From NCBI GenBank assembly GCA_937965695.1, contig CALCKW010000027.1, forward strand, positions 8,150-72,149: a stretch of 64,000 bases of DNA, read 5' to 3'. Of the stretch, positions 1-64,000 are shown one piece after another. The translations under genes and the position numbers were made by a program. The notes beneath the pieces are model-generated. The model was not told the origin of the DNA. It saw only the letters and a list, made by a program, of their open reading frames with translations, and did not search any database. Position 1 is the stretch's first letter, and the number at the start of each line of letters is the position of its first letter. Source of the DNA: an uncultured Granulosicoccaceae bacterium (GTDB taxonomy: Bacteria; Pseudomonadota; Gammaproteobacteria; CALCKW01).

Positions 1-979
1 CCCAGGTACCACTCTTATCAGAAGCATAGATCGCATCTAACGCCTTTTGATTGGCGATAGAGTTCTGCAGACTAAATACAGCCGACGCATCACCCGTGGC
101 AACTGCACGCGCAAATGCTTCAGCCTGAAGTTGATACTGATTTATTCCACCATATCTCATCGTTTTTTCTTCTTTGTGGTTTGCGTTCCACAAACTAATT
201 CGTACATCCCCGTAGAGTTCAGCATTGAATGGTGCTTCGACGAGTATGTAGCCCTCTTCCCCATGAAATCGCATAAATTGATGCGACGCCATGGACGTTG
301 AAAGCAAAAAGCTCATATCGAAATCATCAAAGGCATATTGCACGTTAGCGTAAACGTCGGTTCCAAAGTCTGCATCAAATTCAATATCAGCTCTGGCTTT
401 AAGAGGCTCTTTACCGGTAGCAAAACGAGCTGTCACTGTCGGGTATACGCCAATATCCGGAATAGCACCACCGCCTAAGTCTGGGCGGTTGCGCATATTC
501 TCAGGGTCGCGATTGTAGTAGCTAAAAGACCCTTGAATATGGCGTAAACGCCCGATTTCCCCTTGCTCAAGCCAATCACGGACTTGGTGCCACTGCGGGT
601 GGTAGTGCACCATAAATGCTTCTGCGACTAGGACATTGTTGGCCTTGGCTGAGTCTACAACCGCTTGGATCGCATCCGAGTTTAGGGCCAAAGGTTTCTC
701 AACCAATACGTGTTTGCCTGCTTCAGCTGCTAACGTAGCCCACTCTACATGCTGCGAGGTTGGCAACGGAATATAGACAGCATCGATGACATCTGACGCC
801 AGTAGTGACGGATAATCAGGCAGCACATGGGGAATCTGGAATTGATCTGCAACGACTTGCGCTCTGCTTTGATCTCTACTAGCTATGGCATTCACACAGC
901 ACCCATTCGCTTTCAGGTGAGCGGGAATCACTTGCTCCCGTGCAATTTTTGCAGTCGACAAAATACCCCAACGCAACAT
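1..979 (-). CDS. Gfo/Idh/MocA family NAD(P)-dependent oxidoreductase, 3' end runs off the window
   Basis: Not in the ORF track. Manual translation from ATG at 979 gives MLRWGILSTAKIAREQVIPA (typical N-terminal dinucleotide-binding start). The same frame near position 1 reads SIANQKALDAIYAS with no stop. Confidence 0.85.
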   Translation of the reverse strand, partial: MLRWGILSTAKIAREQVIPAHLKANGCCVNAIASRDQSRAQVVADQFQIPHVLPDYPSLLASDVIDAVYIPLPTSQHVEWATLAAEAGKHVLVEKPLALNSDAIQAVVDSAKANNVLVAEAFMVHYHPQWHQVRDWLEQGEIGRLRHIQGSFSYYNRDPENMRNRPDLGGGAIPDIGVYPTVTARFATGKEPLKARADIEFDADFGTDVYANVQYAFDDFDMSFLLSTSMASHQFMRFHGEEGYILVEAPFNAELYGDVRISLWNANHKEEKTMRYGGINQYQLQAEAFARAVATGDASAVFSLQNSIANQKALDAIYASDKSGTW

Positions 980-1403
980 ACTAATACCCTCGATTTAAAT
1001 ACTTATCTACGCATAATACGCAGACTTGAATGAAGCCACGAGAGTATTGTGCCACTAATGCCTAGCAAATTTTGAATTCAAAAAATTCCAGTAGCAGTGT
1101 TGGATTGACACAGCTGAGTAAAGTGATAACAAACCGAAAATCGTTTGACCTTAAAAAAGCTGCATCTGATGGCACACCAGGGCATACATTTGAACAGCAT
1201 ACGGATAATACCCATTCACAGTCTTTGATTTCAGAAGTCGACGCAGTGTTTGTAAACAAAACAAAACCTTATGTTGATCTCCTCATTAAACCAGGGCTTT
1301 GACTCCGAATAGGTACTGAACTTATACGCTGCTAGAGTTACGAATCCCCAACATGAGCCGATGATAACGCCAACTTGTCACTTATTTCCCAAGGGTTCTC
1401 TGG

Positions 1404-3095
1404 TTGGAAAACAAATTACTCATCGTAGATGACGAACGGCTCATATTAAAATCATTAGAGCGTCTGTTCCGTAAATCTTCGTTTTCCGTTCTGACGGCGG
1501 GAACCGCCGCGGACGCCTTGGAAATTGTCCGAAGCGAGCCAATCGCTGTGCTTCTCTCTGACTTTTCTATGCCCGACATGACAGGAGCCACGCTACTCTC
1601 TAACGCTAAACTCATACGCCCAGACATGACGCGTATCATACTGAGCGGAAACAACGATCAGGCAGCAGTGATCCAATCCTTGAATGAAGGATCCGCCCAC
1701 CGTTACCTCACGAAGCCGTGGGATGACGAACAACTTCTAAATGAAATTGAAGAGGCATTTAGGCAGTTCCGAGCCACACAACACTTGGATAAAAGCTCAA
1801 AACTTCTAACTCATCCCGCGTTGAGCGAATGGTTGAAACACTCACTTTCTGAAACCGACTCTGAGTTCATTGTGTTGGCTTTTTGTTTAGAGAATACTTT
1901 CTTTTTGCGCGAAGCCGGTGATACCTCCAAATTACAAGAAACCATTTCTTCGAGCATTTCAACGCTTGGCTGCTTGTCCGAAACAGTTCACGCCCTTGGC
2001 TTACTCGGCGAGAACCAATTCTGTGTCTGTTTTCGTGCAGGCGATAGTGCAAAGCAATGTATAGAAGAAATCCAAAATAGCTTACCCAAAAACATACAAA
2101 TAGCTGGGCTGAGTTTCCCTCTCGTCTTCAACATGGGTTTTACACAAGCTAAAGCCGGTAGAAAGCCAGAGGAAATTTTCTCAGAATGCCGTACGGTGCT
2201 CAACGCGGCGACCATGGCCAAGAGCACCGTTCCGTTACAATTTAAAGAAACGCAGCGAGAGCAATACCAAAGAAGATCAACCGTGGAATCTCAGCTTTTC
2301 TCTGCCTTGGACAGACAAGAGCTCTACCTGAACTATCAACCAAAAATCAGTACTTTGGATCATTCACTGTGTGGAGCTGAAGCATTAATCCGTTGGAACA
2401 ACTCTGATCTCGGTTTTGTGTCGCCTGAAGAATTTATCCCTGTTGCAGAGAACAATGGATTGATTCATCCGATTGGACTATGGGTGCTCGAACAATCTAT
2501 TAAAGAATGGCTCAGGTGGTATGGTCCAGAGCAAAGCGCGGCAAGGATTTCGATAAACATTTCAAGTGTTCAATTGGAAAATAGAAATTTGCTGACCGTT
2601 ATGCGAGAACTCATTCAGCAAAACTCTATCAACCCTGCTTGTATTGAGCTAGAACTCACCGAAACCAGCTTGATGAAAGACACTGTTGGTGCCCGCGATC
2701 TTCTAACGGATTTAAAAAGTTTAGGCCTGCATCTTTCAATCGATGATTTTGGCACGGGTTACTCCTCATTAAGTTATTTGAGCCAGTTTCCCATTGATAC
2801 GATAAAAATCGACAGATCTTTCATTCTCCCTATGCTCGATCAGAAATCGAGTGAGAGTTTAGTAAAAAACATTATCGCCTTGGCTAAAGACTTAGGCAAA
2901 GAAACAGTTGCCGAAGGGGTCGAAACCAAAGAGCAAATGCTCAAGCTGACATCGCTAGGCTGCAATGTTATTCAGGGATATTTTTTTAGCAAACCACTTT
3001 CACCTTGCGACTTTCAACGCGGATACAGTGAATCAATGCACAGCGAACACGGTGAAAAAACAGAACAAAGATCTATGGCGAGAAAAGCATCTTAA
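1404..3095 (+). CDS. Response regulator with REC, degenerate GGDEF and EAL domains (c-di-GMP phosphodiesterase)
   Basis: REC motifs LLIVDDE, LLSDFSMP, YLTKPW. GGDEF position reads LLGENQF. EAL domain has AEALIRW, LSIDDFGTGYSSL, VAEGVET, QGYFFSKP. TTG start. Confidence 0.92.
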   Translation: MENKLLIVDDERLILKSLERLFRKSSFSVLTAGTAADALEIVRSEPIAVLLSDFSMPDMTGATLLSNAKLIRPDMTRIILSGNNDQAAVIQSLNEGSAHRYLTKPWDDEQLLNEIEEAFRQFRATQHLDKSSKLLTHPALSEWLKHSLSETDSEFIVLAFCLENTFFLREAGDTSKLQETISSSISTLGCLSETVHALGLLGENQFCVCFRAGDSAKQCIEEIQNSLPKNIQIAGLSFPLVFNMGFTQAKAGRKPEEIFSECRTVLNAATMAKSTVPLQFKETQREQYQRRSTVESQLFSALDRQELYLNYQPKISTLDHSLCGAEALIRWNNSDLGFVSPEEFIPVAENNGLIHPIGLWVLEQSIKEWLRWYGPEQSAARISINISSVQLENRNLLTVMRELIQQNSINPACIELELTETSLMKDTVGARDLLTDLKSLGLHLSIDDFGTGYSSLSYLSQFPIDTIKIDRSFILPMLDQKSSESLVKNIIALAKDLGKETVAEGVETKEQMLKLTSLGCNVIQGYFFSKPLSPCDFQRGYSESMHSEHGEKTEQRSMARKAS

Positions 3096-3151
3096 CAATG
3101 AGCTCCCCATACGCAAAGAAATCAGACAAATGCAACATAGAGACTAATCAC

Positions 3152-3967
3152 ATGAAATTACATACTACCGCCTTCCTTATAGCCACTTTGATTCTCAGCC
3201 CAGTCGCCAGCGCAAAAGAGTACACCTTTGGCATCGTACCTCAACAGTCAGCTAAAAAACTCGCTCGACTGTGGGGCCCAATCATGGCTAAGCTAAGCGA
3301 TGAATCCGGTCTAACACTCAAATTTGCCACGGCTAAAAACATACCTACGTTTGAGAACAGGCTCGCAGCGGGCGAATACGATTTTGCTTATATGAACCCC
3401 TACCATTTTACTGTGTTTAACAACTCCCCTGGTTACGAGGCTATCGCTCATCAGGCAAATAAATCAATACAAGGTATCGTCGTTGTACCAAAAGACAGCG
3501 AAATCCAGTCACTCGAGGAGCTGCAAGGCGAGACACTTGCGTTCCCCTCTCCGGCTGCTTTTGCCGCCTCCTTACTGCCACAGGCAAAGCTAAACAACAG
3601 TAATATTGAATTTAAACCACGCTACGTGTCTTCACATGATTCTGTTTACTTATCCGTCTCTAGAGGCTTGATGCCAGCTGGTGGAGGTGTAATGCGTACA
3701 TTTAACAACACCAGCCCTGAAGTACGTGAAAATCTAAAAATATTCTGGAAGACTAAAAAGTACACGCCGCATGCATTTGCAGCCCACCCAAGCATGCCAG
3801 AAGCTGACAAAGAGGCGCTACAGAGCGCGCTTGTCAACCTAAGTCAATCAGACTCTGGAATGAAACTGCTAGAGAGTATTAAGTTCAAGGGTATTGAAAA
3901 AGCGACAGATAACAATTGGGATGACGTAAGGGCACTCAATATTAACATTAACGTCTTATCAAACTAA
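3152..3967 (+). CDS. Phosphate/phosphonate-binding (PhnD-like) periplasmic substrate-binding protein
   Basis: Signal peptide MKLHTTAFLIATLILSPVASA, then FGIVPQQ, YDFAYMNP, LAFPSPAAFAA, SHDSV. Start at 3152 preferred over ORF start 3098. Confidence 0.85.
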   Translation: MKLHTTAFLIATLILSPVASAKEYTFGIVPQQSAKKLARLWGPIMAKLSDESGLTLKFATAKNIPTFENRLAAGEYDFAYMNPYHFTVFNNSPGYEAIAHQANKSIQGIVVVPKDSEIQSLEELQGETLAFPSPAAFAASLLPQAKLNNSNIEFKPRYVSSHDSVYLSVSRGLMPAGGGVMRTFNNTSPEVRENLKIFWKTKKYTPHAFAAHPSMPEADKEALQSALVNLSQSDSGMKLLESIKFKGIEKATDNNWDDVRALNININVLSN

Positions 3968-3997
3968 CAAAAAGAGAACGAATCACCGGGCCTTCTC

Positions 3998-5617
3998 ATG
4001 TCACTCAGATTCAAAACGGTTATTGGCGTTGCACTAATAGAAGCTGTACTGCTCACTTATTTGATCTTCACTGTGTTTGGCTACATGAGTCAAAGTGCGG
4101 GTGATGCTCTCCTTAAACGGGCGAAGACTACTGCTACGTTGTTTGCAACAACGGCCAAAGATCCAGTGCTTACATACGATCTTGCATCGCTAGAGTCCTT
4201 TAGTGAAGAGCTCTTAGACAACCCCGATATCGAGTATGTTCGTGTTTTGGACGAAAACGGATCAGTTTTTTCAGAGATAGGCAATGAACAGTACGCCAGG
4301 CGTCCGTTCAAGGAAGATTATTCGTTGGAAGATGTGGACGATCATATCTTTGATACGACTGCGATCATCAGTGAAAGCGGCATCGATTACGGTAGGGTAG
4401 AGCTTGGCATCAATACAGACAGTATTAAAGCACTCATCGAAGAGAGTAGGCGCTTAAGTCTAACCATCGCTGTCGTAGAGATGACTCTCGTCGCGCTTTT
4501 TTCGTTCCTTCTGGGCACCTATCTAACGCAACAACTAAAAGTCATCCGTCGATCAGCAAAGAAGATCTCTCAGGGGGATTATTCAGTAAAGATTAAAACC
4601 AAATCAAACGATGAGATCGCTGAAGTGGCGAGAGCATTCAACCAAATGAGTGCTGCTCTATCTAAGTCAGAGAAATCTCGCGATGAAAAAGACGAAGAAC
4701 TGTTAGAGCTGAATAGAACGCTCGAGCAAAGAGTCGAAAGGCGCACTGAAAAAATAAACAGACAAATACAAGAACTAGAAGCGGCAAATGATCAAGTAGC
4801 GCTTGCGCAGGCAAAACTTGTACAATCTGAAAAGCTCGCTTCCGTGGGCCAACTCGCCGCCGGAGTCGCCCATGAAATCAACAATCCTATCGGGTTTGTT
4901 CGGAGCAATCTAAACACACTCTCAGACTACATTAAGGTATATCAAACGCTTTTACAGAACTACCAGAAAATGGCTACTGTCGACAATGAACAGGCGCTCT
5001 TAATTGCCGATAAAATTCACAAACAAGAATTAAAAGAAGATCTTCAGTTCATCAATGAGGACATCGAAGAGCTCCTCAGAGACTCCATTGAAGGCACCAC
5101 TAGGGTTAGAGATATCGTCCATGGGTTGAAAAATTTCTCAAGGGCTAATGACATTAATAAATCAGACTGTAACGTCAACGAGATCATTTCTACCGTTTTG
5201 AAAGTCGTCAACAATGAATTGAAATATAAATGCACCATCAGCTCGGACTTGCAAAGTAGCTCACCTATATACGGCAACGTGGGTGAGTTGAACCAAGTAC
5301 TGGTAAACCTTCTGATGAACGCTGGCCAGGCGGTTGAGACAAACGGAGAGGTTTCTATCGAAACCAGAGACCTGGTTGACCAAGTTCAAATCAAAGTGAG
5401 CGACAATGGCAGTGGAATCAAGCCCGAGTTTATGGAGAAGCTCTTCGATCCATTCTTCACAACCAAGCCCGTGGGCGAAGGCACAGGTTTAGGCTTGTCA
5501 ATATCATTCGGGATTATTGAAGATCACGGCGGCGAGATTCTCGTATCCAGCGAGGAAAACAAAGGGACAACGTTTACGATACTGCTTCCAAACGCTGAAC
5601 TCAAAGCAGCCGCCTAG
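3998..5617 (+). CDS. Membrane sensor histidine kinase (2 TM, HAMP, HisKA, HATPase)
   Basis: H-box [10 protein letters not shown]-box [11 protein letters not shown]1 [16 protein letters not shown]2 [12 protein letters not shown] motif [13 protein letters not shown]. Confidence 0.95.
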
Positions 5618-5758
5618 TTAGAAAAGTGGAAATAGTAGAATCTGAATGTAGAGCTTAAAAGCGAGCAGTGTTCGATTCAACTAGCCGTGCCGAATGTCAA
5701 ATCAAAAACTAGTTCGCAATAAATTACAAACCCCACCGTCCAACCAACAGTGGGCTGC

Positions 5759-5921
5759 CTAGGGAGCCTCAGATTAAATTCGGTTAATGACATCGGCGTG
5801 AAAAAATTGCAACCAGCAAGACGAGTCGACGGCAGTATTGGTGCTCTAGACTAGATTTGCAACGCGGTTGGGCCGTATTTTGTGCGTCAATGGTGCGAGC
5901 ATGACTTGATCTGAGGTCCCC
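5759..5921 (+). mobile_element. MITE-like dispersed repeat, copy 1 (about 163 bp)
   Basis: Left end ctagggagcctcagattaa and right end ttgatctgaggtcccc form an imperfect terminal inverted repeat. Colinear with 63609-63775, sharing identical blocks gagcctcagatt, ctagatttgcaacgc and gcgagcatgacttgatctgag. Confidence 0.75.
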
Positions 5922-6490
5922 GGCCTTGCACGCTAGTTAGTAAGCCACACACTTACAGAGAGTTACTGTTGCACATTCTTCCGATAGCGAGAATTGCCGA
6001 AAGTAATAGGTTTGATACCGCATACTCCTACACTTCCAGGCATTTAAATTCCACGTAAAGGATCCACAATCCGGCTCACGTCTAATACTTCGTCAACCAA
6101 AAGCACGCTAATAGCCCTCGGTTTAGCCCCTAGGCAATAATCGATTTTTTCAGGTTACCTTAGAGCCAGTGAACAAGGTGAGAGTAGGAAGTTGTGAGCG
6201 CTGGTATTGCCCTCACCGACGTTTAGATGATCGCTGCCGCGACAGCCTCACGCATAGATTTTGTAAGACCGGTTAGCTTTCACGGACGTCAAAGAGCAAA
6301 GAAACACCTAGGGTACTGGACTGGCAGATCCATCAATCAGCAAACTCTTCAAAGCGAAAGCCCCTATCCATCCATCACGATGGAACAAGAACGATTTTAA
6401 CAACAGAAGAAAGAGATACTCTAATCGGCATACTTGGGCAGACAAGGAGCCTGATCACCTGACTGTCAGTATCAAATCTGTGCACTAGCC

Positions 6491-7825
6491 TTAAGTGCGA
6501 ATTTTGACCAGAAAAGACTCCCCTGATCCTTTGCTAAGGGATTTAAATTTTTCAATAAAATTCTCTGTTAGTTTTTGACCACCACGAAGCATCAATACGT
6601 TTTCTCGCAGATATACATCTTCGGCAAGTGTCATCCCTGGCTCTAAATCGGCAATAGACAAGATCAATACTTTACTGACAGCCTCACCTTTTTGACGATT
6701 CTCGTTCACTGCGATAAAGGCTTCAACTACAGCTTTATCAAACTTCCTGCCGATATTGGACTTCAGATACTGAATTGCAGAATCATCGTCCATGGGCGAA
6801 CCGAGCAATGCGCCTGAGAGCAGATCATCAAACTCAGTTGTTACACCTAGAATCTTCGCACCAATGGAGATATCGTCGCCTGACAACTGGTCTGGGTAAC
6901 CGGTACCGTCTACTCTTTCATGGTGTGAGCGAATAATGTTCGCAGCGTTCTGCAGAGGGCCGAGCGACATTAAAATGGCTTGCCCATTCGTACAATGCTG
7001 CTTGTAGATTTCTTGTTGTTCTTCATTCTGGGTTTCAAACGGAGTCTGGAGCAACGTGTCGGACATACCCATTTTACCAATGTCGTGCAGCTGTGCTGCA
7101 AACCCTAAATCCTCTCGCTGCCCATCATCAAGCCCTAATTGTGCTGCCACTAAGTCGCTTAGATCAGCAATGCGGTCGCTATTCGCTGATGCATCTCCTT
7201 CGCGCATGCCGATAATTCGAGCGAAAACTGCCACTGAATCCGTATAAGCTGTTTTAATCAATTCATGCGATTTTTTTAGTTTTGCCGTGCTGTCTTGTAG
7301 CTCCTTCGTGCGTGTCGCTACTTTCGCCTCGAGCGACCCGTTCAATTCCTGCAACTGTTTGTTTTGATCGATGGCCAGTTTGTTCAGACGGTCACGATCA
7401 TCCTTTAAATTTTTTCCTTCAAGCGCGCGTTGCACACTGAGTAGTAAATCAGCGTCGTCCCAAGGTTTCGCGATGTATCTGTAAATGCGTCCGTTATTAA
7501 TTGCACCAACAGTTGACTCCATATCGGAATATCCGGTCAATAACATTCGTACAGCATTTGGGCACTTGGCCGCGACTTCCGTTAAAAAATGATGGCCATC
7601 CATTTCTGGCATACGCATGTCCGAAATGACCAAATCGACCTCATTGTTCGCGAGATATTCAAGGCCTTCAGCACCGCTGCCACAAGTAACCGTGGTGTGG
7701 CCAGCTCGACGAAACAACCGCTTAAGAGACGATAGGATCTGTGCCTCATCGTCAACACACAAGATTGTGCCTTTCAGCTTCTGTTCAATTTCCGGTGACT
7801 CGTCTGGAATTTGCTGCGCTAGCAT
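6491..7825 (-). CDS. Response regulator with HD-GYP domain (RpfG-like c-di-GMP phosphodiesterase)
   Basis: REC motifs ILCVDDE, VISDMRMP, YIAKPW. HD-GYP motifs LHDIGK and HHERVDGTGYP. Confidence 0.92.
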   Translation of the reverse strand: MLAQQIPDESPEIEQKLKGTILCVDDEAQILSSLKRLFRRAGHTTVTCGSGAEGLEYLANNEVDLVISDMRMPEMDGHHFLTEVAAKCPNAVRMLLTGYSDMESTVGAINNGRIYRYIAKPWDDADLLLSVQRALEGKNLKDDRDRLNKLAIDQNKQLQELNGSLEAKVATRTKELQDSTAKLKKSHELIKTAYTDSVAVFARIIGMREGDASANSDRIADLSDLVAAQLGLDDGQREDLGFAAQLHDIGKMGMSDTLLQTPFETQNEEQQEIYKQHCTNGQAILMSLGPLQNAANIIRSHHERVDGTGYPDQLSGDDISIGAKILGVTTEFDDLLSGALLGSPMDDDSAIQYLKSNIGRKFDKAVVEAFIAVNENRQKGEAVSKVLILSIADLEPGMTLAEDVYLRENVLMLRGGQKLTENFIEKFKSLSKGSGESFLVKIRT

Positions 7826-8097
7826 TCTATTTCTCTACACGGCGGAATGGGTAGCGAAGTATTTTTGATAAAAATAAAAAACACTTCATATGTAGTGATA
7901 TCGACGGAGCCAATTACTGCTTTATTCTCCCTCTGCCATAAAAATGCAGCGATACGGCTCTAGCATCCAGAGCACTTCTTATTTATACCTTTTAGCTATC
8001 TGTTCGTACATACTGCTGAAACGCGTGGCGCTTGCAAACACTAGAATTTGTAAAAATCAGGGCATAATAAAATTTTGTATTTACAGATAAAAGAAAA

Positions 8098-8181
8098 CTA
8101 GCACTCAGCCTCAGGCACCTGATTGGTCAACTTTCATTTCCCGCCTACGTCACTGACCGGACTTAATCTGAGGCTCCCTAG
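8098..8181 (-). mobile_element. MITE-like repeat, short copy 2 (84 bp)
   Basis: Reverse complement starts ctagggagcctcagattaa, identical to 5759-5777. It continues with cggtcagtgacgt, shared with the 63.6 kb copy. Bounded by CTAG at both ends with an internal cctcag/ctgagg inverted pair. Confidence 0.7.
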
Positions 8182-8235
8182 ATGAAAATTTCAACCGTGT
8201 GCTATATAGCTCTTAAGTCAATTGGAGACAAGTAA

Positions 8236-9117
8236 ATGCCCACGCGTGTAACTATTATCGGAATATCTTTGCTCATCAGTGCATGTGCCATAAGCAACTT
8301 CTCTTATCGCACTATCCCGCTCTCAAGTGAGTTCATCGCCAGTGCATCGCGTATAGAAGCAAAAGCCCCGATACGAAGGTACAAAGATTCTTTTTTCAAT
8401 ATCGAACTGGGTAGGTTTCAAGTAGAAAACGTAAACGTCGGCAAATCTTCGAAGTCAAAACTCTCCAACAAAGCAGAAAAAACAACTAGCGAAGACAATT
8501 CTTTGTGGAATTTTTTGATCTATCAGAAAGTGAAGTTTGAAAATGTGGTTTATGAGCAGTTTCGTTATGAAGAATCAAAAAATTTTTCATTCAGCTTAAT
8601 CCGTTTAGGCCAAGAGACCGCTGATGCCCAATGCACCATCTCAACCTTAATGCTGGAAAACAATGAGGTGTCACGCACATCAATCGGTGTGTGGAACGAC
8701 GATTCAGATGACAGAACTGTGCAGCACTTTGGGGAATGGCTTTCAACCCGTTTAAGCTGCGCGATTAGTCACCAAGGTAAAGTGTTGAGGTTCAGTAAAC
8801 TAGACGTTGTGAATAGCTTGTCAGTGTTTGAAGTAGAGCAACCAGATCGTCAATACCTTGTTGAAGCACTACCTGCCGTATACACCGAGGAGCCTAGACA
8901 AGCGGGTGTTGCCGGAGCGTCTGCAGAGCAGTACCCAAGTGATGGGCCGATTACTGCAGGCTTGGCAGTTTTTAGGGGCGATCAACAGCTAGCCGCGGCA
9001 TCCTTGGTCAACGGAAACAATGCGCTATGGATAAACCAAGATACGCCTGAATCAGAACAGGTTGTGCTTGTTTCAATGCTGTATGGTTTGGTATTAAGTT
9101 CCTGGTTGACACAATAA
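8236..9117 (+). CDS. Hypothetical lipoprotein
   Basis: 293-aa ORF with N-terminal lipobox (LLISA-C), RBS ggag upstream and a terminator directly after. No recognised domain. Confidence 0.7.
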   Translation: MPTRVTIIGISLLISACAISNFSYRTIPLSSEFIASASRIEAKAPIRRYKDSFFNIELGRFQVENVNVGKSSKSKLSNKAEKTTSEDNSLWNFLIYQKVKFENVVYEQFRYEESKNFSFSLIRLGQETADAQCTISTLMLENNEVSRTSIGVWNDDSDDRTVQHFGEWLSTRLSCAISHQGKVLRFSKLDVVNSLSVFEVEQPDRQYLVEALPAVYTEEPRQAGVAGASAEQYPSDGPITAGLAVFRGDQQLAAASLVNGNNALWINQDTPESEQVVLVSMLYGLVLSSWLTQ

Positions 9118-9146
9118 AAAAGGCGGCCTCTGGGGCCGCCTTTTTT
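9116..9146. terminator. Bidirectional intrinsic terminator
   Basis: aaaaaaggcggcc-tctgg-ggccgcctttttt between the convergent lipoprotein gene and sdhB. Confidence 0.85.
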
Positions 9147-9171
9147 CATCAAACTAGCAGCCACTGGCTAA

Positions 9172-9957
9172 CTACACTTGACGCATCACCATCGTCTTCT
9201 TTATTTCCGCGATTGCTTTGGCAGGGTTTAATCCCTTCGGACAAGCCGTGGTGCAATTCATAATAGTGTGGCAACGGTAAAGTTTGAACGGGTCTTCCAA
9301 GTCATCCAAGCGCTCACCTGTCGACTCATCTCGACTGTCGACAATCCAGCGGTAGCTGTTGAGTAACGCCGCTGGTCCAAGATAACGGTCGCTGTTCCAC
9401 CAGTAGCTAGGACAGCTAGTCGAACAGCAAGCACAGAGAATACACTCGTAGAGTCCATCCAATTTCGCACGGTCTTCTTTGCTCTGCAGGCGTTCGCGGC
9501 CTGTCGGAGCTGGTGTATCTGTTTGCAACCAAGGCTTCACACTGGCGTACTGGGCGTAGAACTGAGTCAAATCAGATATCAAATCGCGCACGACGGGCTG
9601 ATGCGGCAACGGGTAGATCGCTATCTCACCGTCGAAATCGTCAATACCCACCGTACAAGCCAAGGTGTTTGATCCACCAATGTTCATGGCGCACGAGCCA
9701 CAGATGCCCTCGCGACAAGAACGGCGAAAGTTCAAGGTTGGATCCACTTCGTTTTTGATTTTTATCAGTGCATCGAGAACCATGGGACCACAGTTGTCAA
9801 TGTCCAGATGATAGGTATCCAAATAGGGATTGTTCCCCGTGGATGGGTCATAGCGGTAAACCCTAAAAGTGCGCACTTTTTTGGCGCCAGCGGGTGCATC
9901 AAAAGTGCTCCCCTCCATCACTTGGGAGTTGGCCGGTAACGTAAACTCTGCCATCAA
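9172..9957 (-). CDS. sdhB: Succinate dehydrogenase iron-sulfur subunit
   Basis: [22 protein letters not shown] and [12 protein letters not shown] Fe-S motifs. Confidence 0.97.
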
Positions 9958-9983
9958 TTTTTCCTCAATCAGTTACAGGCGGA

Positions 9984-11774
9984 TTAGTAGACGCGTTTCT
10001 TGGGCGGAATGACTTCCGCCTCATCGGTATGCGTGTACATATGCACGGGGCGGTAGTCAAATTCCACCTTACCTTTCTCGTCCACCCAAGCCAGCGTGTG
10101 CTTCATCCAGTTGTCATCGTCACGGTCTGGAATGTCTTCTCGAGCATGCGCTCCCCGACTCTCTGTTCGGTTAGCGGCACCATTGACGATAGCCACTGCT
10201 TGAGAAAGCAGATTTTCTAGCTCTAGCGTTTCGACTAAGTCAGTGTTCCACACCATGCTGCGGTCGCTGACACCAACATCGTTGAAGCCTTCAACGACAG
10301 CAGCGATCTTCTCAACGCCTTGTTGCATTGATTCACCGGTGCGGAAAACCGCAGCGTGTTGCTGCATCGCTTTTTGCATCGTCAAACGCAATTCAGCGGT
10401 AGGTGTTCCGCCTTTGGCGTTACGGTTCTTGTCGAGTCGATCAAAAATATGTCCAATAGCGCTGTCACCCAATTTCTTGTGGGCGGCACCAGGTTTCACC
10501 GTTTCAGCAGCCCGCAGCGCGGCTGCGCGGCCAAAGACGACTAAATCGAGTAGAGAGTTAGAACCCAGTCGATTCGCACCGTGAACGGATACACAAGCAG
10601 CTTCGCCGATAGCCATCAAACCTGGGACCACAGCATCTGGGTCACCGTCTTTGAGCGTCACGACTTCACCGTGATAGTTAGTTGGAATACCGCCCATGTT
10701 GTAGTGCACCGTTGGCAGCACAGGGATAGGCTCCTTTGCAACGTCAACGCCCGCGAAAATCCGTGCGCTCTCCGAGATACCAGGCAATCGCTCATCAATC
10801 ACGTCAGCACCTAAGTGTTGCAGATTTAGGTGGATGTGATCAGCTTCAGCGCCAATACCATTACCGGCATTGATTTCCATGGTCATAGAACGCGACACGA
10901 CATCTCGAGACGCAAGGTCTTTTGCATTCGGTGCGTAGCGCTCCATAAAACGCTCGCCCTTGTTGTTGGTCAGATATCCACCTTCACCTCGAACACCTTC
11001 AGTGATCAGAACACCTGCGCCGTAGATGCCGGTAGGGTGAAATTGAACAAACTCCATATCCTGCAGCGGCAAGCCAGCGCGTTGCGCCATCGCACCACCG
11101 TCTCCCGTACAAGTGTGTGCAGAGGTGCAAGAGAAATAGGTGCGGCCACAACCACCTGTGGCGAGAACCACCTGATGCGCGCGAAAAACATGGAGGTCAC
11201 CCGTCGCGAGATCCCAAGCCACCACACCGCGGCACTCGCCATCATCCATGATCAGATCAACGGCAAAGTACTCAATATAAAACTGCGCCTGGTGCTTGAG
11301 TGACTGTTGATATAGGGCATGCAAAATCGCGTGACCGGTGCGATCAGCAGCAGCACAGGTACGTTGCGCGGCTGGACCTTCACCAAAGTTCTGCGTCATG
11401 CCACCAAAGGGGCGCTGATAAATGCGGCCGTCGTCAGTGCGAGAGAAAGGCACACCATAGTGCTCGAGCTCGATGACAGCAGGTACCGCTTCACGGCACA
11501 TATACTCGATGGCATCTTGGTCACCGAGCCAGTCGGATCCCTTGATGGTGTCGTACATGTGCCACTTCCAGTTGTCTGGCCCCATATTGCCCAGCGAGGC
11601 ACTCATGCCACCTTGGGCAGCAACAGTGTGAGAGCGCGTAGGAAAGACTTTGGTCACACAAGCGGTATTAAGGCCAGCAGCTGCCATACCTAAGGTAGCG
11701 CGCAAACCAGCGCCACCAGCACCGACGACAACAACGTCGTATTGGTGTTCAATAACTTTGTAGGCTTCGGTCAT
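9984..11774 (-). CDS. sdhA: Succinate dehydrogenase flavoprotein subunit
   Basis: [18 protein letters not shown] (covalent FAD His), [29 protein letters not shown]. Confidence 0.98.
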
Positions 11775-11777
11775 GTA

Positions 11778-12164
11778 TCAAGCTCCAAAAGCGATATGCA
11801 GCACCGAAAAAATACCGGTGATAGCAACAATGATGCAAAAAAAGTAGGTAGCGACAATCGCCACTGTGCGGATGGCGTGATCAGAGACGTAGTCTTCGAT
11901 GATCACTTGCAGCCCAAGTGCGTAATGATAAAAAACCGCTATCAACGTCATGATCATCATGATCGCGCTGTACGGTGTTTGCATCCAGGCAATGAAATCA
12001 GCGTACCCAAGGCTAGGCAAAGACGCGATACCGAAGCAGAACCAAAGTGAAAGCGGGATGAGCGCCAGTGCAGACAATCGCTGCACCCAAAAGTGATGCG
12101 TGCCGGACTTAGCTGAGCCCCAACCTTTGGCGCGCTTGAGAGGTGTATGCATTTCGTTAGACAT
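11778..12164 (-). CDS. sdhD: Succinate dehydrogenase hydrophobic membrane anchor
   Basis: GSAKSGTHHFWVQRLSA, HYALGLQVIIEDY, three TM segments, operon position. Confidence 0.95.
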   Translation of the reverse strand: MSNEMHTPLKRAKGWGSAKSGTHHFWVQRLSALALIPLSLWFCFGIASLPSLGYADFIAWMQTPYSAIMMIMTLIAVFYHYALGLQVIIEDYVSDHAIRTVAIVATYFFCIIVAITGIFSVLHIAFGA

Positions 12165-12176
12165 TATCTACTCTCC

Positions 12177-12557
12177 TCAGGCCGCCACGATCCAGGTCAC
12201 GATGGTCATAACCACCGTGGCACCGATCGCGATTTGGGCGGTCTTTTGTGTTGTTTCTAGTTCAAAGCCTTTGCCTACATCCCACATTAAATGGCGGATG
12301 CCATTAAAGAAGTGGAGATAAAGCGCAAAAGTAAAACCAAACAACACCAGCTTGCCAAACCAAGAAGAGACAAAGCCGTGTGCAGTAGCATAGGAAGCCT
12401 CGCCACCAGCCGCACCGGCCAATAGCCAAACAATCAACAACCCACCAACGCCAAGCACTGCACCCGTGCCACGATGTCCAACGGACAGCAGCGCGCTCAG
12501 AGGCAGTTTATAGATCTGTAAATGTGGCGACATTGGCCGCCGATCGTTCCACGCCAT
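12177..12557 (-). CDS. sdhC: Succinate dehydrogenase cytochrome b556 subunit
   Basis: RPMSPHLQIY, SVGHRGTG, HFFNGIRHLMWD. Start at 12557 (MAWNDRRP) preferred over ORF start 12599. Confidence 0.95.
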   Translation of the reverse strand: MAWNDRRPMSPHLQIYKLPLSALLSVGHRGTGAVLGVGGLLIVWLLAGAAGGEASYATAHGFVSSWFGKLVLFGFTFALYLHFFNGIRHLMWDVGKGFELETTQKTAQIAIGATVVMTIVTWIVAA

Positions 12558-12692
12558 GTGTTTATACCTTATATTCGGTGGGAAATAATTTGAATACATA
12601 TCGCCTGAGCGGCAAGCCCGAGCGAGTGTCGGACTTATAGAACCTGCCAGGAATTATTTCGCCTATTGACGAAATCGTGCTTGGCCAAATTC

Positions 12693-12878
12693 TTAGAAAT
12701 CAATGCAACGACCTTTTTGTTCCCAATCCCCATAACGAGTGGGCTCAAGCCCTTTGGGGCCACCTATTTCAGTCGGTTTTTTAGGTTGGCCAGCGCTATT
12801 ATCGGCTGTGTCAGTTGCTGCTTCAGGTTGAATTTCAACATCCTGCTTTTCGCGATCTGATGACTCGGGCGATGACAT
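12693..12878 (-). CDS. DUF1674 / SDHAF4-like succinate dehydrogenase assembly factor
   Basis: C-terminal EIGGPKGLEPTRYGDWEQKGRCIDF signature, directly upstream of sdhC. Confidence 0.88.
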   Translation of the reverse strand: MSSPESSDREKQDVEIQPEAATDTADNSAGQPKKPTEIGGPKGLEPTRYGDWEQKGRCIDF

Positions 12879-13126
12879 AAGTCTGACTCAATTTGTTGCG
12901 ATGCACATATTGTAGTGACCAGCGCTCTATTGGTCAAAATTGCACCACGACGAACGTTACAAGGTGCTTTAAAACACTGATTTCGCTTCTACTTGCGGCA
13001 GTGCAACAACGCCACAATAAGCGCACCTATTGGCACATCATCCGCTGTCTATTAAGATCAGTGGGTAGAAAATACACACTCACAGAATCGAACACTTGTT
13101 TCAACCAAACTAAAAGGCTACTCGCC

Positions 13127-14029
13127 GTGAATCAATCCTCAACTGCCGCCCCGAGCTTTTTTGCTCAACTCGACCACCTTTGCGTCATTCGTGCCAGCGG
13201 TCCCGATACCGAGTCTTTTTTACACGGACAACTGACCAATGATCTCAAGACGCTGTCCCATGGACAGTTGCAGCTGCACGGATACTGCAGTCCTAAAGGT
13301 CGCGTGCTGGCGTTGATGCACATCACGCTAGACGCCGACGACTTCTTACTTATATTGCCAAAAGCGACAAGCGAGTCGCTGCTCAAACGTCTGCGTATGT
13401 TTGTGATGCGTGCAAAAGTTACGCTGGAAATTGATGAGCAAGTTCAAGTAATCGGTATCAGTGATATCGGCGACTATCCAGCCAACGCTCCATTGCCGAC
13501 ACTTGCCATCAGTGGCGATAGGGCCGCTTTGATTCTGGTGCCAACTGCGCAATTTTCCGAGGCAGAAAACGCCCTCTCGCAAGGTTACGAAAAAGGTGAT
13601 GCCATACACTGGGCGGCGTCTCGCTTACTCGCTGGCGAACCTCAGATCCACCCCACCACGCAAGACAAGTTCGTTCCTCAAATGATTAATCTGGATCTAT
13701 TGGACGGTTTGAGCTTCAGCAAAGGCTGTTATCCCGGTCAAGAAATCGTGGCGCGAACTCGTTACTTAGGCAAAGTAAAGCGTCGTATGCAGGTCTTTCA
13801 GGCCGCTGCCGACATCGAAGCTGCACCAGGTACACCACTCTATGTGGATGGCAAAGATCAAGCTGCGGGAGAATTGGTAGAAATCATTCCGGCTGGCCAA
13901 AAAGCTAGTGTGGCTAGCGCCGTAATTCGTTTAGAACACGCAGGCTGTAACTTGCATTTAGGTAGTGCTGACGGTCCTCTATTACAACCCCTGCCACTAC
14001 CGTATGATCTCGAGGCTCCCGAACAGTGA
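13127..14029 (+). CDS. ygfZ: Folate-binding Fe-S cluster repair / tRNA-modifying protein YgfZ
   Basis: SFLHGQLTND and KGCYPGQE signature. GTG start at 13127 preferred over ORF start 12893. Confidence 0.93.
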   Translation: MNQSSTAAPSFFAQLDHLCVIRASGPDTESFLHGQLTNDLKTLSHGQLQLHGYCSPKGRVLALMHITLDADDFLLILPKATSESLLKRLRMFVMRAKVTLEIDEQVQVIGISDIGDYPANAPLPTLAISGDRAALILVPTAQFSEAENALSQGYEKGDAIHWAASRLLAGEPQIHPTTQDKFVPQMINLDLLDGLSFSKGCYPGQEIVARTRYLGKVKRRMQVFQAAADIEAAPGTPLYVDGKDQAAGELVEIIPAGQKASVASAVIRLEHAGCNLHLGSADGPLLQPLPLPYDLEAPEQ

Positions 14030-14505
14030 ACGTAGCGACTACAGATATTTCAGACGACAACCCAAAAGCCCAAGTGTGCGCACCACTGTTTAGTGATTTT
14101 GGCGGTAGCATTAATTTTCACGGCCCGATTCGCACTCTTAAGCTCTTTGAAGACAATTCTCTGGTGCGTGACACGCTGGCTGAACCTGGAAATGGCGCGG
14201 TACTGGTGGTTGATGCAGGTGGTTCTGACCGATGTGCGGTTGTGGGCGGTAATCTAGGTGTTCTGGCCGACAAAAATAATTGGGTCGGAATTGTCGTGTT
14301 TGGCTACGTGCGTGACGCCGATGAGCTGGGTGAATGCAAAGTGGGAATCAAGGCGATTGGCACACACCCGAAAAAAACTGAGAAACGCAATACCGGGCAA
14401 CGCGATATTGCCGTTCGTTTTGCGGACGTAAGTTTTTCTTCGGGCGGCTACCTGTATGCTGATCGTGATGGAGTTGTTGTAACCGACGGACCGGTTCACA
14501 GCTAA
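14026..14505 (+). CDS. rraA: Regulator of RNase E activity RraA / HMG aldolase family
   Basis: ATTDISD, LFEDNSLVR, VLVVDAGG, GYVRD, YADRDGVVV. Confidence 0.9.
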   Translation: MNVATTDISDDNPKAQVCAPLFSDFGGSINFHGPIRTLKLFEDNSLVRDTLAEPGNGAVLVVDAGGSDRCAVVGGNLGVLADKNNWVGIVVFGYVRDADELGECKVGIKAIGTHPKKTEKRNTGQRDIAVRFADVSFSSGGYLYADRDGVVVTDGPVHS

Positions 14506-14521
14506 TTCCCCTATTTTATAC

Positions 14522-14552
14522 AAAAAAAAGCGCGACCCTAAGGCCGCGCTTT
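14522..14552 (-). terminator. Intrinsic terminator of the OmpA-family gene, possibly bidirectional
   Basis: aaaaaaaagcgcg...cgcgcttt hairpin with A-run on the + strand. Confidence 0.7.
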
Positions 14553-14595
14553 ACATTGTGACAAGCTACATTCTTGTCACTGATGACGAATCAAA

Positions 14596-15864
14596 TTACC
14601 GTATTTTTTCTACCGTTTGGAACACCACACGACGATTACGACGGCGACCTTCTTCAGAGGCATTTCTAAAGGCCGGACGTGACTCACCAAAACCACGCGC
14701 GCGCACACGGTCTGAACTAATACCACTATCAATCATGTAATTCGCGACCGATTCAGCTCGACGCTGCGACAGGGATAAGTTATCGGCAGCACTGCCGCGG
14801 TTGTCTGTATGAGCCTGCACTTCCAGCACAACATTAGGAAAACGACGAAGCTCTAAAACAACGTTTTCTAGAATAGATTTTGCAGAATTACTCAGCAACC
14901 AAGAACCGCGGTCGAAATACAACCCTTCAACAATGCCTGAGAAAGAGCAACCACGTGGGTCTACCGCCAAGCCAGATGCCGTAGCTGGGCAACGATCATC
15001 GGCATCAACAACTCCGTCCCCATCATTGTCATTGCTCATAGAAGCACTAACAGATTCTGCAGTTGTTGTTTCAAGTTGGCTAACAACAGCTTCCAGCGAC
15101 GTATCAGAAGACAAGTCTGGCTCGGTGCTCAAGACTGGCATTTCTTCTTCTACAAGCTGTTCGGTGTTCTCCATGGGCTTAATGTCGGTAGCCTGAGCGA
15201 TCACAGTCTCTTCTACAGCCACAGGCATTTCTTTAGCCGGGACAGCTGCACTTGGCGACGAAGGTGCTCCACCAAAACGTTTCAACAACGTCAGGCTGCC
15301 AAGCATCGTGTTTGTATCAAAAGTTTCTACTTCTCCGCGCCAGCTGATACCACTACCGATCAAACCCTCAACACCAATGCCGTAATTGAACAAAACATCG
15401 TTTTCTTGGCTGTAGGGAACATTGGAATCAGTTTCCATCGCACCCAACCCTACTTTAACAAAGGCTGCAAAATTGTCGCGGTAGTGTCGACCGTCAGCTC
15501 CATCGGAGTTGTACAGGTAAACCAACAGGTGCGCACCAGCCACTTGAAAACTAATAGCGGGATCCACGACAGGATTAACCGCAGTAGCTTTGGGCATCAA
15601 CGTCAACTCACCTAAGTCAGCGTAGTAGAACTCTAGCGACAGGCGATTGCTGAGGTCTCGGCCAACAATGAGTCGTCCAGCCGTGCCTTGGGTCTCGTCC
15701 AAATCATAATCGGAAGCAGAAGTGTCAGGTTCCAATTGAGACACACCGGCACCCAGACCAAAATACCAACGTCCGTCAAAGTCGTTGGCTTGTGCCGGCG
15801 CACATAACAGGGCGGCGCTCAAGCACCCAGCCGCGAGTGTGGTTTTCTGATTCATGTCTTTCAC
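14596..15864 (-). CDS. OmpA/OprF-family outer membrane protein (beta-barrel, linker, Ca-binding repeat, OmpA_C domain)
   Basis: Signal peptide, barrel strands (WYFGLGAG, YGIGVE), DNDGDGVVDADDRCP repeat, HTDNRGS..NLSLSQRRAESV and NRRV in the peptidoglycan-binding domain. Confidence 0.9.
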   Translation of the reverse strand: MKDMNQKTTLAAGCLSAALLCAPAQANDFDGRWYFGLGAGVSQLEPDTSASDYDLDETQGTAGRLIVGRDLSNRLSLEFYYADLGELTLMPKATAVNPVVDPAISFQVAGAHLLVYLYNSDGADGRHYRDNFAAFVKVGLGAMETDSNVPYSQENDVLFNYGIGVEGLIGSGISWRGEVETFDTNTMLGSLTLLKRFGGAPSSPSAAVPAKEMPVAVEETVIAQATDIKPMENTEQLVEEEMPVLSTEPDLSSDTSLEAVVSQLETTTAESVSASMSNDNDGDGVVDADDRCPATASGLAVDPRGCSFSGIVEGLYFDRGSWLLSNSAKSILENVVLELRRFPNVVLEVQAHTDNRGSAADNLSLSQRRAESVANYMIDSGISSDRVRARGFGESRPAFRNASEEGRRRNRRVVFQTVEKIR

Positions 15865-16223
15865 TCAATCCGATTAAAATAAACCCGAATGTACTTGGCA
15901 AACTACAACAGCCTTACTGAGCTGTCTCTTGCACTGGATATAAGAGGTGACTCCTCACCGCTTCTCAGATTCCTCCGCACGACGCGAGTTAACTGATATC
16001 CAACGCATTCGCGACGTCCTCAGCGAATATTTGCAAAAATACAACGGGCAGGCACAAAACCTTTGTCCTGTACCAAATGATAGTAGTCGGAAATCACCAT
16101 TTCTGGCGTTTGCTGTGGTTTTTTTGTCAGATTGACAGAATCGACAGCGATCCGTCGTGTACGGACCATCTGTATAACGGAGGGCTACGCTTGCTGCGTG
16201 AAGTCGCCGCAAGCGCTATCTGG

Positions 16224-17741
16224 CTAGTTCGCTTGCGGACGCATATGCGGGAATAGAATAACATCCCGTATAGAAGGTGAATCGGTAAGAATCATCACTA
16301 GCCTATCCACACCGATGCCTAATCCAGCGTTTGGAGGTAAACCAATTTCTAAGGCACGCACGTAGTCGTGATCGTAGTACATGGCCTCTTCGTCGCCAGC
16401 GTTCTTTTGAGCGACCTGATCTGAAAAACGTTGTGCCTGGTCTTCGGCGTCGTTAAGCTCCGAAAATCCATTGGCGATCTCTCGCCCACCGATGAACAAT
16501 TCGAATCGCTCGGTGACCGTGCCATCGTAAGCACAACGTCTAGCCAAAGGTGAAACTTCAACGGGATGATCGATAACAAAAGTCGGATCTCGCAGTTTAT
16601 CTTCACAGGTTTCTTCGAAGAGTGTCAGCAACAACATGCCCACACTGGTACCCGCCGCTACGTCAATGTGCTTTGACTTGGCGTACGCTGCCAAACCATC
16701 AGCATCACTTAGGACTGCATCCGATAACTCTGGGTTATGCTGCATAACGCAGTCGCGCATGGTCACGCGTTCAAAAGGTTTTCCAAAGTCAAAGGTCTCA
16801 CCTTGGTACTCCATCTCAGTAGCACCCAACACTGACTGTGCCACGTGTCTCAGCATATCTTCCGTCATGTCCATGTACTGCTGGTAATCAACGTAGGCTT
16901 CGTTGCACTCCATCATAGTGAATTCAGGGTTATGTCGAGTCGACAGGCCTTCGTTACGAAACACCCGATTCAGTTCAAATACCCGATCAAAGCCGCCGAC
17001 AAGTGTGCGTTTGATTGGTAGCTCTTGGGCCACTCGAAGGTACAAATCCATATCCAAAGCATTGTGATGGGTGACAAAAGGCTTGGCAGTCGCTCCACCG
17101 GGGATGACCTGCATCATCGGCGACTCAATTTCTAGGTAATCGCGATCAACCAAGAAACGGCGCATGGCGTCCACGGCTTTAGAGCGGGCTTTAAAAGTCT
17201 GGCGAGATTTTTCTGTCACGATCAAATCGACGTAACGCTGACGATAACGTGTCTCTTGATCAGAGATACCGTGGAATTTTTCAGGCAACGGGCGCAAAGA
17301 CTTCACCAACATGCGAAGCTCAGTCAGCTTAATGGAGAGTTCGCCTTTCTGAGTGACAAAAACTGTACCGACCACTCCGATGATGTCGCCCATATCAAAG
17401 GTTTTAAAAGCTTCGTAAGACGCTTCGCCCAACTGTTTAGTATGCACATACAGTTGTATACGACCGGTTGTATCCTGCAAGTTGGCAAAACTAGCTTTAC
17501 CCATCACACGCTTGGCCATTAACCGACCTGCCATGCGCACGGTGTGTGTATGTTCTTGAAAATATTCAGCCGTTTTGTCGCCATAGGCCTCGCGAATTTC
17601 GCTGGCCTCCGTGTCACGGCGGAAATCGTTGGGAAAGGCGTCGCCTGTTTCGCGTAGCAAATTTAACTTTTCGCGGCGCTGGGCAATCAACTGATTTTCA
17701 TCCTGCTGCGATTCTTCAGTGGGCTTTTCTTGATCTGTCAT
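16224..17741 (-). CDS. lysS: Lysine--tRNA ligase (class II)
   Basis: YRQRYVDL, FRNEGLSTRHNPEFT, GLGIGVDRL. Follows prfB. Confidence 0.98.
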   Translation of the reverse strand: MTDQEKPTEESQQDENQLIAQRREKLNLLRETGDAFPNDFRRDTEASEIREAYGDKTAEYFQEHTHTVRMAGRLMAKRVMGKASFANLQDTTGRIQLYVHTKQLGEASYEAFKTFDMGDIIGVVGTVFVTQKGELSIKLTELRMLVKSLRPLPEKFHGISDQETRYRQRYVDLIVTEKSRQTFKARSKAVDAMRRFLVDRDYLEIESPMMQVIPGGATAKPFVTHHNALDMDLYLRVAQELPIKRTLVGGFDRVFELNRVFRNEGLSTRHNPEFTMMECNEAYVDYQQYMDMTEDMLRHVAQSVLGATEMEYQGETFDFGKPFERVTMRDCVMQHNPELSDAVLSDADGLAAYAKSKHIDVAAGTSVGMLLLTLFEETCEDKLRDPTFVIDHPVEVSPLARRCAYDGTVTERFELFIGGREIANGFSELNDAEDQAQRFSDQVAQKNAGDEEAMYYDHDYVRALEIGLPPNAGLGIGVDRLVMILTDSPSIRDVILFPHMRPQAN

Positions 17742-17771
17742 GTCAATTCCGTGGAGCCTATTCTGGCTTGA

Positions 17772-18873
17772 TTAATCCAAACCTAACTTCAGGCTCGCTT
17801 CAATAAAGGGGTCGAGGTTGCCATCGAGTACCGTCTGCGTGGCGCTGACTTCAACACCGGTACGCAAATCTTTGATGCGGGATTGATCCAATACATAGGA
17901 GCGAATCTGACTGCCCCAACCCACATCTGATTTGGTGTCTTCTAGGGCTTGCGATTCACTGGAGCGCCGTTGTAGCTCTTGTTCGTACAACTTCGCTTTT
18001 AACTGTTTCATCGCCTGGTCTTTGTTTTGGTGTTGCGAGCGACCACTTTGGCACTGCACAACAATACCAGAAGGGTTGTGCGTAATACGCACCGCTGATT
18101 CAGTGCGGTTAACGTGTTGACCACCGGCACCACTCGCCCGGTAAACATCAATGCGCAAATCAGCTGGGTTTATGTCAATCTCGATGTTGTCGTCAATTTC
18201 TGGCGAGACAAACACCGATGCAAAAGATGTATGACGGCGGTTGCCTGAATCGAAAGGCGACTTACGAACAAGCCGGTGTACACCCGTCTCAGTGCGAAGC
18301 CACCCAAAAGCATAATCACCGCTGACCTGGATCGTGGCGGATTTGATGCCCGCCACATCACCGGCTGAGGCTTCCATCAACTCGGCTTTGAAGCCGCGAC
18401 GATCAGCCCAACGCAGATACATACGCAAGACCATCTCAGCCCAATCCTGGGCTTCGGTGCCACCCGCACCTGCTTGAATATCCAAGAAACAATTGTTGGG
18501 GTCGTTTTCACCGGCAAACATGCGACGAAACTCTAGTTCAGCCAGTTGAGTTTCATAACTATCTAAATCGATTTGTATTGAAGCGACGGTCTCTTCATCT
18601 TGCTCTTCCGCAGCCATCTCGAGCAAATCTGCGGCGTCGCTCAGCCCTTCAGCGAGGCTGTCCAGCGTCAGTACAATCGCTTCTAGCGAAGCACGATCTC
18701 GTCCGAGAGTTTGTGCTCGTTCTGGGTCGTTCCAGACATTAGGATCTTCGAGCTCTCGTTTTACTTCTTCGAGGCTTTCGCTTTTGGCCGCATAGTCAAA
18801 GATACCCCCGGAGTGCTTCGCAGCGCTCATTGAGATCAGCAATTTTATTCGTCAGTGGGTTCAGCTCTAACAT
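17772..18873 (-). CDS. prfB: Peptide chain release factor 2, programmed +1 frameshift (join 18873-18799, 18797-17772)
   Basis: ATG at 18873 gives [25 protein letters not shown] then CTT TGA C. The +1 frame continues DYAAKSE... with SPF and GGQ motifs. Confidence 0.97.
18795..18810 (-). promoter_or_regulatory. prfB autoregulatory frameshift cassette (internal SD-like CGGGGG, TAT, CTT TGA C)
   Basis: Minus strand reads cgggggtatctttgac at codon 25/26. Confidence 0.93.
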
Positions 18874-18991
18874 GGACGATGCCTAGGTGCAAAACCGCAC
18901 AGATTACAGGAATTGCCAGCAGAGCGCACGACCTGAGAGGGCTTAAAGATAACAAACCCGTCGAGCGTAATCTGAGGCAACTGCCTGCTCT

Positions 18992-19675
18992 TTAGAATTG
19001 CTGCAGTTTGGCGTAACGCGCCCAAAGCACAGCTTCGAGGCATTGATCATCTTTACAATCGACCAGTTGGTTTTTGAGCTTTTGACTTTGGTCAGCAATC
19101 AATCGTAGCCGAGGTGCTTTCACACTGCGATCAAGTGCATTTTGATAAGCATTTTCAACGGCGCGACTGGCGGCGTATAGCCTTTCAGATTTGCAAATGC
19201 GCTTTTCATGCTTTCGATTGGCTCCATCGCAAGCCGTGCTAGGTTTGGCCAGAACGGGTGTAGGTGCATCTTCAACGAGCTGGCAATTCTTTAGAAAGGG
19301 GAACCCCATTTCTAACAAACCCTTGTCCGAGACACGGCAATCAACGTGAAGCTTTTCACCCTGCAGTCGTGGTGCCATACGCACCCAATGTCCTTGCTTG
19401 ATGAAGTAGAAAGCGCCGTCTTCACCAACTTCAGGGCACGTCAAGCCCGTGCGCAGACAGTCCATATCCTCTGCAAATCGCGGCAGTTTGTTGTGATTTC
19501 GCAAGTAGTTTTCGAACAGGGTTTGGGCGGTATTGGCACCACTCATCAGATAATTTCGATAGCCGGAAGACTGAAAGTCTTCTTCCAATTGCGTGTGAAC
19601 CATACGCTGCATGATGATATTGCTGAGTAGAATCGCAATCACCATTCCTGCAGCAATTTGAAATATTAACTTCAT
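18992..19675 (-). CDS. Hypothetical membrane-anchored protein with C-terminal LprI/DUF1311-like domain
   Basis: N-terminal TM segment. C-terminal PSTACDGA..HEKRICKS..VENAYQ..CKDDQCLEAVLWARYAKL matches the LprI-type cysteine pattern. Confidence 0.6.
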   Translation of the reverse strand: MKLIFQIAAGMVIAILLSNIIMQRMVHTQLEEDFQSSGYRNYLMSGANTAQTLFENYLRNHNKLPRFAEDMDCLRTGLTCPEVGEDGAFYFIKQGHWVRMAPRLQGEKLHVDCRVSDKGLLEMGFPFLKNCQLVEDAPTPVLAKPSTACDGANRKHEKRICKSERLYAASRAVENAYQNALDRSVKAPRLRLIADQSQKLKNQLVDCKDDQCLEAVLWARYAKLQQF

Positions 19676-19859
19676 GGCAGCTCTATTTGCTTAGATCCGA
19701 ATGCCAACGAGATGCAACATCCGTGCAGATACAATTTTGGCAAAGCTAACGCGAATGCTAGCGGTGATGTTCTAACACGTCGATTTAGGCAATTTGTTTC
19801 CTGAGTTTTGGAAATCAACTGCATCTAATACATGGGTATAATGGCTTTTTTAGGATTAG

Positions 19860-21254
<1,395 letters not shown>

Positions 21255-21268
21255 ATAGACCAGCATTC

Positions 21269-21294
21269 ATCCGGGTGAAATCTGTCACCCGGAT
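21269..21294. other. Perfect 10-bp stem-loop between purB and roxA, no U-tract
   Basis: atccgggtga-aatctg-tcacccggat. Confidence 0.55.
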
Positions 21295-21394
21295 AGTCAA
21301 AACCTCATTCCCACTGTTACTCAATGCCTGCTCAACAAGCAGAAGGCTCCAGTCTGCGGCATAATATCCAACACCACCTTAAGTAAAGCTTCCC

Positions 21395-22558
21395 ATGCAA
21401 CACTTTGACAGCATCAACTGGCCTGAAAGCCTATCAGCTCAACGTTTTATCGCCGAGTTCTGGCAGCAGAAACCGCTCTACATTCCCAACGCCTTTCCCG
21501 GTTTTGAAAACCCGCTGCCAGCTGATGAGCTCGGCGGTTTAGCTTGTGAGCCTGAAGTAGCAAGCCGAATGTTGATCGAATCCCGTGGTGAGAAACCTTG
21601 GGAATTGCGACAAGGGCCCTTCGAGCCAGAAATTTTTGATTGGCTTGGCGAGGAAGGTTGGGCACTCATGGTAGGTGATTTGGATAAGGTACTTCCAGAC
21701 CTTCGCGGTTATCTCACCCCATTCCGGTTTATTCCTGACTGGCGGATCGATGACCTAATGGCGTCGTTTGCCCCACCGGGTGGTTCAGTGGGACCTCATT
21801 TTGATCATTACGATGTCTTCTTGTGGCAAGTTGAAGGCACACGCACTTGGCATATTGGCGCAGAGCCAGACAGCGGCTATCAGCTACTTCCCGATACGGA
21901 TGTAAAGATCATCGCCGACCCTCAATTTACTGAAACGTTTAACGTGTCCCCCGGTGATTTACTTTATCTACCACCCGGGTACGCACACCACGGAGTCGCA
22001 GAAACGGCTTGCATTACTTGGTCCGTCGGTTTTCGTGCACCCAGCGCGCCTGAGCTCGCTAACGGCTGGACAGATGAAGCAACCCAATCGTTGACCGACA
22101 GCATTCCGCTGACAGATCCCGCGTTCACCCCGCAGAACAATCCGGGAGAGATCAGCCGAGAGGCTCGAGATCGATTGCGCCAGTCAGTTGCTGAAGCGCT
22201 CACCAACAGTGATGAACGTTTTGATCGCTGGCTGGGCAAACACCTGACGGATCGCGTAGCAGATTTAAACCTAAACACCGACGTCGATGGCGCAAGTCTT
22301 ATTGCAGAACTGGTCAACGGACGTGCGGGACTAGAACGACGAGCGGATATTCGATTTGCATTTCAGCTCATTGATGATGTGTGTTATTTCTACGCGGGTG
22401 GTCAGGAGCATGCACTTCCTCAAGCTACCGCTGAAGCACTGTGCCAAGATTGGCAATGGCAACATCAGGCTCTAGCACAGTTACTAGATTTGACGGGGGC
22501 CTCCGAGATTGTTGCTGAACTGTTAAATGCAGGATTTATGGAGGTTTACGATGTCTGA
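21395..22558 (+). CDS. roxA: JmjC/cupin 2-oxoglutarate oxygenase, RoxA/YcfD family (ribosomal protein uL16 hydroxylase-like)
   Basis: FIPDWRIDDLM, GPHFDHYDVFL, PGDLLYLPPGYAHHG, SVGFRAP. Syntenic with purB. Confidence 0.88.
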   Translation: MQHFDSINWPESLSAQRFIAEFWQQKPLYIPNAFPGFENPLPADELGGLACEPEVASRMLIESRGEKPWELRQGPFEPEIFDWLGEEGWALMVGDLDKVLPDLRGYLTPFRFIPDWRIDDLMASFAPPGGSVGPHFDHYDVFLWQVEGTRTWHIGAEPDSGYQLLPDTDVKIIADPQFTETFNVSPGDLLYLPPGYAHHGVAETACITWSVGFRAPSAPELANGWTDEATQSLTDSIPLTDPAFTPQNNPGEISREARDRLRQSVAEALTNSDERFDRWLGKHLTDRVADLNLNTDVDGASLIAELVNGRAGLERRADIRFAFQLIDDVCYFYAGGQEHALPQATAEALCQDWQWQHQALAQLLDLTGASEIVAELLNAGFMEVYDV

Positions 22559-22988
22559 CCAGCCATGCACTGTTCGGCTCGCCGATTGGCGCGACACGGA
22601 GCACCAAGAAGCCCTTAGGCAAATCCGTTATCAAGTCTTTGTGGTCGAGCAGAACGTGCCAGCCGAGTTAGAGTGGACCGGCGACGACAGCGACTGCGTA
22701 CATGCCTTGGCTTATGATGCAGATGGACTAGCCGTTGGTACAGGCCGACTTGACACCGATGGACACGTTGGGCGCATGGCTGTTTTAAGCGCACAACGCG
22801 GCACGGGTACCGGCCGTGCACTGCTGCAATTTTTAGTGCAGCAAGCGCGTAAACGTGGCGACAAAGAGGTCATTCTTAACGCCCAAACCCACGCAGTAGG
22901 ATTTTATCAACGCGAAGGCTTTGAGGCCTACGGACCGGAATTTATGGACGCCGGAATCCCACATCGGGCGATGTTGAAAACGTTGTAG
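22551..22988 (+). CDS. GNAT family N-acetyltransferase (ElaA/YjcF-like)
   Basis: IRYQVFVVEQ, GRMAV..QRGTGTGRALL, LNAQTHAVGFY, DAGIPH. Start 22551 (MSDQP). Confidence 0.9.
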   Translation: MSDQPCTVRLADWRDTEHQEALRQIRYQVFVVEQNVPAELEWTGDDSDCVHALAYDADGLAVGTGRLDTDGHVGRMAVLSAQRGTGTGRALLQFLVQQARKRGDKEVILNAQTHAVGFYQREGFEAYGPEFMDAGIPHRAMLKTL

Positions 22989-23012
22989 CGACCCAACTAA
23001 TGCAATGATCAG

Positions 23013-23711
23013 TCATTGCCCGCTCAACCAATCGGGTAACAGGCTTATGGAATCGAGAACCACATCGGCTGCAGGTTTTAAGTCTGCCAACTTTGCAGGG
23101 CCTGTCAACACACCAACGGTTAAAGCGACGCCCGCGGCGACCCCACTGTGCAAATCATGCGTGCTGTCCCCCACCATCGCAAGCTCAGAAGTTGCCACGC
23201 CAACATGTTCGGCAAAAGCATGCAGCATCCCCGGTCCGGGTTTAGCACCGTATCCACTGTCATAACCGCAGACAAAGTCAAAGTGCGGCAGAACTCCTGC
23301 ACGCGATAGTTGATCACAGGCACTGGCCTCGTAATCATTGGTGCCACAGCCAACGGCAATATCCATGGCCTTTAAGCGGGCAATCAATTGCTCTAAATCG
23401 CATACGGGAACCAGCGGTAAATCTTTTAGGTAGCTCAGTCCAACAGACTCGATTTCCTTAAACCCTAATCGCGGATGTAACTCAGCCCACGCACCGATGA
23501 TTTCTTCGGTTGAGGCACTGACCACCAGAGAATCTGCACTGAATGTTTTCAGGCTAAAATTGTAGCCACCCCGTTCGGCTAGTCGATCACGCAGTGGCAA
23601 ATCCCCTTCTGCTAGATGATCGATGACGTGCTCGCACCAAATCTGCCAAGTATTCCCGTACTCAAACAAAGTGCCATCCTTGTCGAAAAGCACGCCTTTA
23701 ATTTTTTTCAC
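23013..23711 (-). CDS. HAD-family hydrolase (phosphoglycolate phosphatase-like)
   Basis: LFDKDGTL, GTND, KPGPGM, MVGDSTHD. Confidence 0.9.
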   Translation of the reverse strand: MKKIKGVLFDKDGTLFEYGNTWQIWCEHVIDHLAEGDLPLRDRLAERGGYNFSLKTFSADSLVVSASTEEIIGAWAELHPRLGFKEIESVGLSYLKDLPLVPVCDLEQLIARLKAMDIAVGCGTNDYEASACDQLSRAGVLPHFDFVCGYDSGYGAKPGPGMLHAFAEHVGVATSELAMVGDSTHDLHSGVAAGVALTVGVLTGPAKLADLKPAADVVLDSISLLPDWLSGQ

Positions 23712-23913
23712 AAAGGACTCCTAGCCAGTTTTTATTCAACGCCTATGCAATGCCTCACATGAGTCTTTAATAGCGCAATCAAGCTGCAACAATAGTGCAT
23801 GCCTATCCCATCATTTATTTCATTCTACGGGATAAGACCGCTGGAGCAGCCTAAGAATCTATCATGCCCCAAGCAGCTAAGTTCGATCAGGCATCTACAC
23901 CCACTAGCGATCA

Positions 23914-24531
23914 ATGACTGCATCGGGGCATAATGTTAAGCCACGACGCACAAGAAAACCTCACATGAGCAAAGATCGGCAGGACGACAATCAAAAAAGC
24001 TTCGCCGACGAGTTTGCCTCATTCCACGGCGATATCAGCGGAATGAAGCCTGTGCACGATGACAGGGCTCCTGTCTTTCATCGCAAACCAAAGCCTATTC
24101 CGCGTCAGTCTAAACTAGACGATAAACGGGTGATGGAAGAACTGCTTCATGGCGAGGTCGACGCCGAAGACCTTATCGGCAGCGAGCACATTAGCTATGC
24201 GCGTGCAGGTGTTCAAAATAGCGTGATGCGAAAACTGCGCAAGGGAAATTTCGCTATCCAGGCCGAGTTAGACCTACACGGATATACCGTCGAAGAAGCC
24301 CGACAAGAAACAGCCTTGTTTTTGATTGCTTGCGCTGATGATGATCTGCGCTGTGTGCGGATTATTCACGGCAAAAGTGGCCACGTGCCTGGTCAGCCGC
24401 CGCGTATTAAAAATATGTTAGCGCGTTGGCTACCCGCGCGTTCGCAGATACTCGCACTCTGCTCGGCTCGGCCCGAGGATGGTGGGACGGGCGCACTGTA
24501 CGTGTTGCTGCGAAAGTCTAACCGCGATTAA
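23914..24531 (+). CDS. Smr/MutS2 domain protein (SmrA/YdaL-like)
   Basis: LDLHG, IIHGK, GGTGALYVLL. Alternative start at 23965. Confidence 0.88.
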   Translation: MTASGHNVKPRRTRKPHMSKDRQDDNQKSFADEFASFHGDISGMKPVHDDRAPVFHRKPKPIPRQSKLDDKRVMEELLHGEVDAEDLIGSEHISYARAGVQNSVMRKLRKGNFAIQAELDLHGYTVEEARQETALFLIACADDDLRCVRIIHGKSGHVPGQPPRIKNMLARWLPARSQILALCSARPEDGGTGALYVLLRKSNRD

Positions 24532-24630
24532 GCACAACTGACTTAACAATCCTTGCCACTTAACCCAATGTCTACAATAAAAAGCCGGCTGAGACACTGC
24601 GGCAGACAACACCCATGAGATCAATATTAC

Positions 24631-26199
24631 TTACTTCTTTTGACGAAGCGATCTCCAACCACCTACCACGGAATCCAGTGCTTTTTGCAACGCTGATTTC
24701 GAACTCGTCTTTTTCGTTGCGCTGCGCTTACGCTTAGCCGTCCCATCGGCTGAGGTGGTTGCCCGGGGTTTGCGTGGCTTTTTGGGTGCATTTGGATCTA
24801 CTGGCTTTCGAGCCCTAGGTTTTAGTGCAGGCTCTTCTTCACCCAGACCAAAGCGCGCCATAACGCGGCCAAACAACCCTTTTTTTGCTGGGGCTTTCTT
24901 TGCTGTTGTTCGCTTTTTACTTGCAGCTCTGGGTTTTCGTGGCGCTGTGCGCCCTTCGGTCGCTGTCGAAGTCGCTCGACGCTTTGGCTTGGGAGCAACA
25001 ACAGGTTCGTCATCACCGAATCCGATACGCGCTAGAACGCGGCCGAACAATCCCTTTTTAACCGCGGGCTGGACCTTTGCGCGAGGTTTTCGTTTCGCTC
25101 TAGGCTTTGCTGTGATTCCGTCAGTGTTCGCGGAAGTCTTTTTTCGAGCAGCACGCTTTTTAGCAGCAGGTCGTGCTACCGCTGGTTTCGGTGTTTCTTT
25201 ACCGAGTGCTTTAGCAAGCAACACAGCAGCCTTAGCTCGCCAACCACGAACTACAGGCTCTGCTATGGGTTCCTCTTCTGCAAATTCCTCCGTTGGCACA
25301 TCAGCCACAAACTGGGATTGAGACGATTCCCCAGCGGGCATTTTTTTAGGCTTTGCGTCGGCCTTAGAAGCAACGAACTCGTGCTCGCTTTTTGCGCCAA
25401 TCTCCAAGGGCGAAGCAAGCTCTGCTGCCACAGGAGTCAGGCTTTTTTCGCCAACTAAAGATGCTGTCGCCGGTGCTTGCAACACAGCCACATCTTCGGC
25501 GCCAGTGATATCTAAAACACCTTCTGAATCATTGCTCGGGCTCTCGAATGGATACTGCTCTGCGGTAACAGTTTTGGCTTGTTCTCCAGCCTGCTCATGC
25601 TCCGTCGGGCCAATCCCGCTGCTTTCAGTCGAACCCCTTGCTACCAATACAGTTTCAGGGTGAGTCGACGCAATGTCTTTAGCGCCGTCCTGTTCCGCAA
25701 AAGCAGTTGCTTCGAGCAGCTCTTTGAGTTCCAGATCAATGGCTTGTTCTTCTAGCTCCAGATCACTGGCGGATTGCTGATGGGTCGCATCCTGTCCTGA
25801 GGCTGATTCTATTTCGCCTCTTTCAGCAAGTTGTTGCTCTTCAAGCAAAACAATCTCGGCCAGCCGTTCAGATTCTAATAAAGTCTCATCATCAAACTTG
25901 AACCCTTCTTCAGCTTCAACAGTCTCGTTGTGCAAAGTCTCTGCATTTAGAGTGCGCTGACGGGAGTCTTCTCCAGAATCGTCCTCTAGCTGGGGTGAAC
26001 CAATAAGGTGTTCCAACTCTGTTGCTGCCTGGTTTTCATCATCTGGGCCGATAGCCGTTTCAACGCCAGTTGCCGTGTCGAGCGACTCGGGTTGATGGCT
26101 TAACAAACCAGCAATTTCGATGTCATCGGATATATTTGCGAGCACAGGATCCCATCCCGACAGCGCGCTCTCGCCGCTGCGGGAATTCAATTCCTGCAA
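24631..26199 (-). CDS. Hypothetical low-complexity protein with acidic N-terminal part and Lys/Arg/Ala/Pro-rich histone-H1-like C-terminal part
   Basis: 522-aa ORF with TTG start 7 bp after the scpB stop. Contains AAKKRAARKK, AKKAPAKK and repeated KKGLFGRV.AR.G.G helices. Confidence 0.72.
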   Translation of the reverse strand: MQELNSRSGESALSGWDPVLANISDDIEIAGLLSHQPESLDTATGVETAIGPDDENQAATELEHLIGSPQLEDDSGEDSRQRTLNAETLHNETVEAEEGFKFDDETLLESERLAEIVLLEEQQLAERGEIESASGQDATHQQSASDLELEEQAIDLELKELLEATAFAEQDGAKDIASTHPETVLVARGSTESSGIGPTEHEQAGEQAKTVTAEQYPFESPSNDSEGVLDITGAEDVAVLQAPATASLVGEKSLTPVAAELASPLEIGAKSEHEFVASKADAKPKKMPAGESSQSQFVADVPTEEFAEEEPIAEPVVRGWRAKAAVLLAKALGKETPKPAVARPAAKKRAARKKTSANTDGITAKPRAKRKPRAKVQPAVKKGLFGRVLARIGFGDDEPVVAPKPKRRATSTATEGRTAPRKPRAASKKRTTAKKAPAKKGLFGRVMARFGLGEEEPALKPRARKPVDPNAPKKPRKPRATTSADGTAKRKRSATKKTSSKSALQKALDSVVGGWRSLRQKK

Positions 26200-26206
26200 A
26201 TCGGCT

Positions 26207-27391
26207 TTAGCTTTCGACGTCGGTTGAGTGTCGCCTAAGTAAGTCCGCCGGGGTTATGGATTCCCCACGCGCGGCCTCATGTTGCGAACTCTGTGATGGT
26301 GAGTTTTGTGTGCATTCGTCGGCTTCAACGGCTGCTGCCTCGGTTTCTAAGGCTGGCATATCCGCTTCGGCAGGCAGGCTTGGCACAGTTCCGGGGGTTG
26401 GGGCGCCACCTGTCGTATCTCCGCCCGCCTCAGCATCTAACATGCGAATCAGTGACTCCACATCGGCATCGATATCTTCTTGGGCCTCACCGTCACTGTG
26501 CTGGTCATCAAGTTCAGCGTCAGCGTCGTCCGTTGTCAACTGTTCCTGAGCAGCACTGGGCTTGTCCAGATGGTTAGAACCAATATCAGCGTCTTTTATC
26601 TGTTCGGATTCATCTGATATGCTTTCGATCGACATGTCGTTAGACGGCACAGCAGAAGTTTCAACGGCCTGTTCAGCTGCAACTTCGCGTTCGACGTCAT
26701 CCAGCGCCTCAGCAGATTCGGCGGTTCCATCGCTATCAGCCAATTCAGTGTCAGAAGGCTCGGCGTTTTCAGGCTGCTCATTCTCTTCACCTTCTTCGGA
26801 GTTATCGCCATCATTTGCGGCACCGCCATTGGCTTTGTCGAACTCCTCGGACGCTTTATCTAAGTCCATCAGCTCCCCCAACTCTGGCAGTTCGGAGAGG
26901 GACTTGAGGTTGAAATAGTCCAAGAATTGTTTTGTGGTGCCGTACATAGACGGACGCCCGGGCACATCGCGGTGACCCACGACTTTCACCCACTCACGTT
27001 CAAGCAAGGTGCGAATAATGTTGGAGCTGACGCTGACACCCCGCACGTCTTCGATCTCAGCGCGCGTTATCGGCTGACGATAACCGATCAGCGCTAGAGT
27101 CTCTAACAATGCGCGAGAGTAGCGCGGGGGGCGCTCTTCAAAAAGACGAGCAATCCACGGTTCCAGCGATTGGCGTACCTGCAGACGGTAGCCGCTCGAA
27201 ACGAGTTTTAACTCAATGCCCCGACCATGCAAATCTTCGCTGAGCGCGTCCAAACCCGACTGCACAAATTCTTTCGCCAACGGGGTCTCATCGTCTTCGC
27301 CCAGGAGCTGTTGCAAATGCTGCATGCTCAATGGTCTGCCAGCGGTTAACAAGGCCGCTTCAATAATATGTTTTAAAGGATGTCGATCCAC
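26207..27391 (-). CDS. scpB: SMC-Scp complex subunit ScpB with long acidic C-terminal extension
   Basis: IIEAALL, ALLETLALIGYRQPITRAEIEDVRGV, GRPSMYGTTKQFLDYFNL. Confidence 0.95.
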   Translation of the reverse strand: MDRHPLKHIIEAALLTAGRPLSMQHLQQLLGEDDETPLAKEFVQSGLDALSEDLHGRGIELKLVSSGYRLQVRQSLEPWIARLFEERPPRYSRALLETLALIGYRQPITRAEIEDVRGVSVSSNIIRTLLEREWVKVVGHRDVPGRPSMYGTTKQFLDYFNLKSLSELPELGELMDLDKASEEFDKANGGAANDGDNSEEGEENEQPENAEPSDTELADSDGTAESAEALDDVEREVAAEQAVETSAVPSNDMSIESISDESEQIKDADIGSNHLDKPSAAQEQLTTDDADAELDDQHSDGEAQEDIDADVESLIRMLDAEAGGDTTGGAPTPGTVPSLPAEADMPALETEAAAVEADECTQNSPSQSSQHEAARGESITPADLLRRHSTDVES

Positions 27392-27394
27392 AAG

Positions 27395-28387
27395 CTAACT
27401 CTCGGCCTCCAACTCAGCTTCGAGCAGGTCGGTGGAGACCAGCTCGGCTTCGGGTTCAGGTTGTGGCTGCGGCTCAAAAGGATCATCGCCACCTCCATCG
27501 TTATCGTCGTCATCTAGATCATCGTTGCCACCGCTCGGGTCATGACTGCCACGAGCACGTAGATAAATCGGCGCAAAAGGCTCCGCCTGCTGAATGTCTA
27601 CCAGAGCTTCTTTGATCAGAGTAAGAATCGCTAAAAAGCTCACCACAACACCCAAACGACCTTGTTCTGCTTTGAAGAGCGTAGAGAACTCTACGAACTC
27701 TGTAGAACTGAGCTCACTTAAGACCACACTCATGCGTTCGCGCGTCGACAAGGTCTCGCGAGAAATTTGATGGTGCGCCTGCTGGTCGACACGGCGCAGC
27801 ACATCTTGAAAGCTGAGAAGTAAATCACGCAAATCGACATCTGGCTCAGGCTTGCGCTTTTCCAAAACAGGTAACGCAGCGCTCACCAGCAGGTTATTGC
27901 GCTCAAGTCGCGGCAGCTCACTGATACCCACTGCGGCATTTTTGATTTGCTCATATTCCTGCAGTCGACGTATCAACTCAGCGCGAGGGTCATCTTCGTC
28001 TTCAATCTCCTCGGCACGGGGCAAAAGCATGCGAGATTTTATCTCAGCCAACATGGCAGCCATCAACAGGTATTCAGCCGCCAATTCCAGACGCATAAAT
28101 TCCATGACAGAGATGTATTCGATGTACTGTTTAGTGATCGCCGCGATAGGAATATCGAGGATGTCGAGATTTTGTTTTTTGATCAGGTACAACAGCAGAT
28201 CCAAGGGACCTTCAAAGGCATCAAGGAAGACTTCTAAGGCATCTGGGGGGATGTACAAGTCTTGCGGTAATTGCATTACCTGCTCACCACGAACAACCGC
28301 TATTGGCTCTTCGGGTGTCTGGTTAGGCAATGCCTCTGGTACAGGCTGCGTAGCACTCATCTGTAAATCTGCAACGGGTTTTGACAA
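27395..28387 (-). CDS. scpA: Segregation and condensation protein A (kleisin)
   Basis: FEGPLDLLLYLI, AAEYLLMAAMLAEIKSRMLLP, DPRAELIRRL, FLAILTL. Confidence 0.95.
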   Translation of the reverse strand: MSKPVADLQMSATQPVPEALPNQTPEEPIAVVRGEQVMQLPQDLYIPPDALEVFLDAFEGPLDLLLYLIKKQNLDILDIPIAAITKQYIEYISVMEFMRLELAAEYLLMAAMLAEIKSRMLLPRAEEIEDEDDPRAELIRRLQEYEQIKNAAVGISELPRLERNNLLVSAALPVLEKRKPEPDVDLRDLLLSFQDVLRRVDQQAHHQISRETLSTRERMSVVLSELSSTEFVEFSTLFKAEQGRLGVVVSFLAILTLIKEALVDIQQAEPFAPIYLRARGSHDPSGGNDDLDDDDNDGGGDDPFEPQPQPEPEAELVSTDLLEAELEAES

Positions 28388-28452
28388 GTATACGTGAAAT
28401 TTAGCTGGCGCGATGAATCGACCGGCAAAACGTCATGACGTTGACATCATCC

Positions 28453-29082
28453 TCAGGCTGCAGCAAAGGCACTGGATACGCCCTTACCCTGACGCAACAC
28501 TTCTAGAGGATTATTCTCGAAGGAAATAATAGTGGTCAGCTCGTTGCCACAAGCACCACCGTCGATGACGAGATCGACCTGGTGTTGCAGTAATTCACGC
28601 ATCACTTCGGGGTCGGTCATTGGGGCATCTTCGCCCGGCATGACCAAGGTGCTGGTCAACATTGGTTCACCGAGCTCTTCCAACAACATTTGTGTAATTG
28701 GGTGGTCAGGCACTCGCATGCCGATAGATTTGCGCTTCGGGTGTTGAAGCCGTCTAGGTACTTCAGCGGTCGCGCGCAGAATCCACGTATAGGGACCGGG
28801 GGTGTGTGCTTTGATGACTCTAAAAGTGGCATTGTCGAGCCGAGCGTAGGTAGCAATTTCCGACAAATCTCGAACCAGTAAAGTGAAAAAGTTGCCTTTG
28901 TTGTTGATGTTGCGAATTCGGGTGATTCGATCCATGGCTCGCTTGTCACCGAGATGGCAACCGATGGCGTAACAGGAGTCAGTGGGGTAAACCACGACAC
29001 CGCCATCCCGAATAATATCGACCGCACGCCTGATCAGGCGCAATTGAGGGTTTTGCGAATGGATTTCAAAAAATTGGCTCAT
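28453..29082 (-). CDS. yciO: Sua5/YciO/YrdC family protein (YciO-type)
   Basis: YPTDSCYAIGC, PGPYT, GMRVP, VIDGG. Confidence 0.9.
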   Translation of the reverse strand: MSQFFEIHSQNPQLRLIRRAVDIIRDGGVVVYPTDSCYAIGCHLGDKRAMDRITRIRNINNKGNFFTLLVRDLSEIATYARLDNATFRVIKAHTPGPYTWILRATAEVPRRLQHPKRKSIGMRVPDHPITQMLLEELGEPMLTSTLVMPGEDAPMTDPEVMRELLQHQVDLVIDGGACGNELTTIISFENNPLEVLRQGKGVSSAFAAA

Positions 29083-29305
29083 GATTGCTACACATCCTAG
29101 AGGTCACAACAGTCACCGAAAGAAGCAAAGCTCCGGACAGCGATCTATCTATAATCTCTTCGCACTTATCGGCACAGGGCGCTATTTTTACGCCAGAACG
29201 CCCCACATTACATCATTTTTTTGGGCGAATAGTGCAGTGACCATACAGTCACTGGCTTTTCGCGATAAACTCTAACCCTACTACTCACGTGCGGATTGTT
29301 AAAGA

Positions 29306-29995
29306 ATGAAGCTGCTCTACGACTTTTTTCCCATCATTTTATTTTATGCCGCCTACAAATTTTACGGAATCTACGCGGCTACAGCCGTGGCTATGGCAGC
29401 TTCAGTGGTGCAAGTAGGCGGCAATTGGCTCGTGAAGCGCAAAGTAGAAAAGATGCACCTTATATCAATGGGGTTGATCATTGTCATGGGGGGATTAACT
29501 TTGTGGCTTAAGGACAAAGCGTTCTTTATGTGGAAACCCACCATGATCAACTGGCTGTTCGCGGTTGTCTTTGTGGGTGGCACATTGATAACCGGTAAAC
29601 CGTTGGTGCAAAAGCTATTGAGCGGCTCGATAGAGCTTCCAGACCCAGTGTGGTCGCGATTAAATTGGCTTTGGGTGGGTTTTTTCATTATCAGTGGCTT
29701 TGCTAACTTAGCTTTTGTTCAGCATTACCGCGCGGCAGAAGACCAACTGCGAGCTGCCTACCCTGAGATAAGCGCCGAGCAACTGGAACGATTTGATTGC
29801 AAGAACAACTTTCCAGCTGAACATCTACAGCCCTGCGAACTAGCCGCCGAACGTGAATCCCGGTGGGCTGATTTTAAACTGTTCGGTTTACTCGGCTTAA
29901 CGGTCTTATTCATCCTCGCTCAAGCCCTCTATCTGGCGAAGCATATGCCCGAGGAAGAAGCTATTGAGGACACGTCTGAAAAAGACGAATCGTAG
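29306..29995 (+). CDS. yciB: Inner membrane protein YciB (intracellular septation protein A)
   Basis: [34 protein letters not shown]. Upstream of yciI. Confidence 0.9.
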
Positions 29996-30042
29996 CCCTT
30001 CAGCAAACAATCAATCGAATCGATATCAGGATATCCCAAACG

Positions 30043-30342
30043 ATGCTTTATTCCATAGTTGCGCAAGACGTCGAGAACAGCCTTGAAAATCGGCTCTCTG
30101 CTCGTCCTGCTCATATAGACAGGCTCAAAGAGCTCAATGCCGCAGGCAGAATTGTTCTTGCTGGCCCCATGCCGGCGATAGACAGCGAAGACCCTGGAGA
30201 AGCGGGATTTACTGGCAGCCTGATAGTGGCGGAGTTTGATTCACTGGCTGACGCGCAGGCTTGGGCTGCCGAAGACCCTTATGTTGCTGCGGGTGTCTAC
30301 GAATCGGTGGTGGTGAAACCCTACAAGAAAGTGCTGCCTTAG
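30043..30342 (+). CDS. yciI: YciI family protein
   Basis: [24 protein letters not shown]. Confidence 0.93.
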
Positions 30343-30412
30343 GTTCAGGTGAACTCGATGAAACTGCCAGTGTTTCAACAAATACGAACACTAAAAAAGA
30401 CGAATCTAGTCG

Positions 30413-31084
30413 ATGGCTAAGCTCTGGTTAGTCCGGCATGGGCAAGCAGGTGCTGTGGACGGTGATTACGATAAATTGTCGACACTGGGCGAACGGCAGG
30501 CTCAGTTGCTGGGAGAATATTTCAAGCAACGAGAATTGCATTTCGACGTCACTCAATCAGGGACGCTCAAACGTCAAATTTCTACGTTGAATAGCGTACT
30601 AGAGCATTGCACTAGCGCGGAGCAACTAACAAAAACAGCGGCGCTAAACGAACTGCCCTTTCAACAATTGGCCCAATGCTGGGCTGAACAGCAACAACCT
30701 CGGCTAACGGCCGCGCCATTGGCTAACGAGCTAAGCCGCGTGCTACGTAGCACCCTCACCGACTGGATTGGCAGCCAACTCTACAATGAACCCCTGAGTT
30801 GGGCGAACTATCGAAAGGATGCGGTAGATTGGCTAGAGAATTTACGTGAGCAATATCACTCGGCTGACAATCTACTCGTGATTAGCTCAGGCGGCACAAT
30901 CGGCACACTCATGGCGTCAATAGTTGAAGCGCCGGACTTGAGCATGCTGCACTTTAATTTACAACTGCGGAACACGGGTGTTTGCGAAATAGAACTCGGG
31001 CGCCGTCGATCGCACCTAATATCGTTTAACAATCTGCCCCACCTTGATTCGATCGAGGATGGTGGTCTGATGACACTTATTTAA
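30413..31084 (+). CDS. Histidine phosphatase family protein
   Basis: LVRHGQA motif, LNELP. The second His position reads ISSGG. Confidence 0.85.
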
Positions 31085-31095
31085 GGACTTATCCC

Positions 31096-32301
31096 ATGCA
31101 AATTGACTCAGATCGCAGCCTTCAACTACAAGCGCAGCTCACGTCATTCATGGATTCTTATGTGTATCCTGCAGAGCATGTTTACCATGCTTTCACCGAT
31201 GCAGCAGAGGATCGTTGGACTATTCCTCCAATCATGGAAGAGTTGAAAGACAAAGCTCGCCAAGCGGGATTGTGGAATCTGTGGCGCCCAAGCACGCTGG
31301 GAGGTCGGCTGACTAATCGCGAATACGCTCCTCTAGCTGAAATCATGGGACGTTCATTGATTGGACCAGAAGTGTTTAATTGCAACGCACCCGACACCGG
31401 CAACATGGAGGTTTTACTTAAGTACGGAACACCCGAGCAGCAAGCCGAATGGCTAGAGCCTTTATTCAACGGAGAAATCCGTTCCGCTTTTTGCATGACT
31501 GAGCCAGATGTCGCCTCTTCCGATGCCACGAACATTCAAAGCTCGATTGTGCGCGACGGTGACCATTATGTGATCAATGGTCGTAAATGGTGGAGCACGG
31601 GAGCCCCTGATCCCCGCTGCTCTATTTATATTTTCATGGGTAAAACCGACCCCTCTGCTGCACGCCATCAACAGCAATCGATGATTTTGATACCAGCGAA
31701 CACCGAAGGTGTAAAAATGGTTCGCCCCATGCGCGTTTTTGGAAGCGATGATGCGCCACATGGCCACGCTGAAATAACTTTTGAAAACGTAAGAGTGCCC
31801 GCCAGTAATTTACTACTCGGCGAGGGGCGCGGATTTGAAATAGCACAGGGTCGTCTGGGTCCTGGTCGCATACATCACTGCATGCGGCTTATCGGCTGTG
31901 CGCAGCGGGCCTTAGAAATGATGTGCCAACGCTCTGCCTCTCGCACAGCGTTTGGAAAACCCTTGTCCGAACAAGGTTCTGTACGAGAAGACATTGCCAA
32001 GTCCTGGTGCGAAATAAGCCAAGCTCGCCTCCTAACACTAGAGGCTGCTGCAGCTGTTGATGAGCTTGGTGCCAAAGGTGCACGGGGACTGATCGGTGGC
32101 ATAAAAATCGTCGCCCCAATGATGGCGCAAACTGTCATCGATCGAGCCATCCAGATCCACGGCGCCATGGGTGTCAGCCAAGACACCTTTTTGGCAGACG
32201 CGTGGGCATATGCACGCTCCATTCGATTAGCTGATGGACCCGATCAGGTGCACATGGCCTCATTAGGCAAACAATTAATCGGTCAATACGCCAACGACTA
32301 A
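31096..32301 (+). CDS. Acyl-CoA dehydrogenase (ACAD10/11-like)
   Basis: [55 protein letters not shown]. Confidence 0.93.
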
Positions 32302-32422
32302 TGTTTCTCGCAACAACCAGCTCGAAACCTTCGTGTGTGTCGAGACTGGTCGTTTGGTTTTGGTCAGATTCAAACCAAGCTTGTAAGACGACAAAAATAC
32401 CTTTCCATCGTACGGATACCCT

Positions 32423-33640
32423 ATGAATTCAGTCAGTGCTCCAAAGGACATTGTCCCGCTCAGTCAGATTTTACCTGAAGATCCACTATTAATGATGGGC
32501 GCTGGTCCGGTTCCTATACCGGCGGCGGTCGCGGCAGCAAACGCTATCGTCATCAATCACCTAGGCCCGACCATGAACCAGGTGATCGAACAAGTAAAGA
32601 CAATGAGTGCTTACGTTTTTCAATCGGACTCTCAACACATTCTCGGAGTTGCGGGGCCAGGCTCCGCTGCAATGGAAATGGCTATTGCCAATCTAGTGTT
32701 GCCGGGCAGTACAGTGTTGTCCATTTGCAATGGCTTTTTTAGCAACCGATTAGCGGAGATGGCCGGTAGGGTCGGCGCTGACGTTAGACGTCTCGAAGTC
32801 GCCGATGGCAGATGCGCAGACCCTGATGAAGTAAAAGCTGCTCTTCAGAAATTCAAACCGCAAGTGCTGACGTTGGTGCAAGGTGAAACCTCCAACACGG
32901 TGTACAACCGACATTTGCCCCAAATCGCGAAGCTCGCGAGAGAGTATGGCGCATTAGTCATTGTCGACGCCGTTTGCACCCTGAGCACCATGCCACTTGA
33001 CACAGAAGCATGGGGCGTAGATGCCGTTATTACAGGAGGCCAGAAGGGACTCGCGTCTATACCAGGCGTCTCTTTAATCGCCTTTTCTGAGAGGGCATGG
33101 ATACAAATTAAGACTCGCAATGACACACTGAAACATTGGTGTCTTGATGCCAAGTTGGCTGACCAATTTTGGTATCAAAAGGCTTATCACTACACTGCCC
33201 CCGTTTCAGGCATATTGGCTATTCACGAAGCGTTGAGATTAATCTGTGCTGAGACTTTAGAAAAACGTTTTGACAGGCACTTGCGCTGCTCGCGCTCTTT
33301 GCAAAATGGTATCGAGGCGATGGGCTTAAAGCTCTATGTAAAGCCAGAATCTCGATTGAACTCCGTAGTGGGTATCACCCTACCAGAGCACATTGAGGGA
33401 CCTGCCTTGCTGGAACTAATGTCTAGACGTCATCGGGTAGAAATCTCGGGCAGCTTTGGCCCACGCATCGTGCGCATTGGCCAAATGGGAGAACAAAGTC
33501 GAACACACAATCTCTTTAGAGCCTTGCACGCACTAGGCAGCAGTATGCAAAGCCTGGGTGCCGCCATTGACCTTCCTGGCGGTGTCGCAGCTATGGAAAG
33601 CTCATTACACGATCATGAGAGTTCTCGCAGAGTTGCATGA
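32423..33640 (+). CDS. Class V PLP aminotransferase (alanine-glyoxylate / serine-pyruvate type)
   Basis: MGAGPVP, GPGSAAME, QGETS, VDAV, GGQKGL (PLP lysine), RIGQMG. Confidence 0.9.
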   Translation: MNSVSAPKDIVPLSQILPEDPLLMMGAGPVPIPAAVAAANAIVINHLGPTMNQVIEQVKTMSAYVFQSDSQHILGVAGPGSAAMEMAIANLVLPGSTVLSICNGFFSNRLAEMAGRVGADVRRLEVADGRCADPDEVKAALQKFKPQVLTLVQGETSNTVYNRHLPQIAKLAREYGALVIVDAVCTLSTMPLDTEAWGVDAVITGGQKGLASIPGVSLIAFSERAWIQIKTRNDTLKHWCLDAKLADQFWYQKAYHYTAPVSGILAIHEALRLICAETLEKRFDRHLRCSRSLQNGIEAMGLKLYVKPESRLNSVVGITLPEHIEGPALLELMSRRHRVEISGSFGPRIVRIGQMGEQSRTHNLFRALHALGSSMQSLGAAIDLPGGVAAMESSLHDHESSRRVA

Positions 33641-33811
33641 GGCAAGCTCGGAAACCAGCGGCGATGATCAAACGAAGCAAACCTCAAGGTATCAATTTTA
33701 GAGACAGTCATATAGAACTGGCCGTGTAGACTCGATGCTCGGCGTGTGGCATCAATTCCGTCACGCGTATTGCAAAAACAAGTGTGTTCGGCTTGAGTAA
33801 ATAGCGGGCAT

Positions 33812-33840
33812 AAAAAAGGCGGCGCAACTATGCGCCGCCT
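33812..33840 (-). terminator. Intrinsic terminator of nhaD
   Basis: aaaaaaggcggcgca-acta-tgcgccgcct, nested in a longer agcgggcat/atgcccgct inverted pair. Confidence 0.82.
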
Positions 33841-33883
33841 GACAAACATGCCCGCTGATCCGCTGGCAAATTTTTAAAGACGA

Positions 33884-35374
33884 TTAATGGGCCACTTTGT
33901 TTATTGCCTGATCGAATAACTCTGCGTTTAGCTGCAAGTGCACCCAGATGCTAGCCATATAGCCCAATGCAATTGCCCAAGCCCATTTCAGATGACCAAA
34001 GAAAGTGTAATAACCTTTGGCTTGTCCCATCAGAGCCACACCTGCCGCCGAACCAATCGACAGCAAGCTACCACCCACACCAGCAGTCAATGTGACGAGC
34101 AACCACTGACCTAAGGACATATCAGGCTGCATGGTCAAAACTGCAAACATAACCGGGATGTTGTCGACCAAAGCTGAAATAACACCAACAGCAATGTTGG
34201 CATAAGTTGGATCCCAATTGACATAAAGTGTGTTGGACATTGCCGCAAGATAACCAATGAAGCCTAGGCCTCCCACCGACATAATAACGCCATAGAAAAA
34301 CAACAAGGTATCCCATTCCGCTCGCGAAACACGGTTGAATATATCGAAGGGACCAATGTTCTCAAGTGCCTGCAAACGCTGGGGATCGCTGGCAAACCGG
34401 CGACGTTTCTTTTCTAGCGACTTGGGCAAGGACATGCGCAAATAGTAGCCAAACAGTTTGAGCAGCCCTAAACCCGTCATCATGCCTAGCACTGGCGGAA
34501 CACCGAGATAGCTATGTCCGACAACAGCTATGGCGATAGTCACTAGGAATAGAACCACGATGCGACGAGCGCCACGCTTGAGCTCAATGAACTCAGATAT
34601 TGGTTCAGGGGCTCCAGTGCCTACAAAGAAGCTCATTATAATGGCGGGAACAATGTAGTTCACCACGGAAGGCAAGAACAGTGCGCCGAATTGACTGAAA
34701 GAAACTAAGCCTTTTTGCCAGACCATGAGCGTAGTGATGTCGCCGAAGGGGCTAAAAGCACCGCCAGCATTTGCAGCCACAACAATATTGACACAGGCGA
34801 TGGTGACGAACGCACGGTTGCCCGCACCTACAGCCATGACAACAGCACACATCAACAAAGCAGTTGTCAAATTATCGGCTATCGGCGAGATGAAGAAAGC
34901 CAGAACACCGGTAATCCAAAATAGCGTGCGGTAAGAAAATCCTTTTTTAACGAGCCAAACCCGCAGTGCATCGAACATGCGGCGCTCTTCTAACGCATTG
35001 ATGTACGTCATAGCTGCCAACAAGAAGAGCATAAGCTCGGCGTACTCCAGCAGATTGTGACGCAGCGCCGTTTCGACGACATGAGGCATATCGTTTGTCT
35101 GGTAATACCAACCGATAATCATCCAAATGATACCGGCCGACATGATGACTGGCTTCGACTTACGAAGGTGGATCTGCTCTTCACCGATGACCAGCGCATA
35201 GGCGATAACGAAAATAACCAGGCAGGTATAACCCACCCAGTGATCCGTCAGTACGACGGTTTCAGCCCCTCCAGTGCTTGCAGCAAAGCCGACACTCGGC
35301 AACAACAGCGATAACCCAGCCAAGAGCAAGGTTAAAACTCCTCCACGCCTGCGGCTATGTCCCATCAAAGACAT
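33884..35374 (-). CDS. nhaD: Na+/H+ antiporter NhaD family
   Basis: LRKSKP, SPIADNLTTAL, AANAGGAFSPFGDITT, VDNIPV, GSAAGVALMG. Confidence 0.93.
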   Translation of the reverse strand: MSLMGHSRRRGGVLTLLLAGLSLLLPSVGFAASTGGAETVVLTDHWVGYTCLVIFVIAYALVIGEEQIHLRKSKPVIMSAGIIWMIIGWYYQTNDMPHVVETALRHNLLEYAELMLFLLAAMTYINALEERRMFDALRVWLVKKGFSYRTLFWITGVLAFFISPIADNLTTALLMCAVVMAVGAGNRAFVTIACVNIVVAANAGGAFSPFGDITTLMVWQKGLVSFSQFGALFLPSVVNYIVPAIIMSFFVGTGAPEPISEFIELKRGARRIVVLFLVTIAIAVVGHSYLGVPPVLGMMTGLGLLKLFGYYLRMSLPKSLEKKRRRFASDPQRLQALENIGPFDIFNRVSRAEWDTLLFFYGVIMSVGGLGFIGYLAAMSNTLYVNWDPTYANIAVGVISALVDNIPVMFAVLTMQPDMSLGQWLLVTLTAGVGGSLLSIGSAAGVALMGQAKGYYTFFGHLKWAWAIALGYMASIWVHLQLNAELFDQAINKVAH

Positions 35375-35520
35375 AAGTTAATACCTCAATATAAATATTA
35401 GAAAACAAATGCGCCGATTATACACCTGAGACAGCACCGCGCGCGGTCGTAACATATTGCAACTTAAGCAAAAAAACGCACTATCCCTATATCGTACAAC
35501 CCGCAAAAAGCTTCAACGGG

Positions 35521-36084
35521 CTACTGCAGCATTTGAGAACGACACCGTTCGAGTATGGCCAAAAAATAGGCGCTCCCTTGTTCGCGAGCTAACGCTTGGT
35601 TGCGCTCAGGAATGTCATCCACGGCTGGGTAGTTCGCGATGGCTTTCGCTACATCGTCTTGGCGAAGCAGATGGATCACTGGCAGCGGAGATCGATTGGT
35701 AAAATTCGCCGCGTCCTCAGGCTCCGCACCTTCAAAGCAATAGTCCGGATGAAAACTTGCCAGTTGCAGGGCTTCAGACCAATGACAGTCTTCCAATAGC
35801 GCTTCACACAACTCAAGCAGATCGAGATAGTCGTCAAAATCATCAAACCCAGTGCCGAACACCACCAGGGTCGTGGCGCTGACATCACCGTTTATCAGAG
35901 AAATCGCCTGATCGGCAAAAAACGCCAAAGCTTGCTCTGTCCCTATCGACGGCGCTGAGCAAATACGTACTCTTCCGGCATCTAGCTCACGTTTTGCAAA
36001 CGGACAAATATTCAGATCTACCACCACAGCATCTATCCATGCACGGATCTGAGCTTCAGCATCTATCGCCGATCGAGCGGGCAT
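35521..36084 (-). CDS. DUF1415 family protein
   Basis: VVDLNICPFAK, QLASFHPDY, NFTNRSPLP.IHLLR, IPERN. Confidence 0.88.
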   Translation of the reverse strand: MPARSAIDAEAQIRAWIDAVVVDLNICPFAKRELDAGRVRICSAPSIGTEQALAFFADQAISLINGDVSATTLVVFGTGFDDFDDYLDLLELCEALLEDCHWSEALQLASFHPDYCFEGAEPEDAANFTNRSPLPVIHLLRQDDVAKAIANYPAVDDIPERNQALAREQGSAYFLAILERCRSQMLQ

Positions 36085-36248
36085 AGTGATTCCTTAGGTA
36101 CAAACGGTGGATGAACAAATGGCGGAACAATTTATCTGATGATTAGCCTAACTTCTTCTTGTGCAAGCAAAGCGGTAGAATTGCCACAACGAGACCAACA
36201 AGGGCAGTGTAAACACTTAGCCGCCATTTACTGAAAGAACTAAAAACC

Positions 36249-36731
36249 ATGAGTGATCAGGATGAACAACGCCGCACCATCAAATTGGAAGACTTCATAC
36301 CCTACCAATTGTCAGTGACGGCAGGGACCCTTAGCGGTGCAATTTCCGATTTATTCGAGCGCAAATATCGTATTCAAATTCCAGAGTGGCGAATTTTGAT
36401 GACACTGGCCGAGAACGGTCCGCTGTCTGCCTTTGAAGTGGCAGAAAAATCCTCAATGGACAGAGCCCGCGTCAGTCGCGCGCAGCGCAGAATGACCGAC
36501 CTCGGTCTGATAGTCATCAACACTGATGAGATGGATCGGCGTCGGACCATTCTAGAATTAACACCAGCAGGCTGGGAAATTGTAGATACTATCGTCCCTG
36601 ATGCGGACAGAACGGGAAAGTGGCTTCTCGCTCCGCTCGATGAAGAGGAGCAGGCCCAGCTTAAAAACCTGCTAAAAAAATTGCACATCCGCACCTCCGA
36701 GCTGCAAAAGAATGGCGGATTCAGTGACTGA
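36249..36731 (+). CDS. MarR family transcriptional regulator
   Basis: FIPYQL, EWRILMTL, MDRARVSRA, DRRR..LELTPAG. Confidence 0.92.
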   Translation: MSDQDEQRRTIKLEDFIPYQLSVTAGTLSGAISDLFERKYRIQIPEWRILMTLAENGPLSAFEVAEKSSMDRARVSRAQRRMTDLGLIVINTDEMDRRRTILELTPAGWEIVDTIVPDADRTGKWLLAPLDEEEQAQLKNLLKKLHIRTSELQKNGGFSD

Positions 36732-36773
36732 TGCCCAAGAGTTTTTTTTCCTATAGCCAATAAAAAGTTGCCA

Positions 36774-37826
36774 TCAGTGGGCCACTGATGAACCTTGCAG
36801 TTCTTTTTCCACCACACTCTCGCGCTGTTGCTTAATGGTCGCTGCCACCGTAACGCCAACCACCACAACAAATCCCCAGAATGCTAAGGGCTCAAAAGCC
36901 GTATGAAAGCTCACCCAATAACCTAAGGAACACATCGCCAGTTGCAGGGCACATAATCGAACTAACACTTGGTTAACGGAAAAGCCGCATTCTAGGAGAT
37001 AGTGATGAAGGTGGCCTTTGTCTGCGCCAAACAACGGTCGCCTCAAGATTGCTCTTTTTATAATCACTGATGTCGCATCCAAAAGAGGCACACCGAGGAA
37101 CCAAGCGGCAGATACAGGGCTGAAGCTTGCGGCTTCGCCCTGAGAACCTTGGATAAGCATATAAGCGACCCACAGCCCGAGTACGGTCGAACCCGCATCG
37201 CCCATAAACACCAATGCTCGGTCTCGCGTGAGGCGCAGATTGTAGAGTAAGAAGCCGGCTACAGCGGCCATCACAAAATGCATCATCGCTACTTCTGCGG
37301 AGCTGGCCATCAAAGAGGAAATGAAAGCCAATGTGATAAAAATAAGGGATCCGCTCAGGCCATCAATGCCATCGATCATGTTTATTGCGTTGATGACACC
37401 AATAATACAAAAAACGGTAAAAGGCAGACTGAGTTCACCCAAATTAGAGTGCGTTCCAGGCCAAATGCTGCCAACTGTTGTCAGCTCAGTTCCAGTGCTT
37501 AAAAAGAGTATCAATGCCACCATGATCTGCGTGAGCAAACGATAGGCAACTCTGATATTGAGCTTGTCGTCTAACATGCCGCAGAACATAAGCAGATAGC
37601 TACAAACGCCCAGCCAAAACAATTCCCACGCATAACCAAAGGCAATCATGCCAGCGCTAACACCTAAAACAATCGCGATACCGCCAACCACAGGCACTGC
37701 GCCTTTATGGACTTTACGCGCATTGGGCACATCCACGAGGCCTAATTCTTCGGCTTTCAACATCAGCGGGTAAACCACTGCAGCTGACACCACAAACACA
37801 GCTAGGGCTTGAAAAAATTCTGTCAC
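36774..37826 (-). CDS. Glycosyltransferase family 4 (WecA/MraY-like undecaprenyl-phosphate GlcNAc-1-P transferase)
   Basis: LVDVPNARKVH, GMLDD, NAINMIDGIDG, FMGDAGS, HLHH. Confidence 0.9.
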   Translation of the reverse strand: MTEFFQALAVFVVSAAVVYPLMLKAEELGLVDVPNARKVHKGAVPVVGGIAIVLGVSAGMIAFGYAWELFWLGVCSYLLMFCGMLDDKLNIRVAYRLLTQIMVALILFLSTGTELTTVGSIWPGTHSNLGELSLPFTVFCIIGVINAINMIDGIDGLSGSLIFITLAFISSLMASSAEVAMMHFVMAAVAGFLLYNLRLTRDRALVFMGDAGSTVLGLWVAYMLIQGSQGEAASFSPVSAAWFLGVPLLDATSVIIKRAILRRPLFGADKGHLHHYLLECGFSVNQVLVRLCALQLAMCSLGYWVSFHTAFEPLAFWGFVVVVGVTVAATIKQQRESVVEKELQGSSVAH

Positions 37827-38118
37827 GACTTTGGTGTTTTCTTCTTAAAAGTTGAGGTGAAACACTTTTGCAGATCGGCGTGCGGAACGAAGCCCCACTG
37901 GTGCCGATAAGTATTATGTGCCTATCGCACTTATTTTAGTTCAACAATCTCACCTTGCACGTCTAAGCGAGATCTATTTAGGTCAGGCCTGTATACCGTG
38001 CTAGTAGCTAAATCCTTACAGCTGAGGCAATCCCATCAATAACAACGCGAATTGGCTCCCTTACTGAGAGTTCTCTATTAAACTCTAACCAATACTGCAC
38101 CCCCTCAGAGAAACAAAC

Positions 38119-39471
38119 ATGCCCACACTGTTGGTCAAAAATGCACAACTCCTACTCACGATGGACGACAAGGGAACACGCTTGGTAAACGGCGGCCTTT
38201 TCGCCATCGACGGTGTGATAAAACAAGTAGGACCAACCGGGGATTTGCCAGAAACTGCAGATAAAATTCTCAACCTAGAAAATCATGTGTTAATGCCTGG
38301 TATGGTCAACACCCACCATCACTTGTTTCAAAATCTGACTCGCGTCGTGCCCGAGGCGCAAGACGCTCCTCTGTTTGGTTGGCTGCAAACGCTCTACCCC
38401 ATCTGGGCTAGGTTGACCCCAGAAGCTATCAAGGTATCTACCCAACTAGGTTTGGTCGAGTTGCTGCTTAGTGGTTGTACTACCAGCAGCGACCATCACT
38501 ATATTTTTCCAGGTGAGTGCACCCTTGATCATCAGATCGAGGCAGCCGCCAGTATCGGCAGCCGATTCCACGCCATGCGTGGCAGCATGAGCATTGGAGA
38601 AAGCGATGGAGGATTGCCGCCAGACAGCCTAGTCGAGAAAGAAAGGCACATTCTTAAGGATTCTCAGCGCCTGATTGAGCAATACCACGACGCTGAGGAC
38701 TACGCACTTTGCCGAGTCGGCTTAGCCCCCTGCTCCCCCTTTTCGGTCTCTACCGATCTAATGCGCGAGTCAGCGGTGCTAGCACGAGATTATGGTGTCA
38801 GGTTGCACACCCATCTGGCCGAGAACGTCGAGGATATCGCCTACAGTGAATCAGTCTATGGTATGCGGCCAGGTGACTACGCTGAAAGCTGTGGTTGGAC
38901 AGGTAAAGACGTTTGGCATGCGCACTGTGTTCAATTGAATGATGAAGAAAGTGCAGCTTTCGCGGCTTCGGGAACTGGGATCGCTCACTGCCCTTGCTCC
39001 AATATGCGGTTAGGATCGGGTATTGCACCCGTTGCACGCTGGCTTGAACAAGGTGTTGCGGTTGGACTTGGTGTCGATGGATCTGCATCCAACGATGCAG
39101 CTGACATGATCGACGAGGCGAGGCACGCCCTTCTTTTGCAGCGAGTGCAATCCGGGCCGTCGGCAATAACAGCCGAACAAACGCTACGCATGGCGACACG
39201 CGGTGGCGCCGAAGTGTTAGGTCGCAATGACATCGGCAGTCTTGAGCCAGGAAAGGCCGCAGACTTCGTCGCGTGGCGAACAGATACACTAGCTTTTGCT
39301 GGAGCTCACTCAGATCTGGCGGCGGCCTTAGTGTTTTGTAAACCGGGTAAAGTTGACCTGGCGGTTGTTCAAGGTAAGGCTCTCGTAGAAGAGGGACAAG
39401 TGACCATGCTAGATCTTCCAACCTTACTGACTCGCCACAGTCAGCTCTCACGGCAGCTGATCAACGGCTGA
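38119..39471 (+). CDS. 8-oxoguanine deaminase (amidohydrolase superfamily)
   Basis: NTHHHLFQNLTR, APCSPFSV, HTHLAE, WHAHCV, HCPCSNMRL, GVDGSASND. Confidence 0.88.
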   Translation: MPTLLVKNAQLLLTMDDKGTRLVNGGLFAIDGVIKQVGPTGDLPETADKILNLENHVLMPGMVNTHHHLFQNLTRVVPEAQDAPLFGWLQTLYPIWARLTPEAIKVSTQLGLVELLLSGCTTSSDHHYIFPGECTLDHQIEAAASIGSRFHAMRGSMSIGESDGGLPPDSLVEKERHILKDSQRLIEQYHDAEDYALCRVGLAPCSPFSVSTDLMRESAVLARDYGVRLHTHLAENVEDIAYSESVYGMRPGDYAESCGWTGKDVWHAHCVQLNDEESAAFAASGTGIAHCPCSNMRLGSGIAPVARWLEQGVAVGLGVDGSASNDAADMIDEARHALLLQRVQSGPSAITAEQTLRMATRGGAEVLGRNDIGSLEPGKAADFVAWRTDTLAFAGAHSDLAAALVFCKPGKVDLAVVQGKALVEEGQVTMLDLPTLLTRHSQLSRQLING

Positions 39472-39709
39472 CGCCAGCGTGTACGCTCCAACGCTAAGCG
39501 GTATCTCCTCATGCCGCATTTTAGGTTCACAAATTACCCATCTATCCCTTGAAGCGACCTCATAAGTGGTTGTTTTGAGTAGGCTGCGCGCGCCAAAGAA
39601 ATTGACTCCCCCAAAACTGGGGCTGTTTTTGAGTACTGCTCTCGCACAGTTCAAATAATCTCAACCTTGGTCGCTAACCATGCTGAGAAGACTTCTGTCA
39701 GGGTTTGCT

Positions 39710-40288
39710 ATGCGCACTAAACAAGGCGGCTTCACATTGTTGGAGCTGGTAATCACATTGATCATTCTGGGCATGTTGCTAGCCATGGGATTGCCTGCCA
39801 TGTCGCGCATGATTCAGAGCAGTAATGTGCGCACACTAACCAATGAGCTGGTTCGAGATTTAAATCTCGCGCGAAGCCACGCCAGCGACCTGAACAGTCC
39901 TATCACCCTGTGTAAAACCAATACAGCTGGGGACGGCTGTCAAGGTGCTGGCACTGGCACAAACTGGCATCAAAACGGCTGGCGCATTCTCGCAGACGAT
40001 AACAACGACCGAGTACCTAATGTCGCGGGTGTTTATATCAGAATAACGGGGCCCAGTTCGGCCGCTGAAGTGGAACAAGTCGGTATCACTGGGCGTCAGT
40101 TCGATGGCGGCATTAGTTTTTTCCCAGATGGAACAGTCAGAGACAATCTCGATAATACAACGCAAGGGATTTTCAACATCTGCCCAAACACCACGGGCAG
40201 CGGTGTTACAGCAGTCAGCGGCAGAACCGTTACCATCGACGAACGCGGCAATATCCGTACAACCATAGGGGCCTCATCAGGGTGTTAG
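39710..40288 (+). CDS. fimT: Type IV minor pilin FimT/FimU (GspH-like)
   Basis: Prepilin site GG-FTLLE and LARSHA motif. First gene of the minor pilin operon. ORF could start at 39680. Confidence 0.85.
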   Translation: MRTKQGGFTLLELVITLIILGMLLAMGLPAMSRMIQSSNVRTLTNELVRDLNLARSHASDLNSPITLCKTNTAGDGCQGAGTGTNWHQNGWRILADDNNDRVPNVAGVYIRITGPSSAAEVEQVGITGRQFDGGISFFPDGTVRDNLDNTTQGIFNICPNTTGSGVTAVSGRTVTIDERGNIRTTIGASSGC

Positions 40289-40290
40289 CC

Positions 40291-40743
40291 ATGAGACAAA
40301 ATAAACAAAGCGGCGTTACTTTGATCGAAGTACTGGTGACACTAGTCATTCTGGCCATTGCATTAACAGGTATCGCTGCTGTTCAAGCGACATCCATGCA
40401 ATCTGCTTCTCAAGTCAGTTATCGCAGTGCAGCCATGTCATCAGCGCAGTCGATTCTAGACTCCATGCGTGCACGACGTGGAAGCGACCCATCGCAGTCG
40501 TTGGCTAATTTACAAGCCTACATCGGTGATCAGGATTCCACACCGGCCACAACAACGCTTCTAGGGCAAGACTACCAGGCCTTTAAACGCGAGTTGGGTT
40601 CTGGACTGCGCAACCGCGACCCTGAATTTGAGATTCAAGTGACTAGCGGCAGGCTTGTCACCGTGATTATTGGTTGGACCCAGCGCAATGACTCTGAAGA
40701 AGGTACCACCGCAAAAACTTATACCGTTACCGCCTATCTCTAG
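40291..40743 (+). CDS. pilV: Type IV minor pilin PilV
   Basis: SG-VTLIEVLVTLVILAIAL, A..ILDSMRA, VIIGW. Confidence 0.88.
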   Translation: MRQNKQSGVTLIEVLVTLVILAIALTGIAAVQATSMQSASQVSYRSAAMSSAQSILDSMRARRGSDPSQSLANLQAYIGDQDSTPATTTLLGQDYQAFKRELGSGLRNRDPEFEIQVTSGRLVTVIIGWTQRNDSEEGTTAKTYTVTAYL

Positions 40744-40744
40744 G

Positions 40745-41791
40745 ATGATCGTGATGAAGAAGAAACAACAATGCGGCTTTACCTTACTAGAATTAATGAT
40801 CGCGTTAAGTGTCGGCGTGCTGTTAATAGGCGGCACCGTTACTATGATGGCCAACTCAGGCGATGCGTTAAAGCGCAACGAAATCAACTCAGACATGGTT
40901 TCGGCAATCCGCTTAGCCTCTAACACCATTCGCCACGACGTGCAGTCCGCGGGATATTTCGGCCGCACACGTTACCCTGGTGATATTACTGGCCGCACCA
41001 ATGACGCAGACCCGTTACCAAACCTGACAGGTGATTGCGCAGCCGGTTTCTATACCGACATTCAACGTTATATCTATGCCAGCAACGGCACCAATCCATT
41101 CTCAGCGACTTGCATCCCAGCAAGCTACCACTACGTAGCCGGCACAGATGTGTTGGTCGTTAGGTACGCGCGAGAAAACGGCATCACCGGCGCAACAGCT
41201 CTTTCATCACTAAACGATAATGCCCTCTATGTGTACGGCAATCCAACCGGTGGAGAGCTTTTCCGTGGCAACACCCCTCCGTCTACCAGTAGTACGCCCT
41301 ACTCAGGAAACTTCGACAGCAACATCAGGAAACGCGCTTACGAGATAGTGACTCACGTGTATTTTGTGGGTAGAGAATCAGCGACAGGGCCGAGCTCGCT
41401 TTATCGGCTCGAGCCTAGCATGGCTAGCGGAGCACCCTTTGTTCGTCAACTTATTTCATCTGACATTGAAGACCTGCAAGTCGTTTTTGGTGTAGACAAT
41501 TGCAACCCGGATAACATCATTGGCGCCAATGTATGCGACGGCACTGTAGACATGTACGTGGACCCCGATAACGCGACTTTTCAAATGGCGAGCGATCAGC
41601 CTATCTATTCGTCAGTTCCTCGCATCTTATCAACCGCCGTATCTTTCACGGCACTTAGTGATCGAATTGAAGGCAGTGGCAGCATGGGCAACAAAGATCA
41701 CTGGTTAAAAGGTCTTTCCATGAGTTCGTCAACCGCATCGATTTTTCAAGCAGAGACGTTCCATGTCCGGAACAGCGAGGAGATACTCTAA
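40745..41791 (+). CDS. pilW: Type IV minor pilin PilW
   Basis: CG-FTLLELMIAL, IRHDVQSAGY, IEDLQVVFGVD. Start 40745 or 40754 rather than 40670. Confidence 0.88.
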   Translation: MIVMKKKQQCGFTLLELMIALSVGVLLIGGTVTMMANSGDALKRNEINSDMVSAIRLASNTIRHDVQSAGYFGRTRYPGDITGRTNDADPLPNLTGDCAAGFYTDIQRYIYASNGTNPFSATCIPASYHYVAGTDVLVVRYARENGITGATALSSLNDNALYVYGNPTGGELFRGNTPPSTSSTPYSGNFDSNIRKRAYEIVTHVYFVGRESATGPSSLYRLEPSMASGAPFVRQLISSDIEDLQVVFGVDNCNPDNIIGANVCDGTVDMYVDPDNATFQMASDQPIYSSVPRILSTAVSFTALSDRIEGSGSMGNKDHWLKGLSMSSSTASIFQAETFHVRNSEEIL

Positions 41792-42297
41792 TGCAACACT
41801 CTAAATCAGGATTGAAAAAGCAAAAGGGTATAACACTTGTTGTTGCGTTGATTATGTTAACTGTACTAACAGCGATGACAATGACCGTTGCAAACATGTC
41901 GACGGTCGATTTAAAAATTGCCGGCAACCAGCAAGCGGCCCAACAAGCACGCAACGCTGCAGAAAGTGGCATTGACTTCCTGCTTAACGATGCCGTTCAA
42001 CTGGATGCTGCTGCACCATTTTCATATATAAACAACGCAGAAGAAACCTTGCCTGCGGCTGGGCCTATCGTCGTCACGGGCACTGGCTGGTCGGCGAGCG
42101 TGGTTGTAAAACGCATGGGCGATCCCCTGCCTTGCCCAACAGCATCGCTGCCGGTCAACGTGAACAACATTGACAGCACGTCTATTGCCAAGTGCGTCTA
42201 CTTCGAAGTGACGTCCACGGGCACTGCGGCCAGAAACTCTGTCAGCGAAATTAGACGGGGATTTTACCGAAAAGTCGGCGGTTTCGTAGCGGGTTAG
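41791..42297 (+). CDS. pilX: Type IV minor pilin PilX
   Basis: QKG-ITLVVALIML (lacks Glu5, typical of PilX), AAESG, YFEVTSTG. Confidence 0.88.
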   Translation: MQHSKSGLKKQKGITLVVALIMLTVLTAMTMTVANMSTVDLKIAGNQQAAQQARNAAESGIDFLLNDAVQLDAAAPFSYINNAEETLPAAGPIVVTGTGWSASVVVKRMGDPLPCPTASLPVNVNNIDSTSIAKCVYFEVTSTGTAARNSVSEIRRGFYRKVGGFVAG

Positions 42298-42343
42298 ACC
42301 CTGTAGTTTCTCTCAGATTTGAAGTTAATAAGCGAAAAAGAAT

Positions 42344-45300
42344 ATGCAAATTAAACATAAACTAAATTTTAAACCTTGGGTCTATGTGGCTCTGCCTTTT
42401 TTGCTGGCCGCCACAATTGCACGAGCAGCCGATACTGATGTCTATTTCAACAGTACAAATCCGGTACTTCCGAACGTCATGTTCTCTATTGACACCTCCG
42501 GTAGTATGGGCTGGGATATTATGACAGCTACGCCTGATTATTCTCCCACGACAAATTACTTGGGTACATTTGACGACAGTAAAATCTACATTTCGACTGA
42601 CGGCAGAATCCCAGCCGGGACCAGTGGTATTTCCAGTGCACCTTTACAAAGTGCAGCGCATTGTGATTTTGCGGTGAGCCCACTCGCCGTGGACGGTTTT
42701 ACGGGGATTCGAGCTGCAGTGGCTTTTTCGACCACTGCAGACACAACATATCCCAAAAATATCTGGATTCCTGCAAATAAAGTAGCTTTTGATACAAACA
42801 CTGCGGCGGACGTAACTATTGAGTGCAGCGATGACTCTGGTACTCATGGCGCTGCACCTGGATCTGGACCTGTCTACGCCGGAAGTACGACAACATATAC
42901 CAATACGGCAGCCGATGAGATCGATTGGGAAAAATTCCCTTTTGTTGCTCTCTACACCGGCAGGTATTTAAACTACAAGGCCAACCCTCCGGCAAGTATT
43001 ACGGTTGATGGCGATTTCATCCAAAAACGCGTAATTGCGGATGTTATTAAGAGATCTCCAGATATCGTAGCTGGATTGACGCGCCTCTATAACAGTGGTG
43101 GTGTCGTCATACGGGGTTTAAGAGACAACTCTATTCGCGCAAATCAACAAAACCTGCTGGCAACACTGGCGGCTACAGGTCCCGGAGGGGGCACGCCGCT
43201 AGCAGGTTCCATGCTGGAATTGCTACATTACTTCCATGGGCTGCCCAAATTTAAGGACTTCCATTGGAGCTCAGCACCCGACACAGACCCGACTATTCTA
43301 TCGGGTGGTAATTACGTAAACCCAATTATCTCGGAGTGCCAAAAGAACTATGTTGTCATGGTCACCGATGGCCAGCCTTGGGGTGATACTGCCGCTGATC
43401 CTCACTTCGTCTCTTCGAACAGCGATTACCCTAACTACGCTACACATACAGGTCAAACGTCATGTTCAGGCAACTGTCTAGACGAAATGACAGGCTACAT
43501 GAGTAAGCAAGACGCATCTCCATTGCCAAATGCATACGACCTAGATGGTGACTCTATTCCAGATCCGCAAACGGTGAAGGTATACCCAATAGGCATGGAA
43601 ATTCAGCAGGATCTTCTTGACGACGCAGCGACGACTGCTGGTACAAAAAGTTATTATGCACAGGATGCGCTTGAGTTTGAGAATGCATTTATTGAAATAC
43701 TGGCGTCTATCAAAGAGAGCGGTGGTGTTTCGATGATCACTGCATCTTCGAGCAACAACAGATTCAGTAAAACAGCTAATCGAGACTTTCTTTATTACGG
43801 CCAGTTCGTGCCATCAACCAAGTTTCAGTGGCAAGGCAATTTAAAAAAATACCGATACGCCTACACAAACGATGGCGTCACCTATATCACTGACACCAGT
43901 GCTACAGATCCAGATATTACGCAGGCCAATGGTAGCTTTATATCTACCGCCAAAAGTTACTGGAGCAGCGCTGCAGACGGAAACAATGCACTCGAAGGTG
44001 GCGTGCTAGATCGTTTAAAAAGCCGCGGAGCGACTGGGAGATTGATCAAAGGCATTAATGTTCTTGATGGGACAGAACCCGACGATACCAACGTTCCAAT
44101 CATGACAACGGAAAACGACCTTAGCACTACAAATGCGTTTTACGCTGCTCAGGTCGGTAACACTGATCGTTCGGCCGCAGAGCTTACGGCTATTCGCAAC
44201 TACGCAATTGGACAAGACGTACACGATCAAGACAATGATTCAAACACAACTGAACAACGGCCAGCGATGGGCGGCATCATTCGTTCAGCTCCTGTCGCTG
44301 TACAGTATGGAGGCACAGAAGCCGATCCAGATATTGTAATTTTCGCGACTACCACCGACGGCATGCTGCATGCTTTTGACGACGAGACTGGCGACGAACT
44401 CTGGGCAGTACTGATGCCAGAAGCCTACCCGTATTTAGCTCAGCAACACGACAACAACTTCAGCGATACTCCTTGGTGGGGAATCGACGGCAGCCTTGCA
44501 GTTAGAGTAAAAGACGTCAATGAAAATGGAATTATTGAGTCTGGAGATAAGGTTTTCTTGTATATCAGTGGCGGCTTGAGTATGCGTCGTTGGTTTATGG
44601 TCGATGTAACAAATGCCACGCAAACGAGCAACCAAGCAACTCTAGTCTACCGTGGTAAACACGATGCGACCGACACTTCTTGGGATGAGCTGGGCATGGC
44701 AATTTCCCCCATGGTGCCTGTTACATATCAGTTGTCCACGGGAAATGTAGATCACGGCGTCATTTACGCAAACGGATGGGATCCGACCGCAGAATTTAGT
44801 TATGCACCCAGTACAATGGGCCGCGGACTGAGCATGTACGACGCTGAAACTGGTGGCGCTCCACTGTGGCAAATGACAAAAACCCAAGGTGGCGCAGGCA
44901 TGGACTACTCTTTTGCCACCCAACCAACAACCGTTGACATGGATGGGGACGGTCTCACCGATCTCATTTACGCGATTGATGTAAATGCCCAAATTTGGCG
45001 TTTCAATGTCAAAAATGGTGCGACTACTACTGGAAATTTGATTTCAGGTGGCAAACTGGCAACACTCGGAAACGACAGCGACGGCAATCGTCGTAGAGCT
45101 TATCGACGAATAGATGCATCGGTTATAAACACAGGAAGCGAAAGCCAAGTGCTGTTGGCAGTAGGCACTGGTGACAGGATGAATCCTTTGTCAGTTACAG
45201 ACAATGATCGCATCTATGTTATTCGCGACACCACTGCAGCATCAGGTGCAAACCCGACAAGTGTATTAACGCACAGCGACTTTTACGACGCCACAGCCAA

Positions 45301-45784
45301 TACAATCGGCGAAGGTTCGGATACGGCAAAGTTGCAAGCACAGGCCGATTTGAACGCCAAAAACGGCTGGTACATTCAGCTACCCGCAGGAGCAGAGAAA
45401 TCAATTTCTGCACCACTGATCAGTTCGGGGATAGTCAATTTCCCTGTTTATAAAGTCGGAGGAGCTTCTGTAAATCCTTGTGATACAAGCAATGCCGGCT
45501 CAGGTGTGCTCTATCGATTGAACGTACTCGATGCAACGCCTGTATCAGATTATAGTGGCGACACCTCATTGACTACAGCCGATCGCTTTGTCAGTGTCCG
45601 CGGTGGAGGTATACCTGGAGACGCCGTTTTACATACATCTTCCACAGGTATTAAGAGCATTGTGGTTGGCAAAGATCTTTTCATAGATCGACCTAATGAA
45701 ATGGACCCAACGGTAAATGCTACGCCCGATGAAAGTTTACAAGGTGACGCCGCCGGATATTGGTTTGAGGAGAAAACGAACTAA
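42344..45784 (+). CDS. pilY1: Type IV pilus tip adhesin PilY1 (vWA-like N-terminus, beta-propeller C-terminus)
   Basis: Signal peptide, DTSGSM MIDAS, MVTDG, W.GNLKKY, GMLHAFD, DMDGDGLTD Ca-loop, KNGWYIQL. Confidence 0.92.
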   Translation: MQIKHKLNFKPWVYVALPFLLAATIARAADTDVYFNSTNPVLPNVMFSIDTSGSMGWDIMTATPDYSPTTNYLGTFDDSKIYISTDGRIPAGTSGISSAPLQSAAHCDFAVSPLAVDGFTGIRAAVAFSTTADTTYPKNIWIPANKVAFDTNTAADVTIECSDDSGTHGAAPGSGPVYAGSTTTYTNTAADEIDWEKFPFVALYTGRYLNYKANPPASITVDGDFIQKRVIADVIKRSPDIVAGLTRLYNSGGVVIRGLRDNSIRANQQNLLATLAATGPGGGTPLAGSMLELLHYFHGLPKFKDFHWSSAPDTDPTILSGGNYVNPIISECQKNYVVMVTDGQPWGDTAADPHFVSSNSDYPNYATHTGQTSCSGNCLDEMTGYMSKQDASPLPNAYDLDGDSIPDPQTVKVYPIGMEIQQDLLDDAATTAGTKSYYAQDALEFENAFIEILASIKESGGVSMITASSSNNRFSKTANRDFLYYGQFVPSTKFQWQGNLKKYRYAYTNDGVTYITDTSATDPDITQANGSFISTAKSYWSSAADGNNALEGGVLDRLKSRGATGRLIKGINVLDGTEPDDTNVPIMTTENDLSTTNAFYAAQVGNTDRSAAELTAIRNYAIGQDVHDQDNDSNTTEQRPAMGGIIRSAPVAVQYGGTEADPDIVIFATTTDGMLHAFDDETGDELWAVLMPEAYPYLAQQHDNNFSDTPWWGIDGSLAVRVKDVNENGIIESGDKVFLYISGGLSMRRWFMVDVTNATQTSNQATLVYRGKHDATDTSWDELGMAISPMVPVTYQLSTGNVDHGVIYANGWDPTAEFSYAPSTMGRGLSMYDAETGGAPLWQMTKTQGGAGMDYSFATQPTTVDMDGDGLTDLIYAIDVNAQIWRFNVKNGATTTGNLISGGKLATLGNDSDGNRRRAYRRIDASVINTGSESQVLLAVGTGDRMNPLSVTDNDRIYVIRDTTAASGANPTSVLTHSDFYDATANTIGEGSDTAKLQAQADLNAKNGWYIQLPAGAEKSISAPLISSGIVNFPVYKVGGASVNPCDTSNAGSGVLYRLNVLDATPVSDYSGDTSLTTADRFVSVRGGGIPGDAVLHTSSTGIKSIVVGKDLFIDRPNEMDPTVNATPDESLQGDAAGYWFEEKTN

Positions 45785-46143
45785 TGATAAAACAATCAAA
45801 AAATATCGTGTTGATTATGGCGTTTGCGATCACTACATTTTTTTCAAGTGTAGCTAACGCGGATGATTTTCCTGAAGGAACCACCCTACATGAAGTGCAT
45901 GTCTTGTCATTGCAGTTCGAGGGTTCAGGTGTTGCATCTTTAGTAGCTCGACCATGCGATACCAATGTAGAGTGCGACAATGTGATTGCTCGGATAGGCA
46001 AAAAAACTTTATGGCGCGACGGCCATGTCGACATTAGCTACAAGAACGCCAAAGGACTGCAATGGGAAGGTGCAGTATTGATAATGGACAAATTCAACAA
46101 TGCGCTAGTCCTTGAACGAATCCCACTGGGAGACACCCAATGA
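45784..46143 (+). CDS. Small secreted hypothetical protein in the PilY2 position
   Basis: Signal peptide ending VANA. Translationally coupled to pilY1 and pilE. Confidence 0.65.
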   Translation: MIKQSKNIVLIMAFAITTFFSSVANADDFPEGTTLHEVHVLSLQFEGSGVASLVARPCDTNVECDNVIARIGKKTLWRDGHVDISYKNAKGLQWEGAVLIMDKFNNALVLERIPLGDTQ

Positions 46144-46586
46144 TTGGTAGGAAAAACTCAGGCTTTACACTAATCGAGGTATTGGTAGTTGTTGCCATTG
46201 TCGGCATTCTATCTGCCGTTGCTGTACCGGGATACCAAAGCTATGTGCTTAAAACATTCAGGGCTAATGCGCAATCCTATATTATGAATCTGGCTACCCA
46301 ACAAGAAGCCTACTATCTCAGAAACAATCAGTTCGCAAGCTTGGCTCAGCTAAACAGCACTGGGTTACTTTCCGATGGTGTAGCGCACGAAGATTCAGAT
46401 TTGTTTGAAGGTCGCTACAAAATAACTGAGAGTACTGCCGACAACAACAATTTCTCATACCAACTTGAAGCAATTAATGTTCAAGCAAAGGATACCGACT
46501 GCCCGAGTTTAAGCGTCGATCAAGATACATTGATAAAAGGTTTGAGCGCTGATGACTTGTGCACAGCCACTGCCGTCAGTCCGTAA
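46140..46586 (+). CDS. pilE: Type IV minor pilin PilE
   Basis: SG-FTLIEVLVVVAIVGILSAVAVPGY, QQEAYY, Q..DTDC..L. Confidence 0.9.
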   Translation: MIGRKNSGFTLIEVLVVVAIVGILSAVAVPGYQSYVLKTFRANAQSYIMNLATQQEAYYLRNNQFASLAQLNSTGLLSDGVAHEDSDLFEGRYKITESTADNNNFSYQLEAINVQAKDTDCPSLSVDQDTLIKGLSADDLCTATAVSP

Positions 46587-46754
46587 ATTTGAATAATCTA
46601 GCCATGCTCATTTGAATGGCATTTGAAAACGGTATAAACCTCGTTAGAAGCACCCATTCTGCAAATAGTAGAATCCAAAAGGTGCAGGCAGTTAACTCGA
46701 AAACTTTTTACTTTCGATGGGGAGCCAATCCCCTCTTGTAAAGCATAAATAGGG

Positions 46755-47981
46755 TTACTGCCTGCGCTCAGATTTACGCCTAAACAATCTACCTAGTACA
46801 AACGATGTTCTCGGTATATATCGATATGGCGTCCTTTCATCTACAGTTGGGCGGGACAGCATGCGCCCTAAACCTACAGTCGCTAAAATCACATGTGCCG
46901 CGCTGATAAAAACAAACAAAGCCGACGGTCCGTATTTTTCAATCAGCATGGATGAGATCAAGGGGCTGGCAATAGCACCCACCCCATACCAAAACATCAG
47001 CGAAGCACTTAGTTCAACCACGAATTCATGATCAGCAAAATCATTGGCGTGCGCACTGGCTACTGAAAAAACAGGAAATGAAGCTGCACCAAACAATAAG
47101 GCACACATAAATACACTGACTTGAGATTGCGTTGCATACATTACCATCACAGCGCAAGCGACCATCGCAAAACCTGACATTGCAATTAGCACCCAGCGCC
47201 TATCAAAGCGATCAGCTGCCCAGCCCGTGGGTAACTGAGCCAAAGCCCCACCCAATACAAACGCCGCTAAAAAATACCCAATTTGGCTCGCCGCAAGCCC
47301 TACTTCTTGTCCGTATATTGGCCCGACCATTCTAAACGACGCAGTCGTCACACCCGCAACCACAACGCCAACAACGCCGAGTGGAGAAAGTCTAAATGCT
47401 TTTATGGGACTGAGCCTAGGAGCCTTAGAAGCGCTCGGCTGTTTAGCTTGCGTTAGCGTTAAGGGAAACACACATGCACAACAAATAATGGCGAGTAAGT
47501 TATACGACAAATAGGCAGCTGGCTCTAGAAAGCCAATCATCAACTGCGCCAGCATAGAAAAACCTAGATCAACCAGACGATAGGTGCCCAGCATACGACC
47601 ACGAGTAGCATTAGTCACCTCAGAATTAAACCAAGCTTCGACAACCGTGTAACACCCAGCAATACACAAGCCCGTCATCACCCGCATCAGTGCCCAAGCG
47701 TAGGGGTCAATCCAAATTGGATGAGCAATAGTGCCTATAGCACCGCATGCTGCAAACGCAGCAAAGGCCCGCGAATGACCAATATTACCGATTAGCCGAG
47801 GTGCCCACCAGCAGCCAATGAAAAAGCCGAGAAAATGCGAAGAGCCCAACATACCGATCTGGGTCAAACTAAAGCCACTTTGCAAACCACCAAGAGCATC
47901 CAGCGGGGAGATAGCACCTGAGCTGATTTGCAACAAAGCTATTGCTATAAACAGCGCGACAAACGAAACCGGAAAACGCAT
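46755..47981 (-). CDS. MFS transporter (YcaD-like)
   Basis: About 12 hydrophobic segments, VVEAWFN, GWAADRFDRR, SAHAND. Confidence 0.88.
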   Translation of the reverse strand: MRFPVSFVALFIAIALLQISSGAISPLDALGGLQSGFSLTQIGMLGSSHFLGFFIGCWWAPRLIGNIGHSRAFAAFAACGAIGTIAHPIWIDPYAWALMRVMTGLCIAGCYTVVEAWFNSEVTNATRGRMLGTYRLVDLGFSMLAQLMIGFLEPAAYLSYNLLAIICCACVFPLTLTQAKQPSASKAPRLSPIKAFRLSPLGVVGVVVAGVTTASFRMVGPIYGQEVGLAASQIGYFLAAFVLGGALAQLPTGWAADRFDRRWVLIAMSGFAMVACAVMVMYATQSQVSVFMCALLFGAASFPVFSVASAHANDFADHEFVVELSASLMFWYGVGAIASPLISSMLIEKYGPSALFVFISAAHVILATVGLGRMLSRPTVDERTPYRYIPRTSFVLGRLFRRKSERRQ

Positions 47982-48118
47982 GGTTAGAATTCTCTAAAGC
48001 GCTGGATACGGGGATGTCTATAACAATAGCTGTAATATGGGATTTTTATAAATCCCTTTTAGAACAAAGGTGGGAGCAGGCTCTCAAGATCAAAAAGGGA
48101 ATATCGAAATTTTCAGAT

Positions 48119-48487
48119 CTAAGCGTCTAACAATGCACAAGTGAACTCACCTTCTGAGTTGATCAACAGCGGTGCAGTTGCCACCACAGTAGCTCGGGGT
48201 ATTTCCGCGTAATAATGCGGGAAGAGCTGATCACCACCCAGTAAGTTTTCATAAACAAGAGATTCTGGCAGAGCTGATACTTGTACTGCTATCAAAGTCA
48301 GACCTGAGCGTCCTGCGTAATAGCGCTGAGCCGTCGCCAACACTTGCGATTTGGTTGATAAATGTACGAAACCTTCAGCTAAGTACGCAAGGGGTCGATA
48401 ATGATCGCCCGGTTTCTCCCAATCCTGATTTTCCGCAATATGAAAAACCAAGTCCGCTTCAGCAAAGTTTTCACCAGAAAAACTCAT
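48119..48487 (-). CDS. DUF952 family protein
   Basis: EGFVHLST..QV..TAQRYY, FPHYY. Confidence 0.85.
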   Translation of the reverse strand: MSFSGENFAEADLVFHIAENQDWEKPGDHYRPLAYLAEGFVHLSTKSQVLATAQRYYAGRSGLTLIAVQVSALPESLVYENLLGGDQLFPHYYAEIPRATVVATAPLLINSEGEFTCALLDA

Positions 48488-49389
48488 ACGGATTTTCCGC
48501 TAGGATCATAGGGACTTAGAGGTCGGCTTGCCGTTTCATCAACCACTCGCAGTAGTCCTTCCTGTGCAGCAGAAGCAACAATCTGTCCTGACCGATTGTA
48601 GATAGAGCCTCTTGCGAAGCCTCTTTCATTACTAGCATGTGGGCTATCCATCACGTACAGCAACCAGTCATCTAATCTCACAGGTCGATGAAACCAAAGG
48701 GCGTGATCCAAACTTGCGATAAACAGTCGTGAGTAGTCAACTTTGGAGCGGTGAGGAATCAACGCCGTGGCCAACAAATGGTAATCAGATGCAAAAGCCA
48801 ATGCCACCTGTTGAAAACGCGGGTCGTCCGGCAATGAGCCCTTGGCTCTCATCCAGATTGCTTGCTGAGGTTTTTTATCTTTAAATAACAGCTGATCCAA
48901 GCCCCCGGGCAATCGACATTCAATGGGTCTAGCTAAGTTGATAAAACGCTGATATGAAGTCGGCAGATCTTGCATGGTTGAGGCGAGTTCACTGTCGCTT
49001 GGCAGATCTTCTGGACCCGGCACGTCGGGCATATCTGCATCGTGTTCAAAGCCTGCTGAATTCACGTTAAAGGAACAACTTAAGCTAAAAATAGGACGGC
49101 CTTTTTGAATTGCGGTGACACGCCTCGTGGTAAAGCTTCCGCCGTCACGTATACGATCTACATCGTAGATAATCGGTTGCCCAATGTCCCCGACCAATAA
49201 AAAATATGAGTGCATTGAATGCAAATGTCTATCTGCCTCAACCGTTTGCAGTGCCGCGTACAGCGCCTGAGCCACTACTTGCCCACCGAACACCCTGCCC
49301 CACGGCGCTAAGTAGTTTTGGCCTCTGAACAAATTTTCTTCAATTTTCTCCAGTTCGAGCACTTCTCGCAGCTGTTCGTAGTTATCCAT
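48484..49389 (-). CDS. tesB: Acyl-CoA thioesterase II
   Basis: VFGGQVVAQ, RDGGSFTTRRV, FASD, SLDHALWFH, AAQEGLLR. Confidence 0.93.
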   Translation of the reverse strand: MDNYEQLREVLELEKIEENLFRGQNYLAPWGRVFGGQVVAQALYAALQTVEADRHLHSMHSYFLLVGDIGQPIIYDVDRIRDGGSFTTRRVTAIQKGRPIFSLSCSFNVNSAGFEHDADMPDVPGPEDLPSDSELASTMQDLPTSYQRFINLARPIECRLPGGLDQLLFKDKKPQQAIWMRAKGSLPDDPRFQQVALAFASDYHLLATALIPHRSKVDYSRLFIASLDHALWFHRPVRLDDWLLYVMDSPHASNERGFARGSIYNRSGQIVASAAQEGLLRVVDETASRPLSPYDPSGKSV

Positions 49390-49424
49390 AAAAACTGTTC
49401 AACTCATTTTATAATCAAGAAGCC

Positions 49425-49462
49425 AAAAAAATTGGGGCGAGCAACCTTAGATTGCTCGCCCC
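49425..49462 (-). terminator. Intrinsic terminator of the acyl-CoA dehydrogenase gene
   Basis: aaaaaaa-tt-ggggcgagcaa-ccttaga-ttgctcgcccc. Confidence 0.8.
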
Positions 49463-49486
49463 ACTTAGTATGAATTTGTTTATCGC

Positions 49487-51277
49487 TTAAGCAGACAGCT
49501 GATCAACACTAAGCACGTCGACCAACTCACCACCTTGTATAGCAGCGGCACCGTAGGAAGCGACTTCAGGCAATGCAGTGCCAGCGTAGTACTGTGCCAA
49601 GCCAATCTTTGCTTCTAAAAAAGCACTATCTGAGCTACCACTGGAGATTTCAGCAACAGCTGCCAACGCAGATCGCCCTTGCAACCAACCTCCAACAAGC
49701 GTACCAGTCGCCATCATTAGAGGCACAGCAGCACCCGAGGCTTGCTGCGGCTGATCGTTATTGATTACCCATTGGGCCACTTCTCCAACCTGTTCGTTTG
49801 CAGTGGCTAACTGAGCACCCATCAACTGCAAACGCTCGTCGTCGCTGTCGGACAACAACTGAGCAGTCGCGTCAATTTCAGTGACGAGTAGCTGAATACC
49901 TTCACCGCCGTCGCGAGCCATCTTTCGGCCAATCAAATCGTTGGCTTGGATGCCTGTAGTGCCTTCATAGATAGTGGTGATTCGTGCGTCACGGTAGTAT
50001 TGAGCCGCCCCTGTCTCTTCGATAAAACCCATTCCACCGTGAATCTGCATGCCCAGATACGTGATTTTTTGAGCCGTCTCAGTACACCACCCTTTAACTA
50101 ATGGGGTTAACAGCTCACCGCGTTGTTTGTGGAATGCACGCTGCGTGTCATCCTCAGAAGCCTCAGCAATGTCATAGGAAGCTGCCGCCTCATAGGCCAA
50201 CATGCGCATCGCTTCTGTGCGGGACTTCATATCCATCAACATACGACGTACGTCGGGGTGATCGACAATGGTAGATCGACCTTCAGAACCGGAAAGCATA
50301 GCTTTACCCTGAACACGATCGTTGGCAAAGGCTAATGCATGCTGATAGGCACGCTCTGAAAGCGAGTAGCCTTCCATACCAACCGCATGGCGCGCGGCGT
50401 TCATCATCGTGAACATACAAGCCAGGCCTTGATTTTCTTCACCGACCAAATAGCCTATCGCACCGCCCTCATCACCAAAGCTCATGACACAAGTTGGACT
50501 TCCGTGGATACCGAGCTTCTCTTCAATCGAAACGCAGCGAACATCGTTGCGATTACCGAGTGAGCCGTCGTCATTGACCATGAACTTTGGCACCAAGAAC
50601 AACGAGATCCCTCGCACCCCTGCAGGCGCATCGGGCAGACGGGCCAACACCAAGTGCATGATGTTTTCAGCCATGCCATGTTCACCGTAAGTGATGAATA
50701 TCTTCTGGCCACTAACACGGTAATGCTCGCCCTCAGGAATCGCTTTGCTCTTCAGCGCAGCTAAATCAGTACCCGCCTGAGGCTCGGTCAAATTCATCGT
50801 GCCGGTCCAAGCACCGTCGATCATCTTGCTCAGATACTTGGCTTTTAGCGCATCACTGCCATGAGCCGTCACCGCTTCTATAGCGCCGTGGCTCAGCAGA
50901 GGACACAAGCTAAAGGCCATGTTGGCCGACTTCCAGAGTTCGTTGACACAAGAACCGATCAGGTAGGGCAAGCCTTGCCCACCATATTCGGCTGAAGCAG
51001 ATAACTGCATCCAACCCGCCTCTTGGAACTGCTGATAAGCTTCAACCCAACCGTCAGGTGTGCTGACTTCATGGTCTTTCCAGCTACATCCTTGTTGATC
51101 ACCGGAGTGATTGATGGGCGCCAGTACACCTTCAGCAAATTTAGCAGCCTCTTCCAACACGGCATCAACGAGATCGTCTGTGGCCTCCGCAAAGTGCGGA
51201 AAGCTATTGACGCGATCTAAACCCACAACATGTTTAAGTGCCCAATTGATATCTTTCAGAGGTGCTTTGTAGCTCAT
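49487..51277 (-). CDS. Acyl-CoA dehydrogenase (long, about 600-aa class)
   Basis: MNLTEPQAGTDL, GQKIFIT, KLGIHGSPTC, QIHGGMGF, IYEGTTGIQA. Confidence 0.93.
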   Translation of the reverse strand: MSYKAPLKDINWALKHVVGLDRVNSFPHFAEATDDLVDAVLEEAAKFAEGVLAPINHSGDQQGCSWKDHEVSTPDGWVEAYQQFQEAGWMQLSASAEYGGQGLPYLIGSCVNELWKSANMAFSLCPLLSHGAIEAVTAHGSDALKAKYLSKMIDGAWTGTMNLTEPQAGTDLAALKSKAIPEGEHYRVSGQKIFITYGEHGMAENIMHLVLARLPDAPAGVRGISLFLVPKFMVNDDGSLGNRNDVRCVSIEEKLGIHGSPTCVMSFGDEGGAIGYLVGEENQGLACMFTMMNAARHAVGMEGYSLSERAYQHALAFANDRVQGKAMLSGSEGRSTIVDHPDVRRMLMDMKSRTEAMRMLAYEAAASYDIAEASEDDTQRAFHKQRGELLTPLVKGWCTETAQKITYLGMQIHGGMGFIEETGAAQYYRDARITTIYEGTTGIQANDLIGRKMARDGGEGIQLLVTEIDATAQLLSDSDDERLQLMGAQLATANEQVGEVAQWVINNDQPQQASGAAVPLMMATGTLVGGWLQGRSALAAVAEISSGSSDSAFLEAKIGLAQYYAGTALPEVASYGAAAIQGGELVDVLSVDQLSA

Positions 51278-51524
51278 ATTCTCTCCAAGGTTCTGGCAAG
51301 CTGCACTTTATTGCAGCAAGCCAATCGTATTAATTGCATATCCTAATATAGCTCGGATAGCACACCGATTGCATTGTAACGCGTGTTGCCACTGAACCAA
51401 TAGCATGGTTAGTGGGGCTGTAGAGAAAATAGTCTGCCCCAACGATCAACAGGATCAAAAATCAATCAAAAGTATAAATATTCAACATCGGCTTAACGAT
51501 ACTTACACGTAAATCGCCCCCGTC

Positions 51525-52349
51525 TCAAGGCATCTGACGAACTGTCGATTCGGTGAAACCGAGTTGACTAGCCAATTGGCGCAGATTGTCAATTCGCTGC
51601 TGCAGTTGAGGATGTGATTCGAAATAATGCAAGCCAGGAAGGTTTGATGAGCTATTCAGCTGAAGCTTTTCAAAGAACTCTGTCGCTCCTCCCACATGTC
51701 CATATCGGCACTGCAGCGCATTTAGGCCAACAACATCAGAGTCACTCTCCTGCCCCTGTGAATGCTGTGCCTGACCAAGCAGCATAGACGGGCTCAACAA
51801 CTGGCTAATGCCGGAGTTACCACCGAACATTGATCGGCTTACAACCCACAGCACGAGCCCTCGTCCAAGCCCACGCAAGTGATCGCGGTTGGCAAAATGC
51901 CCCAATTCATGGCCTAAGACAAAACTCAATGCGTTCTCAGAAAGACCGCTGTGCAATAGGCCCGTTGTCACCCACATTTGTCCACCGGGCACCGCAAAGG
52001 CATTCACCGCCTCATCTTCTTTGACCAGAAGCTTTATTTGGTAGGGCTGATCAACACAAGTCAGCAGCGGATCCAACAAAGCTTGTAATTGTTTTTGCTT
52101 GGCACTGTTCGTCTCTGGGCCTAACTCTGTCTCTGGATCTAACTCTATTGTCTCGCTAAATTGCTCCAGGAGGGCGCGCTCCGTTTTTGGATCGATCTGG
52201 GCTACCGCCCAATCGACCGCCAAACCGCTAAGCCAAACAACAATAAGAATTAACACAACAGCGGCGAGCATCAACGTAACAAATTCGCGCCCGGGTCGCT
52301 GGTGTGAAACGTTGTCATTGTGTTCGGGTAGACCAGGTTGATATTCCAT
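51525..52349 (-). CDS. M48 family metallopeptidase
   Basis: NAFAVPGG, HELGH zinc motif, E.ESD, SHP. Confidence 0.92.
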   Translation of the reverse strand: MEYQPGLPEHNDNVSHQRPGREFVTLMLAAVVLILIVVWLSGLAVDWAVAQIDPKTERALLEQFSETIELDPETELGPETNSAKQKQLQALLDPLLTCVDQPYQIKLLVKEDEAVNAFAVPGGQMWVTTGLLHSGLSENALSFVLGHELGHFANRDHLRGLGRGLVLWVVSRSMFGGNSGISQLLSPSMLLGQAQHSQGQESDSDVVGLNALQCRYGHVGGATEFFEKLQLNSSSNLPGLHYFESHPQLQQRIDNLRQLASQLGFTESTVRQMP

Positions 52350-52888
52350 TAATCGCCCGTAGGCCCAGAGCGAGACGGATGCGACGAAACAGCGATCGGT
52401 TCAGCATTCGCTGAGCCATCAGAGGTAGAATCGGAGTCGCTATTAAACAGGGCTGTGCCGTACGCAACCACTTCTACAGAGCCGATAGAGTTAGCACCAC
52501 GGTGTATAGACGCCGTCTCCATGCGTAAATTTATAATTTGCGCGGCACCTGGGCAAGATTCTTTCATCCGCAAAACTGCCTCACGGCGGGCACGATCCAA
52601 GAGTGTTTCGTAGGCTTGTACTTCGCCACCAAAAAAGGCCCGTAGTGCGGCCAACATCCGTTTAAAATAATCGACCGAGATCACCACACTGCCGCGTACT
52701 AAGACGCAATTTTGCACAGATATATCACCGATAGGCTGCTCACTACTGACAGTCGGCAAAGCCAAATAAAGCTGCTCTCGACGCTGAATGTCTTTGTAGT
52801 GCTTGGCTTCAGCTCTACGACCAAAGAAATATCCCAAACCCAGTAAAACCAACAAATAGCCGATATTAATCAGTACCTGATTACTCAT
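52349..52888 (-). CDS. YbjQ-family protein with N-terminal membrane anchor
   Basis: YETLLDRARREAVLRM, INLRMET, EVVAYGTA. Confidence 0.85.
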   Translation of the reverse strand: MSNQVLINIGYLLVLLGLGYFFGRRAEAKHYKDIQRREQLYLALPTVSSEQPIGDISVQNCVLVRGSVVISVDYFKRMLAALRAFFGGEVQAYETLLDRARREAVLRMKESCPGAAQIINLRMETASIHRGANSIGSVEVVAYGTALFNSDSDSTSDGSANAEPIAVSSHPSRSGPTGD

Positions 52889-52889
52889 T

Positions 52890-53207
52890 TCAGTCGGCTA
52901 CCGTTACAGCGGTACCGTAAACGTATATTTCGGCTGCACCCGCAGCAACAGAGGACGTAGAGAATCGCACATTAACCACTGCATTGGCTCCTAGCTGTGT
53001 CGCCTGTTGTTGCATCCGTTTTACCGCTTGCTCCCGAGACTCTTCAAGCAACTCTGTATACCCTCTGAGTTCACCACCAAAAATATTTTTTATACCTGCC
53101 ATAAAATCTCTTCCGGCGTGTTTCGTACGCACCGTACTTCCAGCCACAACTCCCTGACATGCAACGATTTGCTTTCCAGGAATCGTTTCTATATTTGTCA
53201 TCAACAC
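52890..53207 (-). CDS. YbjQ-family (UPF0145) protein
   Basis: GRDFMAGIKNIFGGELRGYTELL, GANAVVNVRF, YVYGTAV. Confidence 0.92.
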   Translation of the reverse strand: MLMTNIETIPGKQIVACQGVVAGSTVRTKHAGRDFMAGIKNIFGGELRGYTELLEESREQAVKRMQQQATQLGANAVVNVRFSTSSVAAGAAEIYVYGTAVTVAD

Positions 53208-53542
53208 GCGCTATCTCCCTCCTTAAAAACCTAAAACGGGCTAACCTAAAACCCTTATTCATTGGTGCACATCTAGACTATCCCACATCAACGCAGAACC
53301 GGCAAATAACCGCCTGACCGCACGTTTCATGAGCATAAGTATCTTGAGCATGTATTAGCTCGCTGCACGAATGTTCGTGGCTGCCGGTTGCCACATCCAT
53401 GGCAAGCGTCCACCTAAACGTTCGACCAACTGCCGCCCTGAATAAGACCGAATCCGCAGCACAGGGTCGCTACCGCGCAGGTCTGCAAATTGCCCTATTG
53501 AAAAACCATATTCACATTCTTACAAAAAGGGTTTTATTCAAT

Positions 53543-54445
53543 ATGCACTCTGATCCACGAGAGTTGGGACAATTTATTCCAGCGCACTATCACGCCAATA
53601 TGCTCAACGACGAAACACGCATGCGTGGTTTTCAAGAAGCGATTGATTACTTAGTTCCCGAGGGAGCTCGGGTGGTCGAGCTCGGTGGTGGCACTGGTGT
53701 GTTATCCCATTTTGCGGCACAACGAGCTTCGAAAGTATGGTGCGTTGAATTTAACCCAGATCTTATAAAAACGGCCAGCGTGTTGTTACCGCAAAATACT
53801 CGCGGTGACCGCATCGAGTTAGTCCATGCAAATGCCAACGACTGGCTCCCACCAGAGCCGGTAGATGTGGTGATCTGCGAAATGTTACACACCGGCCTTT
53901 TGCGAGAGCAGCAGGTAAACGTGATACATAATTTCAAGCAACGTTACACAGCACACTTTGGAGGTCCTCTACCGGCTTTTATTCCGGAGGCTTGCTTACA
54001 GGCAATCCAACCCATTGAACAAGACTTTGTCCATGAAGGTTTTTTTGCACCTTGCCTGCAGTTTCAATCACCGGTAACACAGCAAGCTCGGAGCCAAGAA
54101 AAAGGTCCACCTACTGTATTCCAAGCTTTTCGTTGGGATGAAAACATCCCCATGAACTGCTCCTTCGACAATGCCTTGCAGGTCGACCGAGATGGCCGCG
54201 TTAATGCAATAAGAGTCATCACTAAGAATTTATTAGCTATCGTAGAAGACCAGCAGCGAAGCATTGATTGGCACAACCAGTACCTGATTGTGCCGCTGCC
54301 TCAACCCATAGACGTTTGTGCTGGTGATAAGCTCGCCGTGTCATTCAGCTATGCGCCTGGAAGCCCACTAACTGCACTGACTCAGTCTCTAGATGTGCAG
54401 CGAATGGCTCAATATGCAAGCAACGCCCTCACTGCAGAAAACTGA
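53543..54445 (+). CDS. SAM-dependent methyltransferase, protein-arginine-methyltransferase-like
   Basis: MLNDETR, VVELGGGTG, WCVE, VDVVICEMLHTGLLRE. Start 53543 (MHSDP) preferred over 53399. Confidence 0.75.
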   Translation: MHSDPRELGQFIPAHYHANMLNDETRMRGFQEAIDYLVPEGARVVELGGGTGVLSHFAAQRASKVWCVEFNPDLIKTASVLLPQNTRGDRIELVHANANDWLPPEPVDVVICEMLHTGLLREQQVNVIHNFKQRYTAHFGGPLPAFIPEACLQAIQPIEQDFVHEGFFAPCLQFQSPVTQQARSQEKGPPTVFQAFRWDENIPMNCSFDNALQVDRDGRVNAIRVITKNLLAIVEDQQRSIDWHNQYLIVPLPQPIDVCAGDKLAVSFSYAPGSPLTALTQSLDVQRMAQYASNALTAEN

Positions 54446-54480
54446 TTTTGATCGTTGTGTTTTGTCTGCGGATGTTCCAG

Positions 54481-56100
54481 TCAAGGTCGACTGAACATCC
54501 CAACAATTCCGACTTCAACTTCTGCTTTGTCTAGAAGTGGTTTTAACAAAGTCATCACGCGCAGCGACGCGCGGCTGCCGTCTAATTTCTCCAAGGCTTT
54601 GATCAGTTGCGGCTGAGCTTTTTGAAAAACGAGCGCAATCATGTGGTCTTCGCCTAACGGTTCAGAGACTCGCAATGGCATAGACCACTGCCGCCGACCG
54701 TAGCGCACGGGATCACCATACTTAGTCAAAGGGTAAACTAGCTGCACCGTGCCGTCACCAGCTACGTTCAATACAATCAGAAAATCGCCAGACTGCTCTG
54801 AAAAAAAAGGTTCAATCCGAGTCCCAATGGTATGGCTAGACGAACTCGGCAAAAGGTCCGCGCGCAATAACTTTCGACGCGCAGCATTTTTTAACATCTC
54901 CATCGATACACGTTTCTCAAGTGCGCCACTCAGCGCCTTTTGTAACGTTTCCACGTTTGAACCCAAAAGCCCAGTGGCGACTAAGTCCCCTGCACTGGAC
55001 AACAAATCACCACTCTGGCTATGCAAAATAAAATCTGCATTTTTAACGCTCTGTACCCACTGCAAACCGACTATCGCACCGGCCAATTTTTGCTTTGAGC
55101 TGTCAGCTAGATCATAGCTGTAGACATGATGTTGGGTACGAACACCTACAACAGCTGGCCTTATGCTTTCACGCGTCAGTGCAACAACAGCTTGATTGGG
55201 TTGCGCTAAGGGACTCAATTCAGGTGTCTGCTGCCGTTCAGAAAGCAGGCTAACATTCTCTAAGATGTAGTGACGCAGCTCCGCGCGAGTAAGCACAAGA
55301 TCCCCGTCTGCATCGGCTTCACCTTCGAGGGCCCTGGCAAAAACAAAACTCAATGCACCGCGAGTGTCGGACTCTCCATCTACCGATTTAACAAATATTT
55401 CCGGGATTTCTTGGCTCTCCAGGCCCGCGCTTAAAAAAGTCAAATAGGGGAGATCCTGTTTATCTAACTTCGCCACTTGCGGTTCTATTTCTACCGTTAA
55501 CTCTGCTTCTAGTCCTTGTTCAAAGTCGATATCAACCAAACGGCTCTGCAGGGACTGAAAGCGGGGATCCGCAGCGCGCGTCATCGTTCCGGAGTGACAC
55601 GAGTCCGCTACAAAAAGTACCTGCACGCCCTTTCCTTCAGCAGCACTGAACCATTCGTACAGTTGATTATCTCGGATAATTTCGCGCTGACCTGCCCGGG
55701 TGTTCGCGTAGCCATTTAAAACAAAAACATCATCTAGCCCGTCAGCCTCAGACCCAACAACCGATTCTGGCACGCGGCTTCCGTGACCGGCATAGCTAAA
55801 AACAAGTGTGTCGCCGGGACTTGATCGCTCCAGCATTGCAAACCACTGCTGCTTTATAGCATTGTGGTTCGCCTGTTCATTCAACAGCACGGATACAACA
55901 CTATCAGGTAGTTTATCCAGACTGGCAGCGATATCGTTAGCATCGTTAACGGCACCTGCTAGTGGCGGTAGACTCTGATACTCGTTGACGCCCAGGACAA
56001 GAGCATGGATTCTGGCTTCAACGGCTGAAACCTTCAGACTAAAAAGTAGTATAAGCAATACCCGCCACGGGTTACTTATTTGCACTTTTGCACAAATCAA
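54481..56100 (-). CDS. Exported caspase-family (peptidase C14, metacaspase-like) protein with C-terminal DUF4384-like domain
   Basis: Signal peptide, ALVLGVNEY, LAGAVNDA, YAGHG, DSCHSG. C-terminal LIVLNVAGDGTVQLVYP..PLGEDHM. Confidence 0.88.
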   Translation of the reverse strand: MICAKVQISNPWRVLLILLFSLKVSAVEARIHALVLGVNEYQSLPPLAGAVNDANDIAASLDKLPDSVVSVLLNEQANHNAIKQQWFAMLERSSPGDTLVFSYAGHGSRVPESVVGSEADGLDDVFVLNGYANTRAGQREIIRDNQLYEWFSAAEGKGVQVLFVADSCHSGTMTRAADPRFQSLQSRLVDIDFEQGLEAELTVEIEPQVAKLDKQDLPYLTFLSAGLESQEIPEIFVKSVDGESDTRGALSFVFARALEGEADADGDLVLTRAELRHYILENVSLLSERQQTPELSPLAQPNQAVVALTRESIRPAVVGVRTQHHVYSYDLADSSKQKLAGAIVGLQWVQSVKNADFILHSQSGDLLSSAGDLVATGLLGSNVETLQKALSGALEKRVSMEMLKNAARRKLLRADLLPSSSSHTIGTRIEPFFSEQSGDFLIVLNVAGDGTVQLVYPLTKYGDPVRYGRRQWSMPLRVSEPLGEDHMIALVFQKAQPQLIKALEKLDGSRASLRVMTLLKPLLDKAEVEVGIVGMFSRP

Positions 56101-57032
56101 TGGGCGGGCGCCAATCTAATCAACTCAACTCGACGGTTGAGCTGCCAGCGTTGCTCAGTGCTGTAGGCTCCGGCACTGCTAAGAACCAAGGGCTGACTTT
56201 CGCCCCTTCCACTCGCTTGGACATCCAGCTGCAAGCCTTTTCCGAGTAACCACTGCTGCACTTTCTCAGCACGCGCTAAGGACAATGCCAAATTGTATTT
56301 TTCACTACCGCGCTCATCCGCATGTCCAATGATTTCTATCGCGCTAGTATTCTGATTCCGCAGTGCTAGAAACAGTGCCTCAGCGGCCTTAGCACCTTGT
56401 GGGCTAAAATCGGTACTGCCCGTTTTAAAGCTAATAGGCAAAGGCGCACGTTGCACGCTAAATCCACGCACCGTCTCAGCTAACACTCCGCTGGCAACAC
56501 CTCGCACTTGCGGTGGCGGCACAAACTCGTCGGCCAAAAGCAGCGATTCAGCAGCCAATTGATGAATGGATTCAATGGTTTTCTCAGAAGGCGCTGTTGG
56601 TGTTTCAAAACTATCGTCGATAAGCGCTAACGCTCGTTGAAGACGACGCGCCGCCAGGCCGTATCGACCAGCGCCATGATCTCGAGACCCTAAGAAGCTA
56701 AGCGCGCGCCAGGTAGGTGCAATTGTTTCAGAAAGCTCAAGCAGTTGATCAACGTCTGATTCCGCCATGTCAGCGTCAACGCCTTTGTAGGCCACGCTAA
56801 ACAATCTGTTGGCCGTGGCACGGCGGGCCTTATGTTTCTGTGTGGCACTGCAACGGTTACTGACATTGAATATCTCAAATGCTTTAGAGATGGCCGCTAC
56901 ATCAATTAAAGACGCCGCTTGGTTAAATGCTTTTAGCTGAGATTGGCAATCACTTGCTAGCACTTGCTTGTTTAACGACAACAACATCAGTGCACAGCTT
57001 AAAGCCAAAATCCTTGAGTTAAAGATGATCAC
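56097..57032 (-). CDS. Exported OmpA-C domain protein with N-terminal helical (TPR-like) region
   Basis: Signal peptide, ISFKTGS, IIGHADERGSEKYNLALSLARA, NRRVE. Confidence 0.85.
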   Translation of the reverse strand: MIIFNSRILALSCALMLLSLNKQVLASDCQSQLKAFNQAASLIDVAAISKAFEIFNVSNRCSATQKHKARRATANRLFSVAYKGVDADMAESDVDQLLELSETIAPTWRALSFLGSRDHGAGRYGLAARRLQRALALIDDSFETPTAPSEKTIESIHQLAAESLLLADEFVPPPQVRGVASGVLAETVRGFSVQRAPLPISFKTGSTDFSPQGAKAAEALFLALRNQNTSAIEIIGHADERGSEKYNLALSLARAEKVQQWLLGKGLQLDVQASGRGESQPLVLSSAGAYSTEQRWQLNRRVELIRLAPAH

Positions 57033-57949
57033 CCACCCTGCCCCAGCAAACCATTCGCCATTTCACAAAGAGCTACTCGGCTGTTTGGCAGTGGCTTCTT
57101 CAAGCGCAGTGTCAAAAAATGTTGCTTAGAAAAATCGTCTTCCATTAGGTCTTTTAAGGTTTCCGCCTGCTGCTGCCAAAAATCTTTATCCGAAGCATTT
57201 ACTTGGCAAGCAAGGGCTGTCACCAAGCTCCAGCTCCCGAGAGCTTGGTTGCGTATCGCTTGCTCAGAGCAATCGCCATCGGTACTTTCTTCGCAGCTGA
57301 TTATTTTTGGCAAAGCTTTTTGCCAATCGTTCCAACGCGGGTCACTGATATCAGTCACTTTAGCCGCCGCCGCTGACAACCCCAATTGAAACTGTCGCTT
57401 GTCGTGGTTCGTCGCGCTGGCATTCAATGACTGTATAGATTTAGTCATGCGGGCGAGAACAGGAGGAAACTCGGCACCCAGCAGCTGTTCTGCACTGCCG
57501 AGCTGTTGTTGAAAAGCCCTGGACGCTATGTCGGAGGAAGGAGAAAAAATCATTGGCACCATCACAACAGCAAATAATCCTGCCGCAACTGCAGCACCCC
57601 AGCCAGAACTTATATTTAGTGGAATACGTGAAATCAGCTTCCCCGCCCATGTGGAGGTCTCAGTAACGTCAGCAGAGCTGCCTGGCTTTGGTTGGTCTTC
57701 CCTAGGACCTGTTGCATCGAAATCGTTTAACCAGCGCTGCTCAGCACACAAATCTCGCCATTGGCCGTAACATAACTCGTCGTTCGCGACATAGCTGAGC
57801 ACTTCATCGGCCCGCTGCTCTCCCAATGTCCCTAGCCGCCATTGATCAATTTCATGCAGATCCGGCCGCTCGCCACGCACGGAGCCCTGCATAAGTTTTG
57901 AGGCCGCTTGGGCAAAAAGCCACGCTCGCCTTCGCGATTCGGTATTCAT
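57029..57949 (-). CDS. Putative single-pass anti-sigma-factor-like protein
   Basis: N-terminal RPDLHEIDQWRLGTLGEQRADEVLSYVANDELC resembles a degenerate zf-HC2/ZAS domain. One TM segment (WGAAVAAGLFAVVMVPMIF). Directly downstream of a sigma-like gene. Confidence 0.55.
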   Translation of the reverse strand: MNTESRRRAWLFAQAASKLMQGSVRGERPDLHEIDQWRLGTLGEQRADEVLSYVANDELCYGQWRDLCAEQRWLNDFDATGPREDQPKPGSSADVTETSTWAGKLISRIPLNISSGWGAAVAAGLFAVVMVPMIFSPSSDIASRAFQQQLGSAEQLLGAEFPPVLARMTKSIQSLNASATNHDKRQFQLGLSAAAAKVTDISDPRWNDWQKALPKIISCEESTDGDCSEQAIRNQALGSWSLVTALACQVNASDKDFWQQQAETLKDLMEDDFSKQHFLTLRLKKPLPNSRVALCEMANGLLGQGG

Positions 57950-58040
57950 ATTAAGTCCCTAGTGCCTGCCATTGAGCGGCATTTCAACTTCACCTTGTTG
58001 CTAACGTACGGCAAACGCGCCAATGACGGTTGACACAAGT

Positions 58041-58889
58041 TCACAGGGGAAAAATATCCAACATGACCGCCAGTACTTTTTTACGACGACTGCGAATCTG
58101 CGGCACGCTAAGACCTAAGTCTTCGGCGATTTCGCGCTCTGTTGGCTCTCGCTCACTGTCACACAGTACCCCCAACCCTCGACCTAAATAGGCATTCAAA
58201 ACCAATCGGTCGTGATCATCCAGACCTAATTCACTCCAAGATTCCTCCGCCAATTGGTGCATGCGTTGGCGGTCTACTTCACCACTGATTTCAGCAGCAC
58301 CAACCAGTGACTCGATGAAATGGCGCATTTGATCAAAAGCGACCTCATCTTCCGGCTGCAGTTGATCCGACCCCAGCCCTGCAAAAGGAGATACCGAATC
58401 CTCGTCATCGCTGCTCTCCCGCGCCATCTGTCGGTGCCATGGCGAGCATTCCTGTACTTCTTGCATTTGATCAAAAATGCTAACGGCCATAGCTTGCGCC
58501 GCTTCTATACTCGGCGCATCCCCAGGTACCCGCCCCAACTTTTTTGCTTGTTCGCTTACCCAAGCGTCTAACTCACTGCGCTTGCGCCCTTGCAAACAAA
58601 TAACCTTAAAAAGTTTTTTGCCTAACTCACCTAAATCATCAAGCCATTTTCGAGGCCTAGGAAAGCCGTGTCGCTCACGCACACAATCGGTGAGCGCATT
58701 TTTAAAAACAGAAAGTATTAACGCATCAGTAGCTTCAGCTTCCGCATAATCACTGAGCTTCATTGCCGTCATTGAAGCTGCGTCCTCAGCCAAGGTCTGG
58801 TAATCCTCCAGATGGCCGTACAAAGCGTTCGCCCTACCCAAAAAGCGATTCGACCACTGGCTGGAATACAGCTTTTCAATCCAATCCAT
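58041..58889 (-). CDS. Atypical ECF-like sigma-70 factor
   Basis: Sigma2-like AEDAASMTAMKL and SVFKNALTDCVR. Sigma4-like HTH LDDHDRLVL..EREIAEDLGLSVPQIRSRRKKVL. Start 58889 (MDWIEK) preferred. Confidence 0.6.
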   Translation of the reverse strand: MDWIEKLYSSQWSNRFLGRANALYGHLEDYQTLAEDAASMTAMKLSDYAEAEATDALILSVFKNALTDCVRERHGFPRPRKWLDDLGELGKKLFKVICLQGRKRSELDAWVSEQAKKLGRVPGDAPSIEAAQAMAVSIFDQMQEVQECSPWHRQMARESSDDEDSVSPFAGLGSDQLQPEDEVAFDQMRHFIESLVGAAEISGEVDRQRMHQLAEESWSELGLDDHDRLVLNAYLGRGLGVLCDSEREPTEREIAEDLGLSVPQIRSRRKKVLAVMLDIFPL

Positions 58890-59155
58890 TATCTGACACC
58901 GAAGATCCTTAAACACCGGCCTTGCGACAAGACCAATAGCAATCCACAAATCTAAGGGATCTTTGCATCACATGCAAAACAATTTGAGCAGTCATTAAAT
59001 GAATGCTGGCGCAGGTGGCCATATCAGCGCTCTGAACGACGGTTCGTGAACGTTGGCTTGGTCGAGGGCGTTTGTCTGGTCAAACAGCCTGCACGGTCTA
59101 GAGATAAACGCGATGGCTATTTACAAATAGCGGATAGCGGTGTGGACAACAAGCG

Positions 59156-60736
59156 CTAACGCATCACGACGTCTAGGGCAGGTTCAAAAATTTGGTCCAA
59201 GGCCCGATTCGTCGCTCTAGCCAATCCGGCTTCACCTTGGAAATAGTATTTTTTACTAAACGTTTCCGCGTTGCCCACAGAAAACACAAGCTGCAATTCT
59301 CCAGCTGAGTTGTCGTCACGCATACGAACCACCACGCCCATCATGCCTTGCTCGTCATGCGTCTGATAACGATAGACCTCTCGATCAATACCGTACTTAG
59401 AGCGTTTACGTTTTATCCAACCGCCGGAACTGCGTTCAGTGGTGAGCAGCTGGCCATCTAAGCCATGACTAGCGAGGCGATCAAACAGTTCTTTCTTCAC
59501 CGCCCCTGTGACTTCGCTTTCACTACTGAAATTGACTTCCCAGTGCATTGCAGCGCCCAATACTTTTGTCGGGGCAACTCCGACGCGAATACTGGCTTGC
59601 TGATTTTCAACGGTACTGACGTTGGCCGCTAAACCGAGTTCTGCGTCAACTAACGACTGCCGCAGTTGCAACGCAGAAGTGACAAAGCGGCCGTCGGGGT
59701 ATTTGCGCAAATATTCTTCGTAGCCGGCCACGCTTGGCTTTTCGAGTGCTTCCTGCCAGAACAATAACTCAGCACGGAGTTCGAAGTCACTGGCTATCGC
59801 CTCCGGTGAAGCGTCCTCCGGACTCACTGGCTGTAGCGGATTGACAAGTGAGCTAAAAACGACATCACCACGAGACAGGGCATAGTCGTTGATTTTGCCG
59901 TGCTGTGGCGTCTGACTCGCGAAGGGGACATTCTGAGTCAAATGCAGCCCCAATTCTGTGCTAGTCACGTATCCGTCACGGTTTAAGTCAGCCGCACCGG
60001 ACTCAAAAGAATCAACAAATGCCCGTGTGAACGCACTCTCAGCGGGGACTGTTTCATTGGCACTACCCGATGTAATGAAGTAGCGCACAGGCTTTTCCAA
60101 CAAACCTTCTAAAGAGCGGCCGCTGCTTGAAGCAAAGCCACGCGACTGGAAAATCGACCCTGAGAAGCAACTATCAAACACAAACATCGCATGCTTAGAT
60201 TGAATCTCCTTGGCCATTGCCATCACCCGATTCATCGACAAAGCCCTAGTAATAAAGCCGTGTTTATCACTGCTGTAGGGCGGTGCGTCTGCGGGTACCA
60301 GGTAGCCCATGGATTGTTGTTCTGAGAGCTGGATCGTCTCTCCGTGGCCAGCAAAATAGACCAACAGTCGATTATTTGGATCTCCCCCCTTATCGACAGC
60401 AAAATCACTCAAACTGCTCAGCAGCTCTTGGCTAGATACATTGCTTAGCGTCTCTACCTCAAACCCCTGGCGCTGTAACATACGCTCTACTGAGGCCAGC
60501 TCATGTGGGATGCTCGGTAACTTGTCCCATGCGGGGTGCGTGTATTCGCTGTTCCCAATAAGCAGCGCGTAGCTGGCACTGTAGTGATCTGACAACTGAG
60601 GGCCAACGGCACCCACACCCGCGATACGCGCAACGCCACGCGTTTCTACCCCAGCGGTAGCAAGGCTTGAAATGAAGTACAGAGCGGCAGCGAAAAGACA
60701 GATAAATCTTCGCCACAAAGTTACCCTAGCAATCAT
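59156..60736 (-). CDS. Exported caspase-family (peptidase C14) protein
   Basis: Signal peptide, YALLIGNSEY, YFAGHG, FDSCFSG, DLNRDGYVTSTEL, FWQ..Y..YLRKYPDGRF. Start 60736 (MIARV) preferred over 60775. Confidence 0.88.
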   Translation of the reverse strand: MIARVTLWRRFICLFAAALYFISSLATAGVETRGVARIAGVGAVGPQLSDHYSASYALLIGNSEYTHPAWDKLPSIPHELASVERMLQRQGFEVETLSNVSSQELLSSLSDFAVDKGGDPNNRLLVYFAGHGETIQLSEQQSMGYLVPADAPPYSSDKHGFITRALSMNRVMAMAKEIQSKHAMFVFDSCFSGSIFQSRGFASSSGRSLEGLLEKPVRYFITSGSANETVPAESAFTRAFVDSFESGAADLNRDGYVTSTELGLHLTQNVPFASQTPQHGKINDYALSRGDVVFSSLVNPLQPVSPEDASPEAIASDFELRAELLFWQEALEKPSVAGYEEYLRKYPDGRFVTSALQLRQSLVDAELGLAANVSTVENQQASIRVGVAPTKVLGAAMHWEVNFSSESEVTGAVKKELFDRLASHGLDGQLLTTERSSGGWIKRKRSKYGIDREVYRYQTHDEQGMMGVVVRMRDDNSAGELQLVFSVGNAETFSKKYYFQGEAGLARATNRALDQIFEPALDVVMR

Positions 60737-60768
60737 CGGCTCTTTCCAATCTGACTCGTGCGCTAAGT

Positions 60769-62145
60769 CTAACACCCAGAGGCTGCGCAGACAGTCAATA
60801 CGAGGGCACTCGCGTCGACGCTTTCATCGGGAGACAGCGCTAAGGCCTGCAAGCGTTCAAAGTCAGCGGTCTCCGGCCGCAGAAACACACCTAAAGGCTC
60901 GCCTCGCGCATCGCGTTGATGGCTTGACGCAAAGAGGTTTATTCGCTGCTGACTGACAACACTAACAATTAGCGAATCACCAAAAGGTCGACCAGCGGGC
61001 CACTCAAATCCTTTTTTGGGTAAATTAATCACCCCTGCCTCAAATTGATTATCGTGATGGTATTCATTGGGGAACAGCACGACTACCTGGTCATCCGAAT
61101 TAACCGCAACAATATTTAGATAACCTGCTGTAGGCATCTCCACTTCCAGTTCCAACAACTGACCTTGATCGTAATATTCGCGCGAGGGTTGCACTTGCAA
61201 TGGCGCACTGTGTTTGACCAGCGAAGACCAATCATCCCACGCTGGATGCAATTGTCTCGCTTGGCCAGCTTCTGCGACAAAAAGGCCTTTATCCTGCAAC
61301 AAAATCGGATCACCTATGAGGCTAGGATGAAATCGAAATTTTTGCGGCACACTGCTCATTACGGTTTTCTCCGCCGCAGCAATCAATTGAAAGGGATCGC
61401 CATTTCTGCCCTCTCTTACTGCCTGCTGTAGCGCAAGTGTGAAAACACTGCCTCGGTTTGTCGCCAGAGACTGTTCGCCGTCTTGTGCCGCCGCCAAAAA
61501 AACCATGCCCTCTACAGACTCGGCATCGGCAAACCCGGCCGCAGAGTCTGTTTGTGTTGAGCGGCAGCGTCGAGACTTAACGACGAATTCACCTTGGCCA
61601 TAAGCGCTCTGCGTCAATGAATGGCTGCGTACAGCCGTGCCACTACAACAGGCATCTACCACGACCGCAATACGCTCACTGGGGATGGCGGACAGCAATT
61701 GATTAAATTCATCATCGCGAAGAACACCCGAATATTCACCGTTCGAGAATGCCAGATTATGCATGGTCAAAACTTCATCAAAACCATCGCGTTCATCACC
61801 GTTTTGATCCGGCACTTGAGAACCGTGGCCGCTGTAATAGACAAGCACACGATCTTCAGCCGATATATCTTCGAGCAACCACGTGCTCATCACCTCGCGG
61901 ACATTTTCGCTAGTCACTTCCGAGTCACGCAATAAACGGATGTTTTCTTCCAAGTAGCCCATTTCAAGCGCCACCCCTTGCATAACTTTTAAATCTAGAG
62001 ATATACCCGGGAGGTTATTCTCTGCACTGGCGTACTCTCCTACCCCTATCAACAACGCTTTGTCAGCTGCAGCAACCGGCAACGCTAGGGTAATAGTCGC
62101 GGCAAAACTAGTTGCGATGATGCATCTAAGCACGCGAAGAAACAT
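60769..62145 (-). CDS. Exported metacaspase-like peptidase C14 with C-terminal DUF4384-like domain
   Basis: Signal peptide MFLRVLRC..VAAA, ALLIGVGEY, YYSGHG, DQNGDERDGFDE, DACCSG. C-terminal YLNIVAVNSDDQVVVLFPN..PFGDSL. Start 62145 or 62154 preferred over 62436. Confidence 0.88.
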   Translation of the reverse strand: MFLRVLRCIIATSFAATITLALPVAAADKALLIGVGEYASAENNLPGISLDLKVMQGVALEMGYLEENIRLLRDSEVTSENVREVMSTWLLEDISAEDRVLVYYSGHGSQVPDQNGDERDGFDEVLTMHNLAFSNGEYSGVLRDDEFNQLLSAIPSERIAVVVDACCSGTAVRSHSLTQSAYGQGEFVVKSRRCRSTQTDSAAGFADAESVEGMVFLAAAQDGEQSLATNRGSVFTLALQQAVREGRNGDPFQLIAAAEKTVMSSVPQKFRFHPSLIGDPILLQDKGLFVAEAGQARQLHPAWDDWSSLVKHSAPLQVQPSREYYDQGQLLELEVEMPTAGYLNIVAVNSDDQVVVLFPNEYHHDNQFEAGVINLPKKGFEWPAGRPFGDSLIVSVVSQQRINLFASSHQRDARGEPLGVFLRPETADFERLQALALSPDESVDASALVLTVCAASGC

Positions 62146-62230
62146 GGTGTGCATCCTTAATTTTGGTAATACATGCCGTGGAAGTGCCTGCGATGCGAAA
62201 CGCAACGCAGGTGCCGCGATCATTTTTTTC

Positions 62231-63508
62231 TCAGCGTACATTGAGATCAACCCCCTGCAACAAATGGCTGGCCCACTGCTGATCAGGTAGACCTTGCAGC
62301 CCCTTCCAAAACACATTGAAGTCTCCCCCATGCCTCGGCAATTCAACACCGTCAGCCGTCCAAACAACCCAGGCTGCGGAATCGGCGTGGTCGACAGCAC
62401 GCAGTCGGCCCATACGAGTTTCACGATATTCACCATGATGCCATCGACTGGATTGGGGCCTTAGCTGTAATTCACTGTGAGCCGCTGTCACTGAGACCGC
62501 AGTAATCCAACCGGGCTCGGCAGAGATCGCGGCTAAGCTCGAGCGGTCCGATTGCTGCTGAATTTTTGTCAGAAATCGATCCTCAGCGGTGCATTTATAC
62601 AACAGCGACACTCCACGCATAGCGCTTGAGCTGCCACCTAATGGTCGAATAGCCGGTGCAAAATCTCCATCAAATTGAGGCCATTGCACACCACCGGTTT
62701 CATCGCGAACCTGCGCTCGTGCTCGTTGAAACCAACACCAGGCGTTGTCTTGTTCAGCTGCCATCTGTGCATTAAACAGTGCACGTGTAAAAACGCTACC
62801 GGATTCGTCAATATCTGCCAGCTCACCGTCAGCCGCTGCGGACAGCAACAATACACCAGGTTGAGACAATTCATCGAGCGAGTTAGCGGATGTAGTCGTC
62901 GACTCGCTGCGAAGCCAAGACGGCATTTGAATAAACTTACCCACTCTAGTTATTGCTTCACCGATATCATCTGACAGAGATTTGCTTATGGTGCCGCTAT
63001 GACAGGTGTCAGCGATGATGACTTTTCGATGATTTGGTAAAGCCGCTAGCATTTCTGCCAATTGGTCATCCAACAATGCACCACTCACTTCTACATCTTC
63101 GCCAGCCTTACCGATAGAAAAATCTGCCAACGCCATCGCCTCATCACGGCCATCCATTTCGTCCCCATTTTGATCATCCAACTGCAAACCGTGCGTAGAT
63201 AGATACAAATAAAAAATATCTTCCGGTTGCAGCTCATCGACAAATTGACGCATCCGCAATACCACCGCATCAAGCGTTGCCTGCTCGTTATAAAGCTGAG
63301 TGATATCTCTTTCACTGACACCCAGCCGGAGCATGATTTCTTTAGCCTTTTTCAAATCTTGATCAACGCCAAGAATATCCAATTGCTGATCTTGGTAATC
63401 ACCGACCCCTACAAGCAAAGCCACAGAGCGCGCCTCAGCGATTCCAGTCCAGAGGCCAAGCGCTGCAAAAGCCATAAAAAACTGCCAAACGATTGATTTA
63501 TGCAGCAA
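62231..63508 (-). CDS. Exported metacaspase-like peptidase C14
   Basis: TTG start at 63508 with AGGAG RBS, signal peptide ending IAEA, ALLVGVGDY, YLSTHG, DQNGDEMDGRDE, DTCHSG. Confidence 0.87.
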   Translation of the reverse strand: MLHKSIVWQFFMAFAALGLWTGIAEARSVALLVGVGDYQDQQLDILGVDQDLKKAKEIMLRLGVSERDITQLYNEQATLDAVVLRMRQFVDELQPEDIFYLYLSTHGLQLDDQNGDEMDGRDEAMALADFSIGKAGEDVEVSGALLDDQLAEMLAALPNHRKVIIADTCHSGTISKSLSDDIGEAITRVGKFIQMPSWLRSESTTTSANSLDELSQPGVLLLSAAADGELADIDESGSVFTRALFNAQMAAEQDNAWCWFQRARAQVRDETGGVQWPQFDGDFAPAIRPLGGSSSAMRGVSLLYKCTAEDRFLTKIQQQSDRSSLAAISAEPGWITAVSVTAAHSELQLRPQSSRWHHGEYRETRMGRLRAVDHADSAAWVVWTADGVELPRHGGDFNVFWKGLQGLPDQQWASHLLQGVDLNVR

Positions 63509-63608
63509 CGTGACGCTCCTCTCTCCAAATGGGTATCCACACCAACAGTGTAACGAACCTAGCAACAGCTTTTGCGATGCCGTTGACCAACTCAGGAGAT
63601 TGAACCAG

Positions 63609-63775
63609 TAAAGAGCCTCAGATTTAATGCGGTCAGTGACGTCGGCGTGTAAAATTTGGACCCAGCGAGGCTCGAATCGACGGCAATATTGATGCTATCG
63701 GCTAGATTTGCAACGCAGCTGGGCCGAATTTAGCGCGTCGACGGGGCGAGCATGACTTGATCTGAGATTTCCTAG
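63609..63775 (+). mobile_element. MITE-like dispersed repeat, copy 3 (about 167 bp)
   Basis: Colinear with 5759-5921. Right end ttgatctgagatttcctag overlaps the TAG stop of the upstream minus-strand ORF. Confidence 0.75.
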
Positions 63776-64000
63776 TAATGAATGAGCGATTCAGACAACA
63801 ACTGAACGGATGGCTGAGAGACCGCATTTGCACTATCCATCAGCTGTATCAAGTCTCCAAACTGGGGCGCATTTCCGGTGGCTGGCTTTATTTTTTCACA
63901 AGACGGATCACTTGCTGGTACATCGGCTAATAGTTTCAACAAGGATTCAGCAGAAGCATTTTCTGGCAGAGCAACAAGATGAAAGGTCTCCACCCCTGCG
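63772..64000 (-). CDS. Hypothetical protein, 5' part outside the window
   Basis: Frame is open from the window edge (..AGVETFHLV..) to the stop at 63772. Same strand as the caspase genes. Confidence 0.6.
   Translation of the reverse strand, partial: AGVETFHLVALPENASAESLLKLLADVPASDPSCEKIKPATGNAPQFGDLIQLMDSANAVSQPSVQLLSESLIHY

What the first reader, a model, noticed from the sequence alone, without database searches (positions are those of the whole stretch)
24631..26199. Histone-H1-like protein with repeated amphipathic helices co-transcribed with scpAB, a possible nucleoid-membrane tether
Seen: starts 7 bp after the scpB stop, in the slot often held by rluB. The N-terminal roughly 300 aa are strongly acidic and low-complexity. 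The C-terminal part (about 24631-25250) is K/R/A/P-rich (AAKKRAARKK, ASKKRTTAKKAPAKK). It is punctuated by four helices: GWRAKAAVLLAKALG, KKGLFGRVLARIGFG, KKGLFGRVMARFGLG and ALQKALDSVVGGWRSL. The two KKGLFGRV units are also a DNA-level repeat (about 24830-24890 and 25000-25060). Established: KKGxxxxLF-type helices are membrane-targeting sequences (MinD), and PAKK-rich tracts bind DNA (H1, AlgP, Hc2). Inference: a disordered factor linking SMC-ScpAB-organised DNA to the membrane.
Basis: partly seen in the sequence, partly recalled or inferred. Interest (0 to 1): 0.66.

Follow-up and report, generated by a model that had tools for sequence, protein, structure and literature searches.

The report
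Orphan charge-block protein after scpB
A small group of marine gammaproteobacteria has replaced the usual gene after the chromosome-condensin genes scpA-scpB with a conserved, mostly disordered protein that is half acidic and half basic and carries four short helices resembling membrane anchors; it may link DNA, condensin and membrane, but no binding has been tested.

Summary
ORF 24631-26199 (-) is a real gene under purifying selection, lying 7 bp (TTG start) or 61 bp (conserved GTG start) after scpB. It has an acidic N-half (net -56) and a basic K/R/A/P-rich C-half (net +49).

New here:
- The family is tiny: 8 proteins among 1.84 billion representatives, and one copy in each of the 6 genomes of one Granulosicoccaceae-like genus.
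- It follows scpB in 5 of 5 readable contexts.
- 11 of 11 outgroup gammaproteobacteria have rluB in that slot. Here rluB sits on another contig.
- ScpB and ScpA of this genus have unusually long acidic tails.
- Elsewhere in 401 Gammaproteobacteria, the GLFGRxxxRxGxGD motif occurs only in periplasmic C-terminal tails of BamE lipoproteins. That argues for a generic lipid-binding helix.

The protein belongs to no known family (Pfam, NCBIfam, PHROGs, PADLOC and PDB all negative; HC2 below cut-off). The nucleoid-membrane tether reading is plausible, with Noc as the closest analogue, but untested. An electrostatic partnership with the ScpB/ScpA acidic tails is a serious rival.

The parts
24631..26199 (-). 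ORF X: 522 aa from TTG 26199 (504 aa if the conserved GTG 26145 is the start); stop at 24631-24633
   Evidence: C-half dN 0.14-0.27 with saturated dS among orthologues
25246..26199 (-). Acidic N-half (residues 1-318), net charge -56. Length varies from 158 to 450 aa among orthologues.
25687..25890 (-). Two long acidic helices predicted with confidence (residues 104-134 and 139-171), containing ESERLAEIVLLEE. The related unit MEAERLAEIELLELEE occurs four times in tandem in orthologue L015.
   Evidence: AF2 pLDDT 74-93
24634..25245 (-). Basic C-half (residues 319-522), net +49. Its size (191-204 aa) and charge (+39 to +49) are conserved in all orthologues.
25201..25245 (-). Helix H1, GWRAKAAVLLAKALG (residues 319-333). 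G319, W320, A324 and A331 are invariant.
   Evidence: AF2 helix 320-331, pLDDT about 78
25015..25059 (-). Helix H2, KKGLFGRVLARIGFG (residues 381-395), first copy of the 58-codon repeat unit
   Evidence: AF2 helix 384-391; hydrophobic moment of the 11-mer core 0.58
24925..24945 (-). Conserved basic motif APRKPRA (residues 419-425) between H2 and H3; A419, P420 invariant and K422, P423, R424 nearly invariant. A related KPRA lies before H2.
24841..24885 (-). Helix H3, KKGLFGRVMARFGLG (residues 439-453), second copy of the repeat unit
   Evidence: AF2 helix 442-449; hydrophobic moment 0.55
24637..24693 (-). C-terminal amphipathic helix H4, ALQKALDSVVGGWRSLRQK (residues 503-521). In the second subclade it reads WRRALRRVLGR and resembles H1.
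   Evidence: AF2 helix 503-521, pLDDT about 84; hydrophobic moment 0.67
26207..27391 (-). scpB, 394 aa. The winged-helix core (about 185 aa) is followed by a 208-aa acidic tail (26210-26833, net -51) that ends in the genus-specific motif HEAARGESITPADLLRR.
27395..28387 (-). scpA, 330 aa, with an extra 53-aa acidic C-terminal tail (net -18)
28453..29082 (-). yciO/yrdC-family gene, first gene of the conserved yciO-scpA-scpB-X array. The only sigma-70-like site on this strand upstream of scpA is at 28539-28510.
23914..24531 (+). Convergent smr-domain gene that bounds the array downstream. The downstream neighbour differs among orthologous loci.

Best explanation
ORF X is a lineage-specific, largely disordered 'charge-block' protein that has taken over the rluB position at the end of the yciO-scpA-scpB array and is probably expressed with the condensin subunits.

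Proposed mechanism (inferred, not shown). The conserved basic half (about 200 aa, +39 to +49) is the working part. Its four short amphipathic helices have the order H1, [KPRA, H2], [APRKPRA, H3], H4, with H2 resembling H3 and H1 resembling H4. They insert weakly and additively into the anionic inner leaflet of the cytoplasmic membrane, in the way Noc, MinD and FtsY helices do. The K/R/P/A-rich linkers between them bind a polyanion non-specifically, most likely DNA. Together this would hold SMC-ScpAB-organised chromosome regions near the envelope. The variable acidic half would act as an intramolecular competitor or spacer that tunes this binding.

Shown here: gene reality, conservation, synteny, disorder, helix positions and recurrence of the motif in BamE tails. 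Inferred: membrane binding, DNA binding, co-transcription and any role in segregation.
For: 1. It is a real gene. One copy is present in 6 of 6 genomes of the genus. The frame stays open across genomes of very different composition. C-half dN is 0.14-0.27 while dS is saturated.
2. Synteny is conserved. yciO-scpA-scpB-X is found in the window, L015, L001, L030 and L031, while the downstream neighbour varies. The gap to scpB is at most 61 bp, with no promoter-like or terminator-like site in it. SMC is present in the genome.
3. The slot was taken over. 11 of 11 outgroups have rluB after scpB. In this genome rluB lies on contig C35 (NF007976, 289 bits).
4. AF2 gives a mean pLDDT of 53. In the basic half the only helices are the four conserved motifs. 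Invariant and nearly invariant columns cluster in H1, H2, H3 and the two KPRA-type motifs.
5. The 11-mer cores G-phi-phi-x-R-phi-phi-x-(+)-phi-G have hydrophobic moments of 0.52-0.66 in every orthologue despite sequence change, at or above MinD, FtsY and Noc helices.
6. A strict pattern for the motif hits 7 of 401 gammaproteobacterial genomes and 0 in the reversed-pattern control. All six foreign hits are C-terminal tails of BamE lipoproteins, which are periplasmic. The same motif in two compartments points to a generic lipid ligand.
7. There is a precedent. Noc tethers DNA to the membrane through a weak N-terminal amphipathic helix that needs clustering (PMC4331003). MinD, FtsA, MreB and FtsY helices are autonomous membrane anchors (PMC6158289).
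Against: Amphipathicity of the C-half as a whole is not above shuffled sequence. The H1-like resemblance is only compositional (HC2 13.8 bits against cut-off 40; no tandem array). A polybasic tract with hydrophobic helices could bind anionic membrane with its whole length and never touch DNA. It could equally bind RNA, polyphosphate or the adjacent ScpB/ScpA acidic tails. The protein's own acidic half (-24 to -98) may neutralise the basic half. A 96%-identical natural variant (P0009) lacks both H2 and H3, so these helices may be dispensable, unless that record is an assembly artefact. Synteny within one genus could be inherited from a single rearrangement and need not reflect function.
Confidence: 0.33

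Rival explanations
1. X is an electrostatic accessory of ScpAB. Its basic half (+39 to +49) forms a disordered, charge-driven complex with the genus-specific acidic tails of ScpB (-47 to -72) and ScpA (-14 to -23). One conserved helix may dock on the conserved ScpB end motif HEAARGExxTPADxLRR. X would then regulate or localise condensin, for example by recruiting it to the membrane through the helices, rather than binding DNA itself. The acidic half of X would compete with the ScpB tail.
For: ScpB is 379-510 aa in this genus and 196-312 aa in the 11 outgroup loci read (open frames of 178-357 aa for nearly all 31 outgroup matches). The conserved end motif of the ScpB tail is absent from 11 outgroup ScpBs. 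Of 3346 ORFs of at least 200 aa in this genome, the ScpB tail is the second most acidic 100-aa window and X the second most basic, and the two genes are adjacent. The charges are nearly matched. X co-occurs with the long tails in 5 of 5 loci. Known analogue (from memory): the prothymosin-alpha/histone H1 disordered high-affinity complex.
Against: No interaction test was possible, because the structure tool takes single natural sequences only. Acidic ScpB tails, though shorter, also occur in outgroups that lack X. Co-occurrence within one genus amounts to one evolutionary event. This model does not by itself explain why the H2/H3 motif is shared with periplasmic BamE tails.
Confidence: 0.27
2. 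X is a peripheral membrane or RNA-binding polyampholyte with no functional link to condensin. It landed after scpB in the single rearrangement that moved rluB away, and it has stayed there by inheritance. The basic tract plus helices would bind anionic lipid (MARCKS-like) or rRNA/ribosomes, echoing the basic tails of RluB proteins that normally occupy the slot.
For: The family is confined to one genus-level lineage, so the synteny is not independent evidence. Outgroup RluB proteins carry K/R/P-rich C-terminal tails. The motif shared with BamE tails implies lipid binding without any need for DNA.
Against: The gap to scpB is tight and no promoter-like site lies in it. The neighbouring ScpA and ScpB tails have expanded in parallel. 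The downstream neighbour has changed several times while the scpB-X junction has not.
Confidence: 0.25
3. The ORF is a spurious or decaying reading frame, for example low-complexity sequence left behind by the rearrangement.
For: No database family matches it. The start is non-ATG. The product is mostly disordered, with a mean pLDDT of 53.
Against: It is conserved as an open frame in 6 of 6 genomes and in several metagenome contigs. Motif positions are invariant, dN is far below the saturated dS, and the charge and length of the C-half are conserved.
Confidence: 0.03

Closest known systems
Noc (Bacillus subtilis nucleoid occlusion protein; ParB family)
   Same: A DNA-binding part is combined with a weak amphipathic membrane helix whose effect depends on multivalency. 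The helix end ...RFFGLGEKE (sequence from memory; residue numbers agree with the K2, S4, F5, R7, F8 and F9 mutants in PMC4331003) resembles ...ARFGLGEEE of H3.
   Different: X has no ParB/HTH or CTPase domain (no Pfam hit). It has four helices inside a disordered basic tract instead of one N-terminal helix. It would have no sequence-specific DNA binding. It is not homologous to Noc.
MinD, FtsY, FtsA and MreB membrane-targeting amphipathic helices
   Same: Short basic amphipathic helices of about 10-15 residues with comparable hydrophobic moments. The K-K-G-phi-phi start resembles MinD KKGFLKRLFGG and FtsY KKRGFFSWLGFG (sequences from memory). These helices are autonomous and transplantable (PMC6158289).
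   Different: Those helices are appended to folded ATPase, GTPase or actin domains. In X they sit in an otherwise disordered protein, and none has been tested.
Histone-H1-like bacterial proteins (Chlamydia Hc2, Pseudomonas AlgP, PhaF/PhaM C-terminal domains)
   Same: K/A/P-rich basic disordered tract. PhaF and PhaM also combine such a tract with an amphipathic surface-binding part that links a cellular structure to the nucleoid (from memory).
   Different: The HC2 profile scores 13.8 bits against a cut-off of 40. There is no tandem KPAA/AAKP array. X is rich in R as well as K, and it carries a large acidic half that those proteins lack.
C-terminal tails of BamE lipoproteins in several gammaproteobacterial families
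   Same: They carry the near-identical 14-residue motif G-F-F-G-R-[LM]-[LFW]-[ED]-K-[IVM]-G-[LVI]-G-D in 1 to 4 copies, set in acidic disordered tails.
   Different: Those proteins are periplasmic, lipid-anchored and built on a folded BamE domain. Their linkers are acidic, not basic. The tail motif itself appears to be undescribed.
RluB (usual occupant of the slot after scpB)
   Same: Same genomic position, and many RluB proteins end in a K/R/P-rich tail.
   Different: X has no S4 or pseudouridine synthase domain. An RluB-type gene scoring 289 bits against a 290-bit cut-off lies elsewhere in this genome.

Membership tests
Pfam PF07382 HC2 (histone H1-like nucleoprotein Hc2) | Profile score at or above the gathering threshold (40 bits) | tested here: not met
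   13.8 bits, E 0.063, no stretch passing on its own
AlgP/PhaF-type H1-like domains | Tandem array of short KPAA/AAKP-type repeats | tested here: not met
   TRF finds no array at minimum score 30 in 24500-27500. The repeat finder shows only a two-copy unit 174 nt apart.
Noc/ParB | ParB N-terminal (CTP-binding) domain and HTH DNA-binding domain | tested here: not met
   No Pfam or NCBIfam hit. No PDB sequence hit with the profile at E up to 10.
Noc/ParB | Amphipathic membrane helix needed for peripheral localisation | not testable with these tools
   Helices are predicted; localisation requires an experiment.
MinD-type membrane-targeting sequence | Short helix with a hydrophobic face flanked by basic residues | tested here: met
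   H2 and H3 cores have hydrophobic moments of 0.55-0.58, and 0.52-0.66 across orthologues; H4 has 0.67. AF2 models helices at 384-391, 442-449 and 503-521. However, the top-4 moment of the C-half is not above shuffles.
MinD-type membrane-targeting sequence | Autonomous, transplantable membrane binding | not testable with these tools
   Needs GFP fusions or liposome assays.
RluB (NF007976) / PseudoU_synth_2 (PF00849) | S4 domain plus pseudouridine synthase catalytic domain | tested here: not met
   No hit for X. The likely rluB is on contig C35 (289.2 bits against cut-off 290).
SMC-ScpAB operon component | Conserved position directly after scpB, same strand, short gap | tested here: met
   5 of 5 loci with readable context.
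SMC-ScpAB operon component | Co-transcription and physical association with ScpAB | not testable with these tools
No complex prediction was possible.
Phage or defence gene | Match to PHROGs or PADLOC models | tested here: not met
   0 families in each library.

The most novel reading that the evidence does not exclude
X and the hyper-extended acidic tails of ScpB and ScpA form a genus-specific, fully disordered polyelectrolyte module on bacterial condensin. The +39 to +49 basic half of X would pair with the -47 to -72 ScpB tail, in the manner of prothymosin-alpha and histone H1. The four lipid-binding helices of X would then anchor the SMC-ScpAB holocomplex, and so the loops it extrudes, to the inner membrane, and the acidic half of X would act as a competitive switch. 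This would be the first dedicated membrane adaptor of a bacterial SMC-ScpAB complex. The GFFGRxxxKxGxGD helix shared with BamE tails would be a portable, compartment-independent lipid-binding motif.
Probability: 0.12. Interest if true: 0.8.

Novelty: new variant of a known kind. Interest (0 to 1): 0.47.

Why it matters
How bacterial SMC-ScpAB complexes are positioned relative to the envelope is poorly understood. No accessory subunit that couples them to the membrane is known to me, and the two literature searches aimed at this locus found nothing relevant. This locus offers a compact natural experiment. A single lineage swapped the near-universal gammaproteobacterial rluB for a disordered charge-block protein, and it also lengthened the acidic tails of both kleisin-associated subunits. 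If the protein binds membrane and DNA or ScpB, it would show that disordered polyelectrolytes can evolve quickly into chromosome-organising adaptors. Separately, the shared 14-residue helix in BamE tails may be an unrecognised lipid-binding motif of wider use. If none of this holds, the finding is a lineage-restricted orphan of limited reach: one genus of mostly uncultured marine bacteria.

Tried and rejected
- Family assignment failed. Pfam gave only HC2 below cut-off. NCBIfam, PHROGs and PADLOC gave nothing. The PDB gave nothing for the basic half and one chance-level hit (E 0.71) for the acidic half.
- Homologue searches found very little. The word-indexed search returned 3 relatives. An exhaustive profile search of 1.84 billion representatives returned 8 proteins. 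A region-restricted search on H2-H3 added nothing. A scan of genome contigs found 2 loci, both Granulosicoccaceae MAGs.
- A relation to FtsY was rejected. This genome's FtsY is short, lacks an acidic A domain and does not carry the motif. A strict peptide regex over the whole genome hits only X.
- I rejected the idea that X is a remnant of rluB: it has no synthase or S4 signal, and a near-threshold rluB match lies elsewhere in the genome.
- The hydrophobic-moment excess over shuffles is not significant, so it is not used as evidence.
- No convincing intrinsic terminator follows X (fold z-score +0.46).
- This genome's BamE was not located with a simple regex, so whether it carries the motif is unknown beyond the negative regex.
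- Earlier findings of this scan held nothing on this stretch or on similar sequences.
Full report
**1. What is there**

The minus strand of the window carries yciO (28453-29082), scpA (27395-28387), scpB (26207-27391) and then the ORF in question, X (24631-26199). The convergent smr gene (23914-24531) bounds the array. ScpA, ScpB and YciO are clear Pfam and NCBIfam matches. X matches nothing: Pfam gives only HC2 at 13.8 bits against a cut-off of 40, and NCBIfam, PHROGs, PADLOC and PDB sequence searches are empty or at chance level.

The repeat is 24828-24885 versus 25002-25059, 58 nt at 76% identity, 58 codons apart.

The 7-bp gap to scpB holds only if TTG 26199 is the start. The public gene call starts at GTG 26145. 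That GTG and the 12 nt GCGCTGTCGGGA before it are conserved in the orthologue of L015, whereas the sequence just after the scpB stop has diverged. The start is therefore ambiguous and the gap is 7 or 61 bp. No promoter-like or terminator-like site lies in the gap.

**2. Anatomy**

- Residues 1-318 have net charge -56 and residues 319-522 have net charge +49.
- AlphaFold2 with a 10-sequence alignment gives mean pLDDT 53 and pTM 0.23, so the protein is mostly disordered.
- It models two confident long helices in the acidic half (104-134 and 139-171, pLDDT 74-93).
- It models exactly four short helices in the basic half: 320-331, 384-391, 442-449 and 503-521.
- The basic half has internal symmetry: H1, [KPRA...H2], [APRKPRA...H3], H4. 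H2 resembles H3 through the 58-codon duplication. H1 resembles H4 (WRxxxxR[LV]LGR in the second subclade).

**3. Is it a real gene, and how widespread is it?**

The word-indexed search of 5.8 billion proteins returned three relatives. An exhaustive HMMER profile search of 1.84 billion representatives returned eight proteins in all. All six species-level genomes of the window's genus have exactly one copy. That genus is the whole of its GTDB family and order as held here, and NCBI labels two of the genomes as Granulosicoccaceae MAGs. In a sample of 401 Gammaproteobacteria only same-genus genomes gave true hits.

Across orthologues the basic half keeps its length (191-204 aa) and charge (+39 to +49). 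The acidic half varies from 158 to 450 aa and from -24 to -98. Invariant and nearly invariant columns cluster in H1, H2, H3 and the two KPRA-type motifs. Within the closer subclade, dN of the basic half is 0.14-0.27 while dS is saturated. X is therefore a genuine gene under purifying selection.

**4. Link to scpAB**

In every locus where the upstream side can be read, X directly follows scpB in a yciO-scpA-scpB-X array. These are the window, L015/G001, L001/G004, L030/G002 and L031/G005. The downstream neighbour differs among them: smr, xylose isomerase, a large adhesin-like gene or a small secreted protein.

In 11 of 11 outgroup gammaproteobacteria inspected, the gene after scpB is an S4+GRLD pseudouridine synthase, that is rluB, often with a basic tail. 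In this genome the best rluB candidate is on another contig. It scores 289.2 bits against NF007976, whose cut-off is 290 bits. SMC is present. The caveat is that all of this lies within one genus and may trace to a single event.

**5. Neighbouring peculiarities**

- ScpB is 379-510 aa in this genus and 196-312 aa in the 11 outgroup loci read. Open frames are 178-357 aa for nearly all 31 outgroup matches; the two longer ones are a contig-truncated locus and a frame that lists as 285 aa.
- Its acidic tail of 194-325 aa (net -47 to -72) ends in a conserved motif, NHEAARGE[SP][IV]TPAD[SL]LRR, that is absent from the outgroups.
- ScpA also has an extra acidic tail of 44-56 aa.
- Among 3346 ORFs of at least 200 aa in this genome, the ScpB tail is the second most acidic 100-aa window and X contains the second most basic one.

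**6. The helices**

Taken as 14-16-mers the H2 and H3 motifs are only weakly amphipathic, and the four best windows of the basic half do not exceed shuffled sequence (292 of 500 shuffles reach the observed value). The 11-residue cores G-phi-phi-x-R-phi-phi-x-(+)-phi-G have helical moments of 0.52-0.66 in every orthologue, and H4 has 0.67. The literature confirms that such helices are autonomous membrane anchors (PMC6158289). It also confirms that Noc uses a weak N-terminal helix, effective only when clustered on DNA, to pull DNA to the membrane (PMC4331003).

**7. An unexpected relative of the motif**

The weak profile hits outside the genus were mostly BamE lipoproteins whose C-terminal tails carry 1-4 copies of (K)KGFFGR[LM][LWF][ED]K[IVM]G[LVI]GD[DEN]E (BamE domain at 1e-24 to 1e-26). 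A strict degenerate DNA pattern for the motif hit 7 of 401 genomes, with 0 hits for the reversed-pattern control. The six foreign hits are all BamE tails.

BamE tails are periplasmic. X has no signal peptide and should be cytoplasmic. A motif shared across compartments is most simply a lipid-binding helix, not a site for a specific cytoplasmic partner. I found no paper describing this BamE tail motif.

**8. Interpretation**

The basic half would bind the anionic inner leaflet through four weak helices and bind a polyanion, probably DNA, through its K/R/P/A linkers. That would place scpAB-linked chromosome regions at the envelope, with the acidic half as a tuner.

A strong rival (about 0.27) is that the polyanion is the neighbouring ScpB/ScpA tail, which would make X an electrostatic adaptor of condensin. 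A third reading (about 0.25) is that X is a membrane-binding or RNA-binding polyampholyte whose position after scpB is historical. The spurious-ORF reading is essentially excluded.

'Histone-H1-like' should be read as a statement about composition only. X is not a member of HC2, AlgP-type, ParB/Noc or RluB families. A natural variant 96% identical to the G005 orthologue lacks both H2 and H3, which warns against assuming these helices are essential.

**9. What could not be done**

No complex prediction was possible with the tools available. Binding and phenotype need bench work.

**10. Verdict**

X is a previously undescribed, narrowly distributed family, and its proposed mode of action is a variant of known DNA-membrane and amphipathic-helix tethers. 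Interest is moderate at 0.47. The locus and the BamE motif are curious and testable, but the lineage is narrow and nothing functional has been shown.

Noticed in passing
L024, L025, L026, L027, L028, L078, L079, L082 and protein P0008 (other Gammaproteobacteria): BamE (PF04355) lipoproteins from several families carry acidic C-terminal tails with 1-4 copies of the motif (K)KGFFGR[LM]xEKxGxGD[DE], nearly identical to H2 and H3 of ORF X. A strict pattern hits only these tails and ORF X in 401 genomes, with 0 control hits. I found no literature on it.
   Followed up: partly
window 26210-26833 (-), and the ScpB genes of L015, L001, L030, L031: ScpB of this genus has an acidic tail of 194-325 aa (net -47 to -72) ending in a conserved motif NHEAARGE[SP][IV]TPAD[SL]LRR that 11 outgroup ScpBs lack. 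ScpA also gains an acidic tail of 44-56 aa.
   Followed up: partly
L015 4679-6637 (+): The orthologue in MAG JAWSVD010000325 is 652 aa. Its acidic half contains four tandem units of about 35 aa (EVSLMEAERLAEIELLELEESESQAE...TSQEGLFEEP). The window's protein has one related copy at residues about 100-125.
   Followed up: no
protein P0009 versus L031 2328-3392: A 96%-identical variant carries an in-frame 80-aa deletion that removes both GLxxR helices (H2 and H3) and the linker between them. This is either real strain variation or an assembly collapse between repeats.
   Followed up: partly
own genome contig C35 (L011 1276-2100, -): rluB has moved away from scpAB. It now lies between a moaB-like gene and a small DUF-like gene plus a nitrilase-family gene, and it keeps only a short basic tail.
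   Followed up: partly
L023 (G139:C16, minus strand, ORF of about 448 aa): An unrelated protein with no Pfam hit carries a single DGLFGRIRQRLGLGD motif near its C-terminus, in a different context from BamE and ORF X.
   Followed up: no
protein P0008, residues 238-250: The KKGFFGRMWDKVG motif gives a weak sub-threshold match to the start of Pfam DUF5363 (18 bits against cut-off 25.8). Small DUF5363 proteins may begin with the same kind of helix.
   Followed up: no
own genome contigs C11 (ORF of about 869 aa) and C56 (ORF of about 440 aa): Other proteins of this genome end in long K/A/S-rich basic tails (for example ...KKKASSKKKSSAKKKAAAKKKASAKKED). Basic disordered tails are therefore not unique to ORF X in this organism.
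   Followed up: no

What the first reader, a model, noticed from the sequence alone, without database searches (positions are those of the whole stretch)
54481..64000. Candidate new system: four exported caspase-fold proteases clustered with an ECF-like sigma, an anti-sigma-like protein and an OmpA-domain protein
Seen: four peptidase C14 genes on one strand (62231-63508, 60769-62145, 59156-60736, 54481-56100). Each has an intact His-Gly and Asp-x-Cys dyad (STHG/DTC, SGHG/DAC, AGHG/DSC, AGHG/DSC) and a Sec-type signal peptide. They flank a sigma-like gene, a single-TM anti-sigma-like gene and an exported OmpA-C gene, and the last three genes overlap by 4 bp. Established: the characterised bacterial caspase-like proteases (those activating gasdermins, the type III-E CRISPR TPR-CHAT with Csx30/RpoE) act in the cytoplasm, while many ECF anti-sigma factors are released by extracytoplasmic proteolysis (DegS/RseA). 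Inference: this is a periplasmic metacaspase cascade that senses an envelope or contact signal and clips the anti-sigma, activating a dedicated regulon. I do not know of a characterised system with this composition.
Basis: partly seen in the sequence, partly recalled or inferred. Interest (0 to 1): 0.88.

Follow-up and report, generated by a model that had tools for sequence, protein, structure and literature searches.

The report
Cell-wall-tethered exported caspases with dedicated sigma switch
A marine gammaproteobacterium encodes four caspase-like proteases that appear to be exported to the cell envelope, next to a cell-wall-binding partner and an unusual sigma/anti-sigma pair. The same pairing recurs in several unrelated bacteria, so it is a real but untested envelope module, and whether the proteases trigger the switch or are switched on by it is still open.

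Summary
Four Peptidase_C14 genes with intact His/Cys dyads and signal-peptide-like N-termini flank a sigma-like gene, a single-pass membrane protein and an OmpA-domain protein. The last three genes overlap by 4 bp.

The locus joins two modules.
- **Widespread module.** An OmpA-type partner sits directly upstream of a ~530-aa exported caspase (C14-D) in 28 of 47 informative metagenome loci. A second caspase-DUF4384 gene often follows. A sigma gene is almost never present (1 of 35 loci).
- **Rare regulatory pair.** The sigma-like protein has a sigma-70-family fold but is not a classical ECF sigma. The membrane protein belongs to a family whose N-terminus is a zinc-less derivative of the zf-HC2 anti-sigma domain. 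Outside Granulosicoccaceae this pair lies beside C14 or CHAT proteases in at least four other genera from two classes.

The anti-sigma ectodomain has a near-universal [TS]-[RK]-[SGA]-[LIM] loop about 33 residues outside the membrane. I favour caspase-mediated site-1 cleavage there (about 0.4). The rival, that the caspases are simply the regulated output, is nearly as likely (about 0.33).

Metacaspase operons containing OmpA or sigma genes were catalogued in 2012, and DdvA/DdvS is a fused precedent. This is a new variant, not a new category.

The parts
63772..64000 (-). 3' part of a 260-aa exported protein with a weak DUF4384-like domain. The gene runs to window-equivalent position 64554, beyond the window. 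It is the first gene of the cluster, downstream of leuD.
   Evidence: ORF L002:1922-2704. DUF4384 E 0.07 over 75 of 81 profile positions. Homologues at the same place in L004 and L034, 35% identity.
63613..63776 (.). Copy of a ~165-bp interspersed repeat lying between the DUF4384-like gene and C14-A. It is not part of the system's coding content.
   Evidence: At least 40 copies at 81-89% identity across the genome's contigs. No Rfam match and no inverted repeat.
62231..63508 (-). C14-A: exported caspase-fold protease of 425 aa with dyad STHG/DTCHSG. It is a paralogue of C14-B found only in this family.
   Evidence: PF00656 65.3 bits. Dyad columns. TTG start with a GGAGAGAGGAG ribosome-binding site and signal-like MLHKSIVWQFFMAFAALGLWTGIAEA|R. 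Orthologues only in Granulosicoccaceae-type loci.
60769..62145 (-). C14-B: exported caspase plus DUF4384, 458 aa, dyad SGHG/DACCSG. It is the counterpart of the second caspase-DUF4384 gene that follows C14-D orthologues in other taxa.
   Evidence: PF00656 76.2 bits and PF14326 52.5 bits. Signal-like MFLRVLRCIIATSFAATITLALPVAAA|D. Best match among the window's four caspases to the downstream paralogues elsewhere, about 28% identity over 440 aa.
59156..60736 (-). C14-C: exported caspase of 526 aa, dyad AGHG/DSCFSG, with an EF-hand-like loop (DLNRDGYVTSTE) and a C-terminal region of unknown fold. Found only in this family.
   Evidence: PF00656 63.6 bits, weak CHAT and EF-hand_5 matches. Signal-like MIARVTLWRRFICLFAAALYFISSLATA|G. 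The orthologue is split into two ORFs in L004.
58041..58889 (-). Divergent sigma-70-family protein of 282 aa. It has a sigma-2-like N-terminus (VFKNALTDCVRER), a helical insert of about 130 aa with an acidic disordered loop, and a sigma-4 helix-turn-helix.
   Evidence: Sigma70_r4 and r3 only weak; TIGR02937 20.9 bits against a cut-off of 42.9. An AF2 model (pLDDT 72.6) gives almost only sigma factors among the Foldseek top 50, with top-ranked probabilities 0.9-0.99. Homologues in G219 and G422 pass the Sigma70_r4 cut-off.
58890..59155 (-). 266-bp intergenic region upstream of the sigma gene. It is the probable promoter or operator region of the sigma-to-C14-D operon and contains a conserved AAATC-N5-GATTT inverted repeat at 58948-58962.
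   Evidence: Alignment of five orthologous upstream regions. The motif is not enriched elsewhere in the window. No sigma-70-type promoter was found.
57029..57949 (-). Single-pass membrane protein of 306 aa. It has a cytoplasmic four-helix N-domain related to zf-HC2 anti-sigma domains but lacking the zinc ligands, a TM helix at about 113-139, and a periplasmic helical domain with 4 invariant Cys and a T169-K170-S171-I172 loop.
   Evidence: Hydropathy. Family alignments. 149 relatives at E<=1e-3 among 1.84 billion representative proteins. 3 of 64 relatives hit PF13490, and the motif aligns with HxxxCxxC. K/R at position 170 in 62 of 64; pLDDT below 50 at 169-179.
56097..57032 (-). Periplasmic peptidoglycan-binding partner of 311 aa: signal peptide, an unannotated N-domain of about 190 aa with two invariant Cys, and OmpA_C. 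It is translationally coupled to both neighbours.
   Evidence: PF00691 54.4 bits. Full-length orthologues at 32-40% identity sit upstream of C14-D orthologues in Chromatiales, Azospirillaceae and metagenomes. GTGA and TTGA overlaps.
54481..56100 (-). C14-D: exported metacaspase-type protease of 539 aa, dyad AGHG/DSCHSG, with an EF-hand-like loop (DADGDLVLTRAE), a middle region and a DUF4384-like tail. It is the core protease of the widespread module.
   Evidence: PF00656 49 bits. 181 full-length homologues at E<=1e-5. The 24-sequence alignment has invariant H106 and C168. DUF4384 is recognised by Pfam in several homologues.

Best explanation
The locus combines two modules.

**Module 1: a conserved, uncharacterised envelope unit.**
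- A periplasmic protein with a novel disulfide-bonded N-domain and an OmpA_C peptidoglycan-binding domain is made in fixed ratio with an exported metacaspase-type protease (C14-D).
- C14-D carries an EF-hand loop and a DUF4384 tail, and is probably held at the cell wall by the OmpA-type partner.
- A second caspase-DUF4384 paralogue (C14-B) belongs to this module. C14-A and C14-C are additions specific to this family.

**Module 2: a rare regulatory pair.**
- A divergent sigma-70-family protein is paired with a single-pass anti-sigma whose cytoplasmic domain derives from the zf-HC2 anti-sigma domain.

**Most likely mechanism.**
1. At rest the anti-sigma holds the sigma at the membrane.
2. An envelope signal activates the wall-tethered caspases, which probably cut after Arg or Lys.
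3. One of them cuts the anti-sigma ectodomain at the conserved T-K/R-S-I loop about 33 residues outside the membrane. This is a site-1 cut.
4. An RseP-type intramembrane protease and cytoplasmic proteases finish the job.
5. The freed sigma transcribes its own operon, and so more caspase, plus unknown targets.

**Shown:** gene content, dyads, topology features, conservation of both modules and their repeated co-location.

**Inferred:** export, complex formation, Arg/Lys specificity, the cleavage site and the direction of signalling.
For: - **Linkage of the pair to caspase-fold proteases.** The A7 anti-sigma profile finds loci in G219 (two), G104, G318 and G422. Each has the A1-type sigma adjacent wherever the contig allows. 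Each also has C14 or CHAT genes in the same cluster, together with OmpA or PG_binding proteins, DUF4384 and DUF3160.
- **Not chance.** All 6 class-sample genomes with A7 carry PF00656, against 82 of 401 overall. With 1-7 C14 genes per genome of about 4 Mb, chance adjacency within 10 kb is at most about 3.5%.
- **Within the genus.** Sigma gene and C14 genes are present or absent together in 3 of 6 genomes.
- **Anti-sigma identity.** Gene order directly after the sigma, a single TM, a four-helix N-domain, zf-HC2 hits in 3 of 64 relatives, and alignment of the motif with HxxxCxxC.
- **Sigma identity.** Foldseek returns almost exclusively sigma factors. Two homologues pass the Sigma70_r4 cut-off.
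- **Candidate cleavage site.** K/R at position 170 in 62 of 64 family members, flanked by T/S and a small residue then L/I/M, in a loop with pLDDT below 50. One relative encodes a trypsin-like protease directly after the anti-sigma. As a class, trypsin-like enzymes often cut after Arg or Lys.
- **Complex formation.** The 4-bp overlaps anti-sigma/OmpA/C14-D imply co-translation.
- **Periplasmic location.** Four invariant Cys in the ectodomain and two in the OmpA N-domain fit disulfide bonding in the periplasm.
- **Precedent.** DdvA carries a periplasmic CHAT domain proposed to act as its own site-1 protease (PMC11506125).
Against: - The OmpA/C14-D(/C14-B) module occurs without this sigma/anti-sigma pair in 34 of 35 informative metagenome loci. 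Sigma-70 families are not among the 25 commonest Pfam families of its neighbours. Cutting this anti-sigma therefore cannot be its ancestral job.
- Relatives of the pair sit beside different protease classes: C14, CHAT, M48-TPR and trypsin-like. In G418 there is no protease on the 11-kb contig. That pattern fits 'regulated cargo' at least as well as 'dedicated site-1 protease'.
- The upstream caspases are dispensable: absent in L003 and split in L004.
- Foldseek gave no significant hit for the anti-sigma model.
- Arg/Lys specificity rests on my recollection of metacaspase S1-pocket residues, not on a test.
Confidence: 0.4

Rival explanations
1. Output model. The sigma/anti-sigma pair is only an expression switch. 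The anti-sigma ectodomain senses the signal itself or is cut by a housekeeping protease. The freed sigma then turns on the co-encoded wall-tethered caspases, which act on other envelope substrates such as the cell's own proteins during stress or death, surface or secreted proteins, or invaders.
For: - The OmpA/C14-D/C14-B module is widespread and almost always lacks this pair. The pair therefore looks like a regulator added to an existing effector module.
- The pair accompanies varied cargo: C14, CHAT, M48-TPR, trypsin-like proteases, two-partner-secretion proteins and peptidoglycan-binding proteins.
- Sigma, anti-sigma and caspase lie in one probable operon, which gives simple autoregulated expression.
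Against: - It does not explain the near-universal basic residue in a flexible juxtamembrane loop of the anti-sigma.
- It does not explain the translational coupling of the anti-sigma to the OmpA partner and caspase.
- No shared promoter motif was found upstream of the other caspase genes, although the promoter is unknown.
Confidence: 0.33
2. Envelope-triggered defence or programmed-death system. The exported caspases are latent killers, or processors of a killer, released on phage attack or contact. The sigma pair gives an early-warning transcriptional arm, as proposed for DdvA/DdvS. This reading overlaps both models above and differs only in the biological role.
For: - The locus is accessory: 3 of 6 genomes of the genus carry it.
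- One relative of the pair lies next to nSTAND1-TPR and TPR-S/cyclase genes typical of conflict systems.
- All four caspases give sub-threshold hits to the EACC1-associated caspase model.
- DdvA/DdvS controls a CBASS-CRISPR defence island (PMC11506125).
Against: - PADLOC gives only generic caspase and OmpA-like (ZorB) matches.
- No known defence genes lie nearby. The flanks are leuCD, a methyltransferase, YbjQ and M48 genes.
- NF047832 scores are far below its cut-off: 28.7-78.2 bits against 140.
- No mobile-element genes were seen.
Confidence: 0.15
3. No functional link. The sigma/anti-sigma pair and the caspase genes are merely neighbours kept together by synteny in one family.
For: - All direct homologues of the sigma gene found by word search are from one family and sit at the same chromosomal place.
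Against: - Profile searches find the same pair beside C14 or CHAT genes in at least four other genera from two classes, in different chromosomal contexts.
- 6 of 6 A7-positive genomes carry C14, against a 20% background.
- The genes overlap by 4 bp.
Confidence: 0.05

Closest known systems
[quoted passage not shown]
   Same: - A sigma held by a single-pass anti-sigma with a zf-HC2-type cytoplasmic domain.
- A caspase-fold module on the periplasmic side.
- A proposal that the caspase-fold module performs the site-1 cut before RseP acts.
   Different: - In DdvA the CHAT domain is fused to the anti-sigma, has TPR repeats and an incomplete active site, and binds zinc.
- Here the proteases are separate exported Peptidase_C14 proteins with complete dyads.
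- The anti-sigma ectodomain here is a small helical domain with four conserved Cys, and the zinc ligands are lost.
- An OmpA-type wall anchor is part of the set.
- No CBASS or CRISPR regulon is evident.
Sigma-E/RseA/DegS/RseP regulated intramembrane proteolysis (from my own knowledge of E. coli)
   Same: - The overall logic of an extracytoplasmic site-1 cut of a single-pass anti-sigma.
- The candidate site lies about 30 residues outside the membrane, similar to the DegS site in RseA as I recall it.
   Different: - The site-1 protease would be a cysteine protease of clan CD rather than a PDZ serine protease.
- The sigma has an insert of about 130 aa and fails the ECF models.
- The protease genes are in the operon.
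Metacaspase operons containing OmpA or sigma-70 genes, catalogued by Asplund-Samuelsson et al. 2012 (PMC3501461)
   Same: That survey noted three things:
- Metacaspases with N-terminal helices that are probably signal peptides.
- OmpA domains in 14 metacaspase operons.
- Sigma-70 genes in metacaspase operons of Myxococcus, Anaeromyxobacter, Haliangium, Sorangium, Ralstonia and Fibrobacter.
   Different: - It was a domain-level tally without mechanism.
- It did not define the orthologous OmpA-partner/C14-D pair, the anti-sigma family or the combination of all three.
- I did not test whether its sigma genes are related to this one.
Cytoplasmic protease-to-sigma defence cascades: Craspase (Csx29) with Csx30/RpoE, CalpL-CalpT-CalpS, and EACC2-caspase systems with an ECF sigma (PMC10028731, PMC12642450, PMC8195603)
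   Same: A protease linked to release or control of an ECF-type sigma. In Craspase the protease has a caspase fold.
   Different: - Those systems act in the cytoplasm and are triggered by CRISPR effectors, cyclic nucleotides or NTPases.
- This locus has no such sensors, and its proteases carry export signals.
Orthocaspases and bacterial metacaspases (for example MaOC1; reviews PMC6426788, PMC7475262)
   Same: - Peptidase_C14 p20-type domain with a His-Cys dyad and the DxCHSG motif.
- DUF4384 is a known accessory domain.
   Different: - As far as I know, the members studied so far are cytoplasmic enzymes.
- The proteins here are exported, paired with a peptidoglycan-binding partner and carry EF-hand-like loops.

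Membership tests
Peptidase C14 (clan CD, caspase/metacaspase fold) | Pfam PF00656 match above the gathering score | tested here: met
   All four proteins score 49-76 bits against a cut-off of 21.4.
Peptidase C14 (clan CD, caspase/metacaspase fold) | Catalytic His and Cys in the conserved H-G and D-x-C-x-S-G motifs | tested here: met
   Invariant columns in the four-way alignment and in 24 C14-D homologues.
Peptidase C14 (clan CD, caspase/metacaspase fold) | Proteolytic activity and P1 specificity (Arg/Lys for metacaspases) | not testable with these tools
   Conserved acidic residues (D53, D178 in C14-D) sit where I recall metacaspase S1-pocket Asp residues. This is a lead from memory only.
ECF (group 4) sigma factors | Match to the ECF model TIGR02937 and to Sigma70_r2 (PF04542) above their cut-offs | tested here: not met
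   TIGR02937 scores 20.9 bits against 42.9. No Sigma70_r2 hit in any of 11 family members.
ECF (group 4) sigma factors | Two-domain architecture (sigma-2 and sigma-4 with a short linker, about 170-200 aa) | tested here: not met
   The protein is 282 aa, with a helical and acidic insert of about 130 aa between the sigma-2-like and sigma-4-like parts.
Sigma-70 superfamily | Sigma-4 helix-turn-helix recognisable by sequence | tested here: inconclusive
   The window protein is below cut-off (13.9-14.1 bits against 24.1). Homologues in G219 (29.3 bits) and G422 (28.8 bits) are above it.
Sigma-70 superfamily | Sigma-factor fold | tested here: met
   The Foldseek top 50 are almost all sigma factors (SigA, sigma-S, FliA, sigma-32, SigB, WhiG), with top-ranked probabilities 0.9-0.99. 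E-values are only about 1e-2 and TM-scores 0.2-0.3.
Class I (zf-HC2/ZAS-type) transmembrane anti-sigma factors | N-terminal anti-sigma domain detectable by homology | tested here: inconclusive
   The window protein and its 9 close relatives have no Pfam hit. 3 of 64 remote relatives hit PF13490 (best E 3.9e-5). The family motif aligns with their HxxxCxxC. Foldseek is not significant: RslA at rank 49, E 7.8.
Class I (zf-HC2/ZAS-type) transmembrane anti-sigma factors | Zinc ligands HxxxCxxC | tested here: not met
   The window protein has N56 and only one Cys in that stretch (VANDELCYGQW). Most of the family lacks the ligands.
Class I (zf-HC2/ZAS-type) transmembrane anti-sigma factors | Single TM helix, and a gene directly downstream of its sigma | tested here: met
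   One hydrophobic segment at 113-139. The gene follows the sigma-like gene here and in G219, G104, G318 and G418.
Class I (zf-HC2/ZAS-type) transmembrane anti-sigma factors | Binds and inhibits its sigma | not testable with these tools
   No complex prediction or experiment was available.
OmpA_C-like peptidoglycan-binding proteins | PF00691 above the gathering score | tested here: met
   54.4 bits against 27.2. The N-terminal part of about 190 aa matches no family but is conserved in orthologues.
DdvA/DdvS-type system | TPR-CHAT domain fused to the anti-sigma ectodomain | tested here: not met
   The ectodomain is about 170 aa, helical, with no CHAT or TPR match. The proteases are separate genes.
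EACC1-associated caspase systems | NF047832 above its cut-off and an EACC1 partner | tested here: not met
   Scores are 28.7-78.2 bits against a cut-off of 140. No EACC1-like gene is in the locus.
Known anti-phage defence systems (PADLOC 2.0) | Specific match of the component set | tested here: not met
   Only the generic caspase model and the OmpA-like part of ZorB match.

The most novel reading that the evidence does not exclude
Bacteria possess an extracytoplasmic caspase signalling pathway. Caspase-type proteases tethered to peptidoglycan by a dedicated OmpA-type partner are activated by an envelope cue. They then cut a dedicated anti-sigma at a conserved [TS]-[RK] loop, turning a proteolytic event in the periplasm into transcription through a previously unclassified sigma family. 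The same sigma/anti-sigma chassis has been coupled to C14, CHAT, trypsin-like and M48 proteases in different lineages.
Probability: 0.3. Interest if true: 0.85.

Novelty: new variant of a known kind. Interest (0 to 1): 0.62.

Why it matters
The function of most bacterial caspase homologues is unknown, and the characterised ones work in the cytoplasm.

This locus gives a compact and testable case of exported caspases:
- four proteases with complete catalytic dyads;
- a defined candidate partner, the OmpA-type protein;
- a defined candidate substrate, the anti-sigma, with a specific candidate site at T169-K170;
- a transcriptional read-out through the sigma.

If the cleavage model holds, caspase-fold enzymes would join the proteases that start regulated intramembrane proteolysis, and a new sigma/anti-sigma family would be defined.

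If the output model holds, the pair offers a genetic handle to switch on a widespread envelope caspase module (OmpA partner, C14-D, C14-DUF4384) whose role is unknown in many Proteobacteria.

Tried and rejected
- **PDB sequence search, sigma.** A profile of the sigma family gave only a spurious RIO1 kinase hit.
- **hhalign, sigma.** Comparing the sigma alignment with single sigma sequences of the same genome gave probabilities below 1%. The test had little power and my ORF picking was crude.
- **Foldseek, anti-sigma.** The model (pLDDT 63) gave nothing significant. A PDB profile search with the 64-sequence family gave nothing either.
- **Word-index searches.** Searches with the sigma and the anti-sigma found only family members. 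Taken alone this would have suggested mere synteny. The full HMM search overturned it.
- **Genome-contig scan.** The scan with the sigma alignment found only two Granulosicoccaceae MAGs.
- **Shared promoter or operator.** The conserved AAATC-N5-GATTT element upstream of the sigma gene is not repeated upstream of the caspase genes and is not enriched in the window. No sigma-70-type promoter was found.
- **Empty site.** I looked for the empty site in genus members lacking the locus. The flanking methyltransferase lies in a different neighbourhood in G002, so no clean insertion boundary could be drawn.
- **Library screens.** PADLOC gave only generic domain hits and Rfam gave none.
- **One cascade of four equivalent caspases.** I rejected this reading because A and C are confined to this family, A-C are absent in L003, and C is split in L004.

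Full report
**1. What is in the sequence**

- **Caspase genes.** Pfam places all four candidates in Peptidase_C14 above the curated cut-off. C14-B also matches DUF4384, and the OmpA gene matches OmpA_C.
- **Dyads.** A four-way alignment has invariant H-G and D-x-C-x-S-G columns, so every catalytic dyad is intact.
- **Signal peptides.** The pattern is conserved across 24 homologues of C14-D. No signal-peptide predictor was available, so export is an inference from these features.
- **Overlaps.** The membrane protein/OmpA and OmpA/C14-D junctions are GTGA and TTGA overlaps.
- **Clustering.** The four genes are the only PF00656 matches in the 4.78-Mb assembly, so the cluster is not a chance grouping.
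- **Flanks.** Reading beyond the window (contig C27) shows one more exported gene with a weak DUF4384 match upstream of C14-A, then leuD and leuC. On the other side lie a convergent methyltransferase, two YbjQ genes and an M48 peptidase.

**2. The sigma-like gene**

By sequence it is only faintly sigma-like.
- Sigma70_r4 has E 0.04. TIGR02937 scores 20.9 bits against a cut-off of 42.9. There is no region-2 hit and no PDB sequence match.
- The alignment of 11 family members shows an N-terminal stretch (AEDAASMTAMKL...VFKNALTDCVRER) that reads like ECF regions 2.1-2.3, and a C-terminal helix-turn-helix.
- An AlphaFold2 model (pLDDT 72.6) returned almost nothing but sigma factors among the top 50 Foldseek hits. 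These were aligned over 270-290 columns with top-ranked probabilities of 0.9-0.99, but weak E-values and low TM-scores.
- Two remote homologues found later pass the Sigma70_r4 cut-off.

I conclude that it belongs to the sigma-70 superfamily but fails the tests for a classical ECF sigma. It is 282 aa with a helical and acidic insert of about 130 aa.

**3. The 'anti-sigma'**

The protein and its close relatives hit no Pfam or NCBIfam family. Foldseek on its model was not significant.

Its architecture fits an anti-sigma:
- a cytoplasmic helical N-domain;
- one TM helix at about 113-139;
- a periplasmic domain of about 170 aa with four invariant Cys.

A full HMM search of 1.84 billion representative proteins found 149 relatives, 57 of them below 1e-10 and mostly full-length at about 300 aa.
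- Three of 64 relatives hit zf-HC2 (PF13490), the anti-sigma zinc-finger family.
- In those three, the family motif P.L.EI..WR.G.L...RA.EVLSHVA.DP.C..QW.DL aligns with a canonical HxxxCxxC.

The family is therefore best read as a zf-HC2-derived anti-sigma domain that has mostly lost its zinc ligands. This is remote homology, not proof of sigma binding.

**4. Two modules, not one**

*Close relatives.*
- Close homologues of the sigma gene exist only in Granulosicoccaceae: 12 proteins in the 5.8-billion-protein set and two MAGs among 185,579 species genomes.
- In every context the order sigma, membrane protein, OmpA, C14-D is kept at the same chromosomal place.
- The upstream caspases vary. One relative has none of them. 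Another has an added DUF3160 gene and a split C14-C.
- Within the genus, the three genomes that carry the sigma gene are exactly the three that carry any C14 gene.

*The widespread module.*
- C14-D has 181 full-length homologues at E<=1e-5, and those below the family's own top hits are 29-39% identical. They come from Chromatiales, Azospirillaceae, Hyphomicrobiaceae, Stappiaceae, Magnetococcales and others.
- They share invariant dyad residues, an EF-hand-like DxDGDG loop and a DUF4384-like tail.
- In three unrelated contexts the gene directly upstream is a full-length orthologue of the OmpA partner, including its unannotated N-domain with two invariant Cys.
- In 73 unique metagenome loci, the partner is directly upstream in 28 of 47 with enough flank. 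A second caspase-DUF4384 gene is directly downstream in 22 of 47. The sigma/anti-sigma pair is present in 1 of 35, and that one is a family member.
- That second gene is closest to C14-B.
- Among 96 neighbouring ORFs the common families are Peptidase_C14, DUF4384, FGE-sulfatase, CsgG and TPR. No sigma-70 family is among the 25 commonest.

The widespread unit is therefore OmpA partner, C14-D and a C14-B-like gene.

**5. The sigma/anti-sigma pair recurs with caspase-fold proteases**

The 64-sequence anti-sigma profile was found in 6 further genomes of 400 Gammaproteobacteria and 3 further genomes of 401 Pseudomonadota. The contexts are set out below.

| Genome (locus) | Gene order around the pair |
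|---|---|
| G219, locus 1 | DUF3160, sigma homologue, anti-sigma, trypsin-like protease, two PG_binding_1 proteins, an 875-aa C14, the OmpA partner, a C14-D orthologue |
| G219, locus 2 | anti-sigma, C14-DUF4384, TPR-CHAT |
| G104 | DUF4384 protein, OmpA, sigma homologue, anti-sigma, C14, a TpsB transporter, a 1617-aa protein |
| G318 | sigma homologue, anti-sigma, M48-TPR, a TPS exoprotein, TPR-CHAT |
| G422 (another class) | sigma homologue divergent from C14, a small gene, anti-sigma, C14 |
| G547 | helix-turn-helix gene of sigma-like length (not matched by the A1 profile), anti-sigma, M48-TPR |
| G418 | nSTAND1-TPR, TPR-S/cyclase, then the pair; no protease on the short contig |

All six class-sample genomes with the anti-sigma carry C14 genes, against 82 of 401 overall. 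With 1-7 C14 genes per genome, chance adjacency is at most a few percent. The link between this regulatory pair and exported caspase-fold proteases is therefore real.

**6. How it may work**

The anti-sigma ectodomain has K or R at window-protein position 170 in 62 of 64 family members. It is preceded by T/S and followed by a small residue and then L/I/M. The motif lies in a loop predicted with pLDDT below 50, about 33 residues past the membrane.

Supporting points, some from memory only:
- Metacaspase-type enzymes cut after basic residues. I rely here on recalled S1-pocket positions, which C14-D conserves (D53, D178).
- Trypsin-like proteases as a class often cut after Arg or Lys, and one sits directly after the anti-sigma in G219.
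- The distance from the membrane resembles the DegS site in RseA as I recall it.

Together with the translational coupling of anti-sigma, OmpA partner and C14-D, this makes caspase-mediated site-1 cleavage my preferred model, at about 0.4.

The main rival is that the pair merely controls expression of the caspases as cargo, at about 0.33. It is favoured by the independence of the OmpA/C14-D module elsewhere and by the variety of protease classes found beside the pair. A defence or cell-death role is possible under either model, but nothing tested here gives it specific support.

**7. Comparison with what is known**

- DdvA/DdvS has a periplasmic TPR-CHAT domain fused to a zinc-binding anti-sigma and proposed to cut itself (PMC11506125).
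- ECF54 sigmas have CHAT and other peptidase genes in their context (PMC8999054).
- EACC2-caspase systems are linked to ECF sigmas (PMC8195603).
- Craspase/Csx30 and CalpL/CalpT/CalpS are cytoplasmic protease-to-sigma cascades (PMC12642450).
- Asplund-Samuelsson et al. listed OmpA in 14 metacaspase operons, sigma-70 genes in metacaspase operons of several genera, and probable signal peptides on many metacaspases (PMC3501461).

None of these defines the orthologous OmpA-partner/C14-D pair, this anti-sigma family or their combination, and none has been tested. I rate the locus a new variant of a known kind.

Other agents of this scan noted similar sigma/anti-sigma/exported-caspase and caspase/OmpA operons in other genomes. 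I treat those notes as leads, not as evidence.

**8. Limits**

- There was no signal-peptide predictor and no complex prediction.
- Contexts outside the family number fewer than ten.
- The sigma and anti-sigma assignments rest on fold similarity and remote homology.

Noticed in passing
window 63613-63776: An interspersed repeat of about 165 bp lies between the DUF4384-like gene and C14-A. It has at least 40 copies at 81-89% identity on many contigs of the genome. It has no Rfam match and no terminal inverted repeat.
   Followed up: partly
window 58948-58962 (minus strand), and L004, L006, L034: An AAATC-N5-GATTT inverted repeat lies about 60-110 nt upstream of the sigma start codon and is conserved in four of five orthologous loci. 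It may be an operator. It is not found upstream of the caspase genes.
   Followed up: partly
window 53200-64000: The consensus scan found no sigma-70-type promoter in 10.8 kb, where shuffles give 9.3 +/- 3.0.
   Followed up: no
window 53399-54445 (+): A class I methyltransferase lies convergent to C14-D. It is always adjacent in the Granulosicoccaceae loci but sits in a different neighbourhood in a genus member that lacks the caspase locus. Another first-stage note calls it PRMT-like.
   Followed up: partly
window 51525-53207 (-): Two YbjQ-family genes and an M48 peptidase form a tight operon that is conserved next to the locus in all family contexts. In two distant relatives an M48-TPR protease directly follows the anti-sigma homologue. 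The window's own M48 gene shows no evidence of linkage to the locus.
   Followed up: no
L004:7058-8599: The C14-C orthologue in a Granulosicoccaceae MAG is split into ORFs of 188 aa and 332 aa. It is probably a pseudogene or an assembly error.
   Followed up: no
L132 (G418:C184) 6-6188: A homologous sigma/anti-sigma pair lies directly downstream of an nSTAND1-TPR NTPase and a TPR-S/nucleotide-cyclase gene. Both are components typical of conflict systems.
   Followed up: no
L125 (G104) 329-6402; L126 (G318) 2095-7041: Two-partner-secretion genes sit in the same clusters as the sigma/anti-sigma pair and caspase-fold proteases. These are a ShlB/FhaC-type transporter plus a 1617-aa protein in one locus, and a TPS-domain exoprotein in the other.
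   Followed up: no
L011, L013, L036, L038, L062, L086, L089, L094, L101, L105: A gene of 1070-1200 aa often lies next to the OmpA-partner/C14-D pair, either divergent or directly upstream. The collection's precomputed Pfam hits annotate it as WD40 beta-propellers plus PDZ in L011 and WD40 plus Peptidase_C14 in L013. The window's locus has no such gene.
   Followed up: no
L128 (G049:C1 about 2430000-2435300): Short fragments matching the sigma, the anti-sigma (110 aa) and C14 profiles lie together in a complete genome. They look like a decayed copy of the module.
   Followed up: no

What the first reader, a model, noticed from the sequence alone, without database searches (positions are those of the whole stretch)
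54481..63508. Recurring [T/V/S/M]-[R/K]-[G/S]-hydrophobic motif across the caspase locus, a candidate shared cleavage site
Seen: VETRGV just after the signal peptide and FQSRGF just after the catalytic Cys in 59156-60736. QVRGV and TVRGF lie in the linker before the OmpA domain (about 56460-56507). MTKSI is in the periplasmic part of the anti-sigma. ISKSL and AMRGV are in 62231-63508, and DTRGA is in 54481-56100. Established: metacaspases have an acidic S1 pocket and cut after Arg/Lys. An acidic residue is present in the L.G..ND-type motif (AVNDA, ISLDL, VDQDL) and in D-x-C here. Inference: these are self- and cross-processing sites that define the cascade substrates.
Basis: partly seen in the sequence, partly recalled or inferred. 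Interest (0 to 1): 0.62.

Follow-up and report, generated by a model that had tools for sequence, protein, structure and literature searches.

The report
Conserved Arg-Gly sites in caspase locus
The short motif that seems to recur across this bacterial caspase gene cluster is no commoner than chance as one pattern, but several of its copies mark strongly conserved arginine sites that are good, still untested candidates for where these proteases cut themselves and a partner cell-wall-binding protein.

Summary
The count is 9 against about 3-4 expected (nominal P 0.005-0.02). It does not survive correction: with Arg/Lys fixed and the other three classes chosen freely, all 200 shuffled loci gave a pattern at least as enriched.

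The hits are heterogeneous.
- FQSRGF and ISKSL occupy one homologous position, a basic residue 7-9 residues after the catalytic Cys. So do 99 of 99 distant homologues of the C14_B type. The loop is predicted flexible.
- QVRGV and TVRGF mark two near-invariant arginines (93% and 97% of 142 relatives, median 30% identity) in an OmpA-domain family. Its gene lay directly upstream of a C14 peptidase gene in all 10 loci seen.
- ETRGV is an Arg-Gly at fixed spacing after the signal peptide in 57% of distant homologues.
- The Lys of MTKSI is invariant, but only within a narrow clade.
- DTRGA lies in a conserved core motif.
- AMRGV and FVKSV are not conserved.

A basic P1 preference is plausible but untested. 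No cleavage has been shown.

The parts
54481..56100 (-). C14_A: exported Peptidase_C14 with a DUF4384-like C-terminal part; dyad YAGHG / DSCHSG
   Evidence: Pfam; full-length orthologues next to OmpA-partner genes in distant loci
55573..55584 (-). MTRA: Arg at Cys+7 of C14_A.
   Evidence: Arg invariant in 7 orthologues down to 26% identity; paralogue alignment
55354..55365 (-). TRGA of C14_A, part of the conserved core motif R-G-A-L-S
   Evidence: Arg in 6 of 7 (His in one); P2 varies T/P/A; G-A-L-S invariant; kept in a catalytically dead orthologue
55381..55392 (-). VKSV of C14_A: chance match
   Evidence: Lys replaced by S/D/D in distant orthologues
56097..57032 (-). OmpA-partner protein: signal peptide, all-helical N-domain with two invariant Cys, twin-Arg segment, OmpA-like domain
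   Evidence: Pfam; AlphaFold model pLDDT 90; 565 family representatives at E<1e-30
56496..56507 (-). VRGV: first family-hallmark Arg (R177). Family consensus [TNSD]-R-[SAGT]-G-x-P-G-G-L
   Evidence: Arg in 132 of 142 relatives; lies between two 2-residue beta bridges in the model
56460..56471 (-). VRGF: second family-hallmark Arg-Gly (R189-G190). Consensus [IVFL]-R-G-[FVI]
   Evidence: Arg 137 of 142, Gly 120 of 142. R177 and R189 are the only conserved basic positions outside the canonical OmpA motifs
57029..57949 (-). Anti-sigma-like single-pass membrane protein; periplasmic C-terminal part with four invariant Cys
   Evidence: No Pfam or NCBIfam hit; only 11 relatives among 5.8 billion proteins
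57434..57445 (-). TKSI: R167, T169 and K170 invariant, about 33 residues beyond the membrane helix
   Evidence: 11-sequence alignment; P1' is S/A/N
58041..58889 (-). Sigma-like protein (cytoplasmic); no motif hit
   Evidence: Weak Sigma70_r3 and sigma70-ECF matches, both below curated cut-offs
59156..60736 (-). C14_B: exported Peptidase_C14 of the FDSCFSG type; closest solved fold is MALT1 paracaspase
   Evidence: Pfam; AlphaFold; Foldseek
60632..60643 (-). TRGV: Arg-Gly a few residues after the signal peptide
   Evidence: pLDDT below 50. RG lies 19-24 residues upstream of the domain in 48 of the 53 of 93 distant homologues (57%) that carry an RG 12-45 residues upstream, against 14% expected
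60134..60145 (-). SRGF: Arg at Cys+9 in the loop after the catalytic Cys
   Evidence: R/K at Cys+7 to +11 in 99 of 99 homologues; P1' A/S/G in 81, P2 S/T in 61; low-confidence loop
60769..62436 (-). C14_C: exported Peptidase_C14 + DUF4384. The longest ORF is given; the true start is probably near residue 95
   Evidence: Pfam; orthologues align from residue 92 or later
61621..61632 (-). VRSH: Arg at Cys+7 of C14_C.
   Evidence: Kept in 3 orthologues; paralogue alignment
62231..63508 (-). C14_D: exported Peptidase_C14
   Evidence: Pfam
62975..62986 (-). SKSL: Lys at Cys+7 of C14_D
   Evidence: Lys kept in orthologues, P2 varies S/G; homologous to the other post-Cys sites
62609..62620 (-). MRGV of C14_D: chance match
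   Evidence: Arg replaced by His or Phe in orthologues

Best explanation
There is no single shared motif. The degenerate four-residue pattern is a loose net that caught two chance matches (AMRGV, FVKSV) and one core structural motif (TRGA in RGALS). It also caught three separate, genuinely conserved 'Arg/Lys followed by a small residue' elements.

(a) A basic residue sits 7-10 positions after the catalytic Cys, in a predicted flexible loop, in all four paralogues and in every distant homologue examined. This is the place where animal caspases carry their inter-subunit cleavage site. I infer that it is the autoprocessing site of these peptidases, or a self-inhibitory residue that sits in the S1 pocket.

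(b) Two near-invariant arginines sit between paired beta bridges, read here as hairpin tips, between the helical domain and the OmpA-like domain of a widespread protein family. In every locus seen, its gene lies directly upstream of a C14_A-type peptidase gene. I infer that they are the contact points for that peptidase, either as cleavage sites or as substrate-like docking loops.

(c) An Arg-Gly sits just after the signal peptide of C14_B-type peptidases. Its role is unknown.

The invariant Lys of the anti-sigma-like protein is a candidate site-1 cut, but only a narrow clade supports it. Shown here: presence, conservation, gene pairing and predicted flexibility. Inferred: basic P1 specificity and any cleavage.
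For: Post-Cys basic residue: paralogue alignment, 7 of 7 C14_A orthologues, 99 of 99 C14_B-type homologues with small P1' in 81, low pLDDT for residues 191-208 of the model. OmpA partner: R177 in 132 of 142 and R189 in 137 of 142, at median 30% identity. These are the only conserved basic positions outside the OmpA core. They are absent from 96 Pal-like OmpA proteins. The gene is adjacent to a C14_A-type gene in 10 of 10 loci. N-terminal RG: 53 of 93 against 14% expected, pLDDT below 50. Specificity: His-Cys dyads and acidic residues at two metacaspase S1 positions. All characterised non-caspase C14 enzymes cut after Arg/Lys (PMC5756287). C14_B's closest solved fold is MALT1, whose substrate consensus is LxS/PR|G (PMC4659944). 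These four are the only C14 genes found in the held assembly (93.6% complete).
Against: No cleavage data exist. The OmpA-partner segment is modelled with pLDDT 91-94, and Gly at a hairpin tip is explained by turn geometry alone. In locus L021 the adjacent C14_A orthologue has lost both catalytic residues, yet the partner keeps the second Arg-Gly. That locus does hold another active C14/trypsin fusion. The pocket Cys of metacaspases is missing in all four paralogues. [RK][GS] dipeptides are better conserved than other R/K in general, including in the cytoplasmic sigma-like protein, so conservation of such dipeptides does not by itself point to proteolysis. If the N-terminal RG were cut, only 2-6 residues would be removed, which has no obvious use.
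Confidence: 0.5

Rival explanations
1. Nothing to do with proteolysis. The hits are chance matches plus Arg-Gly beta-turns and other structural residues that are conserved for folding or for another ligand, such as peptidoglycan.
For: Enrichment vanishes after look-elsewhere correction. Both OmpA-partner RG dipeptides sit between paired 2-residue beta bridges in a high-confidence segment. RGALS is a core motif kept even in a dead orthologue. [RK][GS] is generally better conserved, also in the cytoplasmic sigma-like protein. The second RG persists next to a dead C14_A.
Against: A basic residue in a flexible loop in 99 of 99 homologues, with its position shifting by one residue (+9 or +10), is not typical of a packed structural residue. 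The twin Arg is specific to the one OmpA family that is always paired with a C14 gene, and is absent from 96 other OmpA-domain proteins.
Confidence: 0.3
2. One reading: one shared [T/V/S/M]-[R/K]-[G/S]-hydrophobic cleavage motif defines self- and cross-processing substrates of a four-caspase cascade that ends at the anti-sigma factor.
For: Nominal enrichment of 9 against 3-4. 8 of 9 basic residues are kept in three orthologous loci, against a 47% baseline. All hits lie in exported proteins or periplasmic parts.
Against: The pattern was defined post hoc and is not significant. P2 and P2' preferences differ between sites: T/S against V/I/F at P2, and E/A against F at P2'. Two hits are not conserved. 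The homologous sites MTRA and AVRSH break the pattern. The core OmpA+C14_A pair exists widely without the sigma/anti-sigma genes.
Confidence: 0.08
3. The twin Arg hairpins of the OmpA partner are not cleaved. They act as substrate-like docking or inhibitory loops that hold the C14 peptidase at the cell wall, like a double-headed canonical inhibitor.
For: Two rigid, confidently modelled hairpin tips with an Arg followed by a small residue. Both are near-invariant. There is strict gene pairing. Related loci also carry a serpin, which shows that protease control is a theme in these loci.
Against: Canonical-inhibitor logic is established for serine proteases, not for C14 enzymes. No interaction data exist. 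The resemblance rests on my own knowledge, not on a test.
Confidence: 0.12

Closest known systems
Caspase inter-subunit (L2 loop) autoprocessing
   Same: A residue matching the predicted P1 preference sits in a flexible loop a few residues after the catalytic Cys (Cys+7 to +10 here; about Cys+12 in caspase-3, -7 and -1, from my own knowledge). It is conserved across the family.
   Different: P1 would be Arg/Lys rather than Asp. The enzymes are exported bacterial proteins. No processing has been shown.
Orthocaspase MaOC1 (Microcystis) and type II metacaspases AtMC4 / AtMC9
   Same: C14 fold, His-Cys dyad, acidic S1 positions and basic P1. MaOC1 needs autoprocessing for activity (PMC5756287). 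In AtMC4 a linker Lys occupies the active site before it is cut (my own knowledge).
   Different: The known autoprocessing sites lie about 45-85 residues after the Cys, not 7-10. The pocket Cys of metacaspases is absent here. These proteins carry signal peptides and DUF4384 or other C-terminal modules.
MALT1 paracaspase substrate consensus LxS/PR|G
   Same: C14_B's best solved-fold match is MALT1. Its two conserved sites read T-R-G and S-R-G, like MALT1's S-R|G (PMC4659944).
   Different: Sequence identity is only 15-18%. MALT1 is activated by dimerisation, not by L2 cleavage. P4 Leu is not conserved here.
RseA-DegS site-1 cleavage of an anti-sigma factor; Craspase (Csx29 cleaves Csx30, which holds an ECF sigma)
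   Same: A membrane anti-sigma-like protein is encoded with exported proteases. An invariant basic residue lies about 33 residues beyond the membrane helix, a distance similar to the RseA site-1 cut (my own knowledge).
   Different: The sigma-like and anti-sigma-like proteins fall below every curated family threshold. The protease would be a C14 enzyme rather than an HtrA-type enzyme. Nothing has been tested.

Membership tests
Peptidase C14 (metacaspase / orthocaspase-like) | Caspase/hemoglobinase p20 fold | tested here: met
   PF00656 above cut-off for all four. The C14_B model matches MALT1, caspase-9, GSU0716 and AtMC9.
Peptidase C14 (metacaspase / orthocaspase-like) | Catalytic His-Cys dyad | tested here: met
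   YAGHG/DSCHSG, FAGHG/DSCFSG, YSGHG/DACCSG, STHG/DTCHSG.
Peptidase C14 (metacaspase / orthocaspase-like) | Acidic S1 pocket (Asp of the GC-x-ND motif and Asp two residues before the Cys) | tested here: met
   D/E/D/D and D/D/D/D at the aligned columns.
Peptidase C14 (metacaspase / orthocaspase-like) | Conserved pocket Cys (TbMC2 Cys92, AtMC9 Cys29) | tested here: not met
   The aligned position is A, I, I, V in the four paralogues. The review warns that such proteins may differ in activity.
Peptidase C14 (metacaspase / orthocaspase-like) | Cleavage after Arg/Lys | not testable with these tools
   Needs enzyme assays.
Caspase-type L2-loop autoprocessing | Residue of the P1 class conserved in the loop after the catalytic Cys | tested here: met
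   All four paralogues, 7 of 7 C14_A orthologues, 99 of 99 C14_B-type homologues.
Caspase-type L2-loop autoprocessing | Loop exposed and flexible | tested here: met
   C14_B model: 10-residue blocks 191-200 and 201-210 have mean pLDDT 61 and 65, with 202-205 below 50. Not modelled for A, C or D.
Caspase-type L2-loop autoprocessing | The chain is actually cut there | not testable with these tools
   Needs mass spectrometry or Edman sequencing.
   Nominal P 0.005-0.02. 200 of 200 shuffles give an equally enriched post hoc pattern.
   8 of 9 basic residues kept at genus level. Beyond that, 5 are strongly kept, 1 mostly kept, 1 is known only in a narrow clade and 2 are lost.
   Yes for both C14_B sites. 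The OmpA sites lie in a confidently structured segment. The other proteins were not modelled.
ECF sigma / anti-sigma regulated proteolysis | Recognisable sigma-70 regions 2 and 4, and an anti-sigma domain | tested here: inconclusive
   Sigma70_r3 at 19.7 bits (cut-off 25.3) and sigma70-ECF at 21.2 bits (cut-off 42.9). The anti-sigma-like protein has no family hit.

The most novel reading that the evidence does not exclude
The OmpA-domain protein with twin Arg hairpins and the C14_A-type peptidase encoded directly downstream form a dedicated, widespread and undescribed periplasmic protease-target pair. The peptidase recognises, and perhaps cuts at, the two near-invariant arginines, which would free or re-position a peptidoglycan-binding domain. 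In Granulosicoccaceae this core has been wired to three more C14 paralogues and to a sigma/anti-sigma pair that would be cut at the invariant T-K|S.
Probability: 0.25. Interest if true: 0.7.

Novelty: new variant of a known kind. Interest (0 to 1): 0.45.

Why it matters
According to a 2017 review (PMC5756287), only one bacterial caspase homologue had then been characterised biochemically, and I found no natural substrates described in the papers searched. If the post-Cys basic residue is the autoprocessing site, it gives a simple, family-wide rule for how exported bacterial C14 peptidases mature. If the twin arginines of the OmpA partner are the target, this would be a genetically linked protease-substrate pair that can be tested directly in E. 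coli. It would also link caspase-like proteolysis to cell-wall attachment and, in this clade, to sigma-factor signalling. The negative result matters as well: short degenerate motifs read off a single locus should not be taken as cleavage consensus sequences.

Tried and rejected
- **Enrichment as evidence.** The nominal P is 0.005-0.02. I rejected it after the look-elsewhere shuffles.
- **Motif counts in orthologous loci as replicates.** The counts are 11, 11 and 4. I rejected them because conserved sites are shared by descent and the rest turn over.
- **Wider orthologue sets.** Searches with the sigma-like protein in genome and metagenome collections found only three loci. The anti-sigma family has just 11 members, so MTKSI cannot be tested at depth.
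- **Random sampling of genomes.** A search of 400 genomes of the phylum gave only 3 hits at E<=1e-30, two of them full-length loci. This is too sparse for a test of co-loss.
- **Named families.** NCBIfam and PADLOC gave none above cut-off.
- **Literature.** Searches for this gene pair or for DUF4384-caspase systems found nothing relevant.
- **Sequence search of solved structures with the C14_B domain.** Nothing significant was found. The fold search was needed instead.
- **General [RK][GS] conservation.** It is significant (Fisher P 0.008) but also holds in the cytoplasmic sigma-like protein, so I rejected it as specific evidence.
Full report
**Locus.** The finding spans seven minus-strand genes. 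In order of transcription they are:
- C14_D (62231-63508)
- C14_C (60769-62436 as the longest ORF; the true start is probably near residue 95)
- C14_B (59156-60736)
- a sigma-like protein (58041-58889)
- an anti-sigma-like membrane protein (57029-57949)
- an OmpA-domain protein (56097-57032)
- C14_A (54481-56100)

Pfam places all four C14 proteins in Peptidase_C14. C14_C also carries DUF4384, and the OmpA protein carries PF00691. The sigma-like protein reaches only sub-threshold sigma-70 scores, and the anti-sigma-like protein matches no family. The last three genes overlap by 4 bases each, which suggests one tight operon. These four are the only C14 genes found in the held assembly (93.6% complete). 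Its closest relatives are Granulosicoccaceae MAGs.

**Observation.** That makes 9 hits in 2996 residues. Three baselines were used:
- This genome's ORF set gives 1.03 hits per 1000 residues, or 3.1 expected (Poisson P 0.0046).
- Shuffling each protein gives 3.9 expected (P 0.017).
- Locus composition gives 3.9 expected (Poisson P 0.0185), the value used as reference in the look-elsewhere test.
- Only 0.9% of seven-gene neighbourhoods reach this density.

These numbers ignore that the four residue classes were chosen after the hits were seen. The real locus contains an arbitrary pattern with 12 hits against 1.9 expected. The recurrence is therefore not statistical evidence.

**Conservation near home.** Three orthologous loci were found (L008, L009, L010), with proteins 47-69% identical. 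The basic residue is kept at 8 of the 9 sites. AMRGV becomes MHGV or MFGV. The baseline for R/K conservation in these alignments is 47%. The orthologous loci also carry their own lineage-specific hits, as expected for chance matches.

**Post-Cys loop.** The paralogue alignment puts FQSRGF (C14_B) and ISKSL (C14_D) in the same position. All four paralogues therefore have Arg or Lys at Cys+7 to +9.
- The Arg is invariant in seven C14_A orthologues, down to 26% identity.
- The C14_B domain belongs to a very large family (FDSCFSG). In 99 of 99 aligned homologues (29-62% identity) there is an R/K at Cys+7 to +11, usually +9 or +10. P1' is A/S/G in 81 and P2 is S/T in 61.
- In the AlphaFold model of C14_B (mean pLDDT 81), the strand ends at the catalytic Cys. 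The 10-residue blocks 191-200 and 201-210 have mean pLDDT 61 and 65, and residues 202-205 fall below 50.

This is the topological place of the caspase inter-subunit linker. I infer an autoprocessing or self-inhibitory role. The inference is untested.

**N-terminal Arg-Gly of C14_B.** ETRGV lies in a segment with pLDDT below 50, directly after the signal helix. Of 93 distant homologues with enough N-terminal sequence, 53 carry an RG 12-45 residues upstream of the domain, against about 14% expected. In 48 of them it lies 19-24 residues upstream, typically 2-6 residues after the likely signal-peptidase site. This is a family hallmark of unknown role. A cut there would remove only a few residues.

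**OmpA partner.** This is the strongest result.
- The protein belongs to a distinct family: a signal peptide, an all-helical domain with two invariant Cys, then the segment carrying the two motifs, then an OmpA-like domain.
- A full HMMER search found 565 cluster representatives at E<1e-30.
- In an alignment of 142 full-length members (median 30% identity to the window protein), R177 is Arg in 132 and R189 in 137. G190 is Gly in 120, and both positions are basic in 128.
- Of the 34 basic positions in the window protein, only five are at least 90% basic in the family. They are R177, R189 and the three canonical OmpA-core arginines.
- Site 1 reads [TNSD]-R-[SAGT]-G-x-P-G-G-L across the family, and site 2 reads [IVFL]-R-G-[FVI].
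- None of 96 Pal-like OmpA proteins has such a segment.
- In every locus I could inspect (10 of 10), the gene lies directly upstream of a C14_A-type gene. This includes distant loci that lack the sigma/anti-sigma pair.

Against a simple 'cleavable linker' reading, the segment is modelled with pLDDT 91-94. Each RG sits between two 2-residue beta bridges, which I read as a hairpin tip. Gly conservation could therefore be structural. In L021 the adjacent C14_A orthologue has lost His and Cys, while the partner keeps the second RG. That locus does still encode an active trypsin-C14-DUF4384 fusion and a serpin. Thirteen family members have inserts of 29-111 residues between the RG segment and the OmpA domain, so the true linker lies after the motifs.

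**Other sites.**
- MTKSI: R167, T169 and K170 are invariant in 11 orthologues and P1' is S/A/N. The family is confined to this clade.
- DTRGA lies in the core motif R-G-A-L-S. Arg is kept in 6 of 7, P2 varies, and the motif persists in the dead orthologue.
- FVKSV is lost in distant orthologues.

**Specificity.** The closest solved relatives by sequence are metacaspases. A review states that all characterised non-caspase C14 enzymes cut after Arg/Lys, and it also stresses a pocket Cys (PMC5756287). That Cys is absent in all four paralogues. C14_B's best fold match is MALT1, whose substrate consensus LxS/PR|G (PMC4659944) resembles T-R-G and S-R-G.

**Verdict.** Several hits mark conserved basic residues that are plausible C14 recognition sites, others are chance or core structure, and no cleavage has been shown. 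Two earlier notes from this scan report similar Ser/Thr-Arg-Gly sharing between exported C14 or CHAT proteases and their neighbours in other genomes. They are leads only and were not tested here.

Noticed in passing
L005 2527-4302 and 5707-7050; L006 14813-16831 and 12047-13444: Orthologous loci in two related genomes (G002, G003) carry two extra genes that the window lacks: a 591-672 aa protein between C14_D and C14_C, and a 447-465 aa probable lipoprotein between C14_C and C14_B.
   Followed up: no
window 53399-54445 (+): A methyltransferase that another note of this scan describes as PRMT-like lies next to C14_A. It keeps that neighbouring position in both related genomes (L005 13625-14530, L006 4580-5485). 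An arginine methyltransferase beside a locus of presumed Arg-directed proteases may be worth a look.
   Followed up: no
L021 5110-6606: The C14_A orthologue next to OmpA partner P0016 has lost both catalytic residues (AGAGG for AGHGS, DTGHVD for DSCHSG), so it is a pseudo-protease. It still keeps T-R-G-A.
   Followed up: partly
L021 6603-10513; L020 7204-10939: Distant versions of the locus add a fusion of an apparently Arg/Lys-specific trypsin domain with C14 and DUF4384, followed by a 411 aa protein. Pfam calls it a serpin in L021. The one in L020 I did not check.
   Followed up: partly
L019 1564-7138 and 14846-16693: Caspase-family proteins of the DACRNNPF type in a distant locus carry S-R-G-L or G-R-G-L in the loop after the catalytic Cys. 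A basic residue followed by a small residue after the Cys may therefore be common to several bacterial C14 subfamilies.
   Followed up: no
window 62231-62436: The longest ORF of C14_C runs about 95 codons upstream of where its orthologues start, and it overlaps the 3' end of C14_D. The real start is probably the Met of MHTMFLRVL or nearby.
   Followed up: partly
window 58041-58889: The sigma-like protein is about 280 aa with a long acidic insert. It scores below the curated cut-offs of every sigma-70 model tried, and only three relatives were found in the genome and metagenome collections.
   Followed up: partly
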